In this document: piece by piece, positions 1 to 64,000 of the stretch
How the letters are laid out: every line of letters starts with the position of its first letter
Numbering within the stretch: position 1 is the first letter of the stretch
NCBI GenBank assembly: GCA_041652815.1
Contig: JBAZGN010000001.1
Location: forward strand, 317,855 to 381,854
Direction of reading: 5' to 3'
Origin: Candidatus Omnitrophota bacterium
Lineage (GTDB): Bacteria; Omnitrophota; Gorgyraeia; Duberdicusellales; 4484-171
Length of the DNA: 64,000 nt
The notes under the pieces: model-generated
Seen by the model: the letters and a program-made list of their open reading frames with translations, nothing else
The model's database searches: none
Told to the model about the DNA's origin: nothing
Translations under genes and position numbers: made by a program

Positions 1-722
1 GCGCAAAAAAAGAATACACGGAAGCAATGCTTAAAGCAAAATTCCTTACTCAGGGCCTCGACGGTTTTTCTCTCATAGAAACAATCCTCTGGGCAGAGAA
101 AGGATATTTCCTGAATGATTTACATTTAAACCGGCTTAAAAAATCCTGTGAATATTTTTCAATAAAACTAAATTTCGACAAACTCAAAAAAGAGTTGAAT
201 ATTTTAGCAAAAAAACTAAAAGCAAAAGGCGGAAGATTTAAAATAAGAATATTGGCAAACCTCGAGGGAAATTTCATGATAGAAAATTCTCCTCTCGGCG
301 AACTGGGTTTCCCCGTAAAAGTTAAAATCAGCAGAAAAAAAATAAACCCACAGGATATTTTTCTTTACCATAAGACAACCAAGAGAAAATTTTATGAGGA
401 AGAAAGAGAAAAAGCCAAAAACGCCGGATGCTTTGAGGCAATTTTCTTTAATAAATACGGAGAACTTACCGAAGGAAGCATTTCCAATGTTTTTGTCCCA
501 AAGAACGGAATGCTTTATACTCCGCCGGTTAAATGCGGGCTTTTAAACGGTGTTTTACGCCAGCATCTTTTAAGAACCGATAAAGCAAAAGAGAAAACTC
601 TTTATTTACGGGATATTTTGGCGGCCGATGCGATATATATAGGTAATTCCGTAAGGGGATTGATGAAAGCGGAAATTTCCCTTGCCTCTTTGAGAAATAA
701 CAGTAAAATAAAAATACCCTAA
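1..722 (+). CDS. Class IV aminotransferase / 4-amino-4-deoxychorismate lyase family protein; the N-terminus probably lies beyond the window edge
   Basis: The ORF track starts at 27 but the frame is open to nt 3. The protein aligns with the paralog at 49647-50459 (GFSLIETILWAEKGYFLNDLHLNRL vs GWGVFETLRAYNGKVPFLDLHIARL), and that paralog has about 12 more N-terminal residues. Confidence 0.6.
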   Translation, partial: AKKEYTEAMLKAKFLTQGLDGFSLIETILWAEKGYFLNDLHLNRLKKSCEYFSIKLNFDKLKKELNILAKKLKAKGGRFKIRILANLEGNFMIENSPLGELGFPVKVKISRKKINPQDIFLYHKTTKRKFYEEEREKAKNAGCFEAIFFNKYGELTEGSISNVFVPKNGMLYTPPVKCGLLNGVLRQHLLRTDKAKEKTLYLRDILAADAIYIGNSVRGLMKAEISLASLRNNSKIKIP

Positions 723-736
723 ACGCAGTACTATCC

Positions 737-760
737 CATATTCGCACGAATAAGGGTAAT
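737..760 (+). promoter_or_regulatory. 24-nt box CATATTCGCACGAATAAGGGTAAT abutting the start codon. It contains a perfect 6-2-6 dyad TATTCG-ca-CGAATA (739-752), a candidate ArsR-family operator.
   Basis: The same 24-mer occurs at 1036-1059 in front of pyrK. The dyad geometry is typical of ArsR/SmtB operators, and the box overlaps the SD-like AAGGG. Confidence 0.5.
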
Positions 761-1033
761 ATGAGTAAAGAAACAAAAGTATTTAAGGTTTTGGCTAATT
801 CGCGCCGGCTAAAAATAATGGAGATGCTTCTTGCGAAAGAACGGCTTAGCGTCTCTACCATTTCGCACAAATTGAACCTTTCTTTTAAAAGCACCTCTAG
901 GCACCTTTGCCTTTTGGAAAACAGCGGTTTACTGGAACGGGAGCAAGAGGGGCTTTTTGCGTTTTATAAAATCAAGAAAGATTTAAAGGCAGCATTTAAA
1001 AAACTTTTAGAAGGAATGTCCGTATTTGTATAA
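761..1033 (+). CDS. ArsR/SmtB-family winged-helix transcriptional regulator
   Basis: 90 aa with an HTH region (LSVSTISHKLNLSFKSTSRHLCLLENSGLL) and the ArsR-like N-terminus KVLANSRRLKIMEML. Confidence 0.8.
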   Translation: MSKETKVFKVLANSRRLKIMEMLLAKERLSVSTISHKLNLSFKSTSRHLCLLENSGLLEREQEGLFAFYKIKKDLKAAFKKLLEGMSVFV

Positions 1034-1035
1034 GA

Positions 1036-1059
1036 CATATTCGCACGAATAAGGGTAAT
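1036..1059 (+). promoter_or_regulatory. Second copy of the 24-nt ArsR-like operator box (dyad 1038-1051), directly upstream of pyrK
   Basis: Exact 24/24 match to 737-760. Confidence 0.5.
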
Positions 1060-1060
1060 A

Positions 1061-1852
1061 ATGCCGAAAGAGCTGGAAGTCAAAATTGAGTTTTCGAAAA
1101 AAATAAAAAACGATGTTTATCTTATAGGGTTTAAGTCAGCTTACATCGCAAGCAGCGCTCGATGCGGGCAATTTTTGCATCTAAAAGTAGACGACAAAAT
1201 TACAATTCTGCGCCGGCCGTTAAGTATTCATAAAATTGAAAAAAACCTTATCTATCTCCTTTTCCGTGTCAGGGGAAGAGGAACCAAGCTCCTTTCACAG
1301 TGTAAAAAAGGAGATGTTTTTGATGCTATTGGGCCCCTCGGCAATGGCTTCCACGTCCCACGCCCTACGCCTAACGCCCAACGTATTCTAGTAGCTGGAG
1401 GAATGGGAGTAGCGCCCTTAGTTTTTCTTGCAGAAAAACTAAGGGAAATCCGAAGCCCTAAATCCGAAACTCGAAACTTAATACTCTTGGGGGCTAAGAG
1501 TAAAAAGGAAGTATTAGCCGAAAGCGAATTCAAAAAGCTTGGGTTTGAAGTTCATATCGCAACCGACGACGGTTCTAGAGGGTTTAAGGGGTCGGTTGTG
1601 GAATTATTAAAAGAACAACTTAGAACTTACAACTTAGAACTTAGAACTAATATTTACGCCTGCGGCCCTAAAGAAATGTTTTATGAAATAAAAAAAGTTT
1701 TGGAAAAATATCCGCAAATACAGGCTCAGGTTTCTTTTGAGCAGTTTATGGGTTGCGGCCTTGGAATATGTTACGGCTGCGCCATTGAGACGAAAGAAGG
1801 ATACAAAAAAGTATGTAAAGACGGCCCGGTATTTGATTTAAAAATTATATGA
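1061..1852 (+). CDS. pyrK: Dihydroorotate dehydrogenase electron-transfer subunit (FAD/NAD-binding, 2Fe-2S)
   Basis: 263 aa. The C-terminal CGLGICYGCAIET...VCKDGPVF 2Fe-2S motif and the RPLSIH flavin-reductase fold are typical of PyrK. Confidence 0.85.
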   Translation: MPKELEVKIEFSKKIKNDVYLIGFKSAYIASSARCGQFLHLKVDDKITILRRPLSIHKIEKNLIYLLFRVRGRGTKLLSQCKKGDVFDAIGPLGNGFHVPRPTPNAQRILVAGGMGVAPLVFLAEKLREIRSPKSETRNLILLGAKSKKEVLAESEFKKLGFEVHIATDDGSRGFKGSVVELLKEQLRTYNLELRTNIYACGPKEMFYEIKKVLEKYPQIQAQVSFEQFMGCGLGICYGCAIETKEGYKKVCKDGPVFDLKII

Positions 1853-3348
1853 TAAAAAAATTAATTTTATTTTTGTTTTGTATATTAATTACAATTTCCG
1901 TTTACGCTCAAATCACGGTGTATCTCAAAAACGGCAGGCAGGTGCAGGGTTATTTCGTAAGCATAGATAATTCCAAGATAGTAATTGCCCAGGGTAGGGG
2001 TAATATTCGAATGAGCCTTTACAAAGAAGAGATAGATAAAATCGAAGGTTTTACTTTTGAGGAATTTTCAAGGGCAAAAGACACCTACGAAGCCGGCCAC
2101 TTCGAGGGCAAGGAAAAAGGATTTGCTTCTTCGTATAAAGATGCCGTTAAGATGGTTTCCGAAAAACGGGGATTAGAATTTATATCAGAAGTTAAAAATG
2201 AAATGATTTCGCGTGAGAACATAAAAAAATACATGGAAAAAAAGCTGCAAGAAGAGGTTAAAGACGAAGAAATTGAGCAAGACAAAAAGCTGCTGGTTAA
2301 ATTAGGAATTATAAGCCCGGGCGCAGACTATAAAAAGATGATTATTGAGCTTTTTACCCGTAACGTTGCCGGTTTCTATGAGCCGAAAGAAAACAAAATG
2401 TATGTTGTGGATGAGGCTGCCTCTTCGTTTTCTCCTTTCCTGCCGTCAGAAGTTGTAATACATGAGCTGGTCCATGCGCTGCAGGACCAATATATTATGC
2501 TTGATTATCTGGATGAAGATCTTAAAAAGGCAAACGACGATAAAGCCCTCGCAATGAAATCCGTCATCGAAGGGGAAGCAACTTATGTATCTTTTAGCAT
2601 CATGGCAGATTATATTAAAAAAAGAACCAGCGGCGGCCCGCAAAGTAAAGTATTTGATTCGATGGATATGGAAAAGTTTATTTTGGAATCGATGATGCTT
2701 ATGACAAAGAGCCTTTCCCCGGAATTTGAAAACAAAGCACTTATTCACTATTTGCTTTTTCCTTACATAAACGGCGGCCTGTTTATTAAATACGCCTACG
2801 ATAACGGTGGCTGGAAAAAGGTCGATTCCGTATACAAAAATTATCCGCTTTCAACTGAGCAGATAATTCATCCTGAGAAATATTTTCTTGTTGAAGATAA
2901 GCCTCTCCCGTTGCCAGGGAAAAATTTTTCATTTCTCGCTCAGGACGGCTACAAAGAAATTTCAAAAGGAACCCTGGGGGAGTTTACCATTTATACATTA
3001 GGAATCACATTCCTGGACGACCTTTATGCGAAAATGCTTTCTGTTGGGTGGGGGAATGATAGCTATTATCTTTATGAAAAAGAAGGTAAACTTACGCTGA
3101 TTATGGATACGCGCTGGGATTCCGTGCTTGAGGCAGAAGAATTCTTTAAAGGGATGAAGGCTCTTATGGATAAAAAATATGCGAACCTTAAATGGAATGA
3201 TAAACAAAACTTTATGATTGCCGAAAACGAAGGCAACATAATTTATATAGGCAAAAAAGATGACGGAGTTATGATAATAGAAGAAGAAGGAAAAGATAAA
3301 AGCACAATAGAAAAAGTAACAAAAATTTGTGTTTTTCCTTATTCATAA
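1849..3348 (+). CDS. Secreted putative zinc metalloprotease (HExxH)
   Basis: N-terminal signal peptide MIKKLILFLFCILITISVYAQ, motif VVIHELVHALQD followed by EGEATY. Its start overlaps the pyrK stop (ATGA), so the two are translationally coupled. Confidence 0.55.
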   Translation: MIKKLILFLFCILITISVYAQITVYLKNGRQVQGYFVSIDNSKIVIAQGRGNIRMSLYKEEIDKIEGFTFEEFSRAKDTYEAGHFEGKEKGFASSYKDAVKMVSEKRGLEFISEVKNEMISRENIKKYMEKKLQEEVKDEEIEQDKKLLVKLGIISPGADYKKMIIELFTRNVAGFYEPKENKMYVVDEAASSFSPFLPSEVVIHELVHALQDQYIMLDYLDEDLKKANDDKALAMKSVIEGEATYVSFSIMADYIKKRTSGGPQSKVFDSMDMEKFILESMMLMTKSLSPEFENKALIHYLLFPYINGGLFIKYAYDNGGWKKVDSVYKNYPLSTEQIIHPEKYFLVEDKPLPLPGKNFSFLAQDGYKEISKGTLGEFTIYTLGITFLDDLYAKMLSVGWGNDSYYLYEKEGKLTLIMDTRWDSVLEAEEFFKGMKALMDKKYANLKWNDKQNFMIAENEGNIIYIGKKDDGVMIIEEEGKDKSTIEKVTKICVFPYS

Positions 3349-3368
3349 AGTTTAAAAAGGAGGAAACT

Positions 3369-3560
3369 ATGTCGAATTTTATAACCGCCCTGATTCCCTT
3401 GATGATTGGAATTGTTATTCTGGCCTTTCCCCAGGTCTTTACGCAAAAAGATTTGAAAAGTAAAGAAAATGCGCCCACAAGAAAGACAATACAGATAATA
3501 GGCATAGCGGCTATTGTCGTCAGCGTGATTATTTTTTTAAAAGTAACAGCTTTTAAATGA
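3369..3560 (+). CDS. Small two-helix membrane protein (63 aa)
   Basis: SD AAAGGAGG lies 6 nt upstream of the ATG at 3369. There are two hydrophobic segments. The ORF-track 5' extension from 3327 is unlikely. Confidence 0.45.
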   Translation: MSNFITALIPLMIGIVILAFPQVFTQKDLKSKENAPTRKTIQIIGIAAIVVSVIIFLKVTAFK

Positions 3561-3689
3561 TTTACATTCAAATGAAACCAACATTTTTTCATCGCTTCGC
3601 TTAAAAAAATGATGTGCTAAATGGAAATTTAACCGGAGCGCTTCGGGTTAAATTGTCCAACTAAAGTTGGACAATTTAAGGAGGTCAAG

Positions 3690-4838
3690 ATGGAGCCTTT
3701 CATCTCTATAATTGTGCCGGTAAGGAATATGGAAAGAACCATAGGTAAAACCTTCGAATATCTTATGGGTGCAGAGTACCCCCGCGATAAAATGGAAATT
3801 GTATTTGCTGATGGTGGAAGCACCGATAGCACAATTTCAATAATAAAAAACTATCAAAAAGAACACCCTTACATCAAACTTGTAGAAATTCCCAAATGCC
3901 CTTCTCCGGGCTTTGCCAGGACTAAGGCCTTAGAAGTTGTGAAAGGAGATCTTGTGTTCTTCACCGACGGAGATTGCGCACCCTGCAAAGACTGGATATA
4001 TAAAATGCTCGAAGTATTTAAAACGGACGCAAAAATAGGTGCTGTAGGCGGAGAAATACTTACGTTAAAAGTTGACCCAAATAATCTGGTTGAGATTTTC
4101 TGCCAGGCGTTCGGCTTTAACCGGGTTTCCTGGCGTTACGGGAATCTACAGGAAGGCTACTACCCGGATTTAAGCGATATGGCGCCGACTCAAGTATGCG
4201 GGCACAGAGCATATTTCTTTGTTACAGCCAATGTTGCCTACAGAAAAGAAGTCATAGATGAAAATTCACGAAAATTCTGGGACTTGCCTACCGGTGAAGA
4301 TATTGATTTCGGCATAAGAGCAAGAAAAAAGGGGTGGAAATTTTATTTTCTTCCCTCAGCTTCGGTTGAGCACATGCATAGAGCGGATTTGCCGGCGCTT
4401 TTAAAAGTATGGAAATCATACGGCGCAGCGCACCCGCCGCTACTTCGTGCACATAGCACAGACCGCATGGAAATAATTTTTCAGTTTCTCGGCAAATACC
4501 CCGAGCACCCGATATTGCGCATACCATTTTTTGTAAAAGGATTCATTTACATAGGCAACTTTCATCTGATGCATATCTTTGGCGCATTGTTTTTGCTGTT
4601 TTTTATTTTACAATGGGGGTTCCCTTGCTCTTTCTGGCTTAAATTGTTTGCCTGGGTATCGTTGGCGATAACTTCATATGTAAAATTTAAATACTTTAGA
4701 ATGATATTTAACATAGAGCCCTATGACAAATGGATTGAATTCGCGAAGATGAAATATCTAACTAATCTTTATTTTGTTAAAGGCGGGCTGAAAGGTTCAT
4801 TTAAAAACGGAACTTTTTGTATAGAACCTAGCTTCTAA
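3690..4838 (+). CDS. Family 2 glycosyltransferase with a C-terminal multi-pass membrane domain
   Basis: GT-A motifs IIVPVRNMERTI, DGGSTDST and FTDGDC. The C-terminal ~120 aa is hydrophobic. SD GGAGG lies upstream. Confidence 0.75.
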   Translation: MEPFISIIVPVRNMERTIGKTFEYLMGAEYPRDKMEIVFADGGSTDSTISIIKNYQKEHPYIKLVEIPKCPSPGFARTKALEVVKGDLVFFTDGDCAPCKDWIYKMLEVFKTDAKIGAVGGEILTLKVDPNNLVEIFCQAFGFNRVSWRYGNLQEGYYPDLSDMAPTQVCGHRAYFFVTANVAYRKEVIDENSRKFWDLPTGEDIDFGIRARKKGWKFYFLPSASVEHMHRADLPALLKVWKSYGAAHPPLLRAHSTDRMEIIFQFLGKYPEHPILRIPFFVKGFIYIGNFHLMHIFGALFLLFFILQWGFPCSFWLKLFAWVSLAITSYVKFKYFRMIFNIEPYDKWIEFAKMKYLTNLYFVKGGLKGSFKNGTFCIEPSF

Positions 4839-4840
4839 AG

Positions 4841-4905
4841 AAAGCTTTCAGCTATCAGTCTTCAGCTCTCAGCTGAAAGCTGACGACTGAAGGCAGAGAG
4901 CTTTA
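4841..4905. repeat. Compound palindrome, CAGCTGAAAGCTG family (B1)
   Basis: aagctttcagctatcagtcttcagc / gctgaaagctgacgactgaaggc arms. Related copies are at 18589, 20403, 39496, 46402 and 63749. Confidence 0.85.
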
Positions 4906-4915
4906 AAGGAGACGT

Positions 4916-5272
4916 ATGTGGATTGGTTATGTAATTTTGGGTTTGGCTGCTGGGACGCTTAGTGGGCTTTTAGGCATCGGCGGAGGATTAATCCTTATAC
5001 CAGCACTTGTTTATATCTTTGGGTTAACACAACATCAAGCTCAGGGCACGACCCTTGCCTTTATGATTCCACCCATAGGTTTACTTGCCGCGCTTAAATA
5101 TTATCACGACGGCAACGTAAAACTTAATATTGCTATGTTCATGTGCTTGGGGTTTTTTATTGGCGGACTGTTGGGGGCAATGTTCGTTAACAAAATACCA
5201 GAACTTTTGCTTAAAAGGATATTCGGCATAGCTTTATTGTTGGCTTCTCTGCGGATGATTTTTGGAAAATGA
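4916..5272 (+). CDS. Half-size TauE/SafE (DUF81, TSUP) family membrane protein
   Basis: 118 aa, LGIGGGLILIPALVYIFGL motif, 4 TM segments. Confidence 0.6.
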   Translation: MWIGYVILGLAAGTLSGLLGIGGGLILIPALVYIFGLTQHQAQGTTLAFMIPPIGLLAALKYYHDGNVKLNIAMFMCLGFFIGGLLGAMFVNKIPELLLKRIFGIALLLASLRMIFGK

Positions 5273-5327
5273 ACCCTTTCCTAAGCCCTAACGGCGTTTA
5301 GTTTAAAAGGCAAAAGAGAATAATTCA

Positions 5328-5759
5328 TCAACGCACGTCTTTCTCGATTATTTTAAGTAAATCTTCTCTTAATTTATCTTTTGTCCACAGGCAGTAACCT
5401 ACATAAAGGTCATATTTCAGCGAATAAAATACATTAGGAGCGCATTCCCAGGTTTTAAAACTCATCGGTAATTTACTATAAGAAATATCAATATACGTAC
5501 CTTCTTTCTTTCCGATTTTCTTCCATGGTTCACCATATGTAATGTAAAGCTCGTCCCTGCGCGATTTCTTTAGCGCAGTATTATCAAAAGCCTTGAGGTC
5601 ACTGTGGTTTTGTTTTAACACAATGATATCATCATAAATCTTCTTGATTATTTCGTTGCCGCCTTGGATGTAAGATTCGGCGAAAGCATTTGGAGCAAAG
5701 GGTATCAAGGAAACGAAAAATAGAATTGCCAGAATGCACGCTTGCATATTTTTTGTCAT
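5328..5759 (-). CDS. Hypothetical secreted protein (island gene 6)
   Basis: Signal peptide MTKNMQACILAILFFVSLIPFAPNAFA. No recognisable domain. Confidence 0.5.
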   Translation of the reverse strand: MTKNMQACILAILFFVSLIPFAPNAFAESYIQGGNEIIKKIYDDIIVLKQNHSDLKAFDNTALKKSRRDELYITYGEPWKKIGKKEGTYIDISYSKLPMSFKTWECAPNVFYSLKYDLYVGYCLWTKDKLREDLLKIIEKDVR

Positions 5760-5853
5760 TTTTACCCCTTTCTTAAAAGTACCCCAGTCACCGGTCTTAA
5801 GCCGCCCAGTTTTGACTTGCCAGTAGAGCTATGGGGCGCTTCTTTAGCAAAAA

Positions 5854-6189
5854 TTACTTTATAAACCTAATACATAGGGGATACTTAAAATCTTCACCTT
5901 TACTTGTCTTTACGGCTGCAATGATTACCATAACATAATTAAAAATTATTACCGCAGGGAAAAGAAAAAAGCCAATCAGCATAAATGCCGAAAGCCACGC
6001 CCCAATTAGATAAATTATGATAGAAATCTGAAAATTTAAAGATTCTTTGCCATTCTTGTCGACGGCTGCCGATTCGCCATTCTTAACTAACCAGAGAATC
6101 AAAGGTCCCAAAAATCCGATTAGCCCCAAAAGATGACATGCCATTGCTAAATTGTTCTCTTGTTTATTCTGCGCTTCTGCCATAAACAC
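5854..6189 (-). CDS. Small membrane protein, DUF4870-like
   Basis: 111 aa with two to three TM helices (HLLGLIGFLGPLILWL). Confidence 0.45.
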   Translation of the reverse strand: MFMAEAQNKQENNLAMACHLLGLIGFLGPLILWLVKNGESAAVDKNGKESLNFQISIIIYLIGAWLSAFMLIGFFLFPAVIIFNYVMVIIAAVKTSKGEDFKYPLCIRFIK

Positions 6190-6237
6190 CTCCTTAATGA
6201 CCCCGACGTAACGTCGGCGGGATACAATAAAATAATA

Positions 6238-6648
6238 CTATCCCCAAAATATCCATCCGAATAACCGTACAGCTATATAATAAAGCTTTGCAAACCCAAA
6301 GCCATTATTTTTCAAAATAATATAAAATTCTCTATCAACTTCCTTGCGTTTGATGAATGATTTTACATCTCGGCTAAACTGGTAAAAAACGTCGTGGATT
6401 AAAGAAGCATAATAAGTTTTGCTTTGCCCTGTATCAAAATTTAAAACCCCTTCAAATGTCCCGACATAAACATCTTTTATCTTTAACTTAGGGCTGCAGC
6501 CATCCCAGGCATAGCCTTTATAATTGCTGCCTTTTACGATAACCGTGCCATCAGAATCAAGCTTAAGCCACTCATTTTCGAATGCGCGTTCTTTTATCAG
6601 TGATGGATAGTTATAATCTTTCTTTATACAATATACGTAAACACCCAT
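6238..6648 (-). CDS. Hypothetical protein, DUF1353-like
   Basis: Motifs YAWDGCSPK and SLIHDVFYQ recall the phage-associated DUF1353. Confidence 0.45.
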   Translation of the reverse strand: MGVYVYCIKKDYNYPSLIKERAFENEWLKLDSDGTVIVKGSNYKGYAWDGCSPKLKIKDVYVGTFEGVLNFDTGQSKTYYASLIHDVFYQFSRDVKSFIKRKEVDREFYIILKNNGFGFAKLYYIAVRLFGWIFWG

Positions 6649-6651
6649 ACT

Positions 6652-6903
6652 TTACTTTTTTCTTGCCGTTGTTATGAGGGGCAACGCAAAGCAAAATACT
6701 AAAACTATTGCGCCGACAGCTATGGTATATTGCGCAATAAACAAATGTAATGAAACCGCCGCTTTAGGTATTGTCCCCAGGGCAACAGGTGAATTTTTCC
6801 AGCTTTCCATTGCTATTTGCATTACCAGGTTGAACATAATATTCAAGGCGATAAATGAAAGAAATAAAATAATCGCACGTAAGATTACTGATACCCACTT
6901 CAT
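6652..6903 (-). CDS. Small membrane protein (83 aa)
   Basis: Two to three hydrophobic helices, with a 3-nt gap to the downstream gene. Confidence 0.45.
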   Translation of the reverse strand: MKWVSVILRAIILFLSFIALNIMFNLVMQIAMESWKNSPVALGTIPKAAVSLHLFIAQYTIAVGAIVLVFCFALPLITTARKK

Positions 6904-6967
6904 TTTTTATCCTCCTTATTGCCAACGATAAACTATTTCGCCATCCAAGATTTACACTTTACTATTT

Positions 6968-7216
6968 TTATTCTTCTTTACGCAGTTTCCTTTTCAAGAA
7001 TTCCCCGAAAAGAAAAAGCATTGATGAACAAAACAGGCCTTTGGCAAAAAAATACATCTGAAGATTCATCTCTGCCGGGTCAATAATGTTTTTACCTCTT
7101 AAAAACGGCGATTTATCGCCAAAGCTTACAAAATACCCGCCGAAATAGAGCCAAGAACAAATAATCAGAATCAAAAGCGCTACGATTGGGTTTATCCATT
7201 TGAGATAGAATCTCAT
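6968..7216 (-). CDS. Small membrane protein (82 aa)
   Basis: Hydrophobic N-terminal helices and a basic C-terminus. Confidence 0.4.
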   Translation of the reverse strand: MRFYLKWINPIVALLILIICSWLYFGGYFVSFGDKSPFLRGKNIIDPAEMNLQMYFFAKGLFCSSMLFLFGEFLKRKLRKEE

Positions 7217-7243
7217 TTGACCTCTTTTTTAGTAAATAGTATC

Positions 7244-8071
7244 TTATTTATTCCGCAATTTTTCTATTTTTTCTATATGTAATTTGTCCTTAATAGTTAA
7301 TGCTTTTCCAGCAAAATATTCTTTTTTATTGCGAAAAGAAAAACTTATTTCATGATTTTCTTGTGATGCTATTTTTATATCGGTTACTAAAAGATTAGTA
7401 TAAGAAATTTTTTGTTCATGCAACTCTGTTTCAATAACCCATTTTGTTGGTTTTTTTATATTTGTTCCAGGGATATTATACGGCAATTGTGACATTGCCA
7501 AAGTGGCGTGGCGTATAGTTTTAATAAAATCAGCCAGTCTCATTAGTTGTTTTGATGGGTGACAATTTGGCGGAAGCAGTAAGCCAATTATTTTCTTATG
7601 TTGCTTTTTTACAATGCTGATAGATTCTGCAAGGTCACTGTCATTCGAAATTATCACAGCACAGTCATATTGATTCATCCAGGCATCGTTTAGTAAATGA
7701 ACAGCAAGATTAACATCCGAGCCTTTTTCTTCAGTTTTAATTATTTTGACAAATTTTTGATTATCTGTGGGGTTGGCTAATATAGCCCAGGCGTCATGGC
7801 TAAGAAAATGTCCGTAGTATTCAGAAAATCCGGAAGTATATTCTTTTAATGCCTTTATATATGTTTGTTGATTTTTGGGTTTATGGGGGTCAGTTTTACC
7901 AGAAACCGTGGCCGTGAAGTATTTAATCTCTTCGATTTTGTGTGTTTTATCTAAGATCGTTTGGCAAAGTTTTTTTAAGTCCAACCATTTGTAAGGAGAA
8001 TCTTTCAGGCCGCGATAATAGAGGTTAAAGCCATCAATATATATCCACGTTCTTTGAGTCATTGTGGACAA
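7244..8071 (-). CDS. NYN-domain (LabA-like) putative RNase with a C-terminal extension of unknown function
   Basis: WIYIDGFNLYY, KGSDVNLAVHLLNDA and AVIISNDSDLAESI are hallmark NYN/PIN-like acidic-residue motifs. Confidence 0.65.
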   Translation of the reverse strand: MSTMTQRTWIYIDGFNLYYRGLKDSPYKWLDLKKLCQTILDKTHKIEEIKYFTATVSGKTDPHKPKNQQTYIKALKEYTSGFSEYYGHFLSHDAWAILANPTDNQKFVKIIKTEEKGSDVNLAVHLLNDAWMNQYDCAVIISNDSDLAESISIVKKQHKKIIGLLLPPNCHPSKQLMRLADFIKTIRHATLAMSQLPYNIPGTNIKKPTKWVIETELHEQKISYTNLLVTDIKIASQENHEISFSFRNKKEYFAGKALTIKDKLHIEKIEKLRNK

Positions 8072-8319
8072 AAATAAGCAGGGGCTGCCAAAAGGCAGCC
8101 CCGCGCCTTGGGTCGAAGCCCAAGGGTAGTTAGCATATTTCTTTCAATTAAAATATATACCATAACAACCATTTTTGTCAAATTTTTATTTTACTCATTA
8201 TACCACCCCCATCATAAATCAAAAGTATTTTTAAGCACAGATTGTATAGCTAGAGTTAACCTAAATCAACGAATAAACTAACATTTGAAACTACCCGCAT
8301 TCTATAATACAATAGGTAA

Positions 8320-9222
8320 ATGAATTTACGCGTAAAAGTAGGTAATTTCAACCTTCCAACCCCGGTTATTTGCGCTTCCGGGACTTTTGGCTACGGAGAA
8401 GAGTTAAAAGGCCTGGTTAACTTTAAAAATATCGGCGCAATAACTACCAAAACCATTACTCCGCAGGCGCGTGCCGGAAACCCTCCCCCTAGAATTTATG
8501 AGACAGAATACGGAGTTATCAATTCAATCGGACTGGAAAATCCCGGGCTAGAGGGCTTTCTGGAAGAAAAACTCCCAATGCTTGTTAAGCTGCCCGTAAA
8601 ATCAATCATAAGCGTCGGCGGGTTTTCGCAGGAAGATTACGAGGAAATAGTTAAGCGGCTCGAAGACAAAAAAATAGAAGCTCTTGAAATTAATCTTTCC
8701 TGCCCTAATATCAAAATGAAAAAAATGTTTTCTCAAAACAAAGAGTTAACTTACAATCTAGTGAAGTCTTTACGAGCGCTTACCAAAAAAACTCTGATCA
8801 TAAAAATTACACCGGAAATAGATGATATTGTAGAAATCGCAAAGGCAAGCAAAGAAGCAGGTGCGGATGCACTTTCCCTTGTAAACACTTTCTTTGCTCT
8901 TGCAATAAACATCGAAACAAAAAAGCCTTATTTGGGAAGTATTCATGGCGGCTATTCAAGCCGGGCAATCAAGCCGCTTGCCTTATATAAAATCTGGCAG
9001 GTTTACAAGAGTGTGGATATACCAATTATTGGCGGAGGCGGCATTGAGAATACAAACGATGCCATTGAGTTTTTTCTTGCCGGAGCAACCGCAATAAGCA
9101 TCGGCACGATAAATTTAGTTTATCCAAACCGGGCAACTGATATAGTAAAAGGGCTGAAAGATTACATGAAGAGAAAAAAGATAAGCGATATAAATGAATT
9201 AAGGGGAGGAATGCTCGCATGA
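8320..9222 (+). CDS. pyrD: Dihydroorotate dehydrogenase catalytic subunit (class 1B)
   Basis: NLPTPVICASGTFGYGEE, LSCPN and IIGGGGIE motifs. Confidence 0.9.
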   Translation: MNLRVKVGNFNLPTPVICASGTFGYGEELKGLVNFKNIGAITTKTITPQARAGNPPPRIYETEYGVINSIGLENPGLEGFLEEKLPMLVKLPVKSIISVGGFSQEDYEEIVKRLEDKKIEALEINLSCPNIKMKKMFSQNKELTYNLVKSLRALTKKTLIIKITPEIDDIVEIAKASKEAGADALSLVNTFFALAINIETKKPYLGSIHGGYSSRAIKPLALYKIWQVYKSVDIPIIGGGGIENTNDAIEFFLAGATAISIGTINLVYPNRATDIVKGLKDYMKRKKISDINELRGGMLA

Positions 9223-9899
9223 CAGACCAAAGACTTCCTTGGGGTAGGTTAATTGTGGCGCTGGATTTGGGCAACGAAAAGGAAATAGAAAAAGTAGTAG
9301 AAATCCTTGCGCCGAAAAAGGCTAAATTTAAAATCGGCTCAATTGCTTTTACAAAATTTGGCCCGGCCCTTGTGCAAAAATTTACAAAGAAAAATATAGA
9401 TATATTCGTAGACTTAAAGCTTTATGATATTCCAAACACAATGAAGGAAACCGCTCGCGTGATAACCGAAATTGGTTGTTGGGCATTTACCGTGCACATA
9501 AAAGCAGGTGCGGATGCGCTAGCTGCCGTAAGAGACGAGGTAAAGAGAGCTGCGGAAGAAAAAAATATCCGAAAACCGCTAATTCTTGGTGTTACTGAGC
9601 TGACCAGCTCAAAGGCTTCCCCTGAAGACGTGCTAAAATTAGTAACTCTTGCCAACGATGCAAAACTTGATGGCGTTATTGCCTCAGCGCAGGAAGCCCC
9701 GGCAATAAAAGCCAAGTTTGATAATTTAAAAGTTATTACTCCCGGCATTCGTTCGCCTTTTGATGCAAAAGGAGACCAGCAACGAATAACTACTGCAAAA
9801 ACCGCTTTTGAATCAGGCGCAGACTATATTGTTGTCGGCCGGCCGATTATTTCAAAGAAAGATTATTTAAAAGCTGCCGAAGAAGTGCTTAGCGCGTAA
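9219..9899 (+). CDS. pyrF: Orotidine-5'-phosphate decarboxylase
   Basis: LIVALDL, FVDLKLYDIPNT, and an ATGA overlap with pyrD. Confidence 0.85.
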   Translation: MTDQRLPWGRLIVALDLGNEKEIEKVVEILAPKKAKFKIGSIAFTKFGPALVQKFTKKNIDIFVDLKLYDIPNTMKETARVITEIGCWAFTVHIKAGADALAAVRDEVKRAAEEKNIRKPLILGVTELTSSKASPEDVLKLVTLANDAKLDGVIASAQEAPAIKAKFDNLKVITPGIRSPFDAKGDQQRITTAKTAFESGADYIVVGRPIISKKDYLKAAEEVLSA

Positions 9900-9959
9900 T
9901 TGCGCGATGTATAAGATAATACAAGGCCGAATGCGCACGCCTGCAAGAAAGGATCAAAA

Positions 9960-10214
9960 ATGTTAGGTTTTATATTACTTCCAACTTTTATTGTAATGTT
10001 GTGTGTTATTGGATTTCATGAAGGTTGGAAAAAGGTATTGAAAATACTTGGCTTATGGCTAGGCTCCTTTGTTTTAATGGCCGTTATAGAAACAGCCTTT
10101 GGAATAAAAGCTAAAAGCCCCACCTTTAATGTCATCTCTTTATTGCTGTGGGGTTTATGGATTGTTGGGTTAATTATCTATAATGTTAAGGAAGGCCATA
10201 TTGGAAAATTTTGA
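9960..10214 (+). CDS. Small membrane protein (84 aa)
   Basis: Three hydrophobic helices. Confidence 0.4.
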   Translation: MLGFILLPTFIVMLCVIGFHEGWKKVLKILGLWLGSFVLMAVIETAFGIKAKSPTFNVISLLLWGLWIVGLIIYNVKEGHIGKF

Positions 10215-10230
10215 TAAAATTTAGATAAAT

Positions 10231-10500
10231 ATGATTATTGCAATTGGTATCCTCTTAGGCGTTCTAACCGGAGTGATTAATTTTTTCATCTTTGAAAAGC
10301 AGATGAAAGAATTTTTAGCTGGCAAGAAATGGCATTTAATAATCGCCGGTTATATAGCCAGATACGCCCTGATAGGCCTTGTTTTCTATTTTTCAAGTAA
10401 AAAAGCAAAGCCGCTTTTTATAGGAACTTTGCTTGGATTTTTCCTTGCACAGGTTATATTTTTTTCAAAAAAAGCCAGGTCCTCCAGGCTTACTTCATAG
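10231..10500 (+). CDS. Small membrane protein (89 aa), possibly an AtpI-like accessory of the ATPase operon
   Basis: Hydrophobic helices. It lies immediately upstream of the V-type ATPase genes. Confidence 0.35.
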   Translation: MIIAIGILLGVLTGVINFFIFEKQMKEFLAGKKWHLIIAGYIARYALIGLVFYFSSKKAKPLFIGTLLGFFLAQVIFFSKKARSSRLTS

Positions 10501-10599
10501 GAATAAGCATCTTCCCCATCGATTTTAAATCCCTTGAATTTATTAGGTAAATAGCTTATAATTGAAAGACTGGCAAAGATATTTGCCAGTCTTTCATCC

Positions 10600-10735
10600 T
10601 GAAGCCCGAAGGGCTGAAGGATCTGAGGAGCAAAGTGATGAAGGACCTATAATATTTGGAGTACTTATCCTCCTTCGCCCTTCAGCAATTCATAGCTGGT
10701 AGGGCTTCGGAGGACGTCACCAGATAAATACATTA
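10600..10735. repeat. Degenerate compound palindrome (CCCGAAGGGCTGAAGG ... CCTTCGCCCTTCAGC ... GGGCTTCGG) upstream of the ATPase operon
   Basis: Inverted arms seen directly. An earlier perfect 13-bp hairpin is at 10567-10598 (gaaagactggcaaagatatttgccagtctttc). Confidence 0.6.
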
Positions 10736-10737
10736 AG

Positions 10738-11367
10738 GTGTTCCACATGGCAGAAGACTTAAAAAGACTTATTGAGAAAATTCAAAAAGAAGGCATTGAG
10801 GCTGCAAAAGAAAAGGCTTCTAAAATCGAAGCCCAGGCCCATGCCCAGGCCCAGGCGATAATTTCAAAGGCTAAAGAAGAGGCTAACCGGTTGCTTGAAC
10901 AGGCAAAAGCCGAAATTATACGCCAGAAAGAAGCCACTACAAATTTACTTCGCCAGTCCGCGAGAGATACAGTTATCGGCCTACGCCAGGAATTGCTTCA
11001 GAAGCTATCAAATGTCATAAAAAAAGAAACTCACGCCGCCCTAAAAGCCAAGGACTTATCTGAAATCCTGATTAAATTGATGAAGGAATGCTCTAAAGAA
11101 ACCGGTTCAAACGTGGAAATAACATTAAGCAAGGAAGATGCAGATAAGCTTACCCAGGCATTTATTTCGGGTTTCAAGGAAGAGCTTAAAAAGGGAATTA
11201 CTTTAAAAACTTCCGACGAAATATCAGGAGGTTTTCTTATCAGCTACGATGCCGGTAAATCCCAATTCGATTTTACTGATTCTGCTTTGGCCCAATATCT
11301 CGCCCAGTATGTGCAGGGCAGGCTTGATGATATTTTGCAGCCCGCATCCACGAAAACCAAGCCTTAA
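10738..11367 (+). CDS. ntpE: V/A-type ATPase subunit E
   Basis: Coiled-coil, Ala/Lys/Glu-rich N-terminus, first gene of the E-X-A-B-D-I-K operon. Confidence 0.65.
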   Translation: MFHMAEDLKRLIEKIQKEGIEAAKEKASKIEAQAHAQAQAIISKAKEEANRLLEQAKAEIIRQKEATTNLLRQSARDTVIGLRQELLQKLSNVIKKETHAALKAKDLSEILIKLMKECSKETGSNVEITLSKEDADKLTQAFISGFKEELKKGITLKTSDEISGGFLISYDAGKSQFDFTDSALAQYLAQYVQGRLDDILQPASTKTKP

Positions 11368-11368
11368 T

Positions 11369-11920
11369 ATGCCAAATTATCACCCATATCTTATTTCAAG
11401 TTTACCATATCTTCGGCTCGACATGAAAGCACCGATTGGGTTTAAGCGTTTTTTAGAGCTTTGCAGCGATTCTATACCAAAAGATGAACTCGCGATTTTA
11501 GAAAATTCCCCCGATATTATTAAAGAACAACAGAAATTTTATGTTAAGCCGAAACCCATCGTAAAAGCCTGGCGTGATTTTGAATTTATGCTGCGCAATG
11601 AATTAGTCAAAATTAGGGCAAAACGGCTGCATAAAGATGCCACGTCTTATTTGCGCGCTCCCCTGGATGCGGAATTTTCATCTGCGCATACAATTGGCGA
11701 GATTGCGCGCCAGCCACATCCTCTGGAAACTGAACGTAGGCTTGATGCATTACGTTGGAATAAACTTGATGAATTATGCTTCGGCCATTACTTTGATTTG
11801 GAATTCCTTTTTGTTTACGCCCAGAAATTACTTATCTTGGAACGTTGGGACAGAATTCGCAGCGCAGATAAGCAGAAGTTGCTTAATGGCGTATTGGAAG
11901 CAGTTGCACAACATTTGTGA
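11369..11920 (+). CDS. V-type ATPase operon protein of unknown function (subunit-C-position, DUF2764-like; 183 aa)
   Basis: ATG at 11369, 1 nt after the ntpE stop. The ORF-track 5' extension from 11249 overlaps ntpE and is rejected. Confidence 0.5.
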   Translation: MPNYHPYLISSLPYLRLDMKAPIGFKRFLELCSDSIPKDELAILENSPDIIKEQQKFYVKPKPIVKAWRDFEFMLRNELVKIRAKRLHKDATSYLRAPLDAEFSSAHTIGEIARQPHPLETERRLDALRWNKLDELCFGHYFDLEFLFVYAQKLLILERWDRIRSADKQKLLNGVLEAVAQHL

Positions 11921-11959
11921 CAGATAGCAGATTGCAGATAGTAGATAAAATAAAAACAC

Positions 11960-13714
11960 ATGGATAGAAAAGGAATTATTACAAAAATTGTCGCAAACAT
12001 GGTAAGCGTGCGGGTGGATGGCTCTGTCACCCAGAACGAAGTTGCCTATATTTTGCATGGGCCAGAACGCCTCAAAGCCGAGGTTATCCGCATCCGCGGT
12101 AAAATCGCTGAAACCCAGGTGTATGAATCAACAACAGCCCTTAAGGTTGGAGATGAAGTAGAGCTTACCGGAGAGTTGCTTTCGGTTGAATTAGGCCCTG
12201 GCCTCTTGGGGCAAATTTTCGATGGCCTGCAAAATCCGCTTCCTCAGATAGCAAAAGAATGCGGATTTTTTCTTAAGCGCGGCGTATATAAAAAGGCACT
12301 TGTTGATAGTACAACCTGGGAATTTAATCCTCTGATTAAAAAGGGCGATACTCGCCGGGCGGGAGATAAAATTGGATATGTCAACGAACACATTTTTAAG
12401 CACTACATCATGGTGCCCTTTGGTTTAAAGGGAATACTTAAAATAAATTCCATAGCCGCCAAAGGCACCTATGATCTTACACAGCCTATAGCTACGATTG
12501 AAGAGCCAAACGGAAAAACACACGAAGTATTTTTAAAACAAATCTGGCCGGTAAAAATTCCTATTGAAGCCTACGCTGAAAAAATAAAGCCAATTGAACC
12601 ATTGGTTACTAAAATACGTATCATAGATTCGCTTTTTCCGGTTAGCCTTGGGGGAACTTATTGCGTTCCCGGGCCTTTCGGCGCAGGCAAAACTGTCTTA
12701 CAGCAATTAATCAGCCGGCACGCCGAAGTTGATGTAGTAGTTATTGCTGCCTGCGGCGAACGCGCCGGCGAAGTTGTCGAAACCTTAAAAACTTTTCCGC
12801 AGATAAAAGACCCGCGCACAAATTTACCTTTATCCGAGCGCACAGTTATTATTTGTAATACCAGCTCAATGCCTGTTGCGGCACGTGAATCAAGCGTCTA
12901 TACCGCTGTAACTATTGCCGAATACTACAGGCTTATGGGTTTAAACGTAATGCTTCTGGCTGATTCAACAAGCCGCTGGGCGCAGGCGATGAGAGAAATG
13001 TCCGGCCGGCTAGAAGAGATTCCGGGAGAGGAAGCTTTTCCTGCTTACCTTGAATCTCGGATTGCCTCATTTTATGAGCGAGCAGGTTTAGTTCGTTTAA
13101 ACGACGGCACATTCGGTTCGGTTACAATTGGTGGGACGGTAAGCCCTGCCGGAGGAAATTTCGAAGAACCGGTAACGCAGGCGACATTAAAAGTTGTCGG
13201 AACATTCCATGGCCTGTCACGCGACAGGTCAAACGCAAGAAGGTATCCGGCAATTGACCCGCTAATAAGCTGGAGTAAATATAAAGGTATTATTGAAGAT
13301 AGTTTAATTGCGCGCGGGCATGCAGTGCTTGATAAAAGCCATGAAGTTGAGCAGATGATGAAAGTTATTGGTGAGGAAGGAACCTCTCTGCCGGATTTTG
13401 TAGAATATCTTAAGGGTGAATTTTTCGATTTTGTATATTTGCAGCAGAATGCATTTGACGCGGTGGATGAATCGACAGAAGCGCCCCGCCAAAAATATAT
13501 TTTTGGTTTTATTTATTCAAATATTTTTGAAAAAGATTTTAACTTTATTGATAAAGACGCAGCCAGGCATTTTTTCCATACCCTTCGGCAAGCTTTCAGA
13601 GGATGGAACTCAAGCGAGTTTGAGAGCGAAGAGTTTAGAAGAATAGAAAGAGAAATAGTTAGTGCAATTAGTATAAAAATAACCAAGCTCCAAGATACAA
13701 TAACCAAACAATGA
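11960..13714 (+). CDS. ntpA: V/A-type ATPase catalytic subunit A
   Basis: P-loop GPFGAGKTVL, 584 aa. The last codons and stop codon lie inside repeat E1. Confidence 0.95.
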   Translation: MDRKGIITKIVANMVSVRVDGSVTQNEVAYILHGPERLKAEVIRIRGKIAETQVYESTTALKVGDEVELTGELLSVELGPGLLGQIFDGLQNPLPQIAKECGFFLKRGVYKKALVDSTTWEFNPLIKKGDTRRAGDKIGYVNEHIFKHYIMVPFGLKGILKINSIAAKGTYDLTQPIATIEEPNGKTHEVFLKQIWPVKIPIEAYAEKIKPIEPLVTKIRIIDSLFPVSLGGTYCVPGPFGAGKTVLQQLISRHAEVDVVVIAACGERAGEVVETLKTFPQIKDPRTNLPLSERTVIICNTSSMPVAARESSVYTAVTIAEYYRLMGLNVMLLADSTSRWAQAMREMSGRLEEIPGEEAFPAYLESRIASFYERAGLVRLNDGTFGSVTIGGTVSPAGGNFEEPVTQATLKVVGTFHGLSRDRSNARRYPAIDPLISWSKYKGIIEDSLIARGHAVLDKSHEVEQMMKVIGEEGTSLPDFVEYLKGEFFDFVYLQQNAFDAVDESTEAPRQKYIFGFIYSNIFEKDFNFIDKDAARHFFHTLRQAFRGWNSSEFESEEFRRIEREIVSAISIKITKLQDTITKQ

Positions 13715-13794
13715 CCAATAACCAAATCTCAATAACCAAACAAAAACCAATATCTCCGTTTGGTTATTGGATATTGGAATTTGTTTGGAGCTTG
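13677..13794. repeat. Compound palindrome, AACCAAACAA family (E1), overlapping the ntpA 3' end
   Basis: aaataaccaagctccaagatacaataaccaaacaatgaccaataaccaaat...ccgtttggttattgg. It is >90% identical over ~60 nt to E2 at 33439. Confidence 0.85.
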
Positions 13795-13795
13795 C

Positions 13796-13856
13796 CCGTC
13801 AATTTGCTGTAGGCAAATTGACGAGGTCTCGTCAAATTCAAAGAATTTGACGGATA
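13796..13856. repeat. Second hairpin built from CGTCAATTTG / CAAATTGACG words
   Basis: cgtcaatttgctgtaggcaaattgacgaggtctcgtcaaattcaaagaatttgacgg. Confidence 0.7.
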
Positions 13857-13905
13857 TCTTGATTATTGATTATTTAATCACATTTCAACTTGTATAGAGG
13901 CAAAG

Positions 13906-15213
13906 ATGCATAAAATTTATACAAACATCAGCCAGATTTCCGGAGACGTTATTACTGTAGCTGCTTCCGGCGTAGGCTACATGGAAATTGCCCAAGTTGA
14001 GACACGTCTTGGCATGTCCCTCGCGCAGGTAATAAGGCTTGATGGCGACAAGGTTTATTTACAGGTTTTTGCCGGAAGCAAAGGCATATCAACCGGAGAT
14101 AAAGTCCGTTTCTTGGGGCACTCCATGAATGTATCGAGCGGCGAAAGCTTACTCGGCCGTATATTTAACGGAGTAGGCTTACCTCTGGATAAAGGCCCGG
14201 CTCTCTCAGAAAATATAATTGAAATAGGAGGGCCGCCGGTCAATCCTGTCAAACGCATCATACCCAATAAAATGATACGTACAGGCATACCAATGATAGA
14301 TGTTTTTAATTCGCTGGTTGAATCACAGAAGCTTCCGATTTTTTCTATTGCCGGTGAGCCTTACAACGAAGTGCTTGCGCGAATAGCCACTCAGGCAGAA
14401 ATAGATATTATAGTTTTAGGCGGTATGGGCTTAAAGTATGACGACTATCTTTTTTTTAGAGACAACCTGCGCGCGCGCGGCGCACTTAGCCGCTCCGTAT
14501 TTTTTATTCATACAGCCGCAGACCCTACGGTTGAATGCCTGCTTGTTCCGGACATTGCGCTTGCGGTAGCCGAGGATTTCGCTCTTTCCGGAAAACGCGT
14601 ATTGGTATTGCTTTCTGATATGACTAATTTTTGCGACGCGCTTAAAGAAATATCAATTACAATGGAGCAGGTTCCTTCTAACCGCGGTTATCCCGGAGAC
14701 CTTTACTCCCAGCTGGCAAGCCGGTATGAAAAAGCCGTAGATTTTGATACAGCCGGTTCAATTACAATCCTTGCAGTTACTACAATGCCCGGCGATGATG
14801 TAACGCACCCGGTGCCGGATAATACCGGCTATATCACCGAAGGGCAATTCTATCTTAAGGGTGGGGTTATCGAACCGTTTGGTTCTTTAAGCCGGCTCAA
14901 ACAGCAGGTTAATGGAAAAACCCGCGATGACCACAGAACGATTATGGATACAATGATTCAGCTTTTTGCCAGTTACCGTGAAACGCTGGAGAAGCAGGCA
15001 ATGGGTTTTCATATGAGCGCCTGGGATAAAAAACTCTTGAAATACGGCCTTTTGTTTGAAGAGCGAATGATGTCTTTAAAAGTAAACATACCGCTTGAAG
15101 AAGCTCTTAACTTAGGCTGGGCAATTATGAAAACTTGTTTTTCGCCTGAAGAAACAGGAATACGGAAAGCAATAATTGAGAAGTATTGGGATAAAGCCGA
15201 AATAATAAGTTAG
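13906..15213 (+). CDS. ntpB: V/A-type ATPase subunit B
   Basis: 435 aa, non-catalytic subunit signature ([19 protein letters not shown]). Confidence 0.95.
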
Positions 15214-15318
15214 GTTACGAAGGTTACGAAAGTTACGCAGGTTACGAAGGTTACAACAAACCTTCGATGTTTTAAAAGTAACATTGTAACTTCTCGTAAC
15301 ACCCGTAACCTTCGTAAC
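15212..15318. repeat. Compound palindrome, GGTTACGAAGG family (A1)
   Basis: taggttacgaaggttacgaaagttacgcaggttacgaaggttacaa ... cttctcgtaacacccgtaaccttcgtaac. Copies are at 30582, 39134 and 42995. Confidence 0.9.
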
Positions 15319-15326
15319 AGATACAT

Positions 15327-15947
15327 ATGTCAAAAGTAAAACTAACCAAGGGTGAACTAAAACGGCAGCGCGATAGCTTGCACCAGTTTGAGCGGTTTCT
15401 GCCAACTTTGCAGCTTAAAAAACAGCAGCTGCAGATGGAGATACTTTCTCATTACGGGCTTTTGGAAAAAACAAAACACGAGGAAGAATTAAAACGAAAA
15501 AGCTTTGAAAACTGGCTTTTGCTTTTGGCAGAGCCCCAGGTTGATATTAGCAAATTGTTAACAATAAAAGAAATCAATCTAAGTTCTAAAAATATCGCAG
15601 GCATAGATATTCCTGTGTTTGAATCCTGCGAGTTTAAAGAAATCGAATACGATTTATTCACAACTCCTTTGTGGGTTGACCATGCAATAAGCGCTTTTCG
15701 CGAATTGATTTCTATACGTAGCTCAATTAAAGCCATCGAGGAAAGCATTCTTATTCTGAAGCAGGAATTACGTATTACAACCCAGCGGGTTAATCTCTTT
15801 GAAAAGGTGAAGATTCCCGAAGCAGAAGAAGCAATACGGCTGATTAAAATTTATATCGGCGACCAGCTAACCAATGCTGTAGGCCGCAGCAAAATCGCAA
15901 AGCGTAAAATTGAATACGCGAATGAACGCGAATTTGCACCTTTATAA
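15327..15947 (+). CDS. ntpD: V/A-type ATPase subunit D
   Basis: N-terminus KLTKGELKRQRDSLHQFERFLPTLQLKKQQL. The C-terminal codons and stop lie inside repeat I1. Confidence 0.8.
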   Translation: MSKVKLTKGELKRQRDSLHQFERFLPTLQLKKQQLQMEILSHYGLLEKTKHEEELKRKSFENWLLLLAEPQVDISKLLTIKEINLSSKNIAGIDIPVFESCEFKEIEYDLFTTPLWVDHAISAFRELISIRSSIKAIEESILILKQELRITTQRVNLFEKVKIPEAEEAIRLIKIYIGDQLTNAVGRSKIAKRKIEYANEREFAPL

Positions 15948-16040
15948 TTTGATTTAGGTATAAACGCGAATAAACGCAAATGGAAAAAATGTAAAAATTA
16001 TTCGCGACCATTCGTAAGAATTCGCGAGAATTTGCGTTAA
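15915..16040. repeat. Compound palindrome, CGCGAATA family (I1)
   Basis: gaatacgcgaatgaacgcgaatttgc ... aaacgcgaataaacgcaaatgg ... attcgcgaccattcgtaagaattcgcgagaatttgcg. The paralog is at 56011-56140. Confidence 0.85.
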
Positions 16041-16045
16041 ATCTT

Positions 16046-17809
16046 ATGATAGTTAAAATGAAAAAAGCCACAATTTTGGTGCAGGGTAAAGACGCTAAAA
16101 GCGCTACGCTTAAGCTGCGAAAGCTGGGGTTATTGCACGTAGAACATCAAGCTACCCCCCAAGGGAAAGAGCTTAATGCATTGCAGGAAGAAATAGCATT
16201 TATGAGCGAAGCAATTACAATATTATCTATGCCCAAATACAATAAAAATGTACCAGAGCATAAACAGCTCGAGGGCGATTGGAAAATAACTGCAAAGCAT
16301 ATCGTTGATGTTTATAAACGTATTGACCATCTCAAAGAGTATGGCCGCCGGCTCTCTGCGCAGACAGAAGAATGGGGCAATTGGGGTGATTTTGAGCCGG
16401 AAACAATAAAGGCGCTATCAGCCAAGGGTATTTTCGTAAAGCTTTATCAAATTCCCGTTAAAGAGCTGACGCAGGTTCCGGAAAGCGTGGTAGTTTCGCA
16501 AATAAAAGTTTTAAAAGGCGTTGCGCTTGTTGCGCTTGTGAGCCTTAAAACCATTGAGCTTCCCTTTAAAGAATTAGCATTGCCGAATTTAAGTATTTCA
16601 AAAATGAAAGCGCGTTTAGAAGAAGATGCAAAAGTTTCTTCGGCGCTGTCAGAAGAATTAAGCGGGCTTTGCTTATATAGAGAAAGCTTTTTAAGCATAA
16701 AGAAAAATCTTTTAAAGCAATTTGAATTCGAGGAAGCCTTAAAAGGCATGGGCCAGCACGAAAATATTATGTACTTGACAGGATATAGTCCTTGCGATAA
16801 AACTGATATGCTCTTAGCTGCCGCTAAAGATAATACCTGGGGGATATATGTGCGAGACCCGGATGAGTCAGATAATGTCCCGACACTTATCTCTAATCCG
16901 CGTTGGATATCCATAATTAACCCTGTTTTTAAGTTTATAGAAATTACTCCAGGCTACAAAGAGCTTGATATAAGCCTGTGGTTTTTGATATTCTTTTCCA
17001 TATTCTTCGGCATGCTTATCGGAGACGCCGGTATCGGCGCAATCTTTTGCCTGCTTACTTTTTTAGCGCAAAGAAAGTTTGCCGCAAAAGTTAAGAATAT
17101 CAAAATTTTTGTTCTTTTTTATTTACTGAGCGGTTGCGCTATCGTGTGGGGTGTGGCCAGCGGCACAATTTTCGGGCAGGAGTGGCTCAAAGGATTTATA
17201 AAACCGGTTTTTCCGGTATTACAAAACGAAAAATTCGTGCAAAGTTTATGTTTTTTACTTGGCGCAATCCACTTAAGCATAGCCCATTCCTGGCGCGCAA
17301 TATTGAAGGCCCCTTCGCTTAAGGCTTTATCCGACATCGGCTGGATTTTAATTCTATGGGGTGGGTTTTTTCTGGCCAAAACCCTGGTTCTTGCGGACGC
17401 ATTTCCAGATTTTGGCAAATGGCTATTTTTATCCGGAACGCTTTTGGTTATAGTATTTTCCGAACCGAATAGAAATATTTTGAAAGCCATCAGCAAAGGC
17501 CTGGGCGCATTCGCCCTAAGTGCCGTTAATAGTTTTACCGATATAGTTTCGTATGTGAGGCTTTTTGCGGTTGGCCTTGCTACAGTTGCCGTTGCCGATG
17601 CTTTTAACAATATGGCTATGGGGTTGTGGGGCAACGGAATTCTTGCAGCTTTCCTGGGCGCATTTATACTTTTTATTGGCCAGGCGTTAAACGTTATTTT
17701 AGGTCCTATCGCTGTTTTGGTGCACGGGGTAAGGCTTAATGTTCTTGAGTTTTGCAATCATATAGATCTTAAATGGTCAGGATTTAGCTATAAACCGTTA
17801 CATGAATAA
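16046..17809 (+). CDS. ntpI: V/A-type ATPase subunit I (membrane a-subunit)
   Basis: 587 aa with a hydrophilic N-terminal half, then 7-8 TM helices with a conserved Arg-containing helix. Confidence 0.85.
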   Translation: MIVKMKKATILVQGKDAKSATLKLRKLGLLHVEHQATPQGKELNALQEEIAFMSEAITILSMPKYNKNVPEHKQLEGDWKITAKHIVDVYKRIDHLKEYGRRLSAQTEEWGNWGDFEPETIKALSAKGIFVKLYQIPVKELTQVPESVVVSQIKVLKGVALVALVSLKTIELPFKELALPNLSISKMKARLEEDAKVSSALSEELSGLCLYRESFLSIKKNLLKQFEFEEALKGMGQHENIMYLTGYSPCDKTDMLLAAAKDNTWGIYVRDPDESDNVPTLISNPRWISIINPVFKFIEITPGYKELDISLWFLIFFSIFFGMLIGDAGIGAIFCLLTFLAQRKFAAKVKNIKIFVLFYLLSGCAIVWGVASGTIFGQEWLKGFIKPVFPVLQNEKFVQSLCFLLGAIHLSIAHSWRAILKAPSLKALSDIGWILILWGGFFLAKTLVLADAFPDFGKWLFLSGTLLVIVFSEPNRNILKAISKGLGAFALSAVNSFTDIVSYVRLFAVGLATVAVADAFNNMAMGLWGNGILAAFLGAFILFIGQALNVILGPIAVLVHGVRLNVLEFCNHIDLKWSGFSYKPLHE

Positions 17810-17819
17810 TTTTATGACA

Positions 17820-17948
17820 AACTCTAAACCCGAAATCCTAAACTCTAAACAAACTCGAAACTACAAATTACAAATTCCAAACGTTTTGAGTTTAGAGTTT
17901 CGAGTTTATAGTTTATTTAGAGTTTCGAGTTTAGTGTTTAGGGTTTAT
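17820..17948. repeat. Compound palindrome, AACTCTAAAC family (C1)
   Basis: aactctaaacccgaaatcctaaactctaaacaaactcgaaac ... gtttagagtttcgagtttagtgtttagggtt. The copy is at 23709. Confidence 0.9.
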
Positions 17949-17964
17949 CTTAAAGGGAGGAGTT

Positions 17965-18423
17965 ATGGAAGCAACTAACTTTTTGATACAGTTTAAAGAT
18001 TTAGGGGCAGCTGCAGTGCTTGCGCTTAGCGCCGCAGGTTCTGCTCTTGGCGCGGGAGTAGCCGGGCTTGCCGCAATAGGCGCGTGGAAGAAGAGTTTCG
18101 CTCAAAATAAAAACGCCTCTTTCGCTATTGTTGCATTTGTCGGCGCGCCCCTTACTCAGACTATTTACGGAATGATTGTAATGAATAAAATCGTCGAACT
18201 CTCCTTGAAAGGAGTTTATGTATGGAGCGTCGGTATATTTTGCGGTTTAGCCATAGGCCTTTCTGCGTTATGGCAGGGAAAGGCTGCGGCAGTTGCCTGT
18301 GACGCATTGGGTGAAACCGAAAAAGGCTTTGCGAATTATATAATAGTTTTAGGAATCATTGAAACGGTTGCTCTATTTGTAATGGCATTTTCTCTCGGAT
18401 TGTTAGGCAGATTGGCAGGATAG
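17965..18423 (+). CDS. ntpK: V/A-type ATPase proteolipid subunit K (4-TM c-subunit)
   Basis: 152 aa, Ala/Gly-rich TM hairpins. SD GGGAGG lies upstream. Confidence 0.8.
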   Translation: MEATNFLIQFKDLGAAAVLALSAAGSALGAGVAGLAAIGAWKKSFAQNKNASFAIVAFVGAPLTQTIYGMIVMNKIVELSLKGVYVWSVGIFCGLAIGLSALWQGKAAAVACDALGETEKGFANYIIVLGIIETVALFVMAFSLGLLGRLAG

Positions 18424-18508
18424 GTTTTGTTTTTTAAGGCACTTCGAAAATATTTTCTCAGTGCCGCTAAAAAACAAGGAATAACCCTGGATAAAGTTCT
18501 TTTTTAGC

Positions 18509-18582
18509 GGGCGCATAGCTCAGCTGGTTAGAGCACTTCTTTTACAAGGAAGGGGTCTAAGGTTCGAATCCTTATGCGCCCA
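18509..18582 (+). tRNA. tRNA-Val (anticodon TAC)
   Basis: Cloverleaf folded by hand: acceptor GGGCGCA/TGCGCCC, D-arm GCTC-AGCTGGTTA-GAGC, anticodon stem CTTCT/GGAAG with loop TTTACAA, T-arm TAAGG-TTCGAAT-CCTTA, discriminator A. CCA is not encoded. Confidence 0.9.
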
Positions 18583-18588
18583 TATAAT

Positions 18589-18677
18589 AGCTTTCAGCCA
18601 TCAGCTATCAGCAATCAGCCCCTCCCAAGGGGCGCCCTTGAAGGGTGGCTGAAGACTGACGACTGATAGCTGAAAGC
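18589..18677. repeat. Compound palindrome, CAGCTGAAAGCTG family (B2), with a GC-rich core cccaaggggcgcccttgaaggg
   Basis: agctttcagccatcagctatcagcaatcagcc...ggctgaagactgacgactgatagctgaaagc. Confidence 0.9.
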
Positions 18678-18685
18678 GTAAAAAA

Positions 18686-20398
18686 ATGGATTTACAAACA
18701 CTCAGGCATTCTTGTTCGCACATTATGGCCAGCGCGGTTAAGAAAATTTATCCGCAGGCAAAATTAGGTATTGGCCCGGCTATTGAAGGAGGCTTTTACT
18801 ATGATTTTGAAATCCCCGGCGGCATAAAGGAAGAAGATTTAGGTAGAATTGAACAATTAATGCGCGAAGAAATCAACAAAAAATTACCTTTCGTTCATGA
18901 AGATTGGGAAAGCGAAAAGGCGATTGATTTTTTTAAATCTAACGGCGAAACTTTTAAGGTTGAGTTAATAAAAGATTTGGCGCAACCCAAAGTTTCTATA
19001 TATAAGCACGGTGATTTTGTAGATTTGTGCAAGGGCCCGCATATTGCCTCAACCAAAGAGGCAAAATATTTCAAAATACTTTCAACTTCAGGCGCTTACT
19101 GGAAAGGCATAGACTCAAATCCGCAGCTCGTGCGTATTTACGGTACGGTATTTTTTACCAAAGAAGAATTAGAAGCTCATCTAAAGCTTCTGGAAGAGGC
19201 TAAGCTAAGAGATCACAGGACGCTCGGACGTGAGCTCGGGCTTTTTGAATTATTTTACAATGAAGCCGGAGCAGGCCTTGTGTTTTATTTGCCGGACGGC
19301 GCGCGCTTAAAAAGAATAATCGAAGACTGGGAAATCAAAGAGCATTACCGGCGCGGATATAAAATGGTGCAAACTCCGCACATAATGGATAAGAAATTAT
19401 GGCAGAAAAGCGGCCACCTTGATTACTATCAGGATTATATGTATCCGGTAACCAAGGAAAATCAGGAATTTATTTTAAAGCCGATGAATTGCCCGGGGCA
19501 TATACTGATTTATAAAGCAAGCCTTCGCAGCTGGAGAGAATTGCCTTTAAGAATGTTTGAACTGGGCACGGTTTATCGTTATGAAAAAAGCGGAGTGTTA
19601 CACGGTTTACTTCGGGTAAGAGGCTTTACCCAGGATGACGCGCATATATTTTGCAGAAAGGAAGATTTATACTCCGAAATAGAAGGAGTTTTGGATTTTG
19701 TAAAAGAAGCAATGAATAAATTCGGTTTTATTGATTTCACCGCGGAATTAAGCACGCGGCCGGAAAAATTTATCGGAGAAAAAGAAAATTGGGATGCCGC
19801 CGAAGGTATCTTGGAAGAAGTGCTTAAGAAAAAGAAGTTTAATTACAAAATAAATCCGGGTGACGGAGCTTTTTACGGCCCCAAGATAGACATAAAACTT
19901 AAAGATGCTCTAAATAGAGAGTGGCAATGCGCAACTGTCCAGCTGGATTATGCTATTCCTGAAAGATTCGATTTAACCTATCGTGCTCCTGATGGGAAAG
20001 ATACACGCGTGGTTATGATTCACCGCGTAATTTTAGGAAGCCTGGAGAGGTTTATCGCAACATTGATTGAGCACTACGCAGGTAAATTTCCTCTCTGGCT
20101 TTCTCCGGTTCAGGTGAGTGTTTTAAATATTACGGAAGATGTTGAGGCTTACGCTAAAGAAATAAAAGATATTTTAGAAAAAGAAAATATTCGCGTGGAA
20201 GTAGATTTACGTAATGAAACTTTGCAGAGAAAAATAAGAGAAAAAGAAATGCGTAAGGTGCCATATATGGTTATAGTCGGGAAGAAAGAACGCGATAGCA
20301 AACAGATTTCGGTACGGGCGAGAGGTATGCAGAATTTAGGCAATATGGATATGGAAAGCTTTTTGAATATCTTGAAAAAAGAAATAAAGGGAGCCTAG
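18686..20398 (+). CDS. thrS: Threonyl-tRNA synthetase (short form lacking the N-terminal TGS domain)
   Basis: 570 aa. It starts at the N2 editing-domain motif RHSCSHIMA. Class II motifs and the anticodon-binding domain are present. Confidence 0.9.
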   Translation: MDLQTLRHSCSHIMASAVKKIYPQAKLGIGPAIEGGFYYDFEIPGGIKEEDLGRIEQLMREEINKKLPFVHEDWESEKAIDFFKSNGETFKVELIKDLAQPKVSIYKHGDFVDLCKGPHIASTKEAKYFKILSTSGAYWKGIDSNPQLVRIYGTVFFTKEELEAHLKLLEEAKLRDHRTLGRELGLFELFYNEAGAGLVFYLPDGARLKRIIEDWEIKEHYRRGYKMVQTPHIMDKKLWQKSGHLDYYQDYMYPVTKENQEFILKPMNCPGHILIYKASLRSWRELPLRMFELGTVYRYEKSGVLHGLLRVRGFTQDDAHIFCRKEDLYSEIEGVLDFVKEAMNKFGFIDFTAELSTRPEKFIGEKENWDAAEGILEEVLKKKKFNYKINPGDGAFYGPKIDIKLKDALNREWQCATVQLDYAIPERFDLTYRAPDGKDTRVVMIHRVILGSLERFIATLIEHYAGKFPLWLSPVQVSVLNITEDVEAYAKEIKDILEKENIRVEVDLRNETLQRKIREKEMRKVPYMVIVGKKERDSKQISVRARGMQNLGNMDMESFLNILKKEIKGA

Positions 20399-20402
20399 TA
20401 TG

Positions 20403-20467
20403 GCTCTCAGCTTTCAGGCGTCAGCTGCCAGCCGCTGAAAGCTGAAGACCGATAGCTGACAGCTTTT
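20403..20467. repeat. Compound palindrome, CAGCTGAAAGCTG family (B3)
   Basis: gctctcagctttcaggcgtcagctgccagccgctgaaagctgaagaccgatagctgacagc. Confidence 0.85.
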
Positions 20468-20486
20468 AAAAAGGAGGTACGAGCGA

Positions 20487-20990
20487 GTGAGGTATATAAG
20501 AGTTAACGAAAAGATATTTGCAAAAACCTTAAGGATCATTGGGCCAGAAGGAGAACAGCTTGGAATTTTTCCAAAAGAACTTGCGTTAAAAAAAGCAGAC
20601 GAGGCAGAGCTTGACTTAGTAGAAGTTGCCCCTGCAGCAAATCCGCCGGTTTGCCGGATAATGGATTTTTCAAAATACCGCTATGAACAGGAAAAACGCG
20701 AGAGAGAAGTAAAGAAGCATCAAAAACAAGCCCAGCTTAAAGAAATACGTGTGAGCCCCAGGATAGATATCCACGATTATGAAATAAAATTAAAGCATAT
20801 AAAAGAGTTTCTTGAAAAAGGGCATAAAGTAAGAATAAGAATGCTGTTTCGTGGCAGAGAGCTTGCTCATAAAGACTTAGGAAACAGGGTAATCGCGAAA
20901 CTCGTTCAGGATATAGAAAAAATAGGTAAAATCGATAAAGACCCGATAATGCTTGGTAGAGCACTGGTGATGGTATTGGGGCCGAAGTAA
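20487..20990 (+). CDS. infC: Translation initiation factor IF-3 (GTG start)
   Basis: GTG at 20487 after SD AAGGAGG. LDLVEVAPAANPPVCRIMDFSKYRYEQ is the IF-3 N-domain/linker signature. Confidence 0.9.
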   Translation: MRYIRVNEKIFAKTLRIIGPEGEQLGIFPKELALKKADEAELDLVEVAPAANPPVCRIMDFSKYRYEQEKREREVKKHQKQAQLKEIRVSPRIDIHDYEIKLKHIKEFLEKGHKVRIRMLFRGRELAHKDLGNRVIAKLVQDIEKIGKIDKDPIMLGRALVMVLGPK

Positions 20991-21167
20991 CACAAATTAC
21001 CACGATGGTCTTTTACACGGTAGGTACGGTTGGAAAAATATTGTATTTTGTATACCCCTTGCGCCCAAATATCACGTAAATTTTCCTGGCCGTAGGCCGA
21101 GAAAATTTACGTGAAGCGCTTCGGGGTTAAATTTTGCGACTGCGTCGCAAAATTTAAGGAGTAAAAT

Positions 21168-21368
21168 ATGCCAAAGCTAAAAACAAAAAAAGCGTTCGCG
21201 AAAAGAGTAAAGGTTACAAAAAATAAAAAGATCCTTCGTTCAAAAGGAAGCAGGAGGCATCTTTTAAGCGCACGGAGTGAAAAAAGAAAAAGATTTTTAC
21301 GCAAAAAAGCGCTTGTCGCTGGCGTAGACAGAATGGCGGTAAAAAGGTCATTGCCGTATTCATTCTGA
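21168..21368 (+). CDS. rpmI: 50S ribosomal protein L35
   Basis: MPKLKTKKAFAKRVKVT canonical N-terminus, 66 aa. Confidence 0.9.
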   Translation: MPKLKTKKAFAKRVKVTKNKKILRSKGSRRHLLSARSEKRKRFLRKKALVAGVDRMAVKRSLPYSF

Positions 21369-21650
21369 AATGAAGCCAACATTTTTCCAAGCTGACTGTC
21401 GCAAGACAGGCGCGCAGGAAAAATGTTAGGCTGAATTTCACCCCGCCCTTTTGGCTGGGCGGATTTAAGGCTTCGCGGTATAGTGTTTAATTAGAGGATA
21501 GGTTCTGTTTCAGATTAAGTAATTATAGTTCCGCCAAAAGGGCGGGGTTTAATTCGCAGGCGGCATTGGCGCTGTTGTGCCAATGTCTATGACTTACGCT
21601 CGCAGATTCGCTCGCGTAAGTCATCTGCTCATTAAAGGAGGATAAAAGAA

Positions 21651-21995
21651 ATGCGAGTAAAACAACAACCGGCTTCACGGGCACGCAAGAAAAAAGTCCT
21701 GAAAATGGCAAAAGGCTATTGGGGAAGGCGTTCAAAAAACTACCGCCGCGCGATTGAAACAGTGCGCCGCGCGCTTGTTTATTCTTATAGGGATAGACGC
21801 GCCAGAAGAAGAGAATTCCGCGCGCTTTGGATTACGCGTATAAATGCTGCGGTAAGAGGAAAAGGGCTAACCTACAATGATTTTATGCATGATTTACAGA
21901 AGAAAAATGTCCTTCTCTCAAGAGATATGCTTGCAAAAATAGCAGCTGAATATCCTGAAGTTTTTGGTAAAATAGTTGAGGAAGTAAAAAAGTGA
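21651..21995 (+). CDS. rplT: 50S ribosomal protein L20
   Basis: RARKKKVLKMAKGYWGRRSKNYRRA canonical L20. SD AAAGGAGG. Confidence 0.9.
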   Translation: MRVKQQPASRARKKKVLKMAKGYWGRRSKNYRRAIETVRRALVYSYRDRRARRREFRALWITRINAAVRGKGLTYNDFMHDLQKKNVLLSRDMLAKIAAEYPEVFGKIVEEVKK

Positions 21996-22002
21996 TAAAA
22001 GA

Positions 22003-22078
22003 AACCAGAAACCAGAGTACAGAAACCAGAAAAAATGTTTTTTATTATCTGGTTTCTGGTTACTGGTTTCTGTAAACT
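22003..22078. repeat. Compound palindrome, GAAACCAGA family (single copy in window)
   Basis: agaaaccagaaaccagagtacagaaaccagaaaaaatg...ctggtttctggttactggtttctg. Confidence 0.85.
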
Positions 22079-22100
22079 TTCCGAGCGAAGCGAGGAAAAT

Positions 22101-22745
22101 ATGTACGTTATAATCGTTGGTTGCGGCCGTGTAGGTTCAGAGCTTGCCAAGCTTCTTTCAAACGAAGGGCACGATGTCGTTATTATCGACAAGAGCCCTT
22201 CTTCTTTTGAAAGGCTGGGCGCGGCATTCAATGGGATGACGTTCGTCGGCAATGGTTTCGACCAGGATTTATTAAAAAACGCCGGGATTGAAAAAGCCGA
22301 TGCCTTTTGTTCTGTAACCAACGGCGACAATACCAATCTTATTTCCGCGCAAGTAGCAAAAAAAATATTCAACGTGCCAAAGGTTATCGCAAGAGTATAT
22401 GACCCGCAGCGCGCGCATATATATGCAGCGCTTGGTATGGACATAATAAGCGGAACTATACTTTTTGCCGCTATGCTTAGAGACAAAATCATTGAAAGCC
22501 ATTTCTCAAGTTACCTGATTGAAACAAAAGATTTAGGAGTTATAGAAATAGACCCGAAGAAAAATCTTATCGGTAAACCCGCTGTAAGTTTAAATATCCC
22601 GGGCGAATTTATGGTAGTTGCCGTAAGGCGTATGGATGGGGTTATAATTCCTGACGAACAAACAACAATTGATGAAAATGATATACTTATGGGCATAGTC
22701 AAGGTTAAGGCTCTTGCGAAGATAAAGGAACGATTCAGTTTATAA
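22101..22745 (+). CDS. trkA: TrkA-type RCK protein (NAD-binding TrkA-N plus TrkA-C), half-size
   Basis: MYVIIVGCGRVGSELAKLL Rossmann motif. The ORF-track 5' extension from 22035 reads through the palindrome and is rejected. Confidence 0.8.
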   Translation: MYVIIVGCGRVGSELAKLLSNEGHDVVIIDKSPSSFERLGAAFNGMTFVGNGFDQDLLKNAGIEKADAFCSVTNGDNTNLISAQVAKKIFNVPKVIARVYDPQRAHIYAALGMDIISGTILFAAMLRDKIIESHFSSYLIETKDLGVIEIDPKKNLIGKPAVSLNIPGEFMVVAVRRMDGVIIPDEQTTIDENDILMGIVKVKALAKIKERFSL

Positions 22746-22749
22746 AAAG

Positions 22750-22830
22750 ATTACAGTGATTATGAAATGATTTCAGTGATTTAAAAATCTCTGCAATCAT
22801 TCTCCTGGATCACAGTAATCAATGCGAACG
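22750..22830. repeat. Compound palindrome, GATTACAGTGAT family
   Basis: gattacagtgattatgaaatgatttcagtgatttaaaaatctctgcaatcattctcctggatcacagtaatcaatg. Confidence 0.75.
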
Positions 22831-22832
22831 GA

Positions 22833-23501
22833 GTGAGTATGAATATAGTAATTATAGGGGCGGGAAAAGTCGGTTATTACTTGGCCAAAAGGCTCTATCA
22901 AAACAAGCACGCAGTAAGCATCATCGAGAAAGACAGAATAGTCTGCGATGAGCTGGCCAAACAGCTCGACATTTTGGTTATTAACGGCGATGGTTGTGAG
23001 CCGGATATTCTGGAACAAGCGGGTATAACGCGGGCAGATGTTTTAGCCGCGGTAACCGGAGACGACGAAGACAATCTTATAATCTGCCAGCTTGCCAAGG
23101 AAAAGTTCAAGGTGCACAGGACGGTCGGGCGGGTGAATAATCCCGATAATGAAAAAACATTTTCGGAACTCGGAATTGACGTTCCGGTTGACGATACTAA
23201 AATAATTGCGAAAATAATTGAGGAAGAAGCTTCATATTCCGATTTCGTAAACCTCTTAAGCTTTAAACGCGGGAAGTTAGCGATAGTTCGTGTAGACCTT
23301 CCGAAAGATTCCCCAGTAATAGGAAAATCAGTACACGAAATTACCTGGCCGGAGAATTCTACGCTCGTGTCTATTCTAAGGGCAGAGGAAGTTATCATAC
23401 CAAAGGGTGACACCGTACTTAAGCCCGGAGACGATATAATTGCTTTAACGCTTATTGGCAATGAACCGTCGCTTTTAAGCCTTTTAGTGGGCAAATTATA
23501 A
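22833..23501 (+). CDS. trkA: Second half-size TrkA-type RCK protein
   Basis: MSMNIVIIGAGKVGYYLAKRL, plus a TrkA-C domain. Confidence 0.8.
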   Translation: MSMNIVIIGAGKVGYYLAKRLYQNKHAVSIIEKDRIVCDELAKQLDILVINGDGCEPDILEQAGITRADVLAAVTGDDEDNLIICQLAKEKFKVHRTVGRVNNPDNEKTFSELGIDVPVDDTKIIAKIIEEEASYSDFVNLLSFKRGKLAIVRVDLPKDSPVIGKSVHEITWPENSTLVSILRAEEVIIPKGDTVLKPGDDIIALTLIGNEPSLLSLLVGKL

Positions 23502-23623
23502 TGCAAAGGTTTTGTAATCTGCCTGCGGATAGGTTTTTTATAGCCACCATCATTAATCTATAAATGTTTAAAAAAGTAAATGTAAGCAAGAAAATAATTT
23601 TTAATGCCATAGAAGGTATTTCT

Positions 23624-23692
23624 ATGGAAATACTTTATGCACTGGCAATTATGGCGGTAGCTTTCTTGATCTGTCTCGTTATTATTAGGTAA
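23624..23692 (+). CDS. Candidate 22-aa hydrophobic micro-protein (MEILYALAIMAVAFLICLVIIR), KdpF-like in position only
   Basis: ATG at 23624, preceded by GAAGGT 7 nt upstream. A single predicted TM helix. It lies between trkA and trkH and is not in the ORF track (below 60 aa). Confidence 0.3.
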   Translation: MEILYALAIMAVAFLICLVIIR

Positions 23693-23708
23693 GAAACAAT
23701 ATTATGAA

Positions 23709-23880
23709 AAACTCTAAACCCGAAATCCTAAACTCCCTGCCTGCCGGCCCTCGGCACAGCCTAAGGCGAGCAGGCAGGAAGACAAACTCGAAACTATAAA
23801 TCACAAACCCTAAACGCTTCGAGTTTGGAGTTTCGTGTTTGTGATTTGTTTAGAGTTTCGAGTTCAGTGTTTAGAGTTAT
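23709..23880. repeat. Compound palindrome, AACTCTAAAC family (C2), with a nested GC-rich hairpin (cctgcctgccggccctcggcacagcctaaggcgagcaggcaggaag)
   Basis: The first 24 nt are identical to C1. The nested core is absent from C1. Confidence 0.9.
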
Positions 23881-23888
23881 AAAAAAAT

Positions 23889-25391
23889 ATGGTTCTAAAA
23901 CCACATTTAGACGATTTCAAAATAATCGGTTATTATCTTGGTAAAATTACAATAGGTATCGGCCTTTTTATGCTGATACCTATTATTTGTGCATTGGGTT
24001 TTAGAGAAATAGGCCCTACCTTAGATTTTCTTATCGGAATCGGGGTGTCATTCCTTTCAGGATTTATACTCACCAAGGCATGTTTTACCGACAGAGATTT
24101 AAACTGGATGCAGGGAATGATTGTTGTTTCTTTGTCCTGGTTGGTTGCAACAATAATCGGAGCAATACCTCTACATTTAAGCGGGCACTTTAAATCTTAC
24201 CTTGATGCATGTTTTGATGCGATGTCCGGTTTTTCAACAACAGGTTTAACCCTGGTCCAGGATCTTGACCATCTCTCTTATACCCACAATCTATGGCGGC
24301 ACCTTATAATGTTTATAGGCGGCCAAGGCATTGTTATTGTTGCCCTCTCTCTCTTTGTAAAAGGCCTTTCAGGAGCTTTCAAGATGTATGTGGGAGAGGC
24401 TCGTGATGAAAGGCTGCTTCCTAACGTAATACATACCGCGAGATTTATCTGGCTGGTAAGTGTAGTTTATCTTATCTTAGGAACTTTAGCCTTATCTATA
24501 GCTGCAATCTCCGGAGGCATAAAGATTCATAATGCGCTCTTTCACTCCGTATGCATTTTTATGACAGCCTTTGATACAGGAGGATTTTCTCCCCAATCCC
24601 AAAGCATACTTTATTATCACAATGCTTCTTTTGAAATCATAACAATAGTAATTATGATATTAGGAGCTATCAATTTTAATTTACATTACCATCTTTGGTC
24701 GGGTAAACTCAAAGAATTATTCCATAATATAGAAATAAAAACTTTTTCCTTAAGTGTAATCATTATATTTATAATTACAGCCGTAGGGCTTGAAAGGGTA
24801 ATGCTTTATTTAACGCCGGGGGCCCTTTTTAGGAAAGGGTTTTACCAATTTATTTCCGCCCATACCGGCACGGGTTTTCAAACAGTATACGCTCAACAAT
24901 TTATAAATGGATGGAGCCAGCTTTCCTTAACCGGCTTGATTTTTGCAATGTCTCTCGGCGGTGCAGTTTGTTCGACAACCGGCGCAATAAAAATGCTTCG
25001 TATCGGGATAATCATGAAAGCCATCAAAGAAGATATAAGAAGAATAATGCTTCCGGAAAAGGCAATAGTTGTGCAAAGGTTTCATCATATAAAAACCATT
25101 TTTCTTGAAGATAAACAAGTGCGGGCGGCTCTTTTGATTAGTTTGTGCTACCTTGTTCTTTATTCATCCGGCGCGCTGGTGGGAATGTTTTTCGGCCACC
25201 CTTTTATTAATTCATTATTTGAATCAACATCCGCTACGGCAAACGTCGGGCTTTCCTGCGGTATTACAAATGCGGGAATGCCCGCAATCTTAAAAATTAC
25301 CTATATGATACAAATGTGGGCAGGACGTTTGGAATTTATGTCCATATTTACATTGCTGGGATTTTTAATTGCGGCGATAAAGGGGAAATAA
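23889..25391 (+). CDS. trkH: TrkH/KtrB-family K+ transporter membrane subunit
   Basis: 500 aa with a repeated M1-P-M2 architecture and GFSTTG / TGFQT selectivity-filter-like motifs. Confidence 0.85.
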   Translation: MVLKPHLDDFKIIGYYLGKITIGIGLFMLIPIICALGFREIGPTLDFLIGIGVSFLSGFILTKACFTDRDLNWMQGMIVVSLSWLVATIIGAIPLHLSGHFKSYLDACFDAMSGFSTTGLTLVQDLDHLSYTHNLWRHLIMFIGGQGIVIVALSLFVKGLSGAFKMYVGEARDERLLPNVIHTARFIWLVSVVYLILGTLALSIAAISGGIKIHNALFHSVCIFMTAFDTGGFSPQSQSILYYHNASFEIITIVIMILGAINFNLHYHLWSGKLKELFHNIEIKTFSLSVIIIFIITAVGLERVMLYLTPGALFRKGFYQFISAHTGTGFQTVYAQQFINGWSQLSLTGLIFAMSLGGAVCSTTGAIKMLRIGIIMKAIKEDIRRIMLPEKAIVVQRFHHIKTIFLEDKQVRAALLISLCYLVLYSSGALVGMFFGHPFINSLFESTSATANVGLSCGITNAGMPAILKITYMIQMWAGRLEFMSIFTLLGFLIAAIKGK

Positions 25392-25395
25392 TAAA

Positions 25396-25926
25396 ATGTC
25401 ACAGGTCACAGGTCACAGGTCACAGGTCAAAATTTTTATAAAGTTTATATTAATTATCATTTCAACCTGTTACCTGTTACCGGTTACGTGCTATTCTCAG
25501 ATTTCAAGTTCTGACTTAATCAACAATGCCAAGCAATATGACGGACAAGAGATAGTTTATACCGGAGAAGTTATCGGTGACGTGATGATAAGAGGAAAAT
25601 TTGCCTGGATAAATGTAAATGATACAAAAAACGCAATAGGAATATGGCTCTCCAAAGATTTCGCTAAAGAAATTCTCTACACCGGCAGTTATAGGGCCAA
25701 AGGTGACATTGTTGAGGTAAAAGGAAAGTTTAATCGTGCCTGCACTGAGCACGGAGGAGATTTAGACATACACGCATCTACTTTACAGGTTATCCAAAAA
25801 GGCGCAAATGTGGATGAAGTAATTTCCCCGCGTAAAATTAAGGTAGCAATTACATTTCTTATAATTTGTTTGACATTAACGGTTATTTATTTTATAAGAT
25901 TAGGCTATGGTTTTAAACACAGATGA
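25396..25926 (+). CDS. Hypothetical exported/membrane-anchored protein; start codon unresolved because the annotated 5' end runs through repeat L3
   Basis: Hydrophobic N-terminal region encoded by the repeat itself, a C-terminal TM helix, no recognisable domain. Confidence 0.4.
   Translation: MSQVTGHRSQVKIFIKFILIIISTCYLLPVTCYSQISSSDLINNAKQYDGQEIVYTGEVIGDVMIRGKFAWINVNDTKNAIGIWLSKDFAKEILYTGSYRAKGDIVEVKGKFNRACTEHGGDLDIHASTLQVIQKGANVDEVISPRKIKVAITFLIICLTLTVIYFIRLGYGFKHR
25397..25495. repeat. Compound imperfect palindrome, GTCACAG x4 facing CCTGTTACC repeats
   Basis: gtcacaggtcacaggtcacaggtca ... cctgttacctgttaccggttacgtg. Confidence 0.8.
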
Positions 25927-25960
25927 TCGCAGATTGAAAAGCAGATGATTACAGATTTGG
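25918..25960. repeat. CACAGAT-family left arm (outer arm of the nested element around F1)
   Basis: cacagatgatcgcagattgaaaagcagatgattacagattt. The partner arm ctatctgtgatttcttatctgtgccaatctgtg is at 26107-26142. Confidence 0.8.
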
Positions 25961-25974
25961 CATATTGTCATACG

Positions 25975-26105
25975 GCTATGGGTTGCGCCACTCGTTACGT
26001 CTATCGTTAATCGGTTGCGTTTTAAATGACGATAGACGATTAACGTAACCGAGACGAGCTCGCCCGCCTCCGGCGGACAGGCAACCGCAACCGATTTACG
26101 CAACC
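25975..26105. repeat. Compound palindrome, GCGGTTGCG / CGATAGACG family (F1), nested inside CACAGAT arms
   Basis: ggttgcgccactcgttacgtctatcgttaatcggttgcg...cgatagacgattaacgtaaccgagacgagc...caaccgcaaccg. Confidence 0.85.
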
Positions 26106-26106
26106 G

Positions 26107-26142
26107 CTATCTGTGATTTCTTATCTGTGCCAATCTGTGTGG
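26107..26142. repeat. CACAGAT-family right arm (ATCTGTG x3)
   Basis: ctatctgtgatttcttatctgtgccaatctgtg. Confidence 0.8.
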
Positions 26143-26157
26143 AAAAAAAGTTTTCCA

Positions 26158-27189
26158 ATGGAAACAGAAGTTAAAAAACTGGAAGAAGAATTCGGGAAGG
26201 ATTTATCAGGGGTTTGTGATGCTTTAGGTATTGAGGCGCTACGAGTAAAATACCTCGGAAGAAAAGCTGAAATTAACCGGCTTTTTTCAATGGTTCCCTC
26301 CTTAAGCAAAGAAGCAAAAGGCATCTGGGGTAAGAATTTAAACATTCTTAAAAATAAAATATCACTTGCCATTGAAGAAAAATTAAAAAGTTTAGGCACG
26401 AAAGAGGAAAAAATCGATTTAACTTATCCCGCAGCCAGGCTGGAAAAAGGAAGCCGCCATATTTTAAGTGCGGTAAGCGAAGAAATTTGTTCGGTTTTTG
26501 AAAAGCTTGGGTTTACCGTAGTTGAAGGAACCGAAATAGAAGATGAATGGCATAACTTTAGCGCTTTAAATATACCGCTGGATCATCCTTCGCGCGATGC
26601 TTTCGATACTTTTTATCTGGATATACCGCAGCCGCAAGAAAAACACAGAGGAAAGTTTTTGCTGCGCAGCCACACCTCGCCGTCTCAAGCACGCGTGATG
26701 AGCGTATCCAAACCTCCCCTTGCGGTTATTTCTCCGGGAAGAGTTTACAGGCCGGATGCAGTTGATGCTTCGCATTCTTTTATGTTCCATCAGGTTGAAG
26801 GTTTTGCCATAGATAAAAACATAAATTTTGCGCACCTTAAAGGCGTGCTTCTTAATTTTGTAAAACTCTTTTTTTCTCCCGATGTTAATTTGCGTTTCCG
26901 GCCGCACTTTTTTCCTTTTACTGAACCTTCGGCTGAAGTTGATATTTCATGTTTTATCTGTAAGGGCAAAAAAGATAAATGCAGCTTATGTAAAGGAAAA
27001 GGCTGGCTCGAAATACTTGGCTGCGGAATGATTCATCCCAAAGTTCTTGAAAATTGCGGTATAGATTCGAAAAAATACAAAGGCTTTGCGTTTGGTATGG
27101 GGGTGGAACGGCCGGCAATGCTTAAATACGGCATAAATGATATTCGGCTGTTTTATGAGAATGATGTTAAGTTCCTTGAACAATTTTAA
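26158..27189 (+). CDS. pheS: Phenylalanyl-tRNA synthetase alpha subunit
   Basis: Class II motifs (FRPHFFPFTEPS, GFAFGMGVERPAML). The start METEVKKLEE at 26158 is preferred over the ORF-track 26113. Confidence 0.9.
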   Translation: METEVKKLEEEFGKDLSGVCDALGIEALRVKYLGRKAEINRLFSMVPSLSKEAKGIWGKNLNILKNKISLAIEEKLKSLGTKEEKIDLTYPAARLEKGSRHILSAVSEEICSVFEKLGFTVVEGTEIEDEWHNFSALNIPLDHPSRDAFDTFYLDIPQPQEKHRGKFLLRSHTSPSQARVMSVSKPPLAVISPGRVYRPDAVDASHSFMFHQVEGFAIDKNINFAHLKGVLLNFVKLFFSPDVNLRFRPHFFPFTEPSAEVDISCFICKGKKDKCSLCKGKGWLEILGCGMIHPKVLENCGIDSKKYKGFAFGMGVERPAMLKYGINDIRLFYENDVKFLEQF

Positions 27190-27194
27190 TGGAG

Positions 27195-27292
27195 AATACG
27201 AATTAATACTAGATGCTTGATGCTCGATGCCAGATGTTGTGAAAAATAAAATAACGAGCATCTAGTATCGGGCATCTAGCATCCCTCGCGGA
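27195..27292. repeat. Compound palindrome, GCATCTAGATGC family
   Basis: actagatgcttgatgctcgatgccagatg...gagcatctagtatcgggcatctagcatc. Confidence 0.85.
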
Positions 27293-27303
27293 TTTTAAAT
27301 ATT

Positions 27304-29286
27304 ATGCGTTTTAGCTTAAATTTCGTCAAAGAATTAATAAAAATCGATTTACCTGCTGAAAAAGTGGCACAGCTTCTTACTATGGCTGGTATTGAGGTTG
27401 AGCATTTTGAAAGGCAAGGCGAAGATTACGTTTTTGATATTGAAATCACCTCAAACAGGTACGATTGGCTTTCTATCGTGGGTATAGCAAGGGAAATTGC
27501 TGCCTGCCTCGGTAAAAAGCTGGACATAAAATACCCTAAAGTTATCAAATCTCCGCTCATCAAAGATAAGCTAATAAAAATAGAAAATAGTACAGACTGC
27601 CCGTTTTATATAGCGCGGCGTATTCGCGGTGTAACCATATCAGCTTCTCCGGGCCAGCTCAAAGAAAGAGTTATAAACTGCCGGATAAATTCCATAAATA
27701 ACGCGGTTGACATTACAAATTATTGCATGCTCAAATGGGGTAATCCTTTGCATGCTTTTGACGAAGATAAAATTGAGGGAAATATTTATATCCGCAGGGC
27801 AAAAGAAGGCGAAAAATTTATCGGCATAGACGAGAAAGAAAGAATTTTAAATCGCGAAAACCTTGTCATTGCCGACGATAGCAAGGTTATTGCGCTTGCA
27901 GGGGTAATGGGAGCAAAGAATACAGAAGTAACCGAAAAAACAAAAAATGTCCTTTTGGAAGCAGCCATATTTTCTCCTCTTTGGATACGCCATTCAAGAA
28001 GAGCAGCCGGCATAGACACAGATTCTTCCTACCGCTTTGAAAGACAGGTATTCGCCGATTACCTTGAGCATGCTTCAGCTGAAGCAGCTGGGTTGATAGT
28101 TGATATTTGCGGTGGAAAAATTGCAGCCTACGGCCAGGCAGGCCGCAGGCCGCAATCCAAAGATAAAAAAGTACTGCTTGAACTTGATAAATTAAACGAA
28201 TATCTTGGCGTACAATATCCAAAAAGCAAAGTAAAAAGCATTCTTGTAAATTTAGGTTTTAAGGTTAAAGAGCCAGGGAAAAATAAACTCGCACTTCTAG
28301 CACCAAAACATAGATCCGACATCACAGAAGATGTAGACGTATATGAAGAGATTTCAAGAATTTATGGTTACGATAAAATAAAGCAACAAATACCGGCGAT
28401 TGCGCATGAAGTGGTTAAAAATGAAATTTATGAATTTAAAAAAGAATTGAGGCAATTTCTTTGCGCGTTAGAATTGAATGAAATAATTACCTATAGTATC
28501 GAATCCGACGAGGAGCTTAATAAATTAGGTTATGGCAATTTAATAAAATTGGTAAATCCTTTAAGAGCACAGGAAAATTCACTACGCCCAGGCCTTTCCT
28601 TGGGGATGATTAAGGCAATCAGTTATAATTTAAACAGAAACCGCAGTAATTTACGTTTCTTTGAAATAGCAAATGTTTATTCCAGAGGGCAGGGTAGCTT
28701 TTGCGAATTGCCCCGCCTTTCAATAGGCATTTGCGAGGAAGGAAAAGATTTATTTTATCTCAAAGGAATTATAGAGGAAGTTTTTAAGTTTCTTAATATA
28801 AATGATTTTGAATTCAAAGAGAAAAGCCTTTTTTTCTGTGTGAATGCCTTGGAAGTGTTTGTAAATAAAAAATCCGCAGGTTTTCTGGGAAAACTCGATG
28901 AAAAATTCGAGAGCGAACTCGAACTTAAAAAAGATTTATACCTATCCGAGTTTGATATAACAATTCTTCAGGCCGCGCGAAAGCTTAAATGCTATTCGGC
29001 AATGAGCCCGTATCCGGCTGTGTTTCGCGACATAAGCATAGCAATGCGCGCGAGCAAACATTTTAGCGATGTCGAAAAAACAATAAAGGAGAAGAAAGAG
29101 TATATCTCTGACTACAGAATAATAGATACATATAAAGGAAAGGATTTAGAGCAAGGCTTCTGCGCTTTTTCGCTGCGTATCTTCTATCAATCCAACCAGC
29201 GCACGCTTACTTCGCAAGAGGTGGATGAGATTCATAACGCCATTCGTACAAACCTCAGCGTGCAGGAAGGAATTAAGCTGCGATAA
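27304..29286 (+). CDS. pheT: Phenylalanyl-tRNA synthetase beta subunit (compact 660-aa form)
   Basis: N-terminus MRFSLNFVKELIKIDLPAEKVAQLLTMAGIEVE, B3/4 and B5 domains. Confidence 0.9.
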   Translation: MRFSLNFVKELIKIDLPAEKVAQLLTMAGIEVEHFERQGEDYVFDIEITSNRYDWLSIVGIAREIAACLGKKLDIKYPKVIKSPLIKDKLIKIENSTDCPFYIARRIRGVTISASPGQLKERVINCRINSINNAVDITNYCMLKWGNPLHAFDEDKIEGNIYIRRAKEGEKFIGIDEKERILNRENLVIADDSKVIALAGVMGAKNTEVTEKTKNVLLEAAIFSPLWIRHSRRAAGIDTDSSYRFERQVFADYLEHASAEAAGLIVDICGGKIAAYGQAGRRPQSKDKKVLLELDKLNEYLGVQYPKSKVKSILVNLGFKVKEPGKNKLALLAPKHRSDITEDVDVYEEISRIYGYDKIKQQIPAIAHEVVKNEIYEFKKELRQFLCALELNEIITYSIESDEELNKLGYGNLIKLVNPLRAQENSLRPGLSLGMIKAISYNLNRNRSNLRFFEIANVYSRGQGSFCELPRLSIGICEEGKDLFYLKGIIEEVFKFLNINDFEFKEKSLFFCVNALEVFVNKKSAGFLGKLDEKFESELELKKDLYLSEFDITILQAARKLKCYSAMSPYPAVFRDISIAMRASKHFSDVEKTIKEKKEYISDYRIIDTYKGKDLEQGFCAFSLRIFYQSNQRTLTSQEVDEIHNAIRTNLSVQEGIKLR

Positions 29287-29289
29287 ACG

Positions 29290-29325
29290 CAGATTAGCGC
29301 AGATTTGAACGGATTAGCACAGATA
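29290..29325. repeat. CACAGAT-family left arm (outer arm around F2)
   Basis: cagattagcgcagatttgaacggattagcacagat. Confidence 0.8.
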
Positions 29326-29331
29326 AAGGGT

Positions 29332-29460
29332 GCGTCTATCGGTTGCGGTTACGCAGCTCGTCTCGTCATACGTTAATCGGTTGTGTTAAAGAAAGTATTT
29401 AAAATAAAGACGATAGACGTAAAACGCAACCGACACGAGCATCGCAACCGTATGACGAAT
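29332..29460. repeat. Compound palindrome, GCGGTTGCG family (F2), nested inside CACAGAT arms
   Basis: gtctatcggttgcggttacgcagctcgtctcgtcatacgttaatcggttg...cgatagacgtaaaacgcaaccgacacgagcatcgcaaccg. Confidence 0.85.
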
Positions 29461-29510
29461 ATCATCTGTGATCATCTGCTTTCCAATCCGTGATCATCTG
29501 TGTAAAAAAG
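29461..29510. repeat. CACAGAT-family right arm (ATCTGTG x3)
   Basis: atcatctgtgatcatctgctttccaatccgtgatcatctgtg. Confidence 0.85.
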
Positions 29511-29518
29511 GAGGAAGC

Positions 29519-29731
29519 ATGAAATACGAAAGGAAAGATAAATACACAAAGCCCGGCACTCCGGCAGAAATTTTAGAACTGGCACTCCAGAAAGAAGAGT
29601 CTTCCTATAGATTTTATGACGAGATGCTTAAAATTACCGAAAGCCCAGCATTAAAGCAGCTTTTAGAAGAGTTGAGAGACGCAGAATTAGGCCATATTGA
29701 GAAAATAAAAAATAAAATGGCCCGCGCTTAA
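29519..29731 (+). CDS. Small helical protein (70 aa), possibly a ferritin/rubrerythrin-like fragment
   Basis: SD AAAAAGGAGG precedes ATG 29519. The ORF-track extension from 29468 lies in the repeat. Motif ELGHIEKI. Confidence 0.4.
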   Translation: MKYERKDKYTKPGTPAEILELALQKEESSYRFYDEMLKITESPALKQLLEELRDAELGHIEKIKNKMARA

Positions 29732-29744
29732 AGAATATTCTTTA

Positions 29745-29800
29745 AAATCACAAATCACAATTTACAAACCACAAACAAATCACAATAAACAATGGCCAAA
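29745..29800. repeat. One-armed (decayed) copy of the CAAATCACAAT family (D1)
   Basis: aatcacaaatcacaatttacaaaccacaaacaaatcacaataaacaa with no convincing reverse arm. The full element is at 50475-50608. Confidence 0.7.
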
Positions 29801-29922
29801 ATTCCAAAAATTTTCTTGGTAATTGTCCGCCACCAATGATTAATCATATATAGGCGGATCAGCCTTTGGCTGATAATTTTGGATTTGTATATTGTGATTT
29901 AAACTTGAAGGAGAGATGTAAT

Positions 29923-30576
29923 ATGGACACCCATAAAACAAAGTCTATGAAAAACATTGAAGAGCAAATGCAAAACGTAGGAGAGGATTCTTTGCGCTAC
30001 CATGTACTTGAGAGTGCCAAGAATTTTAAAACATCCTGGGTTGCATTGGGCCGTTCGCTTTATACAGTATGGAAGGATAAGCTTTATAAAGATTGGGGTT
30101 TTAATACGCTGGAAGGCTATACTTCCAAGGAAATCGGCATAAAAAAATTAACTGCGATGAAATTGCTGCGGTCTTATTATTTTCTTGAAAAAGAAGAGCC
30201 GCAATACTTAAGTTCCGAATACGCGGAGCAAGCTCCGGCAACTACAGTTCCTACTTATGAATCCGTTGATTTACTTCGAAAAGCAAAAAATAACAAAATT
30301 CTTGATAACCAGGATTACGCAAATCTTAAAAAAGATATATTTGAAAAAGGAAGAGATGCCCAGGTCGTAAAGAAAGATTTAACTAATTTAATCAGGCAGC
30401 GTAAGGAAATCGACCCTGAAGAGAGCCACGAAAAAGAACGCGTAAGCGTTATAAAAAGATACTTAAGCGTGTTAAAATCCATGAAAAAAGAAATAGAAAT
30501 ATCAAAACTCCTCCCCCCGACACTCCTTAAAGAAACTGAGAGCTTGATAAAGAAGCTGGAGGAAGAAGTATCTTAA
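29923..30576 (+). CDS. Hypothetical protein (217 aa)
   Basis: ATG at 29923 (MDTHKTKSMKN). No recognisable domain. Charged, helical C-terminus. Confidence 0.45.
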   Translation: MDTHKTKSMKNIEEQMQNVGEDSLRYHVLESAKNFKTSWVALGRSLYTVWKDKLYKDWGFNTLEGYTSKEIGIKKLTAMKLLRSYYFLEKEEPQYLSSEYAEQAPATTVPTYESVDLLRKAKNNKILDNQDYANLKKDIFEKGRDAQVVKKDLTNLIRQRKEIDPEESHEKERVSVIKRYLSVLKSMKKEIEISKLLPPTLLKETESLIKKLEEEVS

Positions 30577-30581
30577 TTTTA

Positions 30582-30688
30582 GGTTACGAATGTTACGAAA
30601 GTTACGCAGGTTACGAAGGTTACAATAAATCTAACTGTTTTTAAATGTAACTTTCGTAACTTCCCGTAACATCCGTAACCTTCGTAAC
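30582..30688. repeat. Compound palindrome, GGTTACGAAGG family (A2), between convergent genes
   Basis: taggttacgaatgttacgaaagttacgcaggttacgaaggttacaa...cttcccgtaacatccgtaaccttcgtaac. Confidence 0.9.
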
Positions 30689-30689
30689 A

Positions 30690-31667
30690 TTAATTATCAG
30701 GCAAGCTGTTTATAAAGGTAAGCAATTCGCTGTAACTATTAACTTTACATATTGAGCCGCGCACTCTGGCGCAGGCCTCAAAATCCCTAAGATACCACAG
30801 GCTAATTTTCCTCATAAAACCGACCCTTACCGAATCTTTTACTTCCTTATATTTTTCTAAAAGGCTAAGGTGCTTTTTAAGCACTGCCTTTCTTATTTCC
30901 ATGTTTACCGCAGTTACAGCTTTACCTTCCATGTAATTAGCGATATCTTTAAGCATCCATGGCCTTCCTAAAGCGCCCCTCGCCACAAGAATTCCGTCGC
31001 AACCCGTTTCATCAAACATTTTTTTTGCTAAGTGCGGTATCAGAATATTCCCGCTGCCAAATACAGGAATATTTACTGCATCTTTTATTGCTTTTATTAA
31101 ATTATAATCAACGTTTCCGCTATAGCCTTGAGTTTTAGTCCTGCCGTGGACAAAAAGAGCAGCTGCGCCGCTACCTTCGCATGATTTTGCCAGTTCGGTT
31201 ATCTGTTTTTTATCTTTGTCCAGATAGCCTACCCTGATTTTCGCTGTTACCGGAACATTGAGGCTGCTTGAAAGTTTTTTGATGATTTTTGATAAAGCCT
31301 CGAGATCATTTAATAAATAGGCACCGCATTTTTTCTTAATCACTTTTCTTACCGGACAGGCGCAATTGATATCTAAAAAAGAAATACCCGTTAAATCTAT
31401 AAGCTGATGTGCGGCTTCCAGCATTTTTTCCGGGTCCCTTCCCAGTAACTGTCCGGCAATAGGCTTGTCTTCCTCGGTTGTCTTAATGAGTCTTAAGCTG
31501 CGAATCCGGCTATAAATGAGAGAGTTGGCATCCAGCATCTCAAAGAAACAAAATTTAGCGCCATGTTCACGGCAAATAAGCCGGAAAGCCAGGTCAGAAC
31601 ATCCTGCCAGAGGAGCAAGGAATACATTGGTATTTATAACTTTAGAGCCTATTTTGATTGAATGCAT
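30690..31667 (-). CDS. dusB: tRNA-dihydrouridine synthase
   Basis: FLAPLAGCSDLAFR, LDINCACPVRKV and the C-terminal helical domain. The symbol is assigned by family only. Confidence 0.8.
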   Translation of the reverse strand: MHSIKIGSKVINTNVFLAPLAGCSDLAFRLICREHGAKFCFFEMLDANSLIYSRIRSLRLIKTTEEDKPIAGQLLGRDPEKMLEAAHQLIDLTGISFLDINCACPVRKVIKKKCGAYLLNDLEALSKIIKKLSSSLNVPVTAKIRVGYLDKDKKQITELAKSCEGSGAAALFVHGRTKTQGYSGNVDYNLIKAIKDAVNIPVFGSGNILIPHLAKKMFDETGCDGILVARGALGRPWMLKDIANYMEGKAVTAVNMEIRKAVLKKHLSLLEKYKEVKDSVRVGFMRKISLWYLRDFEACARVRGSICKVNSYSELLTFINSLPDN

Positions 31668-31677
31668 ATTTTCCCGT

Positions 31678-31771
31678 ATAGAAGCGGATTCCCGCGGAGC
31701 TAAACGCGGATGTACGCACGGTAATCGGTTTGCATTTATCCGCGTTGATATCCGCGGCCATCCGCTTCTAT
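31678..31771. repeat. Compound palindrome, CCGCGGATA family (K1), with perfect 12-bp terminal inverted repeats ATAGAAGCGGAT / ATCCGCTTCTAT
   Basis: Seen directly. The paralog K2 at 37790-37883 has identical termini. Confidence 0.9.
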
Positions 31772-31892
31772 TTCTTCAAAAAACACTTGACTAAAAAACC
31801 TTTAATAGTAAAATTTTACTATTAAAATTTAACTAAAGCACCTCAGCTTTTAAGGAATGCCTAGTGTGCGCTTTCCGTGTAAGGAGGACCAT

Positions 31893-33416
31893 ATGAATGT
31901 AAAAGAATTACTTATAAACCAAGCTTCGTTATTTCCTCAAAAAAGCGCTTTTATCTTTGAAGGCAAAGAAACAACCTTTTTGCAACTCAAAGATGCCGCA
32001 TTTAAGATTGCCAATTATTTTACAAGGCAAGGCATAAAAAAGCCAGATAAAATTGCTATTTTTACCCCAAACACTCCGGAAGCTATTTGTGCGCAGATGG
32101 CGGCATATTCTATAGGTGCAACCTTGATACCTTTTGATTACATGCTCACAGAAAATGAGATTATTCATTTCTTAAACCATAGCGAAGCAAAAGTATTAAT
32201 CATGCAGCCGAGAAAAGACATAAACGTATTAAACATCCGGGAAAACTGTTATTCTGTAAAATATATAATAACCTGTAAAGAGCGCCTTGCGGATTGCGAT
32301 TTCCTTGATGATCTTTTGGCAGAGGAAAGTAGTGAAGCTCCGATTCCGCAATCTTTTGATAAAGACCTCGCGGCAATATTTTATACCTCAGGCTCAACTG
32401 GCCACCCTAAGGGCGTAATGCTTAGCTATAAACAGTTTGATAATCCGGTTGATACAATAAACCATTTTTTAGGGGTTTCGGAAAACGATGTTTATTGTAC
32501 CGGCGGCATACCTTTTTCCCATGTGGGCGGGCTTAATTACCTGCTTTTAATGATTCGTTTTGCATCAACCGTTATTGTAATGGGAAGGTTTCATCCGATG
32601 GAATTTTTAAAAAATATAGAAAGATATAAAGTCACGATATTTTGCATAGTGCCTTCGATGTATGTTGCGATTTTATCTCTAAAAGAATACGAGAGGTTTA
32701 ACCTTTCGTCTTTAAGGTATGCAGTTGTTTTTGGTGCGCCTTCTTCGCCTCTTTTGCTTAAGAAATTTCACAGGTCATGCCCTAAAGCAATTGTTTTAAA
32801 CGGTTGGGGTATGACTGAAACCGCCGCTCCGAATACTTTTTCGCCCCCGGACGAGCATAAGATATCCAGCATAGGGAAATTCGGATTTCGTATGCAGGCA
32901 AAGATAATCGATGAGGAAGGAAAATCTTTGTTATATGGAGAACAAGGCGAATTATTAGTCAGCGGAGAAGGTGTTACCGGCGGCTATTACAGAGAGCCGA
33001 CCTTAAGCTCAGATGCTTTTTGGGGAGAAGGGTGGCTGCGTACCGGCGATATTGCTTATTTTGGAAAAGACGGGCTGATATATCTTGCCGGGAGAAAAAA
33101 GGACATGATAAAAGTTGCCGGTGAGATAGTTTTTTCCTCGGAAGTTGAAGAAAAAATACAGCTCTATCCAAAGGTTAAAGAAGTTGCTGTCATAGGTGTT
33201 GCCGATGAATTAAGAGGAGAAGTGCCGAAAGCTTTTATTGTTGCAAAAGAATCTGAAGTGATAGATGCTCAGGAGCTAAGGGATTTTTTAAAAGAGCATC
33301 TGGCTCATTTTAAAATTCCGCATTATTTTGAATTTATAAAAGAACTTCCAAAAAATAGAGTGGGAAAAATCGACAAACAGGCACTTAAGAAAACACAGAT
33401 TAGCACAGATTTGTAA
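31893..33416 (+). CDS. AMP-dependent synthetase/ligase (acyl-CoA or aryl-CoA ligase)
   Basis: YTSGSTGHPKGV AMP-binding motif, C-terminal KIDKQALKK. SD AAGGAGG before ATG 31893. Confidence 0.85.
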   Translation: MNVKELLINQASLFPQKSAFIFEGKETTFLQLKDAAFKIANYFTRQGIKKPDKIAIFTPNTPEAICAQMAAYSIGATLIPFDYMLTENEIIHFLNHSEAKVLIMQPRKDINVLNIRENCYSVKYIITCKERLADCDFLDDLLAEESSEAPIPQSFDKDLAAIFYTSGSTGHPKGVMLSYKQFDNPVDTINHFLGVSENDVYCTGGIPFSHVGGLNYLLLMIRFASTVIVMGRFHPMEFLKNIERYKVTIFCIVPSMYVAILSLKEYERFNLSSLRYAVVFGAPSSPLLLKKFHRSCPKAIVLNGWGMTETAAPNTFSPPDEHKISSIGKFGFRMQAKIIDEEGKSLLYGEQGELLVSGEGVTGGYYREPTLSSDAFWGEGWLRTGDIAYFGKDGLIYLAGRKKDMIKVAGEIVFSSEVEEKIQLYPKVKEVAVIGVADELRGEVPKAFIVAKESEVIDAQELRDFLKEHLAHFKIPHYFEFIKELPKNRVGKIDKQALKKTQISTDL

Positions 33417-33436
33417 GCGAATGAGCACAGATTGCA
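33395..33436. repeat. CACAGAT-family left arm (outer arm around E2)
   Basis: cacagattagcacagatttgtaagcgaatgagcacagattgc. Confidence 0.8.
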
Positions 33437-33438
33437 AT

Positions 33439-33588
33439 AAATAACCAAGTTCCAAGATACAATAACCAAACAATGGCCAATAACCAAATTTCAATAACCA
33501 AACAAAAAAATAACAAATCCGTTTGGTTATTGGGTATTGAATATTGTAATTTGTTTGGAACTTGTATCTTGGTTATTGGTTATTTCTA
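33439..33588. repeat. Compound palindrome, AACCAAACAA family (E2), nested inside CACAGAT arms
   Basis: aaataaccaagttccaagatacaataaccaaacaatggccaataaccaaat...ccgtttggttattgggtattgaatattgtaatttgtttggaacttgtatcttggttattggttatt. Confidence 0.9.
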
Positions 33589-33589
33589 A

Positions 33590-33640
33590 AATATCTGTGG
33601 TTATCTGTGATTTTTTATCTGCGATCATCTGTGTATAAAA
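33590..33640. repeat. CACAGAT-family right arm
   Basis: atatctgtggttatctgtgattttttatctgcgatcatctgtg. Confidence 0.8.
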
Positions 33641-33652
33641 AGGAGTAAAACA

Positions 33653-34381
33653 ATGATGCAAAGAGATGTGCACTTGCACGCAAAAGGATTACTTGAATCT
33701 TTACAATTCCGCCAGGGTGATTTTGGCGAAATCGGCATTATCAGCGGACAAATGCAGCGAGCCCAAAGATGCCTTCAGTATCTGGAAAATCCTGTAAAAA
33801 ATTTTACTTTTTTGGGTTACACTTTCTGGACAGGTATATATAAAGGAAAGAAAGTCACTGTAGGCAATGGCGGTTTCTATGCACCGGATTCAGCGTTTGT
33901 CACGGAAATTTTATGCGTGGGAGGGATTAAAACACTTATCCGGCTTGGCTCCTGTGGGGCAATGTTGCAGGAAATGACTGTTGGAGATTTTGTCGTGGTT
34001 GATAAAGTTATCAGAGGTGATGGAGCCACGCGCTATTACGTCGATGATAATTTTGTTCCGCAAGTGGACAAAGAATTATCCAAAAAGTTAGTAACAATTT
34101 TTGAAAAACAGGGCAAAGTTTATCAGGGTGCCTGCTGGACTACTGATGCAATGTTTAGAGAAACAAAGGAAATCGTAAATCCTTATATAGAAAAAGGCGC
34201 AATTTGTGTGGATATGGTAACCAGCCCGTTTGTTACTGTCGCTAATGTTTATAAAACAAAGGTTGCCGCTATCTTGGTAGTTTCGGATAATCTTTTAACC
34301 GGCGAAATGGGTTTTGCCGATTTTCGTTTGTTCGATGCAGAAGAAAAAATGACAAAAACGGTGTTTGAGATTATTGCCTAA
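33653..34381 (+). CDS. PNP/UDP family-1 nucleoside phosphorylase (candidate MTA / 5'-deoxyadenosine phosphorylase)
   Basis: IRLGSCGAM, TVGNGGFYAPDSA and an ICVDMVTS-like C-terminal motif, characteristic of DeoD/MTAP-type phosphorylases. Confidence 0.65.
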   Translation: MMQRDVHLHAKGLLESLQFRQGDFGEIGIISGQMQRAQRCLQYLENPVKNFTFLGYTFWTGIYKGKKVTVGNGGFYAPDSAFVTEILCVGGIKTLIRLGSCGAMLQEMTVGDFVVVDKVIRGDGATRYYVDDNFVPQVDKELSKKLVTIFEKQGKVYQGACWTTDAMFRETKEIVNPYIEKGAICVDMVTSPFVTVANVYKTKVAAILVVSDNLLTGEMGFADFRLFDAEEKMTKTVFEIIA

Positions 34382-34389
34382 CAAATTTG

Positions 34390-34470
34390 TATCACGTCGC
34401 ACGTATCACGTATCACGTATCACGTCTTTTTAAAACCTGTTACGTGCTACCTGATACGTGGTACGTTAAA
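34390..34470. repeat. Compound imperfect palindrome, GTATCACG x4 facing CGTGCTACCTGATACGTGGTACG
   Basis: Seen directly. It overlaps the false 5' extension of the next ORF. Confidence 0.75.
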
Positions 34471-34482
34471 AGAGAGGTTTAT

Positions 34483-34746
34483 ATGCCCGATATGCAATGG
34501 AGTGCAAAAGCAAAGGAAATTTTTGATAAGGTGATCAGCAATCTTCCGCAATTTCATCGCTCAATTGCCGAAAGATTAGTTAAAGAGTCAGCTGAAGAAA
34601 TTGCTAAAAACAAAAATATGGCTATGGTCGAGGAAAAAGAACTTATAGAGGCATTTTTTAAAGAAATACCCCCGGCGTTTAAAGATATGTTGAAAAGATT
34701 ATTGACTAAGCTGGGTATTGACTACGAAAAATACGGAGTTTCTTGA
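34483..34746 (+). CDS. Small cytoplasmic protein (87 aa) of unknown function
   Basis: SD AGAGAGG before ATG 34483 (MPDMQWSAKAKEIF). Helical. Confidence 0.45.
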   Translation: MPDMQWSAKAKEIFDKVISNLPQFHRSIAERLVKESAEEIAKNKNMAMVEEKELIEAFFKEIPPAFKDMLKRLLTKLGIDYEKYGVS

Positions 34747-34751
34747 TGGCA

Positions 34752-34842
34752 CAGATTAGCACAGATTTTAAAGCGGATGATCACAGATAAAAACCATCTG
34801 CGATCATCTGTGATCTCTTTCTGTGATCATCTGTGTAATAAA
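34752..34842. repeat. Stand-alone CACAGAT-family palindrome (3 CACAGAT words / 3 ATCTGTG words, 7-nt loop)
   Basis: gcacagattagcacagattttaaagcggatgatcacagataaaaaccatctgcgatcatctgtgatctctttctgtgatcatctgtg. Confidence 0.9.
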
Positions 34843-34852
34843 AAAATATAAT

Positions 34853-36469
34853 ATGAAAATAGCGGTTATAGGCCCAGGGGCAATCGGCGGTTTAGTTGCA
34901 GGGTATCTTAAAGAGCAGGGCGAAGACGTATCCCTTGTTGGCACTAAAGATACAGTTGAAGCAATTAATAAGAAAGGCCTGTCAATTTCCGGTGTGCGTG
35001 GGAATGTTAAGGTAAATATTCAGGCGGCAGTTTCTTTAGATAAAAAAGTAGACCTTATAATTTTAACTACCAAAACACAGGATATAGAAAAGGCCTTAAG
35101 GGAAAATAAGCAATATCTGGCAGGCGCAATTATTTTAACCGCGCAAAATGGTGTAGAGGCTGACGAAATTGTTGCGCAATTTGTTCCCAGGGAAAATATT
35201 ATCTCAAGTATTGTAATGTTTGGCGCAACATACCTTAAGCCGGGCGAGATAGTTCATAATTTTGAGAGAAAATGGGTAATCGGCAAGCCTTTCGGCAAAA
35301 ATGATGATTGGGTTAAGCGTGTGTCTATATTGCTTGGCAGGATTTTTCCTATAGAAATAAGTGATGATATCAAAGGAATGAAATGGCTTAAAGTTTTCGC
35401 AAATGCCAATAACTGCATTGCGGGTATTACCGGCAAAAGCATGCAGGAGTGTTTCGCTAATTTGGATTTATGTGAAATAAGTCTCGGTATTTGGCAGGAA
35501 GGCTTGGGCGTGATTAAAAAAGCCGGCATAAAGCTGGTTAATTTGCCTGATTTTACCGTAGAACAAGTAACAAAACTTACATCTTTACCCATAAAAGAAG
35601 CAGCAAAGATATTTTCCGGCATAATGATAAATTTAAGCAAAGAACCTCTATACGGTTCAATCTTGCAAAGCATTAAAAGAGGCAAGGCTTCAGAAATAGA
35701 TTATTTAAACGGAGCATTTGTTAAATTAGCAAGACAATGCGGATATCACACCCCTTTAAATAAAAAATTAACGGAGCTGGTGCATAAAGTTGAAGAGGAG
35801 CATAAATTTTTTACGATAGATGACCTGATTGAAAAAACAAAAAATTTAATCCCGCAACAAAGCTGCGATGATAGTGGCAAGGTAAACACTCCTTTTCCAA
35901 AACTTAAGCTTACCGTGGTAAAGGTTGAGGGAGATTGTTATCACGGCTATAAACAAGGCGATGAAATAGTTTTGGAAGATTTTACCCATCCGCCAAAGCA
36001 TTTTTGTTTGGGCTTAGCCCATGCTTTGTTTCCCGTAATTTACGCTTTAAGTTTTGGCGCAAAATTTGGTTTTCGCGATAACCAGCGTTCGCTTTTAGTA
36101 ACCTGCCCGGACGGCGGAAAACTTGAATTTAAAGCAGAAATCTTCGATAAGGAAGGAAAAATCGAAGTAATAGAAAAAGACCCAAATCATAAAGGGCCAA
36201 ACCCTAAAGAAATGGTTTTGGAGGTAGTGCAATCAAAAGGCAAGTGCGCTTACGGCTACAAATTAGGCGACAGAATAGAAGTTAAAGGGCTAAAGTGCCC
36301 GGAAGGATTTTGCGGCGCAGCATACCATTGTGCATTTCCCGCGCTTTTCGCACTTAACTTCGGCGCAAAATTCTTCTTTATGGATGACCCGGATGGTATT
36401 AATACCGTAACCTGCCCGGATGGCGGGAATATTGTGTTTAAGGTGAGCCGCAAAAAAGTCAGTCTATAG
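34853..36469 (+). CDS. Ketopantoate-reductase-like (ApbA/PanE) NAD(P)-binding enzyme fused to a tandemly duplicated Cys-rich ~95-aa domain (TIGR04076-like)
   Basis: N-terminus MKIAVIGPGAIGG with an ApbA_C signature (GKASEIDYLNGAFVKLARQCGYHTPLN). The C-terminus has two repeats sharing G.C.[HY]GYK.GD ... FC ... FP.[IL][YF]AL.FGA ... VTCPDGG ... FK. Confidence 0.7.
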   Translation: MKIAVIGPGAIGGLVAGYLKEQGEDVSLVGTKDTVEAINKKGLSISGVRGNVKVNIQAAVSLDKKVDLIILTTKTQDIEKALRENKQYLAGAIILTAQNGVEADEIVAQFVPRENIISSIVMFGATYLKPGEIVHNFERKWVIGKPFGKNDDWVKRVSILLGRIFPIEISDDIKGMKWLKVFANANNCIAGITGKSMQECFANLDLCEISLGIWQEGLGVIKKAGIKLVNLPDFTVEQVTKLTSLPIKEAAKIFSGIMINLSKEPLYGSILQSIKRGKASEIDYLNGAFVKLARQCGYHTPLNKKLTELVHKVEEEHKFFTIDDLIEKTKNLIPQQSCDDSGKVNTPFPKLKLTVVKVEGDCYHGYKQGDEIVLEDFTHPPKHFCLGLAHALFPVIYALSFGAKFGFRDNQRSLLVTCPDGGKLEFKAEIFDKEGKIEVIEKDPNHKGPNPKEMVLEVVQSKGKCAYGYKLGDRIEVKGLKCPEGFCGAAYHCAFPALFALNFGAKFFFMDDPDGINTVTCPDGGNIVFKVSRKKVSL

Positions 36470-36530
36470 TCGACAGTCGATAGTCCATAGATTAAAACTG
36501 TGGACTGTAGATTATGGACTGTGGACTAAA
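36458..36530. repeat. Compound palindrome, GGACTATGGACT family (H1)
   Basis: agtctatagtcgacagtcgatagtccatagattaaaactgtggactgtagattatggactgtggact. The paralog is at 60299. Confidence 0.85.
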
Positions 36531-36545
36531 ATAGGAGATAGAAGA

Positions 36546-37793
36546 ATGAGACGAGTAGTCATAACCGGCATTGGCGTAATCTGTGCAGCTGGCGAGGATA
36601 AAAACACTTTTTACGATAATATTGTCGCCGGTAAACCCTTTATTGAAAGAGTAGAGAATTTTGATGTAAGTTTATTTGTGTCAAAAATAGCTTCACAGGA
36701 TTTAGGCTTTGACCCGCTCAAATTTGGCATAAAAGACCACCAGCGTATGGATAGATATGTCCAATTTGGTATTGCCGCGGCAAAACAGGCAGTTGAAGAC
36801 AGCCACATTGATTTTAATAAAATAAACAGAAAAAAATGCGGTGTAATTTTAGCAAACGCAATTTGCGGCACGCGTTTTATGGAGGAGGAATTCCTTCTTG
36901 TAACTGACTGGGGAAAGAGGCCAATCGATCCGCGTAAAGGCCGGCCTTATCTTTATGATGCGGCAATGTTTAATACGCCAAGCGCAGAAATCGGAGCAAT
37001 TTATCATACGCAAGGGCTTAATTGCACGGTTTCTACCGGTTGCACTGCTGCTACAGATTCTTTAGGATTTTCTTTTGAACTTATCCGCGAAGGCAGGCAG
37101 GATATAATTATTGCCGGTGGTACTGAAGCGCCGGTTTGCCCGATTACTTTTGGAGCTTTTGACGTGGTAAATGTTTTGGCAAAAAATAACGATGAACCGC
37201 ATAAAGCCAGCCGGCCTTTCGATAATAAAAGAAACGGTTTTGTAATTTCTGAAGGCGCGGGCGTTGTAGTGCTTGAAGAATTAGAGCACGCAAAAAAGCG
37301 CGGCGCGCATATTTACGGAGAATTGGTTGGTTACGGTACAAGCTGTAATGCCTTTCATATGACGGATTTACCTGAGGACGGCGAAGCGATGGAGCGCTGC
37401 ATCAAAGATGCGATGAAAGACGCAGGAGTTAAAAATGAAGATATAGACTATATAAATACGCATGGCTCATCAACCAGGCAAAATGACGTTTTTGAGACAA
37501 ATGCTTACAAGGCAGTGTTCGGTGATTATGCTTACAAAATTCCGATAAGCTCTATAAAATCAATGATTGGCCATCCTTTGGCGGCAGCCAATGCTGTAGA
37601 GAGTGTTTTATGCGCGATGATTTTTGAAAAAGGATATTTGCCCCCCACGATAAATCAGGAAGAGCCAGACCCAAAATGCGATTTGGATTATATTCCAAAC
37701 GTGAAAAGACAATATATGCCTAATTACATATTAAAAACAAGCAGCGGATTTTCCGGAATACATTCGTCTATTATATTTAAGAAATATAAATAG
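36546..37793 (+). CDS. Beta-ketoacyl synthase, KS-alpha (FabF-like, catalytically complete)
   Basis: Cys in STGCTAATDS, His in INTHGSSTRQND, His in SMIGHPLAAANAVE. The stop codon TAG lies inside the terminus of repeat K2. Confidence 0.85.
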   Translation: MRRVVITGIGVICAAGEDKNTFYDNIVAGKPFIERVENFDVSLFVSKIASQDLGFDPLKFGIKDHQRMDRYVQFGIAAAKQAVEDSHIDFNKINRKKCGVILANAICGTRFMEEEFLLVTDWGKRPIDPRKGRPYLYDAAMFNTPSAEIGAIYHTQGLNCTVSTGCTAATDSLGFSFELIREGRQDIIIAGGTEAPVCPITFGAFDVVNVLAKNNDEPHKASRPFDNKRNGFVISEGAGVVVLEELEHAKKRGAHIYGELVGYGTSCNAFHMTDLPEDGEAMERCIKDAMKDAGVKNEDIDYINTHGSSTRQNDVFETNAYKAVFGDYAYKIPISSIKSMIGHPLAAANAVESVLCAMIFEKGYLPPTINQEEPDPKCDLDYIPNVKRQYMPNYILKTSSGFSGIHSSIIFKKYK

Positions 37794-37883
37794 AAGCGGA
37801 TATCCGCGGATAGCTACGCGGATAAACGCCAGCGAATTTCTGTGCGTCTATCCGCGTTTAAATCCGCGGCAATCCGCTTCTAT
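37790..37883. repeat. Compound palindrome, CCGCGGATA family (K2), termini ATAGAAGCGGAT / ATCCGCTTCTAT
   Basis: atagaagcggatatccgcggatagctacgcggataaacgcc...gtctatccgcgtttaaatccgcggcaatccgcttctat. Confidence 0.9.
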
Positions 37884-37897
37884 AGTAAGGAGCTTAA

Positions 37898-39130
37898 ATG
37901 AAAGAACGTGTAGCAATAACAGGCGTGGGAGTTGTTTCACCAGCCGGTTTAAAAAAAGAAACTTTTTGGGCAAATTTGAAACGAGGCGACTCATTTATAG
38001 ATGAAGTTACGCGCTTTGACGCATCGCTTTACCCGTCTCGCATAGCCGGCCAGGTTCATGAGTTGGATCATTATTCGCATTTGCCAAGCCGCCTGGTAAA
38101 AAAGATTGATGTGTTTTCTCATATGGCGCTTGTTGCAACCGAGCAGGCTTTGCAAGATGCAAAGATAGATTTAAATAACGTTGATAAAAAACGTGTAGGC
38201 GTTTTTATGGGTAATGCTATCGGCGGCTGGCTTTTTGCCGAAACCGAACTACGCGATATGTATATTGAAGGCAGAGAAGGTGTATCTCCCTATATGGCTT
38301 CTGCCTGGTTTCCAGCAGCACCCCAAGGGCAAATTACAATTTTCTATGGATTTAAGGGCTACAGTAAAACTGTGGTAGCTGACAAGGCTTCTTCTGCGCT
38401 TGCTCTGTGGTATGCGGCGAAAAATATAAGCGAAGGCAAAAATGATTACGTTGTCGCCGGAGGAATGGAAGCGCCAATTACGCCATACGCGCTTTTAAGT
38501 TCCAATTCCTGCGGCCAACTGTCCAAAAATAACCTTAACCCCAGGAAAGCTTATAAGCCTTATGATTTATATCGAGACGGTTTTGTTTTAGGCGAGGGCT
38601 CCGGAATAGTAAATTTAGAAAAAGAAGAGCATGCCAAAAAAAGAGGGGCACACATTTATGGATTTTTAAAAGGCGTTGGTTTTTCCTCCGATGGTTATCA
38701 TTATGAACGTTATAGCCCGAATTCAGAAAGTTTTGAATATGCAATAGAAGAGTGTTTAAAAGACGCAGGCTGGGCAAAAAAAGAAGTAGATTATATTTGT
38801 TTGGATGCAGAAGCGACAACTATGGGCGATTATCTTGAAACGCAAGCGTTAAAAAATGTGTTCGGAAAGGAACTAAAAAATATTTCACTTAGTGCGCCAA
38901 AGAGTATGTATGGAAACCTTTTAGGTGCACAAACGGCACTGGATTTGATATCAACATTGTATTCAATGAGTAACAACCTGGTCTTCCCGACAATTAATTA
39001 CGAGATGAACGACCCTTATTGCGATTTGGATTATACGCCAAATGTTGCAAGGGAAAGAAAAATAAATAAAGCCCTGCTTCTTGCTCGCGGAAGAGGTGGG
39101 ATAAATGTGGTATTAGCTATTGAAAAGTAA
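37898..39130 (+). CDS. KS-beta / chain-length-factor-like ketosynthase paralog (all three catalytic residues substituted)
   Basis: It aligns with KS-alpha throughout. The active-site Cys position reads VVADKASSAL, and both His positions are replaced (LDAEATTMGD and MYGNLLGAQTA). Confidence 0.75.
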   Translation: MKERVAITGVGVVSPAGLKKETFWANLKRGDSFIDEVTRFDASLYPSRIAGQVHELDHYSHLPSRLVKKIDVFSHMALVATEQALQDAKIDLNNVDKKRVGVFMGNAIGGWLFAETELRDMYIEGREGVSPYMASAWFPAAPQGQITIFYGFKGYSKTVVADKASSALALWYAAKNISEGKNDYVVAGGMEAPITPYALLSSNSCGQLSKNNLNPRKAYKPYDLYRDGFVLGEGSGIVNLEKEEHAKKRGAHIYGFLKGVGFSSDGYHYERYSPNSESFEYAIEECLKDAGWAKKEVDYICLDAEATTMGDYLETQALKNVFGKELKNISLSAPKSMYGNLLGAQTALDLISTLYSMSNNLVFPTINYEMNDPYCDLDYTPNVARERKINKALLLARGRGGINVVLAIEK

Positions 39131-39133
39131 ATT

Positions 39134-39240
39134 AGGTTACGAACGTTACGAAAGTTACGCAGGTTACGAAGGTTACAATAACCTTAAGTGTTTCAAGGGT
39201 AACCTTCGTAACTTCCCGTAACATCCGTAACCTTCGTAAC
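39134..39240. repeat. Compound palindrome, GGTTACGAAGG family (A3)
   Basis: ttaggttacgaacgttacgaaagttacgcaggttacgaaggttacaa...cttcccgtaacatccgtaaccttcgtaac. Confidence 0.9.
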
Positions 39241-39260
39241 ATACAATAAGGAGGTTTTAA

Positions 39261-39494
39261 ATGGCATTAAAAGAAGACGTTGTGAATGCGATTGCCGACA
39301 TCTTGGATGTAAAAGCTGATGAATTGAAAGATAGCGAAAAATTATACGATTCAGTTGGAGTAGATTCAACAGAAATGGTTGAACTTTGCGTTTCTTTGGG
39401 GAAAAAGTTCGGCGTAAAAATTGCCACAAATGAAATAACAAAATCTTCAACACCGCTTGAAATAACGGCGTTGATTGAAAAGAAGAAGCAATAA
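39261..39494 (+). CDS. Acyl carrier protein
   Basis: 77 aa. The phosphopantetheine-attachment Ser sits in GVDSTEMVEL. SD AAGGAGG. Confidence 0.8.
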   Translation: MALKEDVVNAIADILDVKADELKDSEKLYDSVGVDSTEMVELCVSLGKKFGVKIATNEITKSSTPLEITALIEKKKQ

Positions 39495-39495
39495 T

Positions 39496-39558
39496 TAGCT
39501 GTCAGCCATCAGCTTTCAGCTATCAGCTGAAGACTGACGACTGAAGGCTGAAAGCTTA
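39496..39558. repeat. Compound palindrome, CAGCTGAAAGCTG family (B4)
   Basis: agctgtcagccatcagctttcagctatcagctgaagactgacgactgaaggctgaaagct. Confidence 0.85.
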
Positions 39559-39563
39559 TAAAT

Positions 39564-40367
39564 ATGCAAATAATCGATTTAAGCCTACCAATTGACGATC
39601 GTGCCTTTGAAGTGCATCACGTTGAAATTGAGCGCGTATCTCATAAGGCAGGAGTTGAAAAATTTAACCGCGTTTTAATGGGGAAAACCTTAAAAGGCAA
39701 GCTCCAATATATATTAGGTAAGCGTATTGTTAAAAAAGAAGACTTGCCGAATGAAGAGTTTTTATCTTTGGAAATCGTGCATTCACCGGTTCATATCGGC
39801 ACACATTTAGATTATTCTTTCCATTACGGTTCAAAGTCAGAAGGCCGCGCCTCTAAAACTGCGGAAGAAATTCCTCTTGAATGGTGCTATCAAAATGGCG
39901 TTAAGCTCGATGTTTCGCATAAAAAATCAAACGAAGCGATAACGGCGGCAGATTTAGAAAACGCTTTAAAGAAAATAAACTATACGTTAAAGCCCTTAGA
40001 TATTGTTTTATTATATACAGGAGCTGATAAATTATACGGAGGCCCAAAATATTTTAGCGATTACCCGGGCGTAGACATTTCGGCGATAGATTATCTTTTG
40101 GATAAAGGTATTAAAATCTTTGGCGTAGACACTATGGGCATAGACCGGCCATATAGATTTATGCTTAAAGAATTTTTGGAAACCAAGGACACGAAAAAAT
40201 TATATCCAGCACATTTCTATGGAAGAAAACGCGAATTTATTCATATAGAACGATTAGCAAATTTAGATAAATTACCTGACTTTGGATTTAAGATTATTTG
40301 TTTCCCCGTAAAAATTAAGTGTACCGGGGCTGCCTGGGCAAGAGCAGTTGGGATAATTAAAAGCTAA
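39564..40367 (+). CDS. Cyclase-family protein (PF04199; kynurenine-formamidase / polyketide-cyclase fold)
   Basis: The HIGTHLDYSFH motif matches the HxGTHxDxPxH metal site, plus GVDTMGIDRP. Confidence 0.7.
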   Translation: MQIIDLSLPIDDRAFEVHHVEIERVSHKAGVEKFNRVLMGKTLKGKLQYILGKRIVKKEDLPNEEFLSLEIVHSPVHIGTHLDYSFHYGSKSEGRASKTAEEIPLEWCYQNGVKLDVSHKKSNEAITAADLENALKKINYTLKPLDIVLLYTGADKLYGGPKYFSDYPGVDISAIDYLLDKGIKIFGVDTMGIDRPYRFMLKEFLETKDTKKLYPAHFYGRKREFIHIERLANLDKLPDFGFKIICFPVKIKCTGAAWARAVGIIKS

Positions 40368-40424
40368 CGCAGATTTACGCAGATAATTTACCTAAGATCA
40401 CCTGCGTTAGGAAAAGGAGGAAGA

Positions 40425-41204
40425 ATGAAGAAGGGAATGAATTTTTTAAGTATAACTAAAATTTCGTTCTACTTATTTTGTTTGCTAATTCTTTTTGTTT
40501 CTTGTTCCAGCAAGCCAGCATATACAATTAGGAAATTTCCAAATGGTAAGGAAATCAAAGTCTTAAATATAGGAACAATGTATAACCCATCTTTAAATGG
40601 CCCCGCTTTGTTATTTAACTATGAAACGGATGCCAATTTTGAGGATAGAGCAGCTATAGATAAAGAAGTGCAAGAAATCTGGAATTATTTTCGTCTTGAT
40701 GCAGAAGAGCAAGGTTTTAAGAATGCAATAATCAAAGTGAACTCAACGTACAATAAAGTATTTTTTATGCGACTCAATAAAACTCGTTGGTTTTTCTTCA
40801 AAAAAGACAGAAATAATGATTGGCAATTAGGAGATAGCAGTATTTCTAAAAAAGAACTTTTTGATCAAGGAGTAACCTTAATTAAGGGAAAAAATTACGA
40901 TGAGGCTATAGCCAAATTTACTAAAGCAATAGAAATGGATCCTGGACTCTATGTTGCTTATAATGGGCGAGGGGCTGCTTATTGTGAAAAAGGAAATTTT
41001 AACCTTGCTATAGTTGATTTGAATAAAGCAATAGAAATTAATCCAAATTATGCCCCGCCTTACAATAATCGTGCGGCTATATATCTTTCCAAAAAAGAAT
41101 ACGATAAAGCTTGGATAGATGTGCATAAGGCAGAGTCTTTAAGCTATAAAATTAATCCAGAACTTCTTGAAAAACTTAAGAAAGAATCCGGCCGAGAAAA
41201 ATAA
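40425..41204 (+). CDS. Lipoprotein with C-terminal TPR repeats
   Basis: Signal peptide plus lipobox LFVSCSS. Three TPR units (AIAKFTKAIEMDP, LAIVDLNKAIEINP). Confidence 0.65.
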   Translation: MKKGMNFLSITKISFYLFCLLILFVSCSSKPAYTIRKFPNGKEIKVLNIGTMYNPSLNGPALLFNYETDANFEDRAAIDKEVQEIWNYFRLDAEEQGFKNAIIKVNSTYNKVFFMRLNKTRWFFFKKDRNNDWQLGDSSISKKELFDQGVTLIKGKNYDEAIAKFTKAIEMDPGLYVAYNGRGAAYCEKGNFNLAIVDLNKAIEINPNYAPPYNNRAAIYLSKKEYDKAWIDVHKAESLSYKINPELLEKLKKESGREK

Positions 41205-41283
41205 TTTTAGTTTCTATAAGTTTTTATTCGTGGTAATTCGTCTTTAATCCGTGGCCATTCGTGTCAAAAGAAAGGAGGTTAAA

Positions 41284-41724
41284 ATGGGACATACAGTTAA
41301 TTCAATTATAATCAATGCGCCTTACGAGAAAATTTTTGATATCTCTAATGACATTGAACGTTGGACAGAATTATTTGGTGATGAATATAAAGAAGCAACC
41401 GTGGAAAAGAAAGAAGGCAACAAAATAACTTTTAAACTTATGGATGATGAAGGTAGAACCTGGAAATCATGGCGGCTTTTATTCAAAGATAAGAATTTTG
41501 CCTATGCCGAGCGCGAAGAGCCGAAATTTCCTTTTAAGTTTATGAAAATCATCTGGCTTTATATACCAAGGCCAAGCGGCATTGAAATGGTTTGGATCCA
41601 GCATTTTGAAATGGATGAAAAAGCTAAATTTAATGACGAGCAGGTAGAAGGTTTCATCAATAAGCATTCTAAAGATAATTTGAAGATATTTAAGGACGTA
41701 ATTGAGAAAGAAGCAGGTAGATAA
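41284..41724 (+). CDS. SRPBCC (Bet v1-like) polyketide cyclase/dehydrase-family protein
   Basis: The HTVNSIIINAPYEKIFDISNDIERWTELF N-terminus matches the Polyketide_cyc2 signature. SD AAAGGAGG before ATG 41284. Confidence 0.65.
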   Translation: MGHTVNSIIINAPYEKIFDISNDIERWTELFGDEYKEATVEKKEGNKITFKLMDDEGRTWKSWRLLFKDKNFAYAEREEPKFPFKFMKIIWLYIPRPSGIEMVWIQHFEMDEKAKFNDEQVEGFINKHSKDNLKIFKDVIEKEAGR

Positions 41725-41725
41725 A

Positions 41726-41850
41726 ACGATTACAGTTGCGTCAAGCGGTTGCGGTTGCGCCGCTCGTCACGGTTGCGTCTAACGTAAGACGTAACCGCAT
41801 GACGAAACGAGTCGCGTAACCGATAGACGCAAAACGTAACCCCATAGATA
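41726..41850. repeat. Compound palindrome, GCGGTTGCG family (F3)
   Basis: gttgcgtcaagcggttgcggttgcgccgctcgtcacggttgcgtctaacgtaagacgtaaccgcatgacgaaacgagtcgcgtaaccgatagacgcaaaacgtaacc. Confidence 0.85.
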
Positions 41851-41868
41851 ACGAGATAAGTTCAATTT

Positions 41869-42990
41869 ATGAATAAGCTAACTTTTGTTATTCTCTGTTT
41901 GGAGGGCGCAATTCTTTCTTTTAATGTTGCTGCGGCAGCTGCGCTTATCCCCTCTGTTGCAACAGATTTTGGAGTTTCCGAGTTTATTGCCGGAAGAATT
42001 GTCTGGCTTTATATGATTCCTTACGGCTTTGCCGCTCTCCTTTACGGCCCCTTGGTGCGGGCGTTTGACGCGAAAAAGATTGAGCTAATTTGCCTTTTAT
42101 CTTTTTCCGCGGCGAATCTATTAGCTGCTTTTTCAAAAAATATCGCGATGCTCTTTGCGGCGAGATTCTTTATGGGAGTTTTTGGCGCATCTGTTATACC
42201 TCTTGCTTTAATTTTAATAGCGCAGTCATTTGCCAGCGAAAAAAGAGGAAAAATAGTTGGGCTATTTTTTGCCTCCACATTCATCGCTTCGCTTCTCGGG
42301 TTATTTTTAAGCGGTATTTTACCCTGGCGCTTGATTTTCTTGTTGCCGGCCATTGCCGGATTTTTGCTTTTGCCTTTAATGTATTTTTATCTGCCGCGTT
42401 TTGCGCCGGAAAATAAAAAATTTGCCATCAATTATATAGAGCCGTTTAAAGATAAGGTTATATTGTATATGTTTACCTATATATTTATTATAAGCTTACT
42501 TTACCACGGCCTGCAGCAATGGCTCTCGGTTTATTTCTCTACCAAATATAGCCTGGGGCAGTTTGCAATCAGCATGCTTATTACTTTAACCAGTTTAAGC
42601 GGCATATTTGGAGAAACCATCGGTGGAATGCTTGCCGATAAAATTGGCAGGATAAAGACCGTTAATTTAGGAATAATTTTAATGATTATAAGTGTATTAT
42701 TTCTTATTTTTAAAATGCCGGTTTTTATACTTGGTTTGATTATGATTATCTGGGGGCTGGGTTGGACATTTAACCATGCGGGAATCTCTACAATGCTTAC
42801 GGATCTGCCTAAAAAATTTTTACATGAAGCCGCAAGCTTAAATTCAAGTGTACGTTTTGTCTCCGGCGGTATTGGAGTGGCTGCTTCAGGGTTGATTATG
42901 CAAAAAAGTTTTATTGCCGGATTTATGTTATTTGGTGGCTGTTTAATTGCATTATTACTTTGTACGAAATATCTGGTTATTAAAATATAA
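41869..42990 (+). CDS. MFS transporter (putative product exporter)
   Basis: 373 aa with about 12 TM segments and MFS motifs (FFMGVFGASVIPLAL). Confidence 0.75.
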   Translation: MNKLTFVILCLEGAILSFNVAAAAALIPSVATDFGVSEFIAGRIVWLYMIPYGFAALLYGPLVRAFDAKKIELICLLSFSAANLLAAFSKNIAMLFAARFFMGVFGASVIPLALILIAQSFASEKRGKIVGLFFASTFIASLLGLFLSGILPWRLIFLLPAIAGFLLLPLMYFYLPRFAPENKKFAINYIEPFKDKVILYMFTYIFIISLLYHGLQQWLSVYFSTKYSLGQFAISMLITLTSLSGIFGETIGGMLADKIGRIKTVNLGIILMIISVLFLIFKMPVFILGLIMIIWGLGWTFNHAGISTMLTDLPKKFLHEAASLNSSVRFVSGGIGVAASGLIMQKSFIAGFMLFGGCLIALLLCTKYLVIKI

Positions 42991-42994
42991 ACTT

Positions 42995-43131
42995 AGGTTA
43001 CGAACGTTAGTGAGGTTACGCAGGTTACGAAGGTTACAACAAACCTTCGATATTTGAAATGTAACATTCGTAACTTCCCGTAACTTAATTCTTCCGTCGA
43101 AGGTGGAAGAATTAACGTAACCTTCGTAACT
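42995..43131. repeat. Compound palindrome, GGTTACGAAGG family (A4), with an extra internal hairpin cttccgtcgaaggtggaag
   Basis: Seen directly. Confidence 0.9.
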
Positions 43132-43151
43132 TATAATTTAAGGAGGAGAGA

Positions 43152-43928
43152 ATGAGTAGCGAGCTTAAAGGTAAAACTGCAATTGTAACCGGCGCAAGCC
43201 GCGGGATAGGCAAGGCTCTTGCTTGTGTGGCAGCAAGTTTAGGCGCGAATGTAGCTATCGCAGCAAGAGGGGAAGGGCCGCTTAAAGAAACCGCTGCGGA
43301 GATAGAGAAAAAATATAAAGTTAAGGTTCTGGCCGTTCCCTGCGATGTTACAAAACTGGAAGATCTAGAAAACTTAGTAAATAAAACAAAAGAAAAATTT
43401 GGACAGATAGATATTTTGATAAATAATGCAGGAGTTTCTAGCCAATATCCTTTTGAAAAACAGCCGATTGAAGATTTTGAGCGTCTCGCCCATACAAACT
43501 ATTTAGGTTATGTGCGCTTGATTCGTTTGGTGATAAACGATATGATAAATAGAAAATCTGGGGCAATAATCAATATGGTTTCCGGCTCAACGCTTTGTGA
43601 CCCCCTTCCGAGAAATTTTATTGTTTATAGCTCATTGAAAGTAGGGCTTCGCGCTTTTTCTAAAGCTCTGTTTTGGGAAATGCGCGACCACGGTATAAAA
43701 GTTACTTCGCTTTTACCGGGAGTCACAGATACCGATTTAACAGGTAAATTGGAAGAAATAACAGCAAACGCCTCGCGCTTGATGACCACAGAGGCTATTG
43801 AAAATGCAGTGAGGTTCGCTTTAACTGTTCCGGCGAATGTCTGTCCGCTTGAGATAGCAGTTATTAATCAGCAAACGCCATGGACAAAGCCGGTGATACC
43901 GTATAAGCAGGATCATCCTAATAAGTAG
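43152..43928 (+). CDS. SDR-family ketoreductase (FabG/ActIII-like 3-oxoacyl-ACP reductase)
   Basis: TGASRGIGKA cofactor motif, NNAG, catalytic YSSLK. Confidence 0.85.
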   Translation: MSSELKGKTAIVTGASRGIGKALACVAASLGANVAIAARGEGPLKETAAEIEKKYKVKVLAVPCDVTKLEDLENLVNKTKEKFGQIDILINNAGVSSQYPFEKQPIEDFERLAHTNYLGYVRLIRLVINDMINRKSGAIINMVSGSTLCDPLPRNFIVYSSLKVGLRAFSKALFWEMRDHGIKVTSLLPGVTDTDLTGKLEEITANASRLMTTEAIENAVRFALTVPANVCPLEIAVINQQTPWTKPVIPYKQDHPNK

Positions 43929-43963
43929 AGAGTAGCAAGTAAAGAGTAGAGAGAGGAGGTATC

Positions 43964-44362
43964 ATGAAAGAAAAAAACGTCAGTATTTTAATTGGTTTAG
44001 GAATAGGCGGTGTTATTAGTTTTATAATGTTGATTATATTTATTTTCATTATTATTTTTATGAACCAAAGGATACAATCACGAGAGCAGCTTATCCAGAA
44101 GCTTATTAGAGAAGGACAACTTGTTGAGGCTGTGGTTGCCAAAGGAGATATTCCAAAAGAAACTATCATCACTAGTGAAGTTGTTAAAATAAAGATAGTT
44201 TCACTCAAGACTCTTCAGCCGGGAGATTTAACCTCTTTAGATTCCGTGATGGGCAAGAAAACAACCAGAGAGATATTTAAGGATCAACATGTTAATGCGG
44301 ATTTTCTAAAAATTTCAGAGAAAATAGACAGTGGTAGTGTGAGTAAACAGGAACAGCCGTAA
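43964..44362 (+). CDS. N-terminally membrane-anchored protein of unknown function (132 aa)
   Basis: One TM helix, then a beta-rich soluble domain. Confidence 0.4.
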   Translation: MKEKNVSILIGLGIGGVISFIMLIIFIFIIIFMNQRIQSREQLIQKLIREGQLVEAVVAKGDIPKETIITSEVVKIKIVSLKTLQPGDLTSLDSVMGKKTTREIFKDQHVNADFLKISEKIDSGSVSKQEQP

Positions 44363-44467
44363 AAATAGAAACGAGACACCAGGAGCATCCGGATAAATAA
44401 AAGGTTTTCTGAGGTTGCAAAATATTATTTATAAAGGCAACCTTCCCGTTGTAAAAAGGAGGTAATA

Positions 44468-44896
44468 ATGGCTAAGGAAAGTAAAATAGCCACCTTGGTT
44501 TTATTAACAACATTCTTAGCTTTCGGTAATATTTATGCTCAAGAAACTGCCAAAGAACTCCTTGAAAAAGGAAAACAGTTTTATGAAGAACACAAATATG
44601 ATGAGGCAATTACTGAGTATAATAAAGCTATAGAACTAAATCCTAACTATGCTGAAGCCTATAATAATCGAGGGGTTGCTTATAATGTTAAAGGCAGCTA
44701 CGACCAAGCTATCTCTGATTTTACCAGAGCAATAGAAATTAATCCTAGCTATGCTGAAGCTTACTACGATCGAGCAGTAGCATATTATTGGAAGCATGAA
44801 CCTGACAAAGGCTGGGATGATATGCAGAAAGCAGAAAAGTTAGGGGCTATAGGTAACCCAGATCTTATTAAATTATTCGAGGAGACACAAGAATAA
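44468..44896 (+). CDS. Secreted TPR-repeat protein
   Basis: Signal peptide. Three TPR units (AITEYNKAIELNPNYAEAYNNRGVAY ...). Confidence 0.7.
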   Translation: MAKESKIATLVLLTTFLAFGNIYAQETAKELLEKGKQFYEEHKYDEAITEYNKAIELNPNYAEAYNNRGVAYNVKGSYDQAISDFTRAIEINPSYAEAYYDRAVAYYWKHEPDKGWDDMQKAEKLGAIGNPDLIKLFEETQE

Positions 44897-44944
44897 TAAC
44901 TTTATTCCAAAGTAAAGGAACATTTTAAATAAGGAGGAAATGCG

Positions 44945-46402
44945 ATGAAGATACTGTTCGTCATGCCGAAAATCGGCGCTTGGGCAACCCATGGAAATCA
45001 TTTTGCACCTAACCAGTTATATGCCCAGTGGGGAGCATATATCCGTGAGAAAGGTTATGACAATCTTGAGGTTTTAGACGCAACTGTCTTGGGTATTCCC
45101 ATTGAACACTTGGCTGAGAAAGTTAAAGAAAAAAATCCTGACGTGGTTGTCTTGGGCGATATGATTCATTGCTCGGTAGGCTTTGGCATAATCTGGCATT
45201 TTAACCAGGCTGCCGCAAGAATAAAACAGGTTTTACCAAAAACGAAAATAATTATGGGCGGGCTTTGGTATTCAGCCTTACCCGTTCAGACCTTGGAGGA
45301 TAATCCCGCGATAGATTATGTGGTTATGGGCGAAGAAGAATCCTTTTATGACCTTATCGATGCAATCGATAAAAATAAAAATATGAAAGATGTTGCGGGG
45401 GTAACCAGCCGCATAGATGGTAAGCCGGTAATGGGCCCGCATAAGCCGCTATTGCAGGATTTGGATAAATTGCCGCTTCCGGCTTATGATTTATTTCCTA
45501 TGGATAAATACATAGGGCATACTTTCTGGAAACCGTTTGTTGAAATGATAACGTCCCGTGGCTGCCCCTCAGCTTGTACTTTCTGTTATGAATGGGACCA
45601 GTATGACCCGCGCAGCCCGCAGGATTTTTTAACCTGGCGCGCAAAATCACCGGAGCGCGTTATTGAAGAGCTCGAGCTTTTAAAGAAAATGGGCACAAAA
45701 GTTGTGGTTATACAGGATGATAATTTTAATGTTAATCCCGAGAGAGTTGAAAAATTTTGTAACTTAAAGAAACAAAAAAACAATCCGATTAAATGGGTTT
45801 CTTTAGGAAGAGCTGTTGACTGGATTAATTGCGAAAAAATTTTGCCTCTAATGAAAGAAACCGGATTATTTATGGGGGTATTTGGAATTGAAGTGACCAC
45901 GCCGGAAGAGCTTAAAAAAATCGCCAAAGGAATAACCATTGATCAGATTAAAAAAACAATCGATATTTTACGCGCCCAGAATATCGCAATTGTCGCTGAT
46001 ATTATGATGGGCTTTGATGACGATACGGAATATTCCATAAAGCAGAGATTTGAATTTACCGACGAAGTTGACCCGGATATTCTTTGGGTTGGTTACGTTA
46101 CCCCTGCTCCTAATTCACCTATCTGGAGGCAAAGGGTAAAACGCGGGGAAATAGACCTTAAAAAAATTGATTTTCTTAAGTGGGATTTTTTACACCCGGT
46201 TATGCCGACAAAGCATTTAACCTTGGAAGATTACGGAAGGCTTGGCGCCTGGTGTATGCGCGAATTTTTCTCAAAACCGGGGCGCATTCAGAGAATTATG
46301 ACCAGTAATTTCGACCCGCTGGCAAAACTCTGCTTCGAGGATGTTATGCGCGGAGTTTCAAAGTGGGAAGCAGGAGCGGTTAAGGGGGAAAAGCATATTT
46401 AA
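44945..46402 (+). CDS. Class B (cobalamin-binding) radical SAM enzyme
   Basis: N-terminal B12-binding-like domain. CPSACTFC is a CxxxCxxC motif. Confidence 0.8.
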   Translation: MKILFVMPKIGAWATHGNHFAPNQLYAQWGAYIREKGYDNLEVLDATVLGIPIEHLAEKVKEKNPDVVVLGDMIHCSVGFGIIWHFNQAAARIKQVLPKTKIIMGGLWYSALPVQTLEDNPAIDYVVMGEEESFYDLIDAIDKNKNMKDVAGVTSRIDGKPVMGPHKPLLQDLDKLPLPAYDLFPMDKYIGHTFWKPFVEMITSRGCPSACTFCYEWDQYDPRSPQDFLTWRAKSPERVIEELELLKKMGTKVVVIQDDNFNVNPERVEKFCNLKKQKNNPIKWVSLGRAVDWINCEKILPLMKETGLFMGVFGIEVTTPEELKKIAKGITIDQIKKTIDILRAQNIAIVADIMMGFDDDTEYSIKQRFEFTDEVDPDILWVGYVTPAPNSPIWRQRVKRGEIDLKKIDFLKWDFLHPVMPTKHLTLEDYGRLGAWCMREFFSKPGRIQRIMTSNFDPLAKLCFEDVMRGVSKWEAGAVKGEKHI

Positions 46403-46463
46403 GCTTTCAGTCGTCAGCCGTCAGCTTTCAGCTGATGACTGAAAGCTGATAGCTGATAGCTGT
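46402..46463. repeat. Compound palindrome, CAGCTGAAAGCTG family (B5)
   Basis: agctttcagtcgtcagccgtcagctttcagctgatgactgaaagctgatagctgatagctg. Confidence 0.85.
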
Positions 46464-46464
46464 T

Positions 46465-47343
46465 ATGATTTGCGATAGCCATATACATTTTATTCCTCAG
46501 GAGATATCGGAAAATACTTCCTTTTATAAAGGGATATGGTCGGATAAAGTCCGGCTTTTTGAATTTCTGGATGTAAACAAGATTAATAAAGCGCTTTTGG
46601 TTTATCCGGCTACAGACGCGCATGTAAAATTAGGCTGGCAGAAATTATGTGAACTTTATAACTTTTTTTTGGCAGCATTAGTAGAAGAAAATCCCAAAAT
46701 TATCGGCTTTGGGATAGTTGATTTAAGTAGTAACATCTCTGCGCAGGTAAAGCATTTAAGAGAAGAGGGTTTCAAAGGAATCAGTATACCTTCTAGCCAG
46801 GACGGCGCATTCATTTTAGACAAACTTAAACCTTTGTTTGAGGCAGCAGAAAAACATAAACTTGCCATTTTCGTACACCCGCAGACAATAAACCCGATAG
46901 GTTTTGAACGCGTAAAAGACCCGCTTTTAATGCCGGTTTTAGAATACAGCTTTGATAGTTCTATGTTTTTAGGCGCTTTGATGATGGAAGGGATTTTAGA
47001 AAAATTTAATGTAAATTTTATTTTTTCATCTCTTGGCGGGGTCGTGCCATTCTTAAAGGACAGGTTCGACAGGGTTTATATGATGCTTAGGTCCCGCGAT
47101 ATGGTTAAAGATTTAGGCAAGCCGCCTTCAGAAATACTTAAAAAAGTATACGTCGATACTTCTGGTTCCTCCTTGGCAAACATCAAACTCGCAATTGATT
47201 TATTCGGTGAAGATAAAATTCTCTGGGGCTCGGATTATCCGGTAAATGCTAACATTCCAGAGAATTTAAATATATTGCAAGATTTAGATATAAATACAAA
47301 AAATAAAATTTTAAAAGAAAATTTTATCAGCCTGTTTAAATAA
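46465..47343 (+). CDS. Amidohydrolase-2 (ACMSD / aromatic-acid decarboxylase-like TIM-barrel metal hydrolase)
   Basis: N-terminal SHIHFIP, C-terminal LWGSDYP motif. Confidence 0.65.
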   Translation: MICDSHIHFIPQEISENTSFYKGIWSDKVRLFEFLDVNKINKALLVYPATDAHVKLGWQKLCELYNFFLAALVEENPKIIGFGIVDLSSNISAQVKHLREEGFKGISIPSSQDGAFILDKLKPLFEAAEKHKLAIFVHPQTINPIGFERVKDPLLMPVLEYSFDSSMFLGALMMEGILEKFNVNFIFSSLGGVVPFLKDRFDRVYMMLRSRDMVKDLGKPPSEILKKVYVDTSGSSLANIKLAIDLFGEDKILWGSDYPVNANIPENLNILQDLDINTKNKILKENFISLFK

Positions 47344-47360
47344 AGAAAAGAGGAGGTATT

Positions 47361-48176
47361 ATGAGCAATCCTGACAAAAACAAAAGAAGGGATATAGAAA
47401 AACCGGCAGTTCATACTACCATCGTTGGCGGCCGGCCACCAGGCTGCGGCAAAGAGATAGACAAAGTACCCAGGGGTATTGAAATTTTAGTTAAAAAAGC
47501 ATCTGTAGATCCTTCTTTTCGGGAAATTCTATTAAAGGAAAGAGCTGCTGCAGCAAAACATATAAACCTTTGTCTGGTAGAAAGCGAAGCAATTATTCTA
47601 AATACTATTTCAAAAGCTCAGCTAGAAGGAATGATTTTAGCAACGAAAGTGCATCCAAACTTAAAAGAGGTTTTTTTAGGCTGTACTGCCGCAGTGATGT
47701 TAGCGGCACTAACTACTACCGTAAATGCTTCAGATGATAGACGCGAAGTCGGAGGAATTAGGCCCGATGATGCTCCTGTTTCTTGCGATGAGAAGGAGAA
47801 CCCTTCATTTTTTAAGGCGGAAGAAGATAAACAGTTAGAAACAGGGATTTTGTTAGTAGAAGTTTTTGACCGCGCTACCAACAAGCCCGTAAAGGATGCA
47901 AAAATATATTTTCATAAACACAATGCAGGAGAAAAGCCACGCACGCCTACGTATGGAAAAGGGTATACTGACGAAAAGGGGCAATACATAATAAAAGAAA
48001 TACCCGTGGGAAGATTTTATATTCTCGTAAGTGATTGCAGTGGCAGAACGCCATACGAGAACACTTATCTAGACATTGCTGCCGGCAAGGAAAATAAAAT
48101 CACATTTAAAGTAAATAAAGATAATAACCCTCCATCATTATGGCACTACCAAACAAGAGGGATTAGTCCCAAATAA
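47361..48176 (+). CDS. Hypothetical protein with a C-terminal carboxypeptidase-regulatory-like (Ig-fold) domain
   Basis: GILLVEVFDRATNKPVKDAKIYF...TDEKGQYIIKEIPVGRFYILV. A hydrophobic central segment. SD AGAGGAGG. Confidence 0.45.
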   Translation: MSNPDKNKRRDIEKPAVHTTIVGGRPPGCGKEIDKVPRGIEILVKKASVDPSFREILLKERAAAAKHINLCLVESEAIILNTISKAQLEGMILATKVHPNLKEVFLGCTAAVMLAALTTTVNASDDRREVGGIRPDDAPVSCDEKENPSFFKAEEDKQLETGILLVEVFDRATNKPVKDAKIYFHKHNAGEKPRTPTYGKGYTDEKGQYIIKEIPVGRFYILVSDCSGRTPYENTYLDIAAGKENKITFKVNKDNNPPSLWHYQTRGISPK

Positions 48177-48186
48177 TATTAAGCCA

Positions 48187-49650
48187 ATGCGTGCAGACAT
48201 AACTTTGATTAATCTTAATATGCTTTTTATTCATTACGCCAATGGATTTGAAAAGGAACGTCATGTTCCGCTTGGCCCTTTATATCTTACTAGAGCGTTG
48301 GAGGATGCAGGCTTTGAAGTTGATTTTCGCGATTATCAAACTTGGTCCTGTAAAGACCCTTTTGATTTGAATGAATTTCTCGATTTCATGAAGGACCCTT
48401 CTCCTATTGTAGGATTTTCCTGCATGGCCAATTTATTGCCATTTACTATTCTGGCTACAAGGGCATTTAAACAGCGACATCCAAATTGTAAAATTATCTT
48501 AGGTGGCGTAGGGTCAAAATGCGTTGAAGAAAAAATACTAAAACGGTTTCCCTGGATAGAGTTAATCTGCCGCGGTGAAGGCGAAATAACCGGCCCTCAG
48601 CTTTTAAAAGCTCTAAAAACCGGGCAGAACCTGCGTGATATTAGGGGCATATCCTACCGGGAGGGTGAAGAAATTATCCATAATCTAGACCAGGAAAGGA
48701 TAACCAATCTTGACGTAATTCCTTTCCCGCAATTTAACAAAGTCAACCTTAAGGATTATGTCGGCTATGGTATGATGACCAGCCGCGGCTGCCCTTATCC
48801 TTGCACTTTTTGTTCTGTAGCGCCGATATGGAATTTGAATTATTATTCAAGAAGCCCCAAAAATATTGTTTCCGAAATGAAGCGCCTGCACCAAGAAGCA
48901 GGGATTGAAATATGCCTTTTTCAGGACGAATTTTTTGTTTCCGGCAAAAGACAAGTTATGGAATTCTGTAAAGAGTTTTCTGATTCAGGGCTTAAAATAC
49001 GATGGAAAGCTTTCGGCAGAATTAATCTTTGCGACACAGAAATGATGCAGGCTATGGCTGATACTGGCTGTGTTGAGCTTCGTTTTGGTATTGAATCGGG
49101 CTCTGACAATGTGCTTAAGCGCATAAAAAAAGGATTTACTACAAGCGAGGTTATGGAGATAATCCCCAAGGCTATTGAGATGTTTCCAAGAGTAGATACT
49201 TTCTATGTCTGGGGTTTTCCCTTCGAAAGCATGGAAGATTTTAATCAAACTCTTTTTCAGATGATTTCGTTTCGTTCAATGGGCGCCCGCATTCTCCCGA
49301 GCCTTCTTTCTCTATTGCCACAAACCGAAATTTATAAAGAGTGGGCGCCTCAGGCAAAGTTGGAACTTTGCCCTGATTTACTTCCGGAATTCGTGCTTAC
49401 TGGCCATGAGATTTGTAGCGGCATAGATATCTCTATACCCGAAAATTACAAAGATTATTTTAAACTTATTAAGGACAATCCGGATATATTCTCCGGTTTT
49501 TTTCTTATTGACACAAAAAACAATGTTTTACCTAAGCTTGAGCTTTTACGGCAATTCGGTTTCTATCCTTATTCCGAGAAACATAATAAAGATGAGCAGG
49601 CAGAAAGTTGCGGTGCGCATTCTCCTCATATAGCGCCTTCAAAAAAATGA
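48187..49650 (+). CDS. Second class B (cobalamin-binding) radical SAM enzyme
   Basis: The CPYPCTFC motif, with an N-terminal B12-binding-like domain. Confidence 0.8.
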   Translation: MRADITLINLNMLFIHYANGFEKERHVPLGPLYLTRALEDAGFEVDFRDYQTWSCKDPFDLNEFLDFMKDPSPIVGFSCMANLLPFTILATRAFKQRHPNCKIILGGVGSKCVEEKILKRFPWIELICRGEGEITGPQLLKALKTGQNLRDIRGISYREGEEIIHNLDQERITNLDVIPFPQFNKVNLKDYVGYGMMTSRGCPYPCTFCSVAPIWNLNYYSRSPKNIVSEMKRLHQEAGIEICLFQDEFFVSGKRQVMEFCKEFSDSGLKIRWKAFGRINLCDTEMMQAMADTGCVELRFGIESGSDNVLKRIKKGFTTSEVMEIIPKAIEMFPRVDTFYVWGFPFESMEDFNQTLFQMISFRSMGARILPSLLSLLPQTEIYKEWAPQAKLELCPDLLPEFVLTGHEICSGIDISIPENYKDYFKLIKDNPDIFSGFFLIDTKNNVLPKLELLRQFGFYPYSEKHNKDEQAESCGAHSPHIAPSKK

Positions 49651-50459
49651 TTATGAAAATATACCACAATGGAAAAATTGCTGATAAAGATACTTTAGAA
49701 GAAATTTTTGAACCGGGATTTCTTTTTGGTTGGGGTGTTTTTGAAACCTTACGCGCATATAATGGCAAAGTGCCATTTTTGGATTTACATATTGCCCGGT
49801 TAAATGATGCTCTTAATACATTAGGCATAGAAGAGCTCAAAACAGATTTCAAAGCTAAGATAAACGAACTTTTAAAGGTAAATAATTTAGAAGATGCCTA
49901 TATAAGAATTACTGCTTATAAAAAAAGAGAGTCTACTGGAGTGCTTATCTATGCAGATAAGTTCGGCTATTACCCTCAAAGCGCGTACGAAAAAGGATTT
50001 AGCGCCGTTATCTCTCCTTACCGGCGAAATATAAAAAATAACTTTTATACCATTAAATCATTGAGTTACCTTGAAAACAGGCTTTCCTGGTTTGAAGCGC
50101 AAAAGCAAAATAAAGATGAAGCTTTAGTTTTAAATGAAGATGGGTTTTTATCGGGTGGTTCCCGCAGCAATTTATTCATTGTAAAAGATCAGGACGTAAT
50201 TACTTCAAGCATTGAGAGCGGAGCATTTGACGGCATAACAAGAAAAATAGTAATTAGTGAGTTGAAAAAAATGAATATAAGCGTAAAAGAAGCACAAATT
50301 AGCATTGAAAATTTGTTTTCCTGTGCAAAAGAGGCATTCCTGACCAGCGCTTTACTGGAAGCAATGCCTTTGGTAGAATGTGGGGGCAAAAAGATAGGGG
50401 ATGGTAAACCCGGCAAGGTCACACTTAATGTTTTGGAGCAATACAGAAGCATCTTATAA
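49647..50459 (+). CDS. Class IV aminotransferase / aminodeoxychorismate-lyase family protein
   Basis: An ATGA overlap with the upstream radical SAM gene. Fold-type IV PLP motifs (RLNDAL, EAFLTSA). Confidence 0.7.
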   Translation: MIMKIYHNGKIADKDTLEEIFEPGFLFGWGVFETLRAYNGKVPFLDLHIARLNDALNTLGIEELKTDFKAKINELLKVNNLEDAYIRITAYKKRESTGVLIYADKFGYYPQSAYEKGFSAVISPYRRNIKNNFYTIKSLSYLENRLSWFEAQKQNKDEALVLNEDGFLSGGSRSNLFIVKDQDVITSSIESGAFDGITRKIVISELKKMNISVKEAQISIENLFSCAKEAFLTSALLEAMPLVECGGKKIGDGKPGKVTLNVLEQYRSIL

Positions 50460-50474
50460 GGCTAATCCAGGAAT

Positions 50475-50608
50475 TTAAATCACAAATTACAATGTACAAA
50501 TTACAAACAAATCACAATTCCGAAATCACAATAAACAAACATTTTTGTTATTTTGGAATTGTTTATTGTGTATTGTTTGTAATTTGTGGTTTGTGTATTG
50601 TAAATTAA
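50475..50608. repeat. Compound palindrome, CAAATCACAAT family (D2), complete
   Basis: aaatcacaaattacaatgtacaaattacaaacaaatcacaattccgaaatcacaataaacaaac...gtttattgtgtattgtttgtaatttgtggtttgtgtattgtaaatt. Confidence 0.85.
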
Positions 50609-50627
50609 TAATTTCATTCTAAATAGC

Positions 50628-51569
50628 ATGAAACTGTCACCATTATTCTGGCCGATTGAATTAAAAGGGAAAACTATTTATATCCTTGATGAAACCCTTC
50701 TGCCGCATAAAGTCAAATATATAAAGGCAAAAGATTATAAGCAGGCAGTCCGAGCGATAAAGGATATGAAAACCCGGGCAGTCGGACAGGTAATTCTTGT
50801 CTTTTATATTTTTCTTCTGGTTATAAGAAAGAATAAAAATAAGAAAGATATAAAACCAATTTTGTTTAAACTTGCCGAAATCATAAATGCTGCGCGGCCA
50901 ACCTTATCATTTAAATATCTAACCGATATGGTTTTGGGTTGGATGGTCTCTGGCGCGCCGCTTGAAGAAAGCATACTTGGATTTTTGGAAACACTTAAGA
51001 ATAAACGCATTCAGCAGGCGCGCGCGATGAGCGAATTACTGGCCGACGGCGATAGTATCTTGACGCATTGCAATATCAGCGGGCAGATGCCGGCAATTGG
51101 AGAATTCGCTCGCCAGCAAAAGAAGCATATAAGTTTTTTTGCGACGGAAACAAGGCCTTATCTGCAGGGCTCACGCTTAACCGCCTGGGAATTGCAAAAG
51201 CAAGGTTTTGACGTGACATTAATTTCGGATAATATGGTTGCGCAAATAATGCATGAGAAAAAAATAAATAAAGTAATTGTAGGAGCCGACCATTTAGCCC
51301 AAAACGGTGACATTGCCAATAAAGTTGGGACTTACCAGATTGCTATTTTGGCAAAACATTTTGGCATTCCTTTTTATGTTTTATGCCCGCCAGCTTCTCG
51401 CGCAAAAACCGGCAAGGATATTACAATTGAAATCAGGCCGCAAGTCGAATTACTCGAATATCAAGGGATTAAGCTTGCGCCGAAAGGTGTAAAAGGTTAT
51501 TATCCGGCGTTTGATGTAACACCGAATAATTTGATTACGGAACATATCTATTTGGATATTGAAAGATGA
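50628..51569 (+). CDS. eIF-2B alpha/beta/delta-family sugar-phosphate isomerase (MtnA-like 5-methylthioribose-1-P / 5-deoxyribose-1-P isomerase)
   Basis: IVGADHLAQNGDIANKVGTYQIAILAKHFGIPFYVLCP and N-terminal LDETLLP. Confidence 0.7.
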   Translation: MKLSPLFWPIELKGKTIYILDETLLPHKVKYIKAKDYKQAVRAIKDMKTRAVGQVILVFYIFLLVIRKNKNKKDIKPILFKLAEIINAARPTLSFKYLTDMVLGWMVSGAPLEESILGFLETLKNKRIQQARAMSELLADGDSILTHCNISGQMPAIGEFARQQKKHISFFATETRPYLQGSRLTAWELQKQGFDVTLISDNMVAQIMHEKKINKVIVGADHLAQNGDIANKVGTYQIAILAKHFGIPFYVLCPPASRAKTGKDITIEIRPQVELLEYQGIKLAPKGVKGYYPAFDVTPNNLITEHIYLDIER

Positions 51570-52567
51570 TATTCACAAAAGAAAAGACGCTCAAAGCCGA
51601 GATAATCAATATAGGTAAGAAACTATATGAATTACGCCTTGTAGTCGCACGTTCAGGGAATTTAAGCACCAGAATAGAGGGGAATAATATTTTAGTTACA
51701 GCCAGCGGCGCAAGCCTTGGCAGCTTAACCTATGAAGATATAATAAAAGTGGACCTCGACAATGACAAGGAGATTAAAAACCCTTGCTTAACCAGCGAAT
51801 TCCCTTTACACCGCCTGGTCTATAAAAATTTCTCAAATAAAATAATTATTCATTGCCATCCGACGCTGGTTAACGCTTACTTCGCGATTTATTCCGACCT
51901 TAAGGCGTTAACTTTTGAAACCAAACTTTATCTGGGTAATATCCCTGTGGTCGAGCAGGAGACCCCTGCAATTACTAAACCGGAATTAGTAATTAATGCC
52001 TTAAAAATTAACAATCTCGTTGTAGTAAAGAACCACGGTGTAGTAGCTATTGCAGATAAGTTTAGCGACGCTTTATATTTAATCGAATCCTTAGAGGAAG
52101 CAGTAAAGTTAGCCGCGACCGCGCGTTTATTTAAAAAAGAAATTCTTGATGGTTTGGATAAAGAATTGAAGGAAGATTTAACCCATGACAAGGCATATTT
52201 AATGTTTTCAGAAGAGCATATTCGCGCAATCGTGGAATTGGTGAACAAAGATGAATTTATCACAACCAAAGGCAAGGAATTAGATTTAACTCTACAGTAT
52301 GCCATAAAGCTTAACGGCACAGACAAGGTTTATAAATTTAATTTCGAAAAAGGAAAAATTACTAAATTAGAATTTGATGGTAATGCCCCTTTTGTAGCTT
52401 CGGCTTCCACGGATATCTGGCAATCGATTTTTTTAGGAAAGCTTGACCCCTTTGTAGCGGTCACCCAAGGCAAAATGAAGCTCGAGGGGCAGTTAGGCCA
52501 GCTTGCCCGCTGGTATGTTCCGTTTAGCAGGCTGTTTCAGATATTTAAGCAAGTAAAAATTAAATAA
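51566..52567 (+). CDS. Class II aldolase/adducin-domain protein (MtnB / Ald2-like) fused to a C-terminal SCP2 sterol-carrier-like domain
   Basis: ARSGNLSTRIEG ... IIIHCHPTLVNAY (aldolase II). The C-terminus GKMKLEGQLGQLARW is SCP2-like. ATGA overlap with the upstream gene. Confidence 0.65.
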   Translation: MIFTKEKTLKAEIINIGKKLYELRLVVARSGNLSTRIEGNNILVTASGASLGSLTYEDIIKVDLDNDKEIKNPCLTSEFPLHRLVYKNFSNKIIIHCHPTLVNAYFAIYSDLKALTFETKLYLGNIPVVEQETPAITKPELVINALKINNLVVVKNHGVVAIADKFSDALYLIESLEEAVKLAATARLFKKEILDGLDKELKEDLTHDKAYLMFSEEHIRAIVELVNKDEFITTKGKELDLTLQYAIKLNGTDKVYKFNFEKGKITKLEFDGNAPFVASASTDIWQSIFLGKLDPFVAVTQGKMKLEGQLGQLARWYVPFSRLFQIFKQVKIK

Positions 52568-52586
52568 TTTTTAATTGGAGGTGCGT

Positions 52587-53372
52587 ATGGATTGGGGAAT
52601 GAAAAACCGATTAAATCAGCTTATTCCTAATGGCCGCTGTTTCTTTTTACCTATCGACCACGGATATTTTCAGGGCCCAACCAGTTGTTTGGAAAAGCCC
52701 GGCGAAACCATAAAGCCCATACTTTCTTATTGCGACGCTCTTTTTGTAACCAGAGGGGTCTTGCGCGCAGCAGTGGATGCGGCTAATACCAAGCCGATTA
52801 TATTAAGAGTTTCCGGCGGCACAAGTATGGTAGGTAAAGATTTAGCTAATGAAGGAATTACTACTTCCGTAGAAGAGATTATTCGCCTTAATGCCTCTGC
52901 CGTAGGTGTTTCTGTTTTTATAGGAAGTGATTATGAGCACCAAACATTAATGAATCTCACAAAACTTGTTAACGAATGTGAGAATTATGGAATTCCGGTA
53001 ATGGCTGTTACTGCCGTTGGTAAAGAATTAGAAAAACGCGACGCGCGATACCTTGGTTTGGCTTGCCGTATTGCTGCGGAGCTCGGCGCACGCATCGTTA
53101 AAACTTATTGGTGCGAGAATTTTGATAAAGTCGTATGCGGCTGTCCGGTTCCTGTGGTTATTGCCGGAGGGCCTAAATGCGAAACCGAAAAAGAAGTATT
53201 TGAATTTGTGTATGATGGAATTCAAAAAGGAGCTATCGGTATAAATTTAGGCAGGAATGTCTGGCAGTGTGCCCAGCCGCAAGCAATGGCAGCGGCACTA
53301 CGGGCCATAATCCATGAAAATTGTAACGTAAAGAAAGCGCAAGAGATATTTAACGAGGTTAAAAAGAAGTAG
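52587..53372 (+). CDS. DeoC/LacD-family class I aldolase (DhnA-type)
   Basis: FFLPIDHGYFQGP N-terminus with a Schiff-base Lys context RIVKTYW. SD GGAGGTG before ATG 52587. Confidence 0.65.
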   Translation: MDWGMKNRLNQLIPNGRCFFLPIDHGYFQGPTSCLEKPGETIKPILSYCDALFVTRGVLRAAVDAANTKPIILRVSGGTSMVGKDLANEGITTSVEEIIRLNASAVGVSVFIGSDYEHQTLMNLTKLVNECENYGIPVMAVTAVGKELEKRDARYLGLACRIAAELGARIVKTYWCENFDKVVCGCPVPVVIAGGPKCETEKEVFEFVYDGIQKGAIGINLGRNVWQCAQPQAMAAALRAIIHENCNVKKAQEIFNEVKKK

Positions 53373-53489
53373 AGAATAGAGAGGCAATTAATTTCTATAA
53401 ATTTCAATGGCAATCGAAATTGGTATAAATTAAGGAATTAGTAGAAATTGATTGTGTAATGAATCTCTCCACCTAATAAATATAAAATA

Positions 53490-54518
53490 ATGAAAGTTGC
53501 AATGTATTATAACAACCGGGACGTGCGGATAGAAGAATTGCCAAAGCCAAAAATTGGCGCGGGAGAATTATTGGTAAAGGTGATTGCAAGCGGCATCTGC
53601 GGCAGCGATTGCTTAGAGTGGTACAGGGTAAAAAAAGCGCCACTTGTTTTAGGCCATGAAATAGCCGGTGAAATAGCCGAGGTTGGCAAAGATGTAGATA
53701 AGTATAAAGTTGGCGACAGGGTTTTTGTTTCGCATCACGTTCCCTGTAATACCTGCCGTTATTGTTTAAGCGGCAATCATACTGTATGCGAAACTCTGCA
53801 TACCACAAATTTCTCCCCCGGTGGTTTTTCCGAATACATTCGCGTGCCCCAGATAAATGTCGACAGAGGGGTTTTTCTCTTACCTAAAGAATTATCTTTT
53901 GAAGAGGCCACTTTCATTGAGCCTTTAGCTTGTTGTTTACGCGGCCAAAGAATGATAAATCTACAACCCGGCCAAACTCTACTTATTCTAGGTGCCGGCA
54001 TTTCCGGATTACTGCATCTTTTAGCGGCCCGCAGCCAGGGAGTATCTCGTATAGTAGTTACCGATATAAATGAATATAGGCTGAAATTAGCAAAGGAATT
54101 AGGGGCAACCAGCGCAATTGATGCGCGAAATGATTTGGTTGAGTGCCTTAAGCAGGCAAACGATAACCGGCTCGCAGACGTTGTTATGGTAGCTACTGGC
54201 GCGGATTCGGCATTTAAACAGGCACTTAAGTGTGTTGACCGCGCAGGAACAATACTTTTCTTTGCCACCACAACACCTGATGTAACTATCCCGATTCCGG
54301 TAAATGAATTCTGGCGCCAGAGTATAAAAATAATGCATTCTTACGGAGCAGCCCCCTTAGATCTAGCTATGGCAATAGATATGCTCCGCGCTAAACTTAT
54401 TCCAGTAAGCAAGTTGATTACCCATCGCCTGGCCATTGCCGATGCTGCCTTAGGTTTTAAATTGGTAGCTGAAGCAAAGGAATGTATCAAGGTTATTCTT
54501 AAGCCGCACATAAATTAG
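53490..54518 (+). CDS. Zinc-dependent medium-chain alcohol dehydrogenase
   Basis: GICGSDCLEWYR, GHEIAGEI, and a structural-Zn Cys cluster CNTCRYCLSGNHTVC. Confidence 0.85.
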   Translation: MKVAMYYNNRDVRIEELPKPKIGAGELLVKVIASGICGSDCLEWYRVKKAPLVLGHEIAGEIAEVGKDVDKYKVGDRVFVSHHVPCNTCRYCLSGNHTVCETLHTTNFSPGGFSEYIRVPQINVDRGVFLLPKELSFEEATFIEPLACCLRGQRMINLQPGQTLLILGAGISGLLHLLAARSQGVSRIVVTDINEYRLKLAKELGATSAIDARNDLVECLKQANDNRLADVVMVATGADSAFKQALKCVDRAGTILFFATTTPDVTIPIPVNEFWRQSIKIMHSYGAAPLDLAMAIDMLRAKLIPVSKLITHRLAIADAALGFKLVAEAKECIKVILKPHIN

Positions 54519-56009
54519 ATGAATACGAATTTATACATCAACGGTGAATTCAAAGAAACTCCAAATAAGCAGGATGTAATTAATCCTTCAACCGGCGAAG
54601 TTATTGCTAAGGTGAGCATTGCGGAAAATGCGGAAGTTGAATATGCTATAAAATCCGCACGCAATTCAATTGATTACGGCTTATGGGGAAAGCTTAGTCT
54701 AGATGAACGCAAAAATTTTATTCTTAAAATATCGCAGGGAATCCTTGACCACGCCGCTGAATTAGCCAGCCTCGAAAGTTTAAATACCGGAAAACCTATC
54801 AAAGAAACAACCTTTATGGATATTCCTTCCAGCGCCGCTGCTTTTGAATATTTTGCAAATAATTTAGAGAAATATCTGGTAAAAGAAAGCATTGAAATAA
54901 ATTCATCTATTGCTAAGGCGCAGGGCAATCTTATACGTGAGCCCCAAGGCGTGGTTGTTTTGATTGTCCCCTGGAATTACCCGCTTCTAATAGCTTCTTG
55001 GAAAATGGCTCAGGCGCTGGCTGCGGGAAATGCTGTAATTCTAAAACCGTCAAGCTTAACGCCGCTTACGGCACTAATACTTGCAAAAATTGTAAATGAT
55101 GCGGGGCTACCCGCCGGTGCAGTAAATATTCTAAATGCCGATGGAGATACGGTTGGCAAGACTCTTTGTTCGGATAAGCGTGTGGATATGGTTTCTTTTA
55201 CAGGCTCAAATGCTGTAGGCAAGAAAATTATGGAATACGCATCTTCAAACGTAAAAAAACTGATTATGGAGCTTGGAGGAAAATCAGCAGGCATAGTTTT
55301 TAAAGATGCTGATTTGGAGTCGGCGGTAAACGGTTGCCTTTGCTCCATATTTTTAAATCAAGGTCAGATGTGTACGGCGATGTCGCGGATTTTTGTCCAA
55401 GATGAAATTTACGATAATTTTATAAATAATTTTTCCGCAAAAGCCGCGCGCATAAAACTGGGTAAGCCGGAAGATTTCGAAACCCAGATGGGCCCTTTAA
55501 TGTCCAGGCCACAACTGGAAAAAGTAATTTCTTATGTACAAAAAGCAAAAGCCCAAGGAGCAAAAATTGTCTGCGGAGGAAAAGCTCCTGATGGTGCGAG
55601 TCTAAAACAGGGATTCTTCTTTGAGCCGACAGTGCTTACGCAAGTTTTGCCATCAATGGCTATTTTCAGAGAAGAAGTTTTTGGGCCGGTAGTTTGCATC
55701 ACCAAATTTTCTGCCATAGAGGAAGTTATAAAACTTGCAAATGCTTCAGATTTTGCTTTAGCGGCATCCATATGGACAAAAGATAGCACAAAGGCGCAGC
55801 ATCTCGCGGCACAAATCAATGCCGGCACCGTATGGATTAATACCTATGGAATGTTTTTTAATGAGCTACCTTACGGCGGATTTAAGCAAAGCGGCTTTGG
55901 AAAAGAACTTGGGAAAGAGGGGTTTCTGGAATACACTAGGCTTAAGAATGTAATTACAGATAAAACTCAAGATTCAAAACCGTTGGTTAATTATTGGTAT
56001 GGCTTTTGA
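54519..56009 (+). CDS. NAD(P)+-dependent aldehyde dehydrogenase
   Basis: LELGGKSA, catalytic Cys in QGQMCTA, GFGKELGKEG. Confidence 0.85.
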   Translation: MNTNLYINGEFKETPNKQDVINPSTGEVIAKVSIAENAEVEYAIKSARNSIDYGLWGKLSLDERKNFILKISQGILDHAAELASLESLNTGKPIKETTFMDIPSSAAAFEYFANNLEKYLVKESIEINSSIAKAQGNLIREPQGVVVLIVPWNYPLLIASWKMAQALAAGNAVILKPSSLTPLTALILAKIVNDAGLPAGAVNILNADGDTVGKTLCSDKRVDMVSFTGSNAVGKKIMEYASSNVKKLIMELGGKSAGIVFKDADLESAVNGCLCSIFLNQGQMCTAMSRIFVQDEIYDNFINNFSAKAARIKLGKPEDFETQMGPLMSRPQLEKVISYVQKAKAQGAKIVCGGKAPDGASLKQGFFFEPTVLTQVLPSMAIFREEVFGPVVCITKFSAIEEVIKLANASDFALAASIWTKDSTKAQHLAAQINAGTVWINTYGMFFNELPYGGFKQSGFGKELGKEGFLEYTRLKNVITDKTQDSKPLVNYWYGF

Positions 56010-56010
56010 G

Positions 56011-56140
56011 ACGCGAATATTCGCGAATTCAAAACCTTGATAGTTTCTTAAGGTATAAACGCGAATCCACGCGAATGGGAAACAAAAGCGGATAAAACTA
56101 TTCGCGACCATTAGCGTTAGATTCGCGAAAATTAGCGTTT
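56011..56140. repeat. Compound palindrome, CGCGAATA family (I2)
   Basis: gacgcgaatattcgcgaattc...aaacgcgaatccacgcgaatggg...attcgcgaccattagcgttagattcgcgaaaattagcg. Confidence 0.85.
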
Positions 56141-56144
56141 AAAT

Positions 56145-57248
56145 ATGAGCGAGCATAAATACCGCGAAGCCGAAAGCCGCGATTATTTTTATAAAATCAT
56201 TAACTCAATACCTGACCCTATTTTCGTAAAAGATAGAGCTCATCGCTGGGTATTGCTTAATGAAGCGCACGCCCAGATGATTGGGATACCTACCGAGGAA
56301 ATGCTTGGTAAAACCGACCATGATTATTTTCCAAAAGAAGAGGCTGATATATTTTGGGCGAAAGACGAAGTTGTTTTTGAAACCGGCACCGAGAACGTAA
56401 ATGAAGAATTATGGACCGACTCTAAAGGGGTTGTACATACGATAGTTACTAAAAAAAATTTATACATAGACGATAAAGGCAATAAATTTATTGTCGGTGT
56501 TATCCGCGATATAACCGATTTAAAAAATACGCAGGAAAAACTAAAAGAAGCAAAGGACATCCAGTCGCGTTTTACTGCGGTTGTTTCGCATGAGCTGCGC
56601 ACCCCCCTTGCCGCAATCCGTACAGGCGTAAATATAATCTTAGACGGCCTCTCCGGGCCGATTAATTATGAGCAGAGGGATTTTCTCGAGATAGTCAAAA
56701 AAAATATTGAACGGCTTTCCCGCTTAATCAACGATGTTTTGGATTTTCAGAAGCTGGATTCAGGTAAGATGCATTTTGATATTAAACCTAATGATATAAA
56801 CGAAGTAATCGAAGAGGTCTATAAAGCAATGCATCATTTGGTAGAGAAGAAATATTTGAAATTTGTATTAAACTTGGATAAAAAAATACCGCACTTTTTA
56901 TTCGACAGGGATAGATTTATACAGGTAGTAACCAATCTAGTCAATAACGCCATAGCTTTTACCGACAAAGGTTCAATTGCTATTACAAGTAAATTGGAAG
57001 ATAAATTTGTGCATGTGGCAATTAAGGATACAGGTGTTGGCATAAGCGAGGAAAGCCTGCCTAGGCTATTTAATCCTTTTGAGCAGGCAGAGCGCCAGGA
57101 CAGCGGGAAAAGACAGGGTACGGGCCTTGGGCTTGCAATCTGCAAGGAAATAATTTTAAAGCATAAAGGAAAAATTTGGGCAGAGTCTAAGAGCGAGGAA
57201 GGCTCGATTTTTCATTTCTTAATGCCGATGGAGATGGAAAATGAGTAA
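56145..57248 (+). CDS. Cytoplasmic PAS-domain sensor histidine kinase
   Basis: PAS region, HisKA VVSHELRTPLAAI, HATPase_c (GTGLGLAICKEI). No TM segment. Confidence 0.85.
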   Translation: MSEHKYREAESRDYFYKIINSIPDPIFVKDRAHRWVLLNEAHAQMIGIPTEEMLGKTDHDYFPKEEADIFWAKDEVVFETGTENVNEELWTDSKGVVHTIVTKKNLYIDDKGNKFIVGVIRDITDLKNTQEKLKEAKDIQSRFTAVVSHELRTPLAAIRTGVNIILDGLSGPINYEQRDFLEIVKKNIERLSRLINDVLDFQKLDSGKMHFDIKPNDINEVIEEVYKAMHHLVEKKYLKFVLNLDKKIPHFLFDRDRFIQVVTNLVNNAIAFTDKGSIAITSKLEDKFVHVAIKDTGVGISEESLPRLFNPFEQAERQDSGKRQGTGLGLAICKEIILKHKGKIWAESKSEEGSIFHFLMPMEMENE

Positions 57249-57603
57249 AAAAATTCTCTTAGTGGATGACGAATCCGATATTCTAAAAGAAATATCTTTT
57301 ATTTTACAAAAAAAAGGCTTTACGGTTTTTACCGGTATAAACGGCAAGCAAGCAATTGAGCTTGCCGAAAAGGTTAGGCCGGATTTGATTATCCTTGATA
57401 TCTTTATGCCGTGTGTAAGCGGTTCGGAAGCCGGTAAGGCAATAAAACAACAATGCCACTTAAAGCACATTCCAATAATTCTGCTCACAGCAAGTATAGA
57501 TAATATCGAAGAAAAAAGATTAGAATGCATGGCGGATGATTATGTCTTTAAGCCCTTTGATTATCAGGAGCTATTGAAAAAAATAGATAAACTTATAAAA
57601 TAA
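57241..57603 (+). CDS. Single-domain response regulator (receiver only)
   Basis: KILLVDDE ... DLIILDIFMP ... KP. 120 aa. Confidence 0.8.
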   Translation: MSKKILLVDDESDILKEISFILQKKGFTVFTGINGKQAIELAEKVRPDLIILDIFMPCVSGSEAGKAIKQQCHLKHIPIILLTASIDNIEEKRLECMADDYVFKPFDYQELLKKIDKLIK

Positions 57604-57607
57604 TAAA

Positions 57608-57988
57608 ATGGATAATAAACGAGTACTGATAATAGATGACGAAGTTGATTTCCTTACCCTGATAAAAAAAAGGGTAGAGTCCTGGGGTTACAGGGTAATT
57701 ACGGCGCGCTGCGGGGAAGATGCCCTTGAAGCATTGGATACTACATCCCCGCGTGTGATTATACTGGATTATATGATGCCGGATATAAACGGTATTGAGT
57801 TGTTGCGGAAAATCCGCAAAACCAACAAGAAAATACCCGTTATAATGTTTACTGCGCAGCCCACGATGAAGGCTATGGCAGAGGCAAAAGAGCTTAATAT
57901 CGTTGCATTTATCCCCAAGGAAAGCTCCATGGTAGATACGGAAAAATCCTTAAAAATGGCCCTGGAGTTGATTTTCCAGAATCCTTGA
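57608..57988 (+). CDS. Second single-domain response regulator
   Basis: RVLIIDDE ... VIILDYMMPDINGIEL ... FIPKE. Confidence 0.8.
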   Translation: MDNKRVLIIDDEVDFLTLIKKRVESWGYRVITARCGEDALEALDTTSPRVIILDYMMPDINGIELLRKIRKTNKKIPVIMFTAQPTMKAMAEAKELNIVAFIPKESSMVDTEKSLKMALELIFQNP

Positions 57989-57989
57989 T

Positions 57990-58082
57990 AGCACAGACTA
58001 TCACAGATTTTTAAGCGGATGATCACAGATAAAATCATCTGCGATTATCTGTGATTTCTCATCTGTGACCATCTGTGTCTTG
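57990..58082. repeat. Stand-alone CACAGAT-family palindrome
   Basis: gcacagactatcacagatttttaagcggatgatcacagataaaatcatctgcgattatctgtgatttctcatctgtgaccatctgtg. Confidence 0.9.
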
Positions 58083-58121
58083 GGGTTTACTTATTCAGCT
58101 AAAAATGGTATACTATCCAAA

Positions 58122-58703
58122 ATGTTGTTAGCCGTGAGTGAAGAAAAAAAAGAAATAAGAAAGAAATTACTAGCCAAACTCTTTTCTTTAACCAGAGAAG
58201 AGTTAAAAAGGAGGAGTCAGAATGTTGAAAAACGCTTATCAAGCTTACCTATATACAAACGTGCAAAAGTCGTCATGGTTTATTACCCTTTAAAGGATGA
58301 AGTAGATATTTTGCGGATGGTTAGGAGAGATTTGGGATTAAAGCGATTTTGCTTTCCATTTATGGATTTAGAAAAAAAAGATTTAGAGGTTTACGAGATA
58401 AATAATCTGGAGGAGGATTTTTCGGCCGGCCCCTATGGAATTATGCAACCTGACCCGAAAAAGACAAAAAAAGTGGACATTAAAGAAATAGATATGGTTA
58501 TTGTGCCGGCTGTTGCCTTTGACCGAAATTATAACCGGTTGGGCAGGGGCAAAGGGTTTTATGACCATTTTCTAAAAAAGATAAATCCTCCTTGTAAAAA
58601 AGTAGGCATCGCTTTCGAATCCCAAATCCTAGACGACCTTCCTATCCATCCTTCCCTGGATGAAAAAGTTGACGTAATCGTCAGCGAAAATTCCTGTGTT
58701 TAA
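58122..58703 (+). CDS. 5-formyltetrahydrofolate cyclo-ligase (MTHFS)
   Basis: IVPAVAFDRNYNRLGRGKGFYD. Start ATG 58122 (MLLAVSEEKKEIRKKL). The ORF-track extension from 58065 lies in the repeat. Confidence 0.75.
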   Translation: MLLAVSEEKKEIRKKLLAKLFSLTREELKRRSQNVEKRLSSLPIYKRAKVVMVYYPLKDEVDILRMVRRDLGLKRFCFPFMDLEKKDLEVYEINNLEEDFSAGPYGIMQPDPKKTKKVDIKEIDMVIVPAVAFDRNYNRLGRGKGFYDHFLKKINPPCKKVGIAFESQILDDLPIHPSLDEKVDVIVSENSCV

Positions 58704-58749
58704 TTAAACTAAAACTTGGCTTAAATTAGTTCCTTCGAAGGAGGTAATT

Positions 58750-60300
58750 ATGGGTATTATTTACGTATTATTGGGTATTGTTGCCGGCCTGGTTTCAGGA
58801 TGGTGGCTCGGCGAAATTTTCGAAAAAAATAAGCTTAAAAAAGCAAAAGATGATGCGGACAAAATCCTAAAAGAAGCAAAGTTAAAAGGCGAAGAAGCCA
58901 TTCGCAAGGCCGATTTAGACGGAAAAGAATTGCTTTATAAACTGCGAATGGATTTCGATAAGCAGCACGCCGGAAAAAAAGAAGAACTGTTTCAATTAGA
59001 AAAAAGGCTCATCCAGCGCGAAGAAAATCTTGAAAAAAGGCTGGATTTTATCGAGACCAAAGAACAGGAGCTTTCTGCAAGAGAGGCAAACCTTAAAAAA
59101 CTTTCCCAGGAGCTTGAAAATAAGAATGAAAATTTACGGCAGTTAATTGAAGAAGAAAAAGAAAAATTAAAAAAGATTTCTTCTCTTACCCAGGAAGAAG
59201 CAAGAGAGCTTCTGCTTAAACGATATGAAGAAGAATTAAGGTCAGAAAAAGCAAAATTGATAAGGGTAATGGAAGAAGAAGTTAAGGAAGAAGCTGAAAA
59301 GAAAGCTAAAGAAGTAGTTTCTCTTGCCATACAAAGATGTGCGGTTGAGCAGACTACCGAAACTACAGTAAGCGTTGTGCAGCTTCCTAATGATGAAATA
59401 AAAGGCAGAATTATAGGCCGCGAGGGCAGAAATATCAGGGCATTTGAAATGGCAACCGGGGTCGATTTGGTTATAGACGATACGCCCGAGGCGGTTAATC
59501 TTTCAAGCTTTGATCCAATAAGAAGAGAAGTCGCGCGCATCTCGCTTGAAAGGCTTATCCAGGACGGAAGAATCCATCCGGCAAGGATAGAAGAGATTGT
59601 TGAGAAAACCAAGCAGGATTTTGAAAAGCAATTAATGGAGGAAGGCAAGGCCGCTGCTTTTGAAATAGGCGTGCACAATCTTCATCCGGAGATGATAAAG
59701 CTTTTGGGGAAATTAAAATACCGTACCAGTTTTGGCCAGAATGCGCTTCAGCACTCGAAAGAAGTGGCTTTTATCATGGGAGTTCTTGCTTCAGAGCTTG
59801 AACTTGACCCCCGGCTTGCAAAAAGAGCAGGCCTCTTGCATGATATCGGCAAAGCAGTAGACCATCAGGTTGAAGGAACGCATGCTCAAATAGGCGCGGA
59901 ACTTTTAAAAAAGTACGGTGAAAACGAAACAGTTGTAAACGCCGCAGAAGCTCATCACGAAGAAAAAGAATTTAGTTCCATATATTCGCTTCTCGCTCTT
60001 ATATCCGATGCTATTTCCGCGTCCCGTCCCGGAGCAAGAAGGGAAACGCTCGAGAGTTATATTAAAAGATTAAGACAGCTTGAGACTATAGCCAATTCTT
60101 TCCCGGGCGTTGATAAAAGTTATGCTATTTCTGCCGGACGCGAAATAAGAGTGATAATTCAGCCAAGCAAGGTAAAAGATGAAGAGGTTGCCCTTCTCGC
60201 TCATGAAGTAAAAAAGAAGATAGAGGCTGAAATGGATTACCCCGGTAACATAAAGATAACAGCGATACGGGAAACCAGGGCAATCGATTACGCTAAATAG
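58750..60300 (+). CDS. rny: Ribonuclease Y
   Basis: N-terminal TM helix, coiled coil, KH domain (GRIIGREGRNIRAFE), HD domain (LLHDIGKA). Confidence 0.9.
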   Translation: MGIIYVLLGIVAGLVSGWWLGEIFEKNKLKKAKDDADKILKEAKLKGEEAIRKADLDGKELLYKLRMDFDKQHAGKKEELFQLEKRLIQREENLEKRLDFIETKEQELSAREANLKKLSQELENKNENLRQLIEEEKEKLKKISSLTQEEARELLLKRYEEELRSEKAKLIRVMEEEVKEEAEKKAKEVVSLAIQRCAVEQTTETTVSVVQLPNDEIKGRIIGREGRNIRAFEMATGVDLVIDDTPEAVNLSSFDPIRREVARISLERLIQDGRIHPARIEEIVEKTKQDFEKQLMEEGKAAAFEIGVHNLHPEMIKLLGKLKYRTSFGQNALQHSKEVAFIMGVLASELELDPRLAKRAGLLHDIGKAVDHQVEGTHAQIGAELLKKYGENETVVNAAEAHHEEKEFSSIYSLLALISDAISASRPGARRETLESYIKRLRQLETIANSFPGVDKSYAISAGREIRVIIQPSKVKDEEVALLAHEVKKKIEAEMDYPGNIKITAIRETRAIDYAK

Positions 60301-60375
60301 TCTACAGTCCATAGAGAGCGAAGCCTCCCCGCAGGGGACCATAGTCCACAGTTCCAATCTATGGACTATGGACTA
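60299..60375. repeat. Compound palindrome, GGACTATGGACT family (H2)
   Basis: agtctacagtccatagagagcgaagcctccccgcaggggaccatagtccacagttccaatctatggactatggact. Confidence 0.85.
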
Positions 60376-60421
60376 AAATTAAGATTGTTGATTCAACAAA
60401 AAGTATTAAAATATAATAATT

Positions 60422-61213
60422 ATGAAGATTTTATTCCTTGGCGATATAGTGGGAAAGCCGGCCAGAATCTATCTGAAAGAGCTTCTCCCGTCTTTAAGAA
60501 AAAGCTTAAGCCTTGATTTTATAGTTGCAAACGGAGAAAACGCTGCCGGCGGTTCAAGTATTACTCCGGATACAGCATCGGATCTTTTTAACAGCTCAAT
60601 TGATGTAATTACCACAGGCGACCACATATTCAAAAAGCAGGAATCAAAGCAGGTGCTTGAGACAATGGATGTTGTGCGTCCGCTTAATTATGGCGAACTC
60701 GCAGCAGGCAGGGGCTATCTCATAAAAGAAGTAAGCAATAAAAAAATAGGCGTCGTTAATCTCCTGGGAAGGGTATTTATGCCGCCGATGGACTGTCCTT
60801 TTAGAGCAGTCAGAAATATAATCGAAGACTTAAGAAGTAAAGTTAAGGTAATTATTGTTGATATGCATGCTGAGGCAACGAGCGAAAAGCTTGCAATGGG
60901 GTATTTTCTTTCAGGCAAAGTGACAGCTGTAGTTGGCACGCACACGCACATACCAACAGCGGATGAAAGAATAATCGACGATTTTACTGCCTACATTACC
61001 GACGTTGGAATGACAGGAAGCTTTGATTCGGTTTTAGGCAGGGAAAAACATCAGATAATTGAGCGTTTTGTTACAAATATGCCGGTTCGTTTTAATTTAG
61101 CACAAGGCGATGTGCGTATGCAGGGCGTAATAATTGAAACAGATGATACAACCGGCAAGGCGCTTTCTATAAAAAGGGTGGAATATAAACAAGACACAGA
61201 TGATCACAGATGA
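60422..61213 (+). CDS. ymdB: YmdB-like metallophosphoesterase (TIGR00282 family)
   Basis: MKILFLGDIVGKPAR, GENAAGG. Conserved position downstream of rny, as in Firmicutes. Confidence 0.8.
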   Translation: MKILFLGDIVGKPARIYLKELLPSLRKSLSLDFIVANGENAAGGSSITPDTASDLFNSSIDVITTGDHIFKKQESKQVLETMDVVRPLNYGELAAGRGYLIKEVSNKKIGVVNLLGRVFMPPMDCPFRAVRNIIEDLRSKVKVIIVDMHAEATSEKLAMGYFLSGKVTAVVGTHTHIPTADERIIDDFTAYITDVGMTGSFDSVLGREKHQIIERFVTNMPVRFNLAQGDVRMQGVIIETDDTTGKALSIKRVEYKQDTDDHR

Positions 61214-61285
61214 GAAGAAAAAACACAGATGATCACAGAAGATTTTATCTGCGATCATCTGTTTTGCATCTGTGCTAATCTGTGT
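61192..61285. repeat. Stand-alone CACAGAT-family palindrome (overlaps the ymdB 3' end)
   Basis: acacagatgatcacagatgagaagaaaaaacacagatgatcacagaagattttatctgcgatcatctgttttgcatctgtgctaatctgtg. Confidence 0.9.
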
Positions 61286-61307
61286 AACCGAACGAAGTGA
61301 GGTTAAA

Positions 61308-61667
61308 ATGGATTATCAAGGTATAGAAAAACGTAGATTCGTAAGAGCAAAATTCCCTTGCTGTATTACCATTCATACTTTACACGACCACATAATAACT
61401 ACGTATACCGAAAATATTTCCGCCGGGGGAGTGCGTGTGATAATTGAAGAAAAACTCGAGATGGCTTCTACGGTTGGTTTGGAAATACAGATTAATAAAA
61501 ACATTATCGTATGCAAGGGAAGGATAGTCTGGGTTGTCGACCGTGAAAGCCCTTATAAAAAAGGCGTGCTTTATCATGATACCGGTATAGAATTCTATGA
61601 AATAAAGGAAAGTGACAGGTGCATCATACACGATGCCATAGACGAAATTCTTAAAGGCGAAAAATGA
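61308..61667 (+). CDS. PilZ-domain protein (putative c-di-GMP receptor)
   Basis: RRFVRAKF and ENISAGGVRV match the PilZ RxxxR / DxSxxG motifs. SD GAGG before ATG 61308. Confidence 0.7.
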   Translation: MDYQGIEKRRFVRAKFPCCITIHTLHDHIITTYTENISAGGVRVIIEEKLEMASTVGLEIQINKNIIVCKGRIVWVVDRESPYKKGVLYHDTGIEFYEIKESDRCIIHDAIDEILKGEK

Positions 61668-63538
61668 TTCTAGAGAATATAAATTCCCCAAAAGACCTTA
61701 AGGCTCTTGATATCGATAAGCTAAATATTCTAAGCCAGGAAATAAGAGACTTAATCGTTACGGTAGTTTCCAAAAAAGGCGGCCATCTTGCCTCATCTTT
61801 AGGCGCGGTTGAATTAACTATTGCGCTACACTATCTTCTCGATACTCCGCAAGATACAATTATTTTTGACGTCGGGCATCAAATCTATGCGCACAAGATA
61901 TTAACCGGCAGGCGGCAATCTTTTGTTAATTTGCGAGAACATAAGGGTATAAGCGGATTTCCGAACTCAGCGGAATCCGCATACGATACTTATATATCAG
62001 GGCATGCTTCAACAGCTGTTTCCTGGGTGCAAGGCATATCTGAGGCAAAGAAAATAAAGAAAAACAATTCAAAGACTGTTGCGATAGTCGGTGATGGCTC
62101 TCTAACCGGTGGTATGTGTTTTGAGGCACTTAACGCCTGCGGGCACGCTCAAAGCGATTGTTTGGTTATTTTAAATCATAACGAAATGAGTATCTCTCCA
62201 TCAGTAGGCGCACTTAGCAACTATCTTGTTAAGATTACTTCAATGCCGGTTTATAACCGCATAAAAAATGAATTGGAATCTTTTCTCGACCACTTTGCGA
62301 TTACAAAAAAATTAACCATTAAAGCAAAGAGATTTGAAGAAGCCCTCAAGGGCCTGATTGTTCCTGGTATATTTTTCGAAGAACTCGGGTTTAGGTATTT
62401 CGGGCCTATTGACGGGCACGATTTTAATAAACTCCTCCCAACGCTTAAAAACATTATTCCCTTAAAAGGGCCAAAAATACTTCATATTATTACCAAGAAA
62501 GGAAAAGGCTATAAACCCTCAGAAGACAATCCGGAAGATTTTCATAGCGCATCGAAATTCGATGTAGCTACCGGATTGGCCGTAAGCGAAACTAAAGACG
62601 GTTTTGGCGAAGTTTTTTCAAAGAAACTGATTGAGCTTGCCAAGAAAGATAAAAGAATTGTTGCTATAACCGCGGCTATGCCTAAGGGAACCGGACTGCA
62701 TTTATTTAAAGAGCAATTCCCGGACAGGCTTTATGATGTGGGTATTGCCGAGCCTCACGCAGTGGGCTTTGCCAGCGGCCTCGCTAAGGGAGGGATTAAG
62801 CCGGTAGTTGCACTGTATTCTACATTCCTCCAAAGGTCATTTGACCAGATAATTCACGACGTGGCATTGCAGAATTTAAACGTAGTTTTTGCGATAGACC
62901 GCGCAGGCGCCGTAGGCGAAGATGGACCAACGCATCATGGTGTTTTTGATATAGGTTATTTAAGAATGATTCCTAACATGGTTTGTGTGGCGCCTAAAGA
63001 CAGCCGCGAGCTTGAGGATAGTTTGGAATTTGCACTTAGCCTGAATTCGCCTTGCAGTATCCGTTATCCAAAAGGTGAAGCTTATTCGTTAGGGTTCGAT
63101 GAAAAAATTTCATTAGGAAAATCACAAATTATCTGCGAAGGAAAAGATGTGTGCATAATTGCGCTCGGTGCCATGGTTAAAAATGCTCTTAATTGTGTAG
63201 CGTTGCTTAAAGGCGAGGGAATCAGCGCTTTATTAGTAAATGCCAGGTTTATAAAACCTCTCGATGAAAACCTGCTTAATTATATAGGAAACAATTTTAA
63301 AGTGATAGTTACGCTTGAGGAAGGCAATTTGGCTTGCGGTTTCGGCAGCGCTATCGCAGAATTTTTCGGTAATGTTGGTATTTCTGAAAAAGTTAAATTA
63401 ATCCGCGCGGGCTTTCCTGATGAATTCATTACTTTCGCAAAAAGAGAGAAACTTTTTGAAATATATGGCTTAGACGGCGCCTCTTTAGCAAGCCGCATCA
63501 AACACGTTTTGGTAAATGAAATTCTTCTTCAAAAATGA
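61664..63538 (+). CDS. dxs: 1-deoxy-D-xylulose-5-phosphate synthase
   Basis: 624 aa, TPP motif GDGSLTGGM, transketolase-like C-terminus. ATGA overlap with the upstream gene. Confidence 0.9.
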   Translation: MILENINSPKDLKALDIDKLNILSQEIRDLIVTVVSKKGGHLASSLGAVELTIALHYLLDTPQDTIIFDVGHQIYAHKILTGRRQSFVNLREHKGISGFPNSAESAYDTYISGHASTAVSWVQGISEAKKIKKNNSKTVAIVGDGSLTGGMCFEALNACGHAQSDCLVILNHNEMSISPSVGALSNYLVKITSMPVYNRIKNELESFLDHFAITKKLTIKAKRFEEALKGLIVPGIFFEELGFRYFGPIDGHDFNKLLPTLKNIIPLKGPKILHIITKKGKGYKPSEDNPEDFHSASKFDVATGLAVSETKDGFGEVFSKKLIELAKKDKRIVAITAAMPKGTGLHLFKEQFPDRLYDVGIAEPHAVGFASGLAKGGIKPVVALYSTFLQRSFDQIIHDVALQNLNVVFAIDRAGAVGEDGPTHHGVFDIGYLRMIPNMVCVAPKDSRELEDSLEFALSLNSPCSIRYPKGEAYSLGFDEKISLGKSQIICEGKDVCIIALGAMVKNALNCVALLKGEGISALLVNARFIKPLDENLLNYIGNNFKVIVTLEEGNLACGFGSAIAEFFGNVGISEKVKLIRAGFPDEFITFAKREKLFEIYGLDGASLASRIKHVLVNEILLQK

Positions 63539-63750
63539 ATGCTCCAATCATTATCTCAATAGACAAAGAAAAATGCAAAGGTTGTCAGCTTTGTATTTTC
63601 TTTTGTCCTTCAAAAAATCTTGTTTTGTCGCAAGATCTGAATAAAAAAGGAATAAAATACGCTAAAGTCAAAAATACATCCTCTTGCAGCGGATGCGGTT
63701 TCTGTTTCCTGGTTTGCCCGGATTGTTGTATAGAAATATGCGAAAAATAG
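63535..63750 (+). CDS. 2x[4Fe-4S] ferredoxin (probable delta subunit of a 2-oxoacid:ferredoxin oxidoreductase)
   Basis: CKGCQLCIFFCP and CSGCGFCFLVCP. Confidence 0.7.
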   Translation: MNAPIIISIDKEKCKGCQLCIFFCPSKNLVLSQDLNKKGIKYAKVKNTSSCSGCGFCFLVCPDCCIEICEK

Positions 63751-63846
63751 CTATCAGCCCTGCCTGCCGGCAGGCAGCTTTCAGCCCCCCCAAGGGGCGC
63801 CCTTGAAGGGCAGCTGACAACTGACGCCTGAAGGCTGATAGCTTTA
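63749..63846. repeat. Compound palindrome, CAGCTGAAAGCTG family (B6), with nested GC-rich cores
   Basis: agctatcagccctgcctgccggcaggcagctttcagcccccccaaggggcgcccttgaagggcagctgacaactgacgcctgaaggctgatagctt. Confidence 0.9.
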
Positions 63847-63852
63847 TAATAT

Positions 63853-63999
63853 ATGAAAACAAAAAAAATATTAATGAGCGGTAATGAAGCCATGGCAGAG
63901 GCTGCAATCAAAGCAGGCTGCTATTTTTATGCAGGATATCCTATCACTCCGCAAAATGAAATCCCCACCTATATGGCAAGGAGAATGAAGGAAGAAAAG
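63853..63999 (+). CDS. 2-oxoacid (pyruvate/2-ketoisovalerate):ferredoxin oxidoreductase alpha subunit, N-terminal fragment (runs off the window)
   Basis: [49 protein letters not shown]. It is not in the ORF track because it is truncated by the window end. Confidence 0.6.
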
Positions 64000-64000
64000 A

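What the first reader, a model, noticed from the sequence alone, without database searches (positions are those of the whole stretch)
25918..26142. Nested elements: CACAGAT-family arms bracket a complete palindrome of a different family (three instances)
At 25918-26142 and 29290-29510 a left array of CACAGAT words and a right array of ATCTGTG words enclose an intact GCGGTTGCG-family palindrome. At 33395-33640 the same arms enclose an AACCAAACAA-family palindrome. Elsewhere the CACAGAT arms occur alone with only a 3-30 nt loop (34752-34842, 57990-58082, 61192-61285). This is the pattern expected if one hairpin family inserts into the loop of another, or if CACAGAT arms act as a carrier. Either implies directed insertion or recombination rather than random slippage.
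Basis: seen in the sequence. Interest (0 to 1): 0.75.

Follow-up and report, generated by a model that had tools for sequence, protein, structure and literature searches.

The report
Hairpin repeats nested inside hairpin repeats
In this uncultured Omnitrophota bacterium, small DNA hairpin repeats fill the gaps between genes, and three copies of one repeat family carry a complete repeat of another family at their centre, which a close relative with the same hairpin still empty suggests is a later insertion.

Summary
At 25918-26139, 29288-29502 and 33394-33633, complementary arms built from CACAGAT / ATCTGTG words enclose a complete palindrome of another dispersed family. Three further copies (34750-34835, 57992-58077, 61195-61284) have the same four-word arms around a 6-7 nt loop.

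The key evidence is comparative. A related species (L187/L188, PheS 91% identical) has the same CACAGAT hairpin at the orthologous site upstream of pheS, with an empty 6-nt loop. Four other relatives lack the element there entirely. Both inner families also occur alone, in the window and in other Omnitrophota genomes. Two more nested cases exist in other species.

The best reading is nested non-autonomous mobile palindromes: one element entered the unpaired centre of another. The "carrier arms" alternative is disfavoured. Whether the loop is actively targeted or merely tolerated is unresolved, and no mobilising enzyme was found.

Context: nearly every gene gap in the window holds such a word-array hairpin, from at least 12 families. 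These turn over quickly between species. The CACAGAT word array also occurs in Verrucomicrobiota and in many metagenome contigs.

I rate this a new variant of a known kind (REP/MITE/foldback-like), interest about 0.6.

The parts
25918..25956 (+). Site A, left outer arm: four CACAGAT-type words (CACAGAT gat CGCAGAT tgaaaa GCAGAT gat TACAGAT). The first word supplies the TGA stop of the upstream 176-aa ORF.
   Evidence: 34/41 identical to the left arm of the orthologous empty hairpin in L187.
25957..26108 (.). Site A insert: 152-nt imperfect palindrome of the GGTTGCG / CGTCTATCG family. It carries a further ~20-nt GC-rich mini-hairpin (about 26059-26080) in its right arm that the other family members lack.
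   Evidence: Absent from the orthologous hairpin of L187/L188.
26109..26139 (+). Site A, right outer arm: three ATCTGTG words. The innermost word present in L187 is missing or degenerate here.
25907..25910 (+). ATGG, repeated at 26158-26161 (the pheS start codon plus G). The pair flanks the ~250-nt inserted block. Relatives with an empty site have a single ATGG.
   Evidence: A single observation; a possible 4-bp target duplication.
29288..29324 (+). Site C, left outer arm (CGCAGAT tag CGCAGAT ttga ACGGAT tag CACAGAT). It starts 2 nt after the pheT stop codon.
29325..29463 (.). Site C insert: 139-nt palindrome of the GGTTGCG family. It is colinear with the 25957 and 41725 copies at roughly 57-80% identity.
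29464..29502 (+). Site C, right outer arm. It ends 16 nt before the ATG of the 70-aa gene and 6 nt before its GGAGG ribosome-binding site.
33394..33432 (+). Site D, left outer arm. It encodes the last residues and the TAA stop of the AMP-binding enzyme gene.
33433..33592 (.). Site D insert: 160-nt palindrome of the AATAACCAA family, with arms of 7-nt-period words.
   Evidence: 95.7% identical to window 13677-13746; 89% to L054 4651-4797; z = -8.8
33593..33633 (+). Site D, right outer arm (four words).
34750..34835 (+). Empty CACAGAT element (4+4 words, 7-nt loop AAAAACC). It is conserved at the orthologous site in L001.
   Evidence: arms z = -4.2
57992..58077 (+). Empty CACAGAT element, 6-nt loop, 88.5% identical to the 34750 copy.
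61195..61284 (-). Empty CACAGAT element, in the opposite orientation to the 34750 copy.
   Evidence: alignment score 52 reversed against 33 direct
41725..41850 (.). Free-standing GGTTGCG-family palindrome with no CACAGAT arms.
13677..13790 (.). Free-standing AATAACCAA-family palindrome with no CACAGAT arms. Its left arm overlaps the 3' end of the V-ATPase A subunit gene.

Best explanation
The three loci are nested, non-coding mobile palindromes.

**The elements.** The outer unit is a discrete foldback element of about 86 nt. It has two arms, each of four 7-nt CACAGAT-type words arranged as word-3 nt-word, a 6-13 nt spacer, then word-3 nt-word. The arms flank a 6-7 nt A-rich loop. This element had settled in very short gene gaps. 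A copy of a second dispersed palindromic family (GGTTGCG type, about 140-150 nt; AATAACCAA type, about 160 nt) later entered it at or next to the apical loop. The outer arms still pair, and the insert folds as its own hairpin.

**What is shown:**
- Both layers are independent, multi-copy families.
- An orthologous site exists in three states: no element, empty outer hairpin, and outer hairpin plus insert.
- The insert sits centrally in all five nested cases.
- Smaller GC-rich hairpins sit in the unpaired spacer between words 2 and 3.
- Families in a given gap are replaced quickly between species.

**What is inferred:**
- Insertion happens on hairpin or cruciform DNA, at unpaired tips and internal loops. 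The likely routes are a structure-directed single-strand mechanism (an HUH/RAYT-like enzyme, or template switching at stalled hairpins) or repair of a break at the hairpin tip.
- Nested composites are intermediates in a succession: the newcomer persists while the outer arms decay. This would explain why the same gap holds different families in different species.

The enzyme is unknown. The confidence given (0.75) is for nesting by insertion of one mobile palindrome into the centre of another. I put active loop targeting, as opposed to selection, at about 0.4.
For: **Architecture.** The six CACAGAT copies share one colinear architecture. In A, C and D the foreign palindrome lies directly after word 4 of the left arm.

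**Three states at site A.**
- L187/L188 (PheS 91% identical; pheS nucleotide identity 83.8%) carry the same hairpin, in the same flank (TGGAAAAAAAGKTTTCCAATGG), with a 6-nt loop.
- The window has 152 nt more in the middle.
- L001, L030, L189 and L190 have no element there, and the two genes overlap.

**The empty form is the propagating form.** L187 site A and L189 site E are non-orthologous copies in two species. They are 92% identical (81/88), while pheS of those two species is 82.9% identical.

**Inner families occur alone.**
- AATAACCAA stands alone at window 13677 and in L026 (twice), L037, L033 and L056.
- GGTTGCG stands alone at window 41725.

**Independent nested cases.** L054 4613-4820 has CACAGAT arms around an AATAACCAA palindrome. 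L011 9745-9990 has them around an AAATTCCAAAT palindrome.

**A second empty/filled pair for a smaller insert.** L026 1530-1850 carries a ~50-nt hairpin that its ortholog L037 lacks.

**GC mini-hairpins.** These sit in the spacer between words 2 and 3 in L001, L005 and L020.

**Turnover.**
- The gap orthologous to 34750 holds a CACAGAT element in the window, L001 and L189.
- The same gap holds an ACGT family in L002, ATCACAAAT in L004, AAATTCCAAAT in L005 and CACGAAT in L187.

**DNA-level symmetry.** G.U and A.C mismatches in stems are 72 against 75. The element occurs in both orientations. Both points fit a DNA-level palindrome rather than a strand-specific RNA.
Against: - No transposase, RAYT or other candidate enzyme was found. 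This covers the window (Pfam), the regions next to 120 metagenome copies, and 1.9 Mb of fetched loci searched with a recalled IS200 TnpA sequence (low sensitivity).
- Only one orthologous empty/filled pair exists for a family-level insert, and its polarity is not proven. Precise loss of the inner palindrome in L187 is possible.
- At site A the innermost right word is missing, so the insert may lie just inside the right arm rather than in the loop proper.
- Evidence for a target duplication is a single 4-bp ATGG, which selection for the pheS start codon could also explain.
- The CACAGAT word is conserved across phyla. That is unusual for the ends of a selfish element and hints at a host protein or function not captured by this model.
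- A central position could reflect selection rather than targeting.
Confidence: 0.75

Rival explanations
1. Boundary-motif model. The CACAGAT and ATCTGTG arrays are not one element. They are two separate functional word arrays, binding sites for a conserved PVC protein, placed at the end of one gene and the start of the next. Anything else in the gap is then necessarily 'between' them.
For: - Arrays always abut gene ends: the left arm overlaps or follows the stop codon, and the right arm ends within roughly 20 nt of the next start.
- Many metagenome copies are one-armed direct arrays of three words with no partner within 600 nt, for example L165.
- The word is conserved from Omnitrophota to Verrucomicrobiota.
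- No transposase is associated with the arrays.
Against: - In Omnitrophota the two arms plus loop form a conserved colinear unit of ~86 nt, found at non-orthologous sites at 88-92% identity. It has an intrinsic polarity and occurs in both orientations.
- The whole unit is present or absent as a block at orthologous sites.
- Other families sit side by side in gaps such as 13715-13905, so enclosure is not automatic.
Confidence: 0.15
2. Carrier model. The CACAGAT arms are the ends of a foldback-type transposon that captures cargo and moves arms plus cargo as one unit.
For: - The same combination (CACAGAT arms around an AATAACCAA palindrome) occurs at non-orthologous sites in two species, with a similar 6-nt right junction.
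- Metagenome copies bracket varied cargo, including GC-rich hairpins and, in L172, a complete PD-(D/E)XK gene.
Against: - No two composites are close copies of each other. The two GGTTGCG inserts are only ~57-80% identical.
- The empty form is the one found as near-identical copies.
- The inner families mostly occur without arms: six free AATAACCAA copies against two nested.
- Site A exists with arms but without cargo in a close relative.
Confidence: 0.1
3. Functional RNA model. The composite is a selected multi-stem RNA, such as an mRNA stabiliser, processing site or terminator inside operons. Nesting would then reflect the structural design of one transcript.
For: - All copies lie between co-directional genes, many inside operons such as the V-ATPase and pheST operons.
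- In most species sampled the gap orthologous to 34750 holds some hairpin.
- The composite folds as a nested stem.
Against: - No Rfam family matches.
- There is no excess of G.U over A.C in stems on the sense strand (72 against 75).
- One copy is inverted relative to transcription.
- The hairpins have no T-tails, and terminator-like sites are not enriched.
- Sequence families in the same gap are replaced between species at 91% protein identity, so no particular structure is conserved.
- A generic 'any hairpin will do' function is not excluded, and it could coexist with mobility.
Confidence: 0.15
4. In-situ growth. The arms and inserts arose locally, by slippage of short words and fold-back copying, without any movement between loci.
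For: The arms are tandem arrays of 7-10-nt-period words. That pattern is what slippage produces, and word number varies between copies.
Against: - Inserts are colinear with copies elsewhere in the genome and in other species at 87-96% identity. Local slippage cannot produce that.
- Orthologous sites differ by whole elements with sharp boundaries.
Confidence: 0.05

Closest known systems
REP / BIME elements, in particular REPs found 'inserted within' other palindromes (Di Nocera et al. 2013, PMC3733652, section 7)
   Same: - Extragenic, multi-copy, imperfect palindromes, with several families per genome.
- Mosaic clusters occur.
- There is published precedent for one palindromic repeat lying at the centre of another: A. 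variabilis GTAG-15, T. roseum GTAG-23 and H. neapolitanus CGTC-1.
- REPs are reported in PVC bacteria.
   Different: - REPs are 20-40 nt with 6-13 bp stems and a GTAG or CGTC tag. The elements here are 60-160 nt, with arms built from 3-4 or more repeated words separated by unpaired spacers, and no such tag was seen.
- No RAYT was found.
- In two of the three published cases the 'target' palindrome was never seen empty. Here both layers are free-standing families, and an empty orthologous allele exists.
IS1397 / ISKpn1 and other IS elements that insert into REP loops (Clement et al. 1999, PMC94167; Tobes and Pareja 2006, PMC1525189; cited; details from my own knowledge)
   Same: A mobile element enters the central loop of an extragenic palindrome. 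This shows that hairpin loops can be specific insertion targets.
   Different: Those inserts are full insertion sequences that encode a transposase. Here the inserts are short non-coding palindromes.
Drosophila Foldback (FB) elements and foldback-type MITEs (own knowledge; cf. PMC3169594, listed)
   Same: Long inverted arms made of tandem short subrepeats, with a central loop that may be nearly absent or may hold unrelated sequence.
   Different: FB elements are eukaryotic, kilobase-scale and linked to a known transposase lineage. The elements here are bacterial, under 250 nt, and have no known enzyme. This is an analogy of architecture, not membership.
Cyanobacterial STRR heptamer repeats and small dispersed repeats (Mazel 1990; Elhai et al. 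2008, Genome Res 18:1484; from memory, as the paper could not be opened)
   Same: - Intergenic arrays of 7-nt words, with several families per genome.
- Very small elements found inserted inside other repeats.
- Mobility inferred from comparison of related genomes, with no transposase identified.
   Different: - A different phylum and different words.
- The arrays here are organised as long hairpins, and the nested units are 140-160-nt palindromes.
- The CACAGAT family has a 10-nt period rather than 7.
ERIC/IRU and Correia-type bacterial MITEs; organellar mobile palindromes (double-hairpin elements, 'palindromic microsatellites'; PMC7218506)
   Same: - Transcribed intergenic palindromes of 100-150 nt.
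- ERIC has longer variants caused by internal insertions at fixed positions (own knowledge).
- Organellar palindromes are optional between sister species, which argues for mobility.
   Different: These systems have one or a few families per genome, and their arms are not arrays of short words. None has been described for Omnitrophota or the PVC group.

Membership tests
REP / REPIN (RAYT-mobilised) | Short (about 20-40 nt) imperfect palindrome with a single stem | tested here: not met
   The CACAGAT unit is ~86 nt, with four helices per arm pair separated by 3-nt and 6-13-nt unpaired spacers. The inserts are 139-160 nt.
REP / REPIN (RAYT-mobilised) | Conserved GTAG or CGTC tetranucleotide at one end | tested here: inconclusive
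   There is no GTAG at the element ends in the window. Non-Omnitrophota copies often begin TTAG-CCAC or end GTGG-CTAA. CGTC occurs inside GGTTGCG-family words. None of these is demonstrably a tag.
REP / REPIN (RAYT-mobilised) | Extragenic, many copies per genome | tested here: met
   Six to seven copies in 64 kb, all in gene gaps. Copies are present in many Omnitrophota loci.
REP / REPIN (RAYT-mobilised) | Cognate Y1 HUH transposase (RAYT) gene flanked by the repeats | not testable with these tools
   None was found in the window or in the fetched loci. The rest of the genome could not be scanned.
Bacterial MITE | Terminal inverted repeats, 50-500 bp, no coding capacity | tested here: met
   There are no ORFs within the elements other than read-through from the upstream gene.
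Bacterial MITE | Target-site duplication of fixed length | tested here: inconclusive
   One 4-bp ATGG duplication at site A when compared with the empty sites in L001, L030, L189 and L190. None is evident at sites C and D.
Bacterial MITE | Related autonomous IS with the same ends | tested here: not met
   No recurrent gene family lies next to the arrays in 120 loci. The one gene bracketed by arms is a PD-(D/E)XK nuclease-family gene in L172.
Foldback-type element (architecture only) | Inverted arms made of tandem short subrepeats; a loop that is absent or holds unrelated DNA | tested here: met
   Membership of the eukaryotic FB family is not claimed.
STRR-type heptamer arrays | Tandem 7-nt repeat units in intergenic DNA | tested here: not met
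   The CACAGAT family has a ~10-nt period (a 7-nt word plus a 3-nt spacer). Several other families in the window do have a 7-nt period: AATAACC, AAACTCT, TCAGCNN, ACGTATC and GATGCTN.
Intrinsic terminator | GC-rich stem followed by a T-run | tested here: not met
   None of the word-array hairpins is called terminator-like. Terminator-like sites number 22 against 19.7 expected.
Known structured RNA (Rfam) | Match to a curated covariance model | tested here: not met
   Only tRNAs and one group II intron were found, in the window and in 20 loci.

The most novel reading that the evidence does not exclude
Omnitrophota, and more widely PVC bacteria, may carry an undescribed population of word-array foldback elements. 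These would colonise gene gaps and each other's unpaired loops by a structure-directed mechanism that needs no element-encoded transposase. In this reading the CACAGAT array, conserved across phyla, is a landing pad or binding array for a conserved host protein. 'Succession by nesting' would then drive the fast replacement of intergenic hairpins between species.
Probability: 0.25. Interest if true: 0.85.

Novelty: new variant of a known kind. Interest (0 to 1): 0.6.

Why it matters
Small palindromic repeats are common in bacteria, but how they spread is known for only a few families. This case offers several things at once:
- **A clean three-state series at one site:** no element, empty hairpin, filled hairpin.
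- **Many co-resident families:** at least a dozen families share the same build, arms made of short repeated words.
- **Very fast turnover:** families are replaced between species that are still 91% identical in a housekeeping protein.
- **A word conserved across phyla.**

Together these make it possible to ask whether hairpin loops are true insertion targets, and whether nesting is the route by which one family replaces another.

There is also a practical point. These elements supply stop codons and C-terminal residues to genes. They fill operon gaps in genomes of a poorly known, uncultured phylum, so they affect both gene calling and assembly.

Tried and rejected
- **RNA-level selection.** I counted G.U against A.C mismatches in 29 hairpins between plus-strand genes. 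The result was 72 against 75, and the fold-energy difference was not significant (Wilcoxon p = 0.48). There is no strand bias, so the structured-RNA reading gained nothing.
- **Rfam.** Scans of the window and 20 loci found no family for any hairpin.
- **Promoter and terminator scan.** No enrichment, and no T-tails on the hairpins.
- **Search for a mobilising enzyme.**
  - Pfam on about 40 window ORFs found only housekeeping genes.
  - All-against-all clustering of ORFs near 120 metagenome copies found no recurrent family.
  - phmmer with a recalled IS200 TnpA sequence against all ORFs of the fetched loci found no hit, at low sensitivity.
- **One-armed arrays as the two ends of a long transposon (L128).** The genes between them are housekeeping, so I rejected this.
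- **Orientation of the two GGTTGCG inserts relative to their arms.** I tried this to separate independent insertion from duplication of a composite. The scores were equal in both orientations, so it was uninformative.
- **Automatic scan for nested inverted repeats in all Omnitrophota loci.** It was swamped by chance 9-mers in coding DNA and missed degenerate arms, so I did not use it.
- **Taxonomy of a high-GC contig.** The first protein chosen (L121) turned out to be a horizontally mobile BREX PglZ and was uninformative. ValRS of L135 then gave Verrucomicrobiota.
- **Strain-level polymorphism.** L184-L186 are 99.8-100% identical to the window, with no indels in the elements.
- **Literature.**
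  - No paper mentions the array sequences.
  - None was found on repeats in Omnitrophota.
  - Elhai 2008 could not be opened.
- **DnaA boxes, LexA boxes, TorR boxes and omega-type heptads.** I considered these from memory as explanations for the words. None fits the consensus well enough to pursue.
Full report
**Observation check**

The window is from an uncultured Candidatus Omnitrophota bacterium. The best PheT match in named genomes is 79%, and the GC content is 39.6%. CACAGAT occurs 33 times against 3.1 expected. Nearly all copies fall in six gene gaps.

In each gap a left array of CACAGAT-type words faces a right array of ATCTGTG-type words. Three gaps hold a long insert between the arrays:
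- A: 25918-26139, 152 nt.
- C: 29288-29502, 139 nt.
- D: 33394-33633, 160 nt.

Three gaps hold only a 6-7 nt loop: 34750-34835, 57992-58077 and 61195-61284.

The arms are complementary. Joined by a short loop they fold at -28 to -29 kcal/mol in the nested copies and -37 to -40 in the empty ones, against -15 to -21 with a shuffled right arm. In the fold of each full composite, 24-29 of the 37-39 left-arm bases pair with the right arm while the insert folds on itself (DNA parameters). Three independent assemblies from other samples are identical across the composites, so they are not assembly artefacts.

**Anatomy of the outer element**

All copies share one architecture: word, 3 nt, word, a 6-13 nt spacer, word, 3 nt, word, loop, then the mirror image.
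- The 3-nt and longer spacers are mostly unpaired, so the fold is four short helices separated by internal loops.
- The unit is not a perfect palindrome and has a polarity. Copies at 34750, 57992, 29288 and 33394, and the L001 ortholog, align in one orientation. The copy at 61195 aligns in the other.
- The left arm often supplies the stop codon or the last codons of the upstream gene (CACAGATGA at 25918 and 61205; TTGTAA at 33411-33416). The right arm ends within roughly 20 nt of the next start codon.

**The inserts belong to independent families**

The D insert is 95.7% identical over 70 nt to a free-standing palindrome at 13677-13790. It is 89% identical over 148 nt to a copy in L054, a species whose PheT is only 64-70% identical. 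The same family stands alone, without CACAGAT arms, in L026 (twice), L037, L033 and L056.

The A and C inserts and a free-standing copy at 41725-41850 are colinear members of one more diverged family. Mean column identity is 57% and pairwise identity about 80% over the aligned parts. The A insert itself contains an extra ~20-nt GC-rich mini-hairpin that the others lack. That makes site A a three-level nest.

**Comparative evidence**

- **Site A.** L187 and L188 are the same related species from two sources. PheS is 91% identical and pheS nucleotide identity is 83.8%. They carry the same hairpin in the same derived flank, with the loop AAAATC and nothing else. L001, L030, L189 and L190 have no element at all: the two genes overlap at ...TTATGGAAAT.... 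The site therefore exists in three states. In the window the inserted block is flanked by ATGG on both sides, and the empty sites have one ATGG. That may be a 4-bp target duplication, but it is a single case and also restores the pheS start codon.
- **Sites C and D.** These are empty or differently filled in the relatives.
- **The empty hairpin is the form that spreads.** L187 site A and L189 site E are non-orthologous copies in two species, yet they are 92% identical (81/88). pheS of those species is 82.9% identical.
- **Two more nested cases in other species.** L054 has CACAGAT arms around an AATAACCAA palindrome. L011 has them around an AAATTCCAAAT palindrome.
- **A possible later stage.** L001 3659-3862 shows an AAATTCCAAAT-type palindrome followed by a right arm only. 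I read this as an outer element that has lost one arm.
- **A smaller empty/filled pair.** L026 carries a ~50-nt hairpin inside an AATAACCAA palindrome that its ortholog in L037 lacks.
- **GC-rich mini-hairpins.** In L001, L005 and L020 these lie in the spacer between words 2 and 3 of CACAGAT-type hairpins.

**Wider context in the window**

Almost every gap of 60 nt or more folds into a long imperfect hairpin whose arms are arrays of short words, most with a 7-nt period. At least twelve families are present, including GTTACGAAG, CGCGGAT, TCAGCNN, AAACTCT, AATAACC, ATCACAA, ACGTATC, GATGCTN and GGACTAT.
- Copies within a family are colinear at 83-96% identity, and some match copies in other species at 87-91%.
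- The hairpins sit inside operons such as the V-type ATPase and pheST operons.
- The genes in the window are ordinary housekeeping genes, with no transposase.
- Families turn over quickly. The gap orthologous to 34750 holds five different families across seven genomes. By my reading, only three or four of about fourteen orthologous gaps carry the same family in the window and in L187.
- Stems show no excess of G.U over A.C on the sense strand (72 against 75). There is no Rfam match, and there are no T-tails or terminator enrichment.

**Beyond this genome**

Most hits have a third word in register or an inverted partner, which chance matches would not.
- Contig GC ranges from 0.31 to 0.70.
- I found 59 paired hairpins with loops of 3-381 nt. 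By my count, about a quarter have a structured insert.
- About 110 arrays appeared one-armed. Some of these have a degenerate partner.
- One contig with a perfect 3+3 hairpin 20 nt upstream of valS is from Verrucomicrobiota, judged by ValRS hits. The word array is therefore not confined to Omnitrophota.
- No gene family recurs next to the arrays.
- In L172 the arms bracket a complete PD-(D/E)XK nuclease-family gene.

**Most likely mechanism**

I commit to nested non-autonomous mobile palindromes. A CACAGAT foldback element occupied a short gene gap, and a copy of another palindromic family then entered its centre.

The following is shown:
- The two layers are independent families.
- Site A exists in three states.
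- The insert is central in five of five nested cases. Arm word counts are 4/3, 4/4, 4/4, 2/2 and about 4/4. If insertion were uniform along an 86-nt unit, with at most one fifth of positions counting as central, five of five would have a probability of about 3 in 10,000.
- Smaller hairpins lie in an internal unpaired spacer.
- Families turn over quickly between species.

The following is inferred:
- Insertion happens on extruded hairpin or single-stranded DNA at unpaired positions. Possible routes are a structure-directed enzyme (HUH/RAYT-like), template switching at a stalled hairpin, or repair of a break at the tip.
- Nesting followed by decay of the outer arms is how one family replaces another in the same gap.

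I put about 0.75-0.8 on nesting by insertion and about 0.4 on true loop targeting as opposed to selection.

**Rivals**

- **Boundary motif.** The arms would be separate protein-binding arrays at gene ends. One-armed arrays and the conservation across phyla fit this. The conserved 86-nt unit with polarity, present or absent as a block, does not.
- **Carrier.** The arms would mobilise cargo. The recurrence of the CACAGAT plus AATAACCAA combination and the varied cargo fit this. There are, however, no near-identical composites, and the empty form is the one that is copied.
- **Functional RNA.** Position inside operons fits this. Strand symmetry, the inverted copy, the turnover and the lack of terminator features argue against it. 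A generic 'any hairpin' role is not excluded.
- **Local slippage.** This cannot explain inserts that match distant copies.

**Comparison with known systems**

Also relevant are the known insertion of IS1397 and ISKpn1 into REP loops (references; details from my own knowledge).

The architecture (arms of tandem short units, loop empty or filled) resembles eukaryotic Foldback elements. The 7-nt word arrays resemble cyanobacterial STRR, and Elhai's small dispersed repeats are also reported nested. These last comparisons are from memory.

The elements fail the REP definition on size and stem structure, and no tag or RAYT was shown. They meet the MITE definition on form, but not on a partner IS, and only weakly on target duplication. 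I therefore file them as a new variant of a known kind, not as members of a named family.

**Caveats**

- Only 64 kb of this genome and about 1.9 Mb of related loci were available.
- The polarity of the empty/filled pair is not proven.
- The taxonomic breadth rests on one marker protein plus the Omnitrophota loci.
- The turnover count and the count of structured loops are my own readings of tool output, not formal classifications.

Noticed in passing
window, whole; e.g. 4841-4904, 15214-15318, 17819-17950, 18590-18682, 22000-22072, 27212-27285, 31678-31771, 36470-36527, 37790-37883, 46403-46462, 50470-50612: Nearly every intergenic gap of 60 nt or more is a long imperfect hairpin whose arms are tandem arrays of short words, mostly with a 7-nt period. 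At least twelve word families are present, several with 2-5 copies in 64 kb.
   Followed up: partly
L064-L183 (metagenome contigs); L135 333-401: The CACAGAT word array, typically (TTAG)CCACAGAT-nnn-CACAGAT-nnn-CACAGAT and its mirror image, is abundant in metagenome contigs with GC from 0.31 to 0.70. L135 is Verrucomicrobiota by ValRS. A 7-nt word conserved across PVC phyla suggests a conserved recognising protein.
   Followed up: partly
e.g. L165 8784-8810, L082 6355-6381, L128 4572-4598 and 12276-12312, L042 2879-2936: Many copies are direct three-word arrays with no inverted partner within 600 nt. The CC end usually faces the nearest gene boundary, whichever way that gene is oriented. What a one-armed array does is unexplained.
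   Followed up: partly
L172 727-1161: CACAGAT-type arms bracket a complete 127-aa PD-(D/E)XK nuclease-family gene (PF13366, E = 2.6e-39) on the opposite strand.
   Followed up: partly
L113 2188-2388; similar sequence in L097: A group II intron domain V/VI (Rfam RF00029, 41.7 bits) lies about 100 nt from a one-armed CACAGAT array, on the opposite strand. L097 shows similar flanking sequence, and L165 a weaker resemblance.
   Followed up: no
window about 23740-23790, 26059-26080, 43085-43125, 60315-60340, 18620-18650; L001 11020-11050; L005 12013-12043; L056 about 11170-11200: Short GC-rich mini-hairpins (CCGCC...GGCGG, CTGCC...GGCAG and similar) sit inside the arms or at the apex of AT-rich word-array hairpins. 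In CACAGAT-type hosts they always lie in the spacer between words 2 and 3. They look like a further, smaller class of inserted element.
   Followed up: partly
window 25918-25926, 33394-33416, 61195-61213, 13677-13714: Hairpin arms provide the stop codon and up to about seven C-terminal codons of the upstream gene, so element insertion has rewritten protein C-termini.
   Followed up: partly
window 21383-21650 and L187 1670-1886: The rpmI-rplT gap holds a set of hairpins (GAATTTCACCCCGCCC...GGGCGGGGTTTAATTC and others) that, unlike most gaps, is conserved between the two species. A similar hairpin type occurs in L004 at the site orthologous to 33394. It may be a regulatory leader; there is no Rfam match.
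   Followed up: no
window 34394-34466 and 34750-34835 against L002 8089-8196 and 8509-8602: The ACGT-word hairpin and the CACAGAT/CGCAGAT-type hairpin flank the same small gene (DUF2621) in both genomes, but in swapped positions.
   Followed up: no
window 40364-40411: A short degenerate CGCAGAT-type hairpin (two left words, one weak right word) lies between two genes. It may be a decayed copy.
   Followed up: no
window 19561-19783 against L184: Eighteen of the 19 differences between the window and a 99.8% identical assembly cluster in about 220 nt of coding sequence near that contig's end. This could be a recombination patch or an assembly-end effect.
   Followed up: no
L121 3746-6361: A BREX PglZ protein has 80-93% identical relatives named from Competibacteraceae, Gimesia (Planctomycetota) and Xanthobacteraceae. 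This points to a widely transferred defence island. CACAGAT hairpins lie just upstream of it in L121.
   Followed up: no
L004 4464-4642: A CGCGGAT-family hairpin carries an ~85-nt AT-rich, non-palindromic insert at its apex, so filled loops are not unique to the CACAGAT family.
   Followed up: partly
window 29519-29731 against L187 9235-9297: The 70-aa rubrerythrin-like gene downstream of pheT is absent from the 91%-identical relative L187 but present in L002, L189, L190 and L061.
   Followed up: no

Follow-up and report, generated by a model that had tools for sequence, protein, structure and literature searches.

Two 94-nt repeats in the 64,000-nucleotide stretch of Candidatus Omnitrophota DNA analysed here (the window) belong to a family, designated K, that is probably a non-coding, non-autonomous mobile palindromic element, MITE-like, near to REPINs in its anatomy and found mainly in Candidatus Omnitrophota. 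Members are short (88-94 bp), contain no protein-coding ORF that we could see, end in terminal inverted repeats and occur in multiple copies, as expected of a MITE. Our searches recovered 42 related copies, the majority from Candidatus Omnitrophota MAGs, which bears out the original prediction of a multi-copy family with conserved termini; because further copies with the same termini exist, the idea that the window copies stand alone fails. Copying would depend on a trans-acting enzyme able to recognize the termini and the repeated words within the arms, and K would document a family of mobile repeats in a largely uncultured phylum. The features of the window on which the analysis rests are as follows.

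30690..31667, minus strand: dus (tRNA dihydrouridine synthase), assigned from its translation (PF01207, E 2.4e-69)
31678..31771, no strand: K-family element copy 1, conserved core 31679-31770 (TAGAAGCGGAT...ATCCGCTTCTA)
36546..37793, plus strand: KS-alpha ketosynthase gene, 415 aa (PF00109 and PF02801), stop codon within copy 2
37790..37883, no strand: K-family element copy 2, conserved core 37791-37882
37791..37793, plus strand: KS-alpha TAG stop codon, the first three bases of the copy 2 conserved terminus
37887..37900, plus strand: KS-beta Shine-Dalgarno AAGGAG (37887-37892) and ATG (37898-37900), read from the sequence
37898..39130, plus strand: KS-beta (chain-length factor-like), assigned from its translation (PF00109 and PF02801), downstream of copy 2

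The two elements occupy the dus/AMP-ligase and KS-alpha/KS-beta junctions of the window operon. Copy 1, which matches the K-family profile in nhmmer with an E of 3.9e-23, lies in a divergent intergenic region, upstream of the dus start codon (31667, minus strand) by 10-11 nt and of the -35 box of the PKS-operon promoter by 15 nt; copy 2 has the opposite orientation. As predicted, both 94-nt copies carry perfect 12-bp terminal inverted repeats (ATAGAAGCGGAT...ATCCGCTTCTAT). Exact matches to ATAGAAGCGGAT occur four times in the window, at 31678-31689 (+), 31760-31771 (-), 37790-37801 (+) and 37872-37883 (-), compared with 0.50 expected from shuffled sequences, and none of 100 shuffles reached four. 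The copies are 76-77% identical to each other when aligned directly and 83-84% in inverted orientation, and the word CGCGGAT is enriched in the window (18 occurrences versus 6.2 expected). The shuffle counts of the termini and the word enrichment, together with the hairpin z-scores given below, rule out a chance repeat.

Across the family the terminus comprises 11 bp (TAGAAGCGGAT...ATCCGCTTCTA), invariant in 26 copies defined by a search pattern that did not include the outer T and A; the twelfth base varies, being A in 76% of left ends and T in 51% of right ends among 41 copies. Each arm contains three xCGCGGAT words, one in the 11-bp terminus and two more, spaced 10-12 nt apart with mismatched spacers between them, and the opposite arm mirrors the first. 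Since the arms mirror each other, single-stranded DNA or RNA folds as one long stem, interrupted by 2x2 and 4x4 mismatched loops of conserved size. The window copies each form a single long imperfect hairpin, with RNA minimum free energies of -52.6 kcal/mol (copy 1, z-score against shuffles -8.0) and -58.1 kcal/mol (copy 2, -10.1), and the opposite strand of both folds equally well. The terminal inverted repeat of K is only the foot of a stem spanning the entire element. This full-length palindromy had been missed in the original prediction. The elements are also more GC-rich than their surroundings.

In the alignment of K copies the termini and words are near-invariant, the spacers and apex are variable, and compensatory change in the stem is nearly absent (2 of 22 pairs). 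Selection on structure only is therefore unsupported, because the words are conserved as sequence; a trans-acting enzyme that read the termini and words would explain both their near-invariance and the freedom of the spacers and apex. Conservation as sequence rather than as pairs, with a spacing of 10-12 bp, approximately one helical turn, would likewise suit an array recognized by a host DNA-binding protein, the three phased CGCGGAT words of each arm acting on double-stranded DNA like iterons or operators. We regard such an array as very unlikely, given that other families in the same genome have 7- and 9-nt periods, that K copies lie inside operons and not at promoters, with only copy 1 near a promoter and that promoter having its own conserved palindromic operator, and that no candidate protein was identified.

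K copies occur in both orientations, and among 23 copies the sense strand folds better in 8 and the antisense strand in 15. These folding energies, with the G-U counts of the same 23 copies and the lack of an Rfam match, rule out a strand-specific structured RNA: when the Rfam 15 covariance models were run on the window, only a tRNA reached its gathering threshold, and at E<=1 copy 2 gave a single sub-threshold chance match (23.7 bits versus a threshold of 211). Opposite spacers in the internal loops are both T-rich or both A-rich, as though modules had been flipped independently, and a single consistent orientation of the asymmetric loops failed. No run of T follows the K stem, whose flanks are mixed A/T and lead straight into the Shine-Dalgarno sequence, and a terminator scan of the window reported neither copy. 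Lacking a U-tract, the stem does not qualify as an intrinsic (Rho-independent) terminator.

Of the 42 copies, 21 are in a single fragmented Omnitrophota MAG, SO_2017_LW3_58, with a median pairwise identity of 84%; the best pair, both on one contig, is 98.9% identical. Two contig ends (L003 and L037) overlap inside a K copy. Operons orthologous to that of the window carry K at other junctions, namely ApbA/KS-alpha in loci L104 and L151 and KS-beta/ACP in L104 and L119, and locus L105 has a 32-nt mini form (terminus, CCGCGG, terminus') at the stop codon of a PNP gene. Orthologous sites are thus polymorphic for the presence of K among the window, L104/L151, L105 and L119. The orthologous copies of L104 and L151 are 81% identical and fold with dG of -34 and -43 kcal/mol, where young copies have about -55. 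The decay of old orthologous copies is uncompensated. The matches to K on genome contigs include many unrelated ones, among them a coding stretch of 84 nt conserved in Verrucomicrobia and Rhodobacterales and another, of 104 nt, in Nitrospira. A full-text search turned up no description of repeats of this kind from Omnitrophota.

The consequences of insertion are clearest at the KS-alpha/KS-beta junction. KS-alpha has 120 orthologues, all from Candidatus Omnitrophota/Omnitrophica where the source gives a name, and their junctions with KS-beta, about 45 of which were compared, mostly have the two genes overlapping (ATGA, TAATG) or spaced by 0-5 nt; the K element is absent from all of these other junctions examined. 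In the window, by contrast, the KS-beta Shine-Dalgarno sequence begins 4 nt past the conserved terminus of copy 2 (37882), with the ATG at a distance of 15 nt from that terminus. These comparisons indicate that copy 2 is an insertion between the two genes, so the original prediction stands as far as an insertion is concerned. The TAG in its left terminus is indeed the KS-alpha stop codon: 448 open codons precede the TAG at 37791-37793, the translation ends ...IIFKKYK, and at least the G of the stop derives from the K element. As judged from orthologous sequences, however, the end of the protein was not detectably altered, and the claim that the element shaped it was not upheld. An orthologue without the element (P0010, locus L104, 92% identical) also ends FKKYK, with TAA at the same codon, and 415 aa is the commonest orthologue length. 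The original prediction had proposed comparison with orthologues lacking the element and named a shared C-terminus as the result that would count against it; the C-terminus is shared. Deleting 90 bp at copy 2 recreates an ATGA overlap of KS-alpha and KS-beta, and truncation of a longer KS-alpha that overlapped KS-beta in this manner is kept only as one of two reconstructions, having been demoted because L104 ends in FKKYK without any element. Copy 2 split KS-alpha from KS-beta and supplies the present TAG, while the C-terminus stayed FKKYK. Its insertion abolished the tight junction typical of most orthologues, a loss that could change KS-alpha/KS-beta stoichiometry in this type II polyketide cluster.

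Supply of a stop codon is a trait of the whole K family and not a quirk of one copy, an observation missing from the original prediction. The terminal TAG of K ends a long ORF in 13-14 of the 42 copies, and in about 16 others the upstream stop codon lies 0-8 nt from the element; most copies are followed by 10-21 nt containing GGAG (Shine-Dalgarno) and then by a start codon. Because both ends read TAG inward, about one-third of copies supply their neighbour's stop while the protein is unchanged. In compact operons, insertion may be tolerated only in the gap of a few nucleotides that separates a stop codon from the Shine-Dalgarno sequence of the following gene, and an element landing on the stop or last codons would still terminate the upstream ORF at once. 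TAG on both strands could therefore be the trick that lets a selfish element inhabit compact operons, since landing at a gene end lengthens no protein. For annotation, it matters that repeats have shaped the stop codons and the lengths of intergenic regions in these genomes and that contigs break where the repeats occur.

The same regular layout (stop codon, 0-8 nt, hairpin, 10-21 nt with a Shine-Dalgarno sequence, start codon) could instead mean that K elements are intercistronic RNA hairpins with a host function, as mRNA stabilizers, processing sites or translation decouplers, kept by selection; similar roles have been proposed for E. coli REP/BIME. Consistent with this idea, 28 of the 33 co-directional gaps of 55-420 nt in the window hold a hairpin with a dG of -20 kcal/mol or stronger, the median distance from stop codon to stem foot in those gaps is 2.5 nt, hairpin-bearing gaps occur in housekeeping operons too, for example pheST and the V-ATPase genes, and the window encodes RNase Y and YmdB. 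We nevertheless think a host function unlikely, because K favours neither strand in stability or G-U pairs and occurs in both orientations, its stem has no U-tract after it, close relatives have either nothing or another family at the same junction, tight coupling is the ancestral KS-alpha/KS-beta state, and orthologous copies lose their structure uncompensated.

For a mobile element the nature of the target site matters. TA bounds every K copy at both ends, where it is indistinguishable from part of the inverted repeat, and a TA boundary is common to most bacterial MITEs (PMC2229807). At the KS-beta/ACP junctions of L104 and L119, removal of the element and one TA yields TAA at the exact codon at which orthologues end. 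These reconstructions favour TA duplication; for the window copy and several others, a model with no duplication is as good or better. For copy 2, the candidate empty sites are AAATA/TAGTAAGGAG, with one TA, which corresponds to TA duplication, and AAA/TAGTAAGGAG, which corresponds to none; the latter (AAA/TAG TAAGGAG) fits the orthologue length better. Of 17 stop-supplying copies, only 7 have A or G following the distal TA, no more than base composition predicts; these 17 were read by eye and include weaker cases than the 13-14 counted above. The relatives are all 80-92% identical in nucleotides, and no strain-level empty sites were present among 53 metagenome loci, in which the closest pairs are 90-92% identical. 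A target-site duplication, if there is one, would probably be TA. A 4-bp YTAR duplication of the IS5 type is ruled out because the base preceding TAG is mostly A, not C. Given the TA at every boundary, the likeliest enzyme would be a TA-specific cut-and-paste transposase.

No autonomous IS with matching termini was found in the window proteins, 540 kb of related DNA or viral contigs. Specifically, a Pfam scan of 50 window proteins detected no transposase domain, and neither did the separate annotation of the PKS-cluster genes; the 540 kb of related DNA contained no solo K termini marking a full-length IS; and the viral contigs gave no match to K. A different source of copies would be a REPIN-type mechanism, in which K has REP-like ends, forms a single-stranded DNA hairpin and is copied without target duplication by a single-copy HUH tyrosine transposase (RAYT/IS200-like). 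The REP-like unit would be a TAGAA 5' flank followed by a small palindrome, GCGG-NNNN-CCGC, and in E. coli REPs a GTAG just 5' of the stem is reminiscent of the (A)TAG of K. The mixed evidence for TA duplication suits such a mechanism. K also matches the published description of REPINs (about 90 bp, a near-complete hairpin, conserved ends and a non-conserved foldable spacer), and the 32-nt mini form of L105 looks like the 'a-palindrome-a^c' products that REPIN excision yields (PMC3337134). Even so, we consider this origin a minor possibility: the palindrome within each arm is only 4 bp (GCGG-N4-CCGC), the 540 kb of related DNA showed no class of K-like REP singlets, and E. coli RayT, used as a tblastn query, matched nothing (E 3.1 at best) in about 1.1 Mb, about 540 kb of which is Omnitrophota and related DNA; partial sampling of the genomes makes this a weak negative.

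K is accompanied in the window by other word-array hairpin families, which with K make up about 5% of its length, or about one element per 2 kb, a density that is to our knowledge unusual for bacteria and that may merit separate study. An ungapped palindrome scan found only four elements, because most families carry indels between their arms, and was replaced by folding of the intergenic gaps. That many hairpin families share one architecture while differing in their words is awkward for a model with one sequence-specific transposase per family. It is conceivable, if rather unlikely, that K is one piece of a genome-wide system in Omnitrophota, made up of dozens of unrelated hairpin families whose stem feet sit at a stop codon or a few nucleotides from it and which substitute for each other at a given operon junction in close relatives. 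If so, either gene ends are the target of a mechanism that creates or moves hairpins by recognizing structure rather than sequence, or the hairpins serve the host as operon punctuation through which polycistronic mRNAs are processed or decoupled.

A non-autonomous mobile palindrome such as we favour for K has counterparts in several known systems. In heterocystous cyanobacteria, the short tandemly repeated repetitive (STRR) heptamers form intergenic arrays whose 7-nt words resemble the TCAGCNN hairpin family of the window; in comparison with STRR as generally known, the words of K are longer and spaced, and its termini are defined. Unlike most MITEs, K is richer in GC than the DNA around it. 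The terminus of the Correia element, TATAGCGGATTA, also contains TAG and CGGAT, and we know of no description of stop-codon supply by one-third of copies as a Correia family trait. Correia/NEMIS elements, compared here by description only, belong to a different phylum, appear to share no alignable sequence with K and have a Neisseria-specific 26-bp inverted repeat and an IHF site, whereas K has no IHF site, three phased words per arm and regular mismatched loops. Like K, they are non-coding, multi-copy elements of about 100-155 bp with TA-bounded terminal inverted repeats, they lie next to or between genes, and their transcripts fold end to end as a long stem; they are co-transcribed with adjoining genes, and their cognate transposase is not known (PMC2229807). 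RUP of Streptococcus pneumoniae is likewise a MITE (107 bp) that inserts at TA and has stops in all frames (PMC2229807). Unlike K, it is not a full-length word-array palindrome, and it is mobilized by a known partner IS whose inverted repeats match, IS630-Spn1, where none was found for K. REPINs, described mainly from Proteobacteria, differ from K in that no RAYT was found in the sampled sequence and the palindrome within the K arm is minimal. They are like K in being about 89 bp long, with a near-perfect hairpin, conserved ends and a variable foldable spacer (PMC3337134), and in being extragenic and present in high copy number within a genome (PMC3337134, PMC3116915).

Within the window, the ATAGAAGCGGAT dodecamer occurs at four sites, which form two inverted pairs delimiting two copies of the K element, a palindromic word-array hairpin repeat of ~90 bp whose ends read TAG on both strands. 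Shuffled versions of the window are expected to contain 0.5 such sites, and four were reached in 0 of 100 shuffles. The two copies and their surroundings are as follows:

31678-31771, K copy 1, upstream of dus
37790-37883, K copy 2, between KS-alpha and its downstream partner gene KS-beta
36546-37793, + strand, ketosynthase gene KS-alpha
31857-46402, type II polyketide synthase (PKS)-like cluster
31787-31822, PKS-operon promoter (TTGACT, 16 nt, TAAAAT)
31805-31822, perfect 18-bp palindrome ATAGTAAAATTTTACTAT, overlapped by the promoter

Direct comparison of the copies (94 nt each) gives 76-77% identity, which rises to 83-84% once one is reverse-complemented; the two are thus oppositely oriented. 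Both fold into a single long stem (minimum free energies of -52.6 kcal/mol for copy 1 and -58.1 kcal/mol for copy 2, z-scores of -8 and -10), with the complementary strand of either copy folding just as well. The KS-alpha ORF ends in ...IIFKKYK, followed by the stop codon TAG at 37791-37793. The original prediction, that two such elements are present and that one contains the KS-alpha stop, was therefore borne out by the exact termini, the hairpins and the end of the ORF. A sigma-70-like site facing KS-beta (TTTAAA, 18 nt, TATAGT; 9 of 12 matches) spans the right end of copy 2 and its flank (37857-37886); it is weak, and in such AT-rich DNA no better than chance.

The elements had been called MITE-like, and a search for further genomic copies with the same termini had been proposed; such copies were found. 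The pattern AGAAGCGGAT-N55-85-ATCCGCTTCT, run against one genome for each species, matched 102 stretches, many of them by chance or in coding sequence. Approximately 20 are K elements in a single Omnitrophota MAG, SO_2017_LW3_58; others fall in two further Omnitrophota MAGs, two Planctomycetia-labelled MAGs and Candidatus Taenariivivens, with more diverged matches in two CPR MAGs. A profile search of all sequence fetched yielded 42 non-redundant copies, counting truncated, nested and short (32-56 nt) forms. Among the 21 copies in SO_2017_LW3_58, pairwise identity has a median of 84% and reaches 98.9% in the best pair. MAGs placed in other phyla also contain K-like elements with the same termini (loci L014 and L103, Sungiibacteriota; L035 and L092, Jorgensenbacteria; L007/L025/L076 and L017, 'Planctomycetia'); horizontal spread, mis-binning or mistaken taxonomic labels could each explain this. 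At L021 (2899-3102) and L062 (3511-3761), the apex is split by 115-150 nt of inserted AT-rich DNA, and both elements still provide or adjoin the upstream stop. Two contig ends of the same MAG (L003, 19-109; L037, 38-128) overlap in one K copy, identical and reverse-complemented, showing that these repeats break assemblies.

The plan of the element was read from aligned copies, 24 to 34 in number. The left arm reads TAGAAGCGGAT, NN, CCGCGGA(T), NNNN, ACGCGGAT, NN, ACGC; after the apex, the right arm reads GCGT, NN, ATCCGCGT, NNNN, ATCCGCGG, NN, ATCCGCTTCTA. The three words of each arm hardly vary in sequence and are spaced 10-12 nt apart. Because compensatory changes are rare (2 of 22 pairs), the words are conserved as sequence and not merely as pairing. 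The 2x2 and 4x4 spacers are constant in size and variable in sequence, with almost no complementarity; T-rich spacers tend to face T-rich ones and A-rich spacers A-rich ones, as if modules were flipped independently. Every pattern-defined copy has a T immediately to the left of the searched pattern and an A immediately to its right, so the family terminus is the 11-bp TAGAAGCGGAT, equivalently TA plus GAAGCGGAT. At the twelfth base, 76% of 41 copies have A at the left end and 51% have T at the right end.

All 42 copies were checked for ORFs running into the terminal TAG. In 13-14, the TAG on the gene-facing strand ends an ORF of >120 codons or one that reaches the contig end, and another ~16 copies follow the stop of a long ORF at a distance of 0-8 nt. 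Beyond the element, the next start codon usually lies at 10-21 nt, with GGAG between. Copy 1, with the dus start at 10-11 nt, fits the downstream half of this rule; the PKS promoter has its -35 box 15 nt from the same copy. Most simply, the rule reads as a selection filter. Where operon spacers measure 0-20 nt, a 90-bp insert would be tolerated only in the few bases between stop codon and SD, and a terminus reading TAG from either side would rescue copies that land on a stop codon or in the final codons of a gene.

The cluster that surrounds copy 2 encodes an acyl-CoA ligase, a PNP_UDP_1 protein, an ApbA reductase, KS-alpha, KS-beta, an ACP and a cyclase, followed by a TPR protein, Polyketide_cyc2, an MFS transporter, a ketoreductase and radical-SAM/B12 enzymes. 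The order of the KS genes and their neighbours is kept in many Omnitrophota MAGs, and KS-alpha homologues come from Candidatus Omnitrophota/Omnitrophica in every source giving a name. The promoter and palindrome are kept in four genomes (the window; L104, about 885-930; L105, about 1365-1410; L107, about 1990-2030), and the palindrome is probably a repressor operator.

We compared ~45 KS-alpha/KS-beta junctions from orthologous operons in assemblies and a metagenome scan. Most overlap (ATGA, TAATG) or leave a 0-5-nt gap; in the closest relatives (L105 and L109-L111, 95-96% amino-acid identity) the genes overlap by ATGA. Only a few lineages carry a hairpin here, and of differing families: K in the window, a TAGTC-word family at L113, whose TAG is likewise the KS-alpha stop, an ACAAAT-word family at L119, and a CACAGAT-word element at L130 (about 1000-1150), L134 and L156. 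K itself occupies other junctions of the same operon, namely ApbA/KS-alpha (L104, L151), KS-beta/ACP (L104, L119) and the end of the PNP gene (L105). This presence/absence and replacement polymorphism is a signature of mobility, and copy 2 is an insertion.

The original prediction held that the element had inserted into, or shaped, the 3' end of KS-alpha. Insertion and supply of the stop stand; an altered protein does not, because the L104 orthologue (P0010), with no element at this junction, has the identical FKKYK* end, with TAA at the same codon and the KS-beta ATG 11 nt later. The resulting length, 415 aa, is the commonest among orthologues. Thus, copy 2 supplies the stop without detectably altering the protein. 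In contrast, CACAGAT words at L130, L134 and L156 encode the last 5-6 residues plus the stop (...ADD[HR]R*, as in ...KYRADDRR*, ...KYNADDHR* and ...RFNADDHR*), and there the C-terminus is really altered. What copy 2 changes is the junction: its 92-nt core places a -57 kcal/mol stem between genes that overlap or nearly abut in most relatives.

TA bounds every K copy, as is typical of bacterial MITEs (PMC2229807). For the KS-beta/ACP copies (L104, L119), taking out the element together with one TA brings back TAA at precisely the stop position of ~25 orthologues, and deletion without a duplication needs 5-6 extra residues that no orthologue has. For copy 2, reconstruction without a duplication gives AAA followed by TAG TAAGGAG...ATG and a normal KS-alpha length. 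With a TA duplication, KS-alpha would gain six codons and end in a TGA overlapping the KS-beta ATG, an attractive arrangement that L104 does not support. In 7 of 17 stop-supplying copies the distal TA is followed by A or G, no more than composition predicts; these 17 were read by eye and take in weaker cases than the 13-14. All relatives available for empty-site comparison are 80-92% identical in nucleotide sequence.

Maintenance of the hairpin in situ for an RNA function is the alternative against which these results argue. Sense and antisense strands fold equally well overall (the sense strand folds better in 8 copies and the antisense strand in 15), copies occur in both orientations relative to transcription, no U-tract follows the stem, and no Rfam family matched. 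The orthologous K pair at L104 and L151 is 81% identical, with flanking coding DNA at 83% and 80%, its stem mismatches are uncompensated, and its stability is lower. We therefore favour a selfish DNA element, whose seeming conservation reflects recent copying from active masters. A Pfam scan of 50 window proteins revealed no transposase domain; the gene content comprises V-ATPase subunits, thrS, infC, rplT, trk genes, pheST, dus, the PKS cluster, radical-SAM enzymes, a two-component system, RNase Y, YmdB and dxs. Solo K termini marking a full-length IS were absent from 540 kb and tblastn with E. coli RayT found nothing in ~1.1 Mb, both weak negatives from partial samples of incomplete genomes; viral contigs gave no K match, also a weak negative.

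K is one among many hairpin families. Of 33 co-directional window gaps of 55-420 nt, 28 hold a hairpin of -20 kcal/mol or stronger, with a median of 2.5 nt from stop codon to stem foot; together these total ~3.2 kb (5% of the window) and occur even in housekeeping operons (V-ATPase, pheS/pheT, trk). Family words include GTTACGNAN (period 9), TCAGCNN (period 7), CACAGAT, AATAACCAA, AAACTC, ACGCGAAT and TAGTC[GT]ACAGTC. Hairpins lie within hairpins at 33375-33650, 25895-26160, 23685-23890 and 18575-18700. Two of the families are placed as follows:

36467-36528, TAGTC[GT]ACAGTC...GGACTGTGGACTA (TAG...CTA) hairpin; TAG is the stop of the upstream ApbA-like reductase gene
60298-60375, same family; TAG is the stop of the upstream RNase Y gene
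15205-15320, 30574-30690, 39131-39245 and 42988-43100, four copies of the GTTACGNAN family, 9-nt period

The L113 element is a relative of the first. In the second, TAG 15211-15213 in the TTAGGTTACG foot is the stop of a V-ATPase B-like gene, and the other copies start 1-6 nt past a TAA. CACAGAT-family elements at 34742-34842 and 57984-58084 hold AAGCGGAT, the very word found at the K terminus, and CACAGAT/ATCTGTG differs from CGCGGAT/ATCCGCG by paired transitions; the words thus hint that the two families may be related. Tandem-heptamer hairpins, (AGCGGAT)n, loop, (ATCCGCT)n, in MAGs labelled Steroidobacteraceae, Steroidobacter or Gammaproteobacteria (L027, L039, L057, L063, L064, L068, L086) mirror variant words on the opposite arm, a K-like word-array architecture in another phylum.

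The same operon junction usually carries different families in four related genomes. One sequence-specific transposase per family seems unlikely, and the many families, each needing its own, are the main weakness of a plain MITE model. For this reason we also considered a genome-wide system, in which hairpins would be made or moved structure-specifically at gene ends or would serve as host operon punctuation, and we regard it as improbable. K is like MITEs in its size and copy number, its inverted repeats and its insertion polymorphism, with evidence pointing both ways on a TA duplication and no partner IS found; it shares the hairpin with REPINs, with no RAYT found in the partial data. We file it as a further family of the MITE/REPIN-like kind. 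It works like Correia/NEMIS, RUP and ERIC-type MITEs, and it most resembles REPINs in its ~90-bp size, conserved ends and variable yet foldable spacer (PMC2229807, PMC3337134).

Follow-up and report, generated by a model that had tools for sequence, protein, structure and literature searches.

From its sequence, the locus studied here is judged to be a genuine aromatic (type II) polyketide synthase (PKS) gene cluster, with relatives among the clostrubin-type clusters that anaerobic clostridia carry. It lies in the window, the whole 64,000-nucleotide stretch of Candidatus Omnitrophota DNA that was analysed. The Omnitrophota cluster very probably represents an anaerobe-type ('ancestral', clostrubin-like) aromatic type II PKS, the putative product being an exported, anaerobically tailored polyphenol; as a class, polyphenol or quinone would be expected. 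It is notable for its phylum-wide spread and for conserved parts so far uncharacterised, and it is unusual because at least 80 species of an uncultured small-genome phylum have retained it, strongly conserved and with a recognisable gene order.

Extent of the cluster

A preliminary description had listed co-directional genes from a ligase to a short-chain dehydrogenase (SDR), ending at 44362, and had read them as a type II PKS-like cluster. All of the listed genes were found as + strand ORFs scoring above the Pfam gathering scores. The end point was misplaced: 44362 marks where a non-conserved ORF with a SAF domain stops, while the conserved cluster is about twice as long and spans ~31857-56009 on the + strand. 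The longer span takes in a BchE-like B12 radical SAM enzyme (rSAM), a decarboxylase resembling ACMSD and a module made up of MTA-phosphorylase-like, MtnA-like, class II aldolase-SCP2 and aldehyde dehydrogenase (ALDH) proteins. The PKS reading itself is supported, and the two tests named beforehand (the tree and neighbours of the ketosynthases, and the HMM thresholds of the cyclases) did not refute it.

Ketosynthases, carrier protein and cyclases

KS1 (36546..37793, + strand) is the predicted KS-alpha, or catalytic ketosynthase, on the evidence of Cys166, His306 and His343, the tree and its PDB matches. This agrees with the earlier call of a catalytically complete KS, and the Cys-His-His triad is invariant across 76 orthologs. 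In KS2 (37898..39130, + strand) the corresponding residues are Lys, Asp and Asn ([K/R]-D-N in 79 orthologs). It was rightly described as a paralog with the Cys and both His residues replaced, the hallmark of a chain-length factor (CLF, KS-beta), and is predicted to be catalytically inactive. The expected stand-alone acyl carrier protein (ACP) was found at 39261..39494 on the + strand (PP-binding, 42.5 bits), with the Ser present in an Asp-Ser motif that is kept in 30/30.

In a neighbour-joining distance tree (412 columns, 200 bootstraps, few characterised references) KS1 fell in the KS-alpha clade (98% bootstrap), where its sister group is the type II PKS ketosynthases of Bacillus and C. beijerinckii (88%), and KS2 in the CLF clade (100%), inside which bootstraps ran from 4 to 60%. 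E. coli FabF and FabB lay outside both clades, so that the pair groups with type II PKS proteins and not with FabF/FabB. The best PDB match of KS1 was AntD (6smo_B), from the anthraquinone PKS of Photorhabdus (365 bits), with the actinorhodin KS at 334 bits. Its top plasmid matches were KS genes, and the three neighbourhoods inspected (Azospirillum, Bacillus, Streptomyces) were aromatic type II PKS clusters. Among 1.84 billion representatives searched, the nearest named relatives of the CLF outside the phylum were found in C. beijerinckii and C. puniceum (43% identity), followed by Ktedonobacter and Archangium. The genes around the pair are not fatty-acid genes.

The PF04199 protein (39564..40367, + strand; 106.6 bits) is a predicted OxyN/DpsY-type metal-dependent polyketide cyclase. 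Its metal motif HxGTHxDxxxH is intact, with H77, G79, H81, D83 and H87 invariant in 74/74, and it has 44% identity with the cyclase encoded on a Bacillus plasmid that carries a type II PKS. The second candidate, an SRPBCC protein (41251..41724, + strand), scored 30.0 bits against Polyketide_cyc2 (cut-off 27.4), which puts both cyclase calls above their HMM thresholds. It is predicted to be a TcmN-type single-domain aromatase/cyclase, as first suggested: its best PDB match was TcmN (87 bits, E 9e-24), all matches at E <=2.2e-20 were aromatase/cyclases (TcmN, WhiE, ZhuI ARO/CYC, 2kf2), and the only other was a single weak match to BexL (E 0.4). Both the TcmN-type and the OxyN-type cyclase are invariant members, found in 30/30 full-flank loci. 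FabZ/FabA, FabD, FabH and FabI domains were absent from the scanned ORFs of >=100 aa. The earlier argument against a plain aryl-polyene cluster stands, because a dehydratase is missing there and two aromatic-polyketide cyclases are present.

Related clusters outside the phylum

We take locus L083 of Clostridium beijerinckii / C. puniceum to be the clostrubin (clr) cluster, because of the producing species and the published account (PMC7693217). The C. beijerinckii locus shares with the window, in nearly the same order, the KS (45%), CLF (43%), PF04199 cyclase (45%), SRPBCC cyclase (40%), Amidohydro_2 protein (28%) and ACP, together with a TIGR04076-domain protein encoded immediately downstream of the CLF (50% over 70 aa) and an Arg at the Cys position of the CLF. 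The two hosts share a strictly anaerobic lifestyle, and oxygenase genes are lacking from both clusters. L083 has its own phosphopantetheinyl transferases, KSIII starter module, alpha/beta hydrolases, CMD, DUF362, DUF169 and ABC exporter, whereas the ketopantoate-reductase-family protein (KPR), SDR, BchE-like B12 rSAM with its small partner, ANL ligase, MFS transporter and DHAP-shunt-like module belong to Omnitrophota. Two species of clostridia were found to carry the clostridial cluster, compared with at least 80 syntenic Omnitrophota species.

Locus L089 (MAG GCA_021812725.1, 57% GC) carries, in the same order, KPR (42%), two TIGR04076 proteins (50% and 65%), KS (57%), CLF (43%), ACP, PF04199 (48%) and SRPBCC (50%), with Amidohydro_2 (37%) farther along. 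This whole core thus recurs in L089, and most of it also in C. beijerinckii L083. The L089 CLF has Ile-Ala-Asn at the triad positions. Where Omnitrophota has rSAM, SDR and MFS, L089 has an FMN_red protein and two FAD amine-oxidase-like enzymes, and its 11 kb contain no salvage-like module.

The Photorhabdus ant cluster (AQ-256), source of AntD, also has a CoA ligase (AntG) and a ketoreductase. Its CLF, AntE, is not among the top PDB matches of KS2. Along with the Dendrosporobacter den cluster (dendrubins), it shares with Omnitrophota the KS-CLF-ACP-TcmN-OxyN architecture described as 'ancestral' among non-actinomycetes (PMC7693217). In both ant and den TcmN is duplicated (didomain), whereas the Omnitrophota protein is single-domain, like the clostridial type, and the descriptions of the two clusters contain no rSAM, KPR or TIGR04076 genes. 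The suggestion that the product is probably novel needs tempering, because clostrubin-type clusters have a related enzyme core and a published catalogue already lists KS-CLF pairs from Omnitrophica (PMC10132072).

Conservation across Omnitrophota

The cluster is not an isolated accessory: its synteny extends over at least 80 Omnitrophota species. A search for orthologous clusters in related genomes, as had been proposed, recovered 80 Omnitrophota loci in which the gene set is linked, arranged in three gene orders (A, B and C) and set between varying housekeeping flanks. This spread is a lower bound, obtained from 100 pattern-matched loci against >700 GTDB Omnitrophota species (10.64898/2026.06.07.730766). 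Core genes occurred in 26-30 of 30 full-flank loci, the flanking PheT and Dus in <=2, and KS1/KS2 were 87-97% identical where PheT/Dus at the same locus were 62-90% identical. The cluster appears to have been inherited vertically, under strong purifying selection, in the many species sampled.

Tailoring, transport and salvage-like genes

The predicted AMP-forming acyl/aryl ligase (ANL family; 31857..33416, + strand; AMP-binding 265.7 bits, plus AMP-binding_C) gave generic PDB matches (4CL, FadD, MenE). It is linked in 21/30 full-flank loci, but in gene order C it does not lie within the +-10 kb flanks; possibly it loads the starter unit or assists the ACP. At 34823..36469 (+ strand), a predicted NAD(P)H reductase of the ketopantoate reductase family (ApbA, ApbA_C) is fused, as had been noted, to Cys-rich domains, which proved to be two TIGR04076 repeats (~35855-36466; 100.2 bits, cut-off 33). 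The two parts are encoded separately in 44 loci; both L083 and L089 contain homologs, and the didomain is ~80% identical across the phylum, with three invariant Cys and two invariant His in each repeat. The SDR (43152..43928, + strand; adh_short 175.8 bits; 28/30 loci) is a candidate ketoreductase. Its family was correctly named, but its PDB matches are generic, with no actinorhodin-type C9 ketoreductase among the best 60. The MFS transporter (41869..42990, + strand; MFS_1 175.6 bits; 28/30 loci) is probably an exporter, as initially proposed; its best NCBIfam matches, both below cut-off, were the EmrB and Bcr/CflA efflux subfamilies.

The predicted B12-binding rSAM (44945..46402, + strand; Radical_SAM and B12-binding domains) was present in 28/30 loci with a median identity of 76%, and its CxxxCxxC motif is kept in 54/54. 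A small helical DUF2621/PCP_red-like protein of ~88 aa (34480..34746, alternative start 34387, + strand; DUF2621 33.8 bits; PCP_red 19.7 bits, below cut-off) was also found in 28/30 loci. In gene order B its gene directly follows that of the rSAM, and L037, L043 and L047 carry a second copy after the rSAM; it is possibly the rSAM partner. The Amidohydro_2 protein (46465..47343, + strand; 63 bits; 26/30 loci) is a putative non-oxidative decarboxylase of the ACMSD/LigW-like type, matching ACMSD, 5-carboxyvanillate decarboxylase and IDCase in the PDB.

The salvage-like module begins with the PNP-family phosphorylase of the preliminary description (33653..34381, + strand; PNP_UDP_1 121.4 bits; 27/30 loci), a predicted hexameric PNP/MTAP-like enzyme with Sulfolobus 5'-methylthioadenosine phosphorylase (1jds, 95 bits) as its best PDB match. 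The others are a predicted MtnA-like 5-(thio/deoxy)ribose-1-phosphate isomerase (50628..51569, + strand; TIGR00524 214 bits, cut-off 185.85; 26/30 loci), a class II aldolase (51566..52567, + strand; Aldolase_II 113.6 bits) with a C-terminal SCP2 lipid-carrier domain (24.6 bits, cut-off 21.3), and a predicted NAD(P)+ ALDH (54519..56009, + strand; Aldedh 562 bits). PF00596 and PF02036 are precomputed for most aldolase-SCP2 homologs (median length 333 aa), and the ALDH gene follows that of the aldolase in gene orders B, C and much of A. The sequence of nucleoside phosphorylase, MtnA-type isomerase and class II aldolase (giving DHAP and an aldehyde) is that of the DHAP shunt for 5'-deoxyadenosine or 5'-methylthioadenosine (PMC10986504, PMC12632272). 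The Omnitrophota version differs in the SCP2 fusion, in the ALDH and ANL ligase that come after the aldolase, and in being embedded in a PKS cluster.

Proposed pathway

We infer the roles of KPR, TIGR04076, rSAM, ligase and SCP2-fused aldolase from family membership alone. KS1 and KS2 would form a heterodimer that assembles malonyl units into an ACP-bound poly-beta-ketone, with malonyl transferase and phosphopantetheinyl transferase borrowed from primary metabolism and the ANL ligase providing the starter unit or assisting its loading. The two cyclases would then fold and aromatise the chain, the ACMSD-like enzyme would strip the terminal carboxylate, and KPR-TIGR04076 and the SDR would carry out reductions. 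The BchE-like B12 rSAM with its small helical partner may perform an O2-independent C-methylation or oxidation, and the MFS pump would export the product. The MTAP-like phosphorylase, MtnA-like isomerase, class II aldolase and ALDH may form a DHAP shunt that clears the 5'-deoxyadenosine or MTA arising from the radical SAM step.

Alternative interpretations

It is unlikely, though worth weighing, that the product, instead of being an antibiotic-like secondary metabolite, serves Omnitrophota in their core physiology (for instance as a low-potential polyketide quinone or electron shuttle, or as a polyphenol protecting against oxygen), with the BchE-like rSAM as the oxygen-independent counterpart of anthrone oxygenases. 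Linkage kept in at least 80 reduced-genome species, sequences more conserved than PheT and the patchy quinone biosynthesis reported for the phylum (PMC10066038) would fit such a role, as would the lack of an oxygenase, in contrast to the four ABM monooxygenases of the aerobic Azospirillum cluster. The anaerobic cyclase BchE is indeed the best family match of the rSAM, but at 199 bits it falls far below the cut-off of 481 (HpnJ, 146 bits, is also below its cut-off). The conserved efflux-type MFS pump suggests export over a membrane cofactor, the cluster has no prenyl or alkyl-tail enzyme, and the spread established so far is at least 80 species, short of the whole phylum.

Rather improbable is a feeder line in which PNP, MtnA-like protein, aldolase-SCP2, ALDH and ligase supply the PKS starter instead of disposing of a by-product, turning a 5'-deoxynucleoside or an rSAM-adenosylated hydrophobic substrate into an aldehyde, an acid and an activated starter unit. 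The chemistry of the five enzymes is continuous (nucleoside, sugar-1-phosphate, ketose-1-phosphate, aldehyde plus DHAP, acid, acyl-AMP/CoA), the module remains beside the PKS through three rearrangements, and the conserved SCP2 lipid-binding domain would be superfluous for a small-sugar shunt. The CLF also has Lys/Arg where actinorhodin-type CLFs carry a Gln that is linked to decarboxylative priming. Yet we know of no feeder route of this kind, B12-type radical SAM enzymes are typically methyltransferases and not adenosyl-transferring, and the ligase is not always linked. By-product salvage co-located with the rSAM explains the linkage more economically.

A reduced acyl product of a FabF-like pair (an aryl polyene, a ladderane-like or a specialised lipid) is very unlikely. 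The fabF-model scores are high (KS1 453, KS2 381 bits), the best PDB matches of KS2 are FabF proteins, the gene set includes B12 radical SAM enzymes and an SDR, and antiSMASH ladderane-type calls have been reported in Omnitrophota MAGs (PMC9902471). Both scores nevertheless miss the NCBIfam equivalog cut-off of 493.75, in the tree the two proteins group with KS-alpha and CLF, and the two cyclases are invariant. Dehydratase and enoyl reductase are absent from the scanned ORFs (>=100 aa) throughout the cluster, and matches to the ladderane rSAM family TIGR04072 reach only 76-99 bits (cut-off 360).

Anoxic breakdown of phloroglucinol- or resorcylate-type aromatics (MFS import, Amidohydro_2 decarboxylation, SDR ring reduction, PF04199 retro-Claisen ring opening, and thiolytic cleavage by ligase and KS) is scarcely credible, since to our knowledge neither the KS/CLF/ACP trio nor a TcmN-type aromatase has a catabolic role, cyclases from biosynthetic type II PKS clusters share 44-45% identity with the PF04199 protein, BKACE-family lyase and thiolase are missing, and the fit with the phylum's predicted host-dependent lifestyle is poor. 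In its favour, hydroxybenzoates are decarboxylated by Amidohydro_2 enzymes, and PF04199 includes dihydrophloroglucinol cyclohydrolase, the partner of SDR phloroglucinol reductase (PMC10470551).

Within the proposed aromatic PKS cluster, a putative TPR lipoprotein (40425..41204, + strand) does have the TPR ORF first described, with a lipobox-like FVSC, but as an insert of the window's lineage, found in only 2/80 loci, it stands outside the conserved set. A class IV aminotransferase/ADC-lyase-like gene (49608..50459, + strand; Aminotran_4 171.7 bits) is loosely associated, in 13/30 loci.

Gene content and extent of the cluster

The cluster region carries an unbroken run of plus-strand ORFs, which the preliminary description had presented as a type II PKS-like cluster at 31893-44362. 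Every domain named there was recovered in Pfam searches with a score above the Pfam gathering threshold. The run opens with an AMP-binding ligase (a generic ANL enzyme, 31857-33416), a PNP_UDP_1 phosphorylase (PNP, 33653-34381), a small DUF2621-like protein (about 88 aa, probably starting at the ATG at 34480) and a single fusion of an ApbA/ketopantoate-reductase (KPR) domain with two Cys-rich TIGR04076 repeats (34823-36469). It continues with the ketosynthase KS1 (36546-37793), its paralog KS2 (37898-39130), an ACP (39261-39494; PP-binding, 42.5 bits), a PF04199 cyclase (39564-40367), a TPR protein with a lipobox-like FVSC motif (40425-41204), an SRPBCC protein (41251-41724), an MFS transporter (41869-42990) and a generic SDR (43152-43928). 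While these genes were upheld, the proposed limits were not: comparison of 80 loci showed that the conserved linked set is far larger (approximately 31857-56009). It also takes in a B12 radical SAM enzyme (rSAM), an Amidohydro_2 protein, an aminotransferase IV (AT4), an MtnA-like isomerase (IF-2B protein), a class II aldolase-SCP2 fusion (51566-52567) and an aldehyde dehydrogenase (ALDH). The TPR protein is a genuine gene but does not belong to the conserved set, being rare among the 80 loci.

An Rfam scan of the whole window returned one tRNA and nothing else, with no B12 or SAM riboswitch. Promoter and terminator predictions did not exceed the counts in shuffled sequence. The best plus-strand promoter-like site (31787-31814) lies immediately upstream of the ligase gene, which is weak evidence.

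Conservation and synteny in Omnitrophota

We scanned one genome per GTDB species and obtained 100 loci encoding a KS2 relative, of which 80 (54-97% identical in the KS2 comparison) were kept. As GTDB R232 lists upwards of 700 species of Omnitrophota (10.64898/2026.06.07.730766), the 100 loci are a pattern-limited lower bound and no gauge of universality. Fifty-five of the kept loci were labelled Omnitrophota, 22 'uncultured Planctomycetia/Planctomycetales', two 'bacterium' and one 'Methanosarcinales archaeon'. The close KS2 homologs were all named Candidatus Omnitrophota/Omnitrophica, and an aldolase of the window had a 100% identical counterpart on an NCBI Omnitrophica contig. The last-labelled locus (JAIWAR010000044.1) carries Omnitrophota-type genes from the ligase to the SRPBCC gene, with a KS2 80% identical to ours, and is probably a misbinned Omnitrophota contig; this bears on published reports that have suggested type II PKS genes in archaea.

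The linked set was defined by tblastn of the window proteins against the 80 loci together with clustering of all locus ORFs, and gene presence was counted in the 30 loci with full 10-kb flanks on both sides. KS1, KS2, the PF04199 cyclase and the SRPBCC protein were present in all 30 and the ACP in 29. The small protein, KPR/TIGR04076, MFS, SDR and rSAM genes were each found in 28, PNP in 27, Amidohydro_2 and MtnA in 26, aldolase-SCP2 in 22 and the ligase in 21. AT4 (13/30) and ALDH (12/30, often more than 10 kb distant) were less frequent, and the flanking genes PheT, Dus and orf236 occurred in one to three loci. Seven genes (TPR, SAF, a second TPR, a CarboxypepD_reg protein, a second rSAM, an LsrF-like aldolase and a Zn-ADH) were seen in 0-2 of the 30 loci (0-3 of the 80) and so fall outside the conserved set. 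The gene set is thus conserved and linked in many Omnitrophota, and the orthologous clusters sought in related genomes were found.

Three gene orders were distinguished. Order A, that of the window, runs ligase, PNP, small protein, KPR, KS1, KS2, ACP, cyclase, SRPBCC, MFS, SDR, rSAM, Amidohydro_2, (AT4), MtnA, aldolase, ALDH. In order B, PNP, MtnA, aldolase, ALDH and rSAM precede the small protein, KPR, KS1 and the genes that follow. Order C begins with the small protein, KPR, KS1, KS2, rSAM and ACP and reaches Amidohydro_2 before PNP, MtnA, aldolase and ALDH. The nucleoside module (PNP, MtnA, aldolase and ALDH) therefore remains joined to the PKS genes despite switching sides. In the three flank-syntenic loci (L001, L009, L010), KS1 and KS2 were 87-97% identical to those of the window, against 62-90% for PheT and Dus. 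This comparison points to vertical descent of the cluster, putatively under strong purifying selection.

The ketosynthase pair

KS1 has the triad Cys166, His306 and His343, and Cys-His-His was invariant across the 76 orthologs retrieved. The corresponding positions of KS2 are Lys, Asp and Asn, with Lys/Arg-Asp-Asn found without exception in the 79 orthologs retrieved, in agreement with the earlier view of a complete KS beside a paralog with the Cys and both His replaced. The phosphopantetheine-attachment serine of the ACP lies in an Asp-Ser pair in 30 of 30 loci. KS1 shares its STGC motif with ClrA and the Streptomyces KS. Its PDB ranking was headed by AntD, the Photorhabdus anthraquinone KS-alpha (365 bits), followed by B. 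subtilis FabF (349) and the actinorhodin KS (334). The best plasmid matches (43-46% identity) were KS genes, and the three neighbourhoods inspected (Azospirillum, Bacillus and Streptomyces) were aromatic type II PKS clusters.

Because KS2 alone scored higher in the PDB against FabF proteins (295 bits) than against the actinorhodin CLF (219 bits), we searched 1.84 billion 50%-identity representatives. Apart from a few fragments, the Omnitrophota KS2 family gave one full-length representative in this set. The next single-domain relatives were approximately 43% identical, all of them devoid of the catalytic Cys and all with a D-[R/K]-A-S motif; those named outside the phylum came from Clostridium beijerinckii and C. 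puniceum, the clostrubin producers, and from Ktedonobacter and Archangium. When KS2, the TIGR04076 didomain or the aldolase served as query, the matches listed were Omnitrophota orthologs, and other phyla were reached only through the 50%-identity representatives.

A neighbour-joining tree (412 columns, 200 bootstraps) was built from the KS2 representatives and relatives, plasmid KS/CLF pairs and E. coli FabF and FabB. Every protein lacking the Cys fell into one clade (100%), which contained KS2 and the Streptomyces, Azospirillum, Bacillus and Clostridium CLFs, among them an annotated Streptomyces 'ketosynthase chain-length factor'. KS1 fell within the KS-alpha clade (98%), with the Bacillus and C. 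beijerinckii KS as sister (88%), and E. coli FabF and FabB lay outside both clades. The phylogeny proposed as a check on the pair thus supported the KS-alpha and CLF assignments, as far as a distance tree with limited references allows.

Both proteins scored below the cut-off of the fabF equivalog TIGR03150 (KS1 453 and KS2 381 bits vs 493.75), and KS1 exceeded that of the looser subfamily NF005589 (440 vs 387 bits). No fab neighbours (fabH, D, G, Z, I or acpP) were found among the scanned window ORFs. A housekeeping fatty-acid synthase (FabF) origin was rejected, since the tree, fabF scores short of the cut-off and the lack of fab neighbours in the scanned ORFs all speak against it.

Cyclases and conserved accessory enzymes

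The two cyclase calls passed, the PF04199 protein with 106.6 bits and the SRPBCC protein above the Pfam gathering threshold. The significant PDB matches of the latter were solely ARO/CYC proteins of the TcmN, WhiE and ZhuI type (E ~1e-23 to 2.2e-20), the one other match being BexL (E 0.4). The PF04199 protein was 44-45% identical to cyclases of two type II PKS clusters, and its metal motif HxGTHxDxxxH was invariant among orthologs. The preliminary description had foreseen two objections, a KS pair inside the FabF/FabB clades and cyclase calls below HMM thresholds; given the tree placement and the SRPBCC matches, neither was borne out.

The Amidohydro_2 protein resembles ACMSD, 5-carboxyvanillate decarboxylase and iso-orotate decarboxylase. 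This family also includes polyketide salicylate-type acid decarboxylases such as 6-methylsalicylate decarboxylase, and we infer that the enzyme would remove a terminal carboxylate. The rSAM protein has a B12-binding domain and a CxxxCxxC motif that is invariant among orthologs. Among curated families the nearest were BchE (199 bits) and HpnJ (146 bits), with neither score close to its cut-off; as the BchE equivalog TIGR02026 requires 481 bits, 'BchE-like' denotes the nearest family only. It may catalyse a methylation, or else an oxidation or cyclisation that needs no oxygen. The gene for the small DUF2621/PCP_red-like protein accompanies the rSAM gene.

The TIGR04076 didomain (35855-36466) shows approximately 80% identity across the phylum, and each repeat has three Cys and two His that do not vary. 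Its predicted fold matched XdhC-like domains weakly and nothing more strongly. In 44 loci KPR and the didomain are encoded separately, and their fusion is confined to the lineage of the window. TIGR04076 repeats adjoin KS/CLF genes in Omnitrophota, in the type II PKS locus of C. beijerinckii (L083, 11260-11787 and 15656-15946) and in a cluster from an unrelated MAG (L089, 1179-1851).

The nucleoside module

The best PDB match of PNP was the hexameric Sulfolobus MTA phosphorylase (MTAP, 95 bits), and all NCBIfam equivalogs stayed below cut-off. The MtnA-like isomerase passed the subfamily model TIGR00524 (214 vs 185.85 bits) and did not reach the equivalog TIGR00512 (241 vs 279). The class II aldolase, assigned at family level, has an extra conserved C-terminal SCP2 lipid-carrier domain and is followed by ALDH. 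The aldolase-SCP2 fusion was kept in orthologs, at a median length of 333 aa. Taken at family level, phosphorylase, isomerase and aldolase follow one another as in the DHAP shunt, a route for the disposal of 5'-deoxyadenosine and MTA (PMC10986504, PMC12632272). A putative salvage role of this kind fits the presence of an rSAM enzyme in the cluster.

Related clusters at other loci

The C. beijerinckii locus encodes KS, CLF, a 175-aa protein, PF04199, SRPBCC, PPTase, CMD, DUF362, DUF169, a 96-aa protein, a further PPTase, Amidohydro_2, ACP, two hydrolases, KSIII and an ABC transporter. We take it to be the clostrubin (clr) cluster from the producing species and from the placement of ClrB described in PMC7693217. 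In tblastn searches the window proteins matched its KS (45%), CLF (43%), PF04199 (45%), SRPBCC (40%) and Amidohydro_2 (28%) genes. Unexpectedly, both of its small unannotated proteins were matched by the TIGR04076 repeats (50% and 34%). Beyond the minimal PKS, the two loci thus share a TIGR04076-domain protein and Amidohydro_2, whereas the KSIII starter module, paired alpha/beta hydrolases, DUF362, DUF169 and CMD are confined to L083, with no such Pfam domain in the scanned window-cluster ORFs.

The L089 contig (GCA_021812725.1, 57% GC) carries KPR, two TIGR04076 genes, KS, CLF, ACP, PF04199, SRPBCC, FMN_red, Amidohydro_2 and two FAD oxidases, with 34-65% identity to the window proteins. Another metagenomic cluster (L088) has KS, CLF, PF04199, SRPBCC and a B12-rSAM-like gene. 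The last (20519-21242) ends the cluster, whose CLF has Arg-Ala-Asn. This locus hints that type II PKS clusters of anaerobes may commonly make use of B12 radical SAM tailoring. The core made up of KPR, two TIGR04076 repeats, KS, CLF, ACP, OxyN-type and TcmN-type cyclases and Amidohydro_2 is thus a recurring unit. PMC7693217 discusses an 'ancestral' KS-CLF-ACP-TcmN-OxyN group among non-actinomycete type II PKSs; the unit is a member of this group, and the comparison bears on that proposed architecture.

A 2023 type II PKS catalogue includes 'Candidatus Omnitrophica' KS-CLF pairs without analysis and names the phylum once (PMC10132072). The antiSMASH 'ladderane' calls made for Omnitrophota MAGs (PMC9902471) may concern the present locus or another one. 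The Omnitrophota genome surveys consulted do not mention the cluster, and we found no polyketide link in the literature on Velamenicoccus.

Proposed pathway and its alternatives

These comparisons show that the cluster encodes a predicted minimal type II PKS, two putative aromatic-polyketide cyclases and a decarboxylase-family enzyme, which by homology have their orthologs in the type II PKS clusters of anaerobes. The predicted enzymology is of a known kind, that of non-actinomycete aromatic type II PKSs. A KS1/KS2 heterodimer would build a poly-beta-ketone on the ACP from malonyl units, with malonyl transferase and PPTase supplied by primary metabolism. The chain would be cyclised and aromatised, decarboxylated, reduced and modified by the rSAM enzyme without O2, and the product would leave via the MFS pump. 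SAM by-products would be cleared by the nucleoside module. The functions of all accessory genes are assigned here at family level.

One alternative is that the product is a core redox molecule. Its fullest form, which we regard as quite unlikely with all its parts, is a lineage-characteristic, physiologically central redox-active aromatic polyketide made wholly without O2, with three component roles. The product could, for example, resemble an anthraquinone or naphthoquinone and act as an electron shuttle or oxygen shield. The BchE-like B12 rSAM would replace anthrone oxygenases, anaerobic type II PKSs would gain a new conserved component in the TIGR04076/KPR pair, and the nucleoside module with aldolase-SCP2 would feed a fragment of a SAM by-product or adenosylated intermediate into the pathway. 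The module as a feeder is also an alternative by itself; a lipid-binding SCP2 domain is not expected in an enzyme acting on small 5-deoxy sugars, and the order of the genes is that of the DHAP shunt. A reduced lipid or polyene is a further candidate product. FabZ/FabA, FabD, FabH and FabI domains were not found among the scanned window ORFs, and FabZ/FabA-like dehydratases, already reported as missing, were found neither in any cluster ORF nor among the ORF families conserved in the 80 loci, which does not match an aryl-polyene cluster. A catabolic pathway is the weakest candidate. A kynurenine reading (PF04199 formamidase, ACMSD, ALDH) was also considered and dropped, the PF04199 protein being orthologous to PKS-cluster cyclases, and the kynurenine pathway needs O2-dependent steps.

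Type II PKSs are usually patchy, strain-level accessory clusters of actinomycetes. Omnitrophota form an uncultured phylum of ultra-small bacteria, mostly anaerobes and possibly dependent on a host, whose genomes measure 1.2-1.8 Mb. At least 80 of their species carry a type II PKS in recognisable gene order, more conserved than a tRNA synthetase subunit (PheT), which suggests that the aromatic polyketide predicted here matters to the lifestyle of these bacteria, be it in oxygen tolerance, host attack or electron transfer. New here are the full extent of the cluster, its synteny in many species of a candidate phylum with small genomes, its relationship to the clostridial type, the recurrent KPR/TIGR04076 components and the embedded DHAP-shunt-like module with its SCP2-fused aldolase. 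The recurrent families of anaerobe PKSs exposed in this way (TIGR04076 repeats, the KPR-family reductase, and the BchE-like B12 rSAM with its small helical partner) may reveal O2-free tailoring of aromatic polyketides, and the cluster is a concrete, compact target for heterologous expression.

Other genes in the window

Inserted in the cluster at 47361-49650 are the CarboxypepD_reg-domain protein and the second B12 rSAM, both missing from related loci. The best family match of this rSAM was the RiPP enzyme ApyD (172 bits, below cut-off), and the two genes may form a separate small system. The LsrF-like DeoC-family aldolase (NF006081, 362 vs cut-off 297 bits) and a Zn-dependent alcohol dehydrogenase occupy 52575-54518, between aldolase-SCP2 and ALDH; the former recurs in only three of the 80 loci. 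For two ORFs (1849-3348, 499 aa; 16046-17809, 587 aa) Pfam gave nothing with E up to 1e-4. The stretch 10738-18423 encodes V/A-type ATPase subunits (E, A, B, D and a proteolipid), and the tRNA gene (18509-18582) comes after it.
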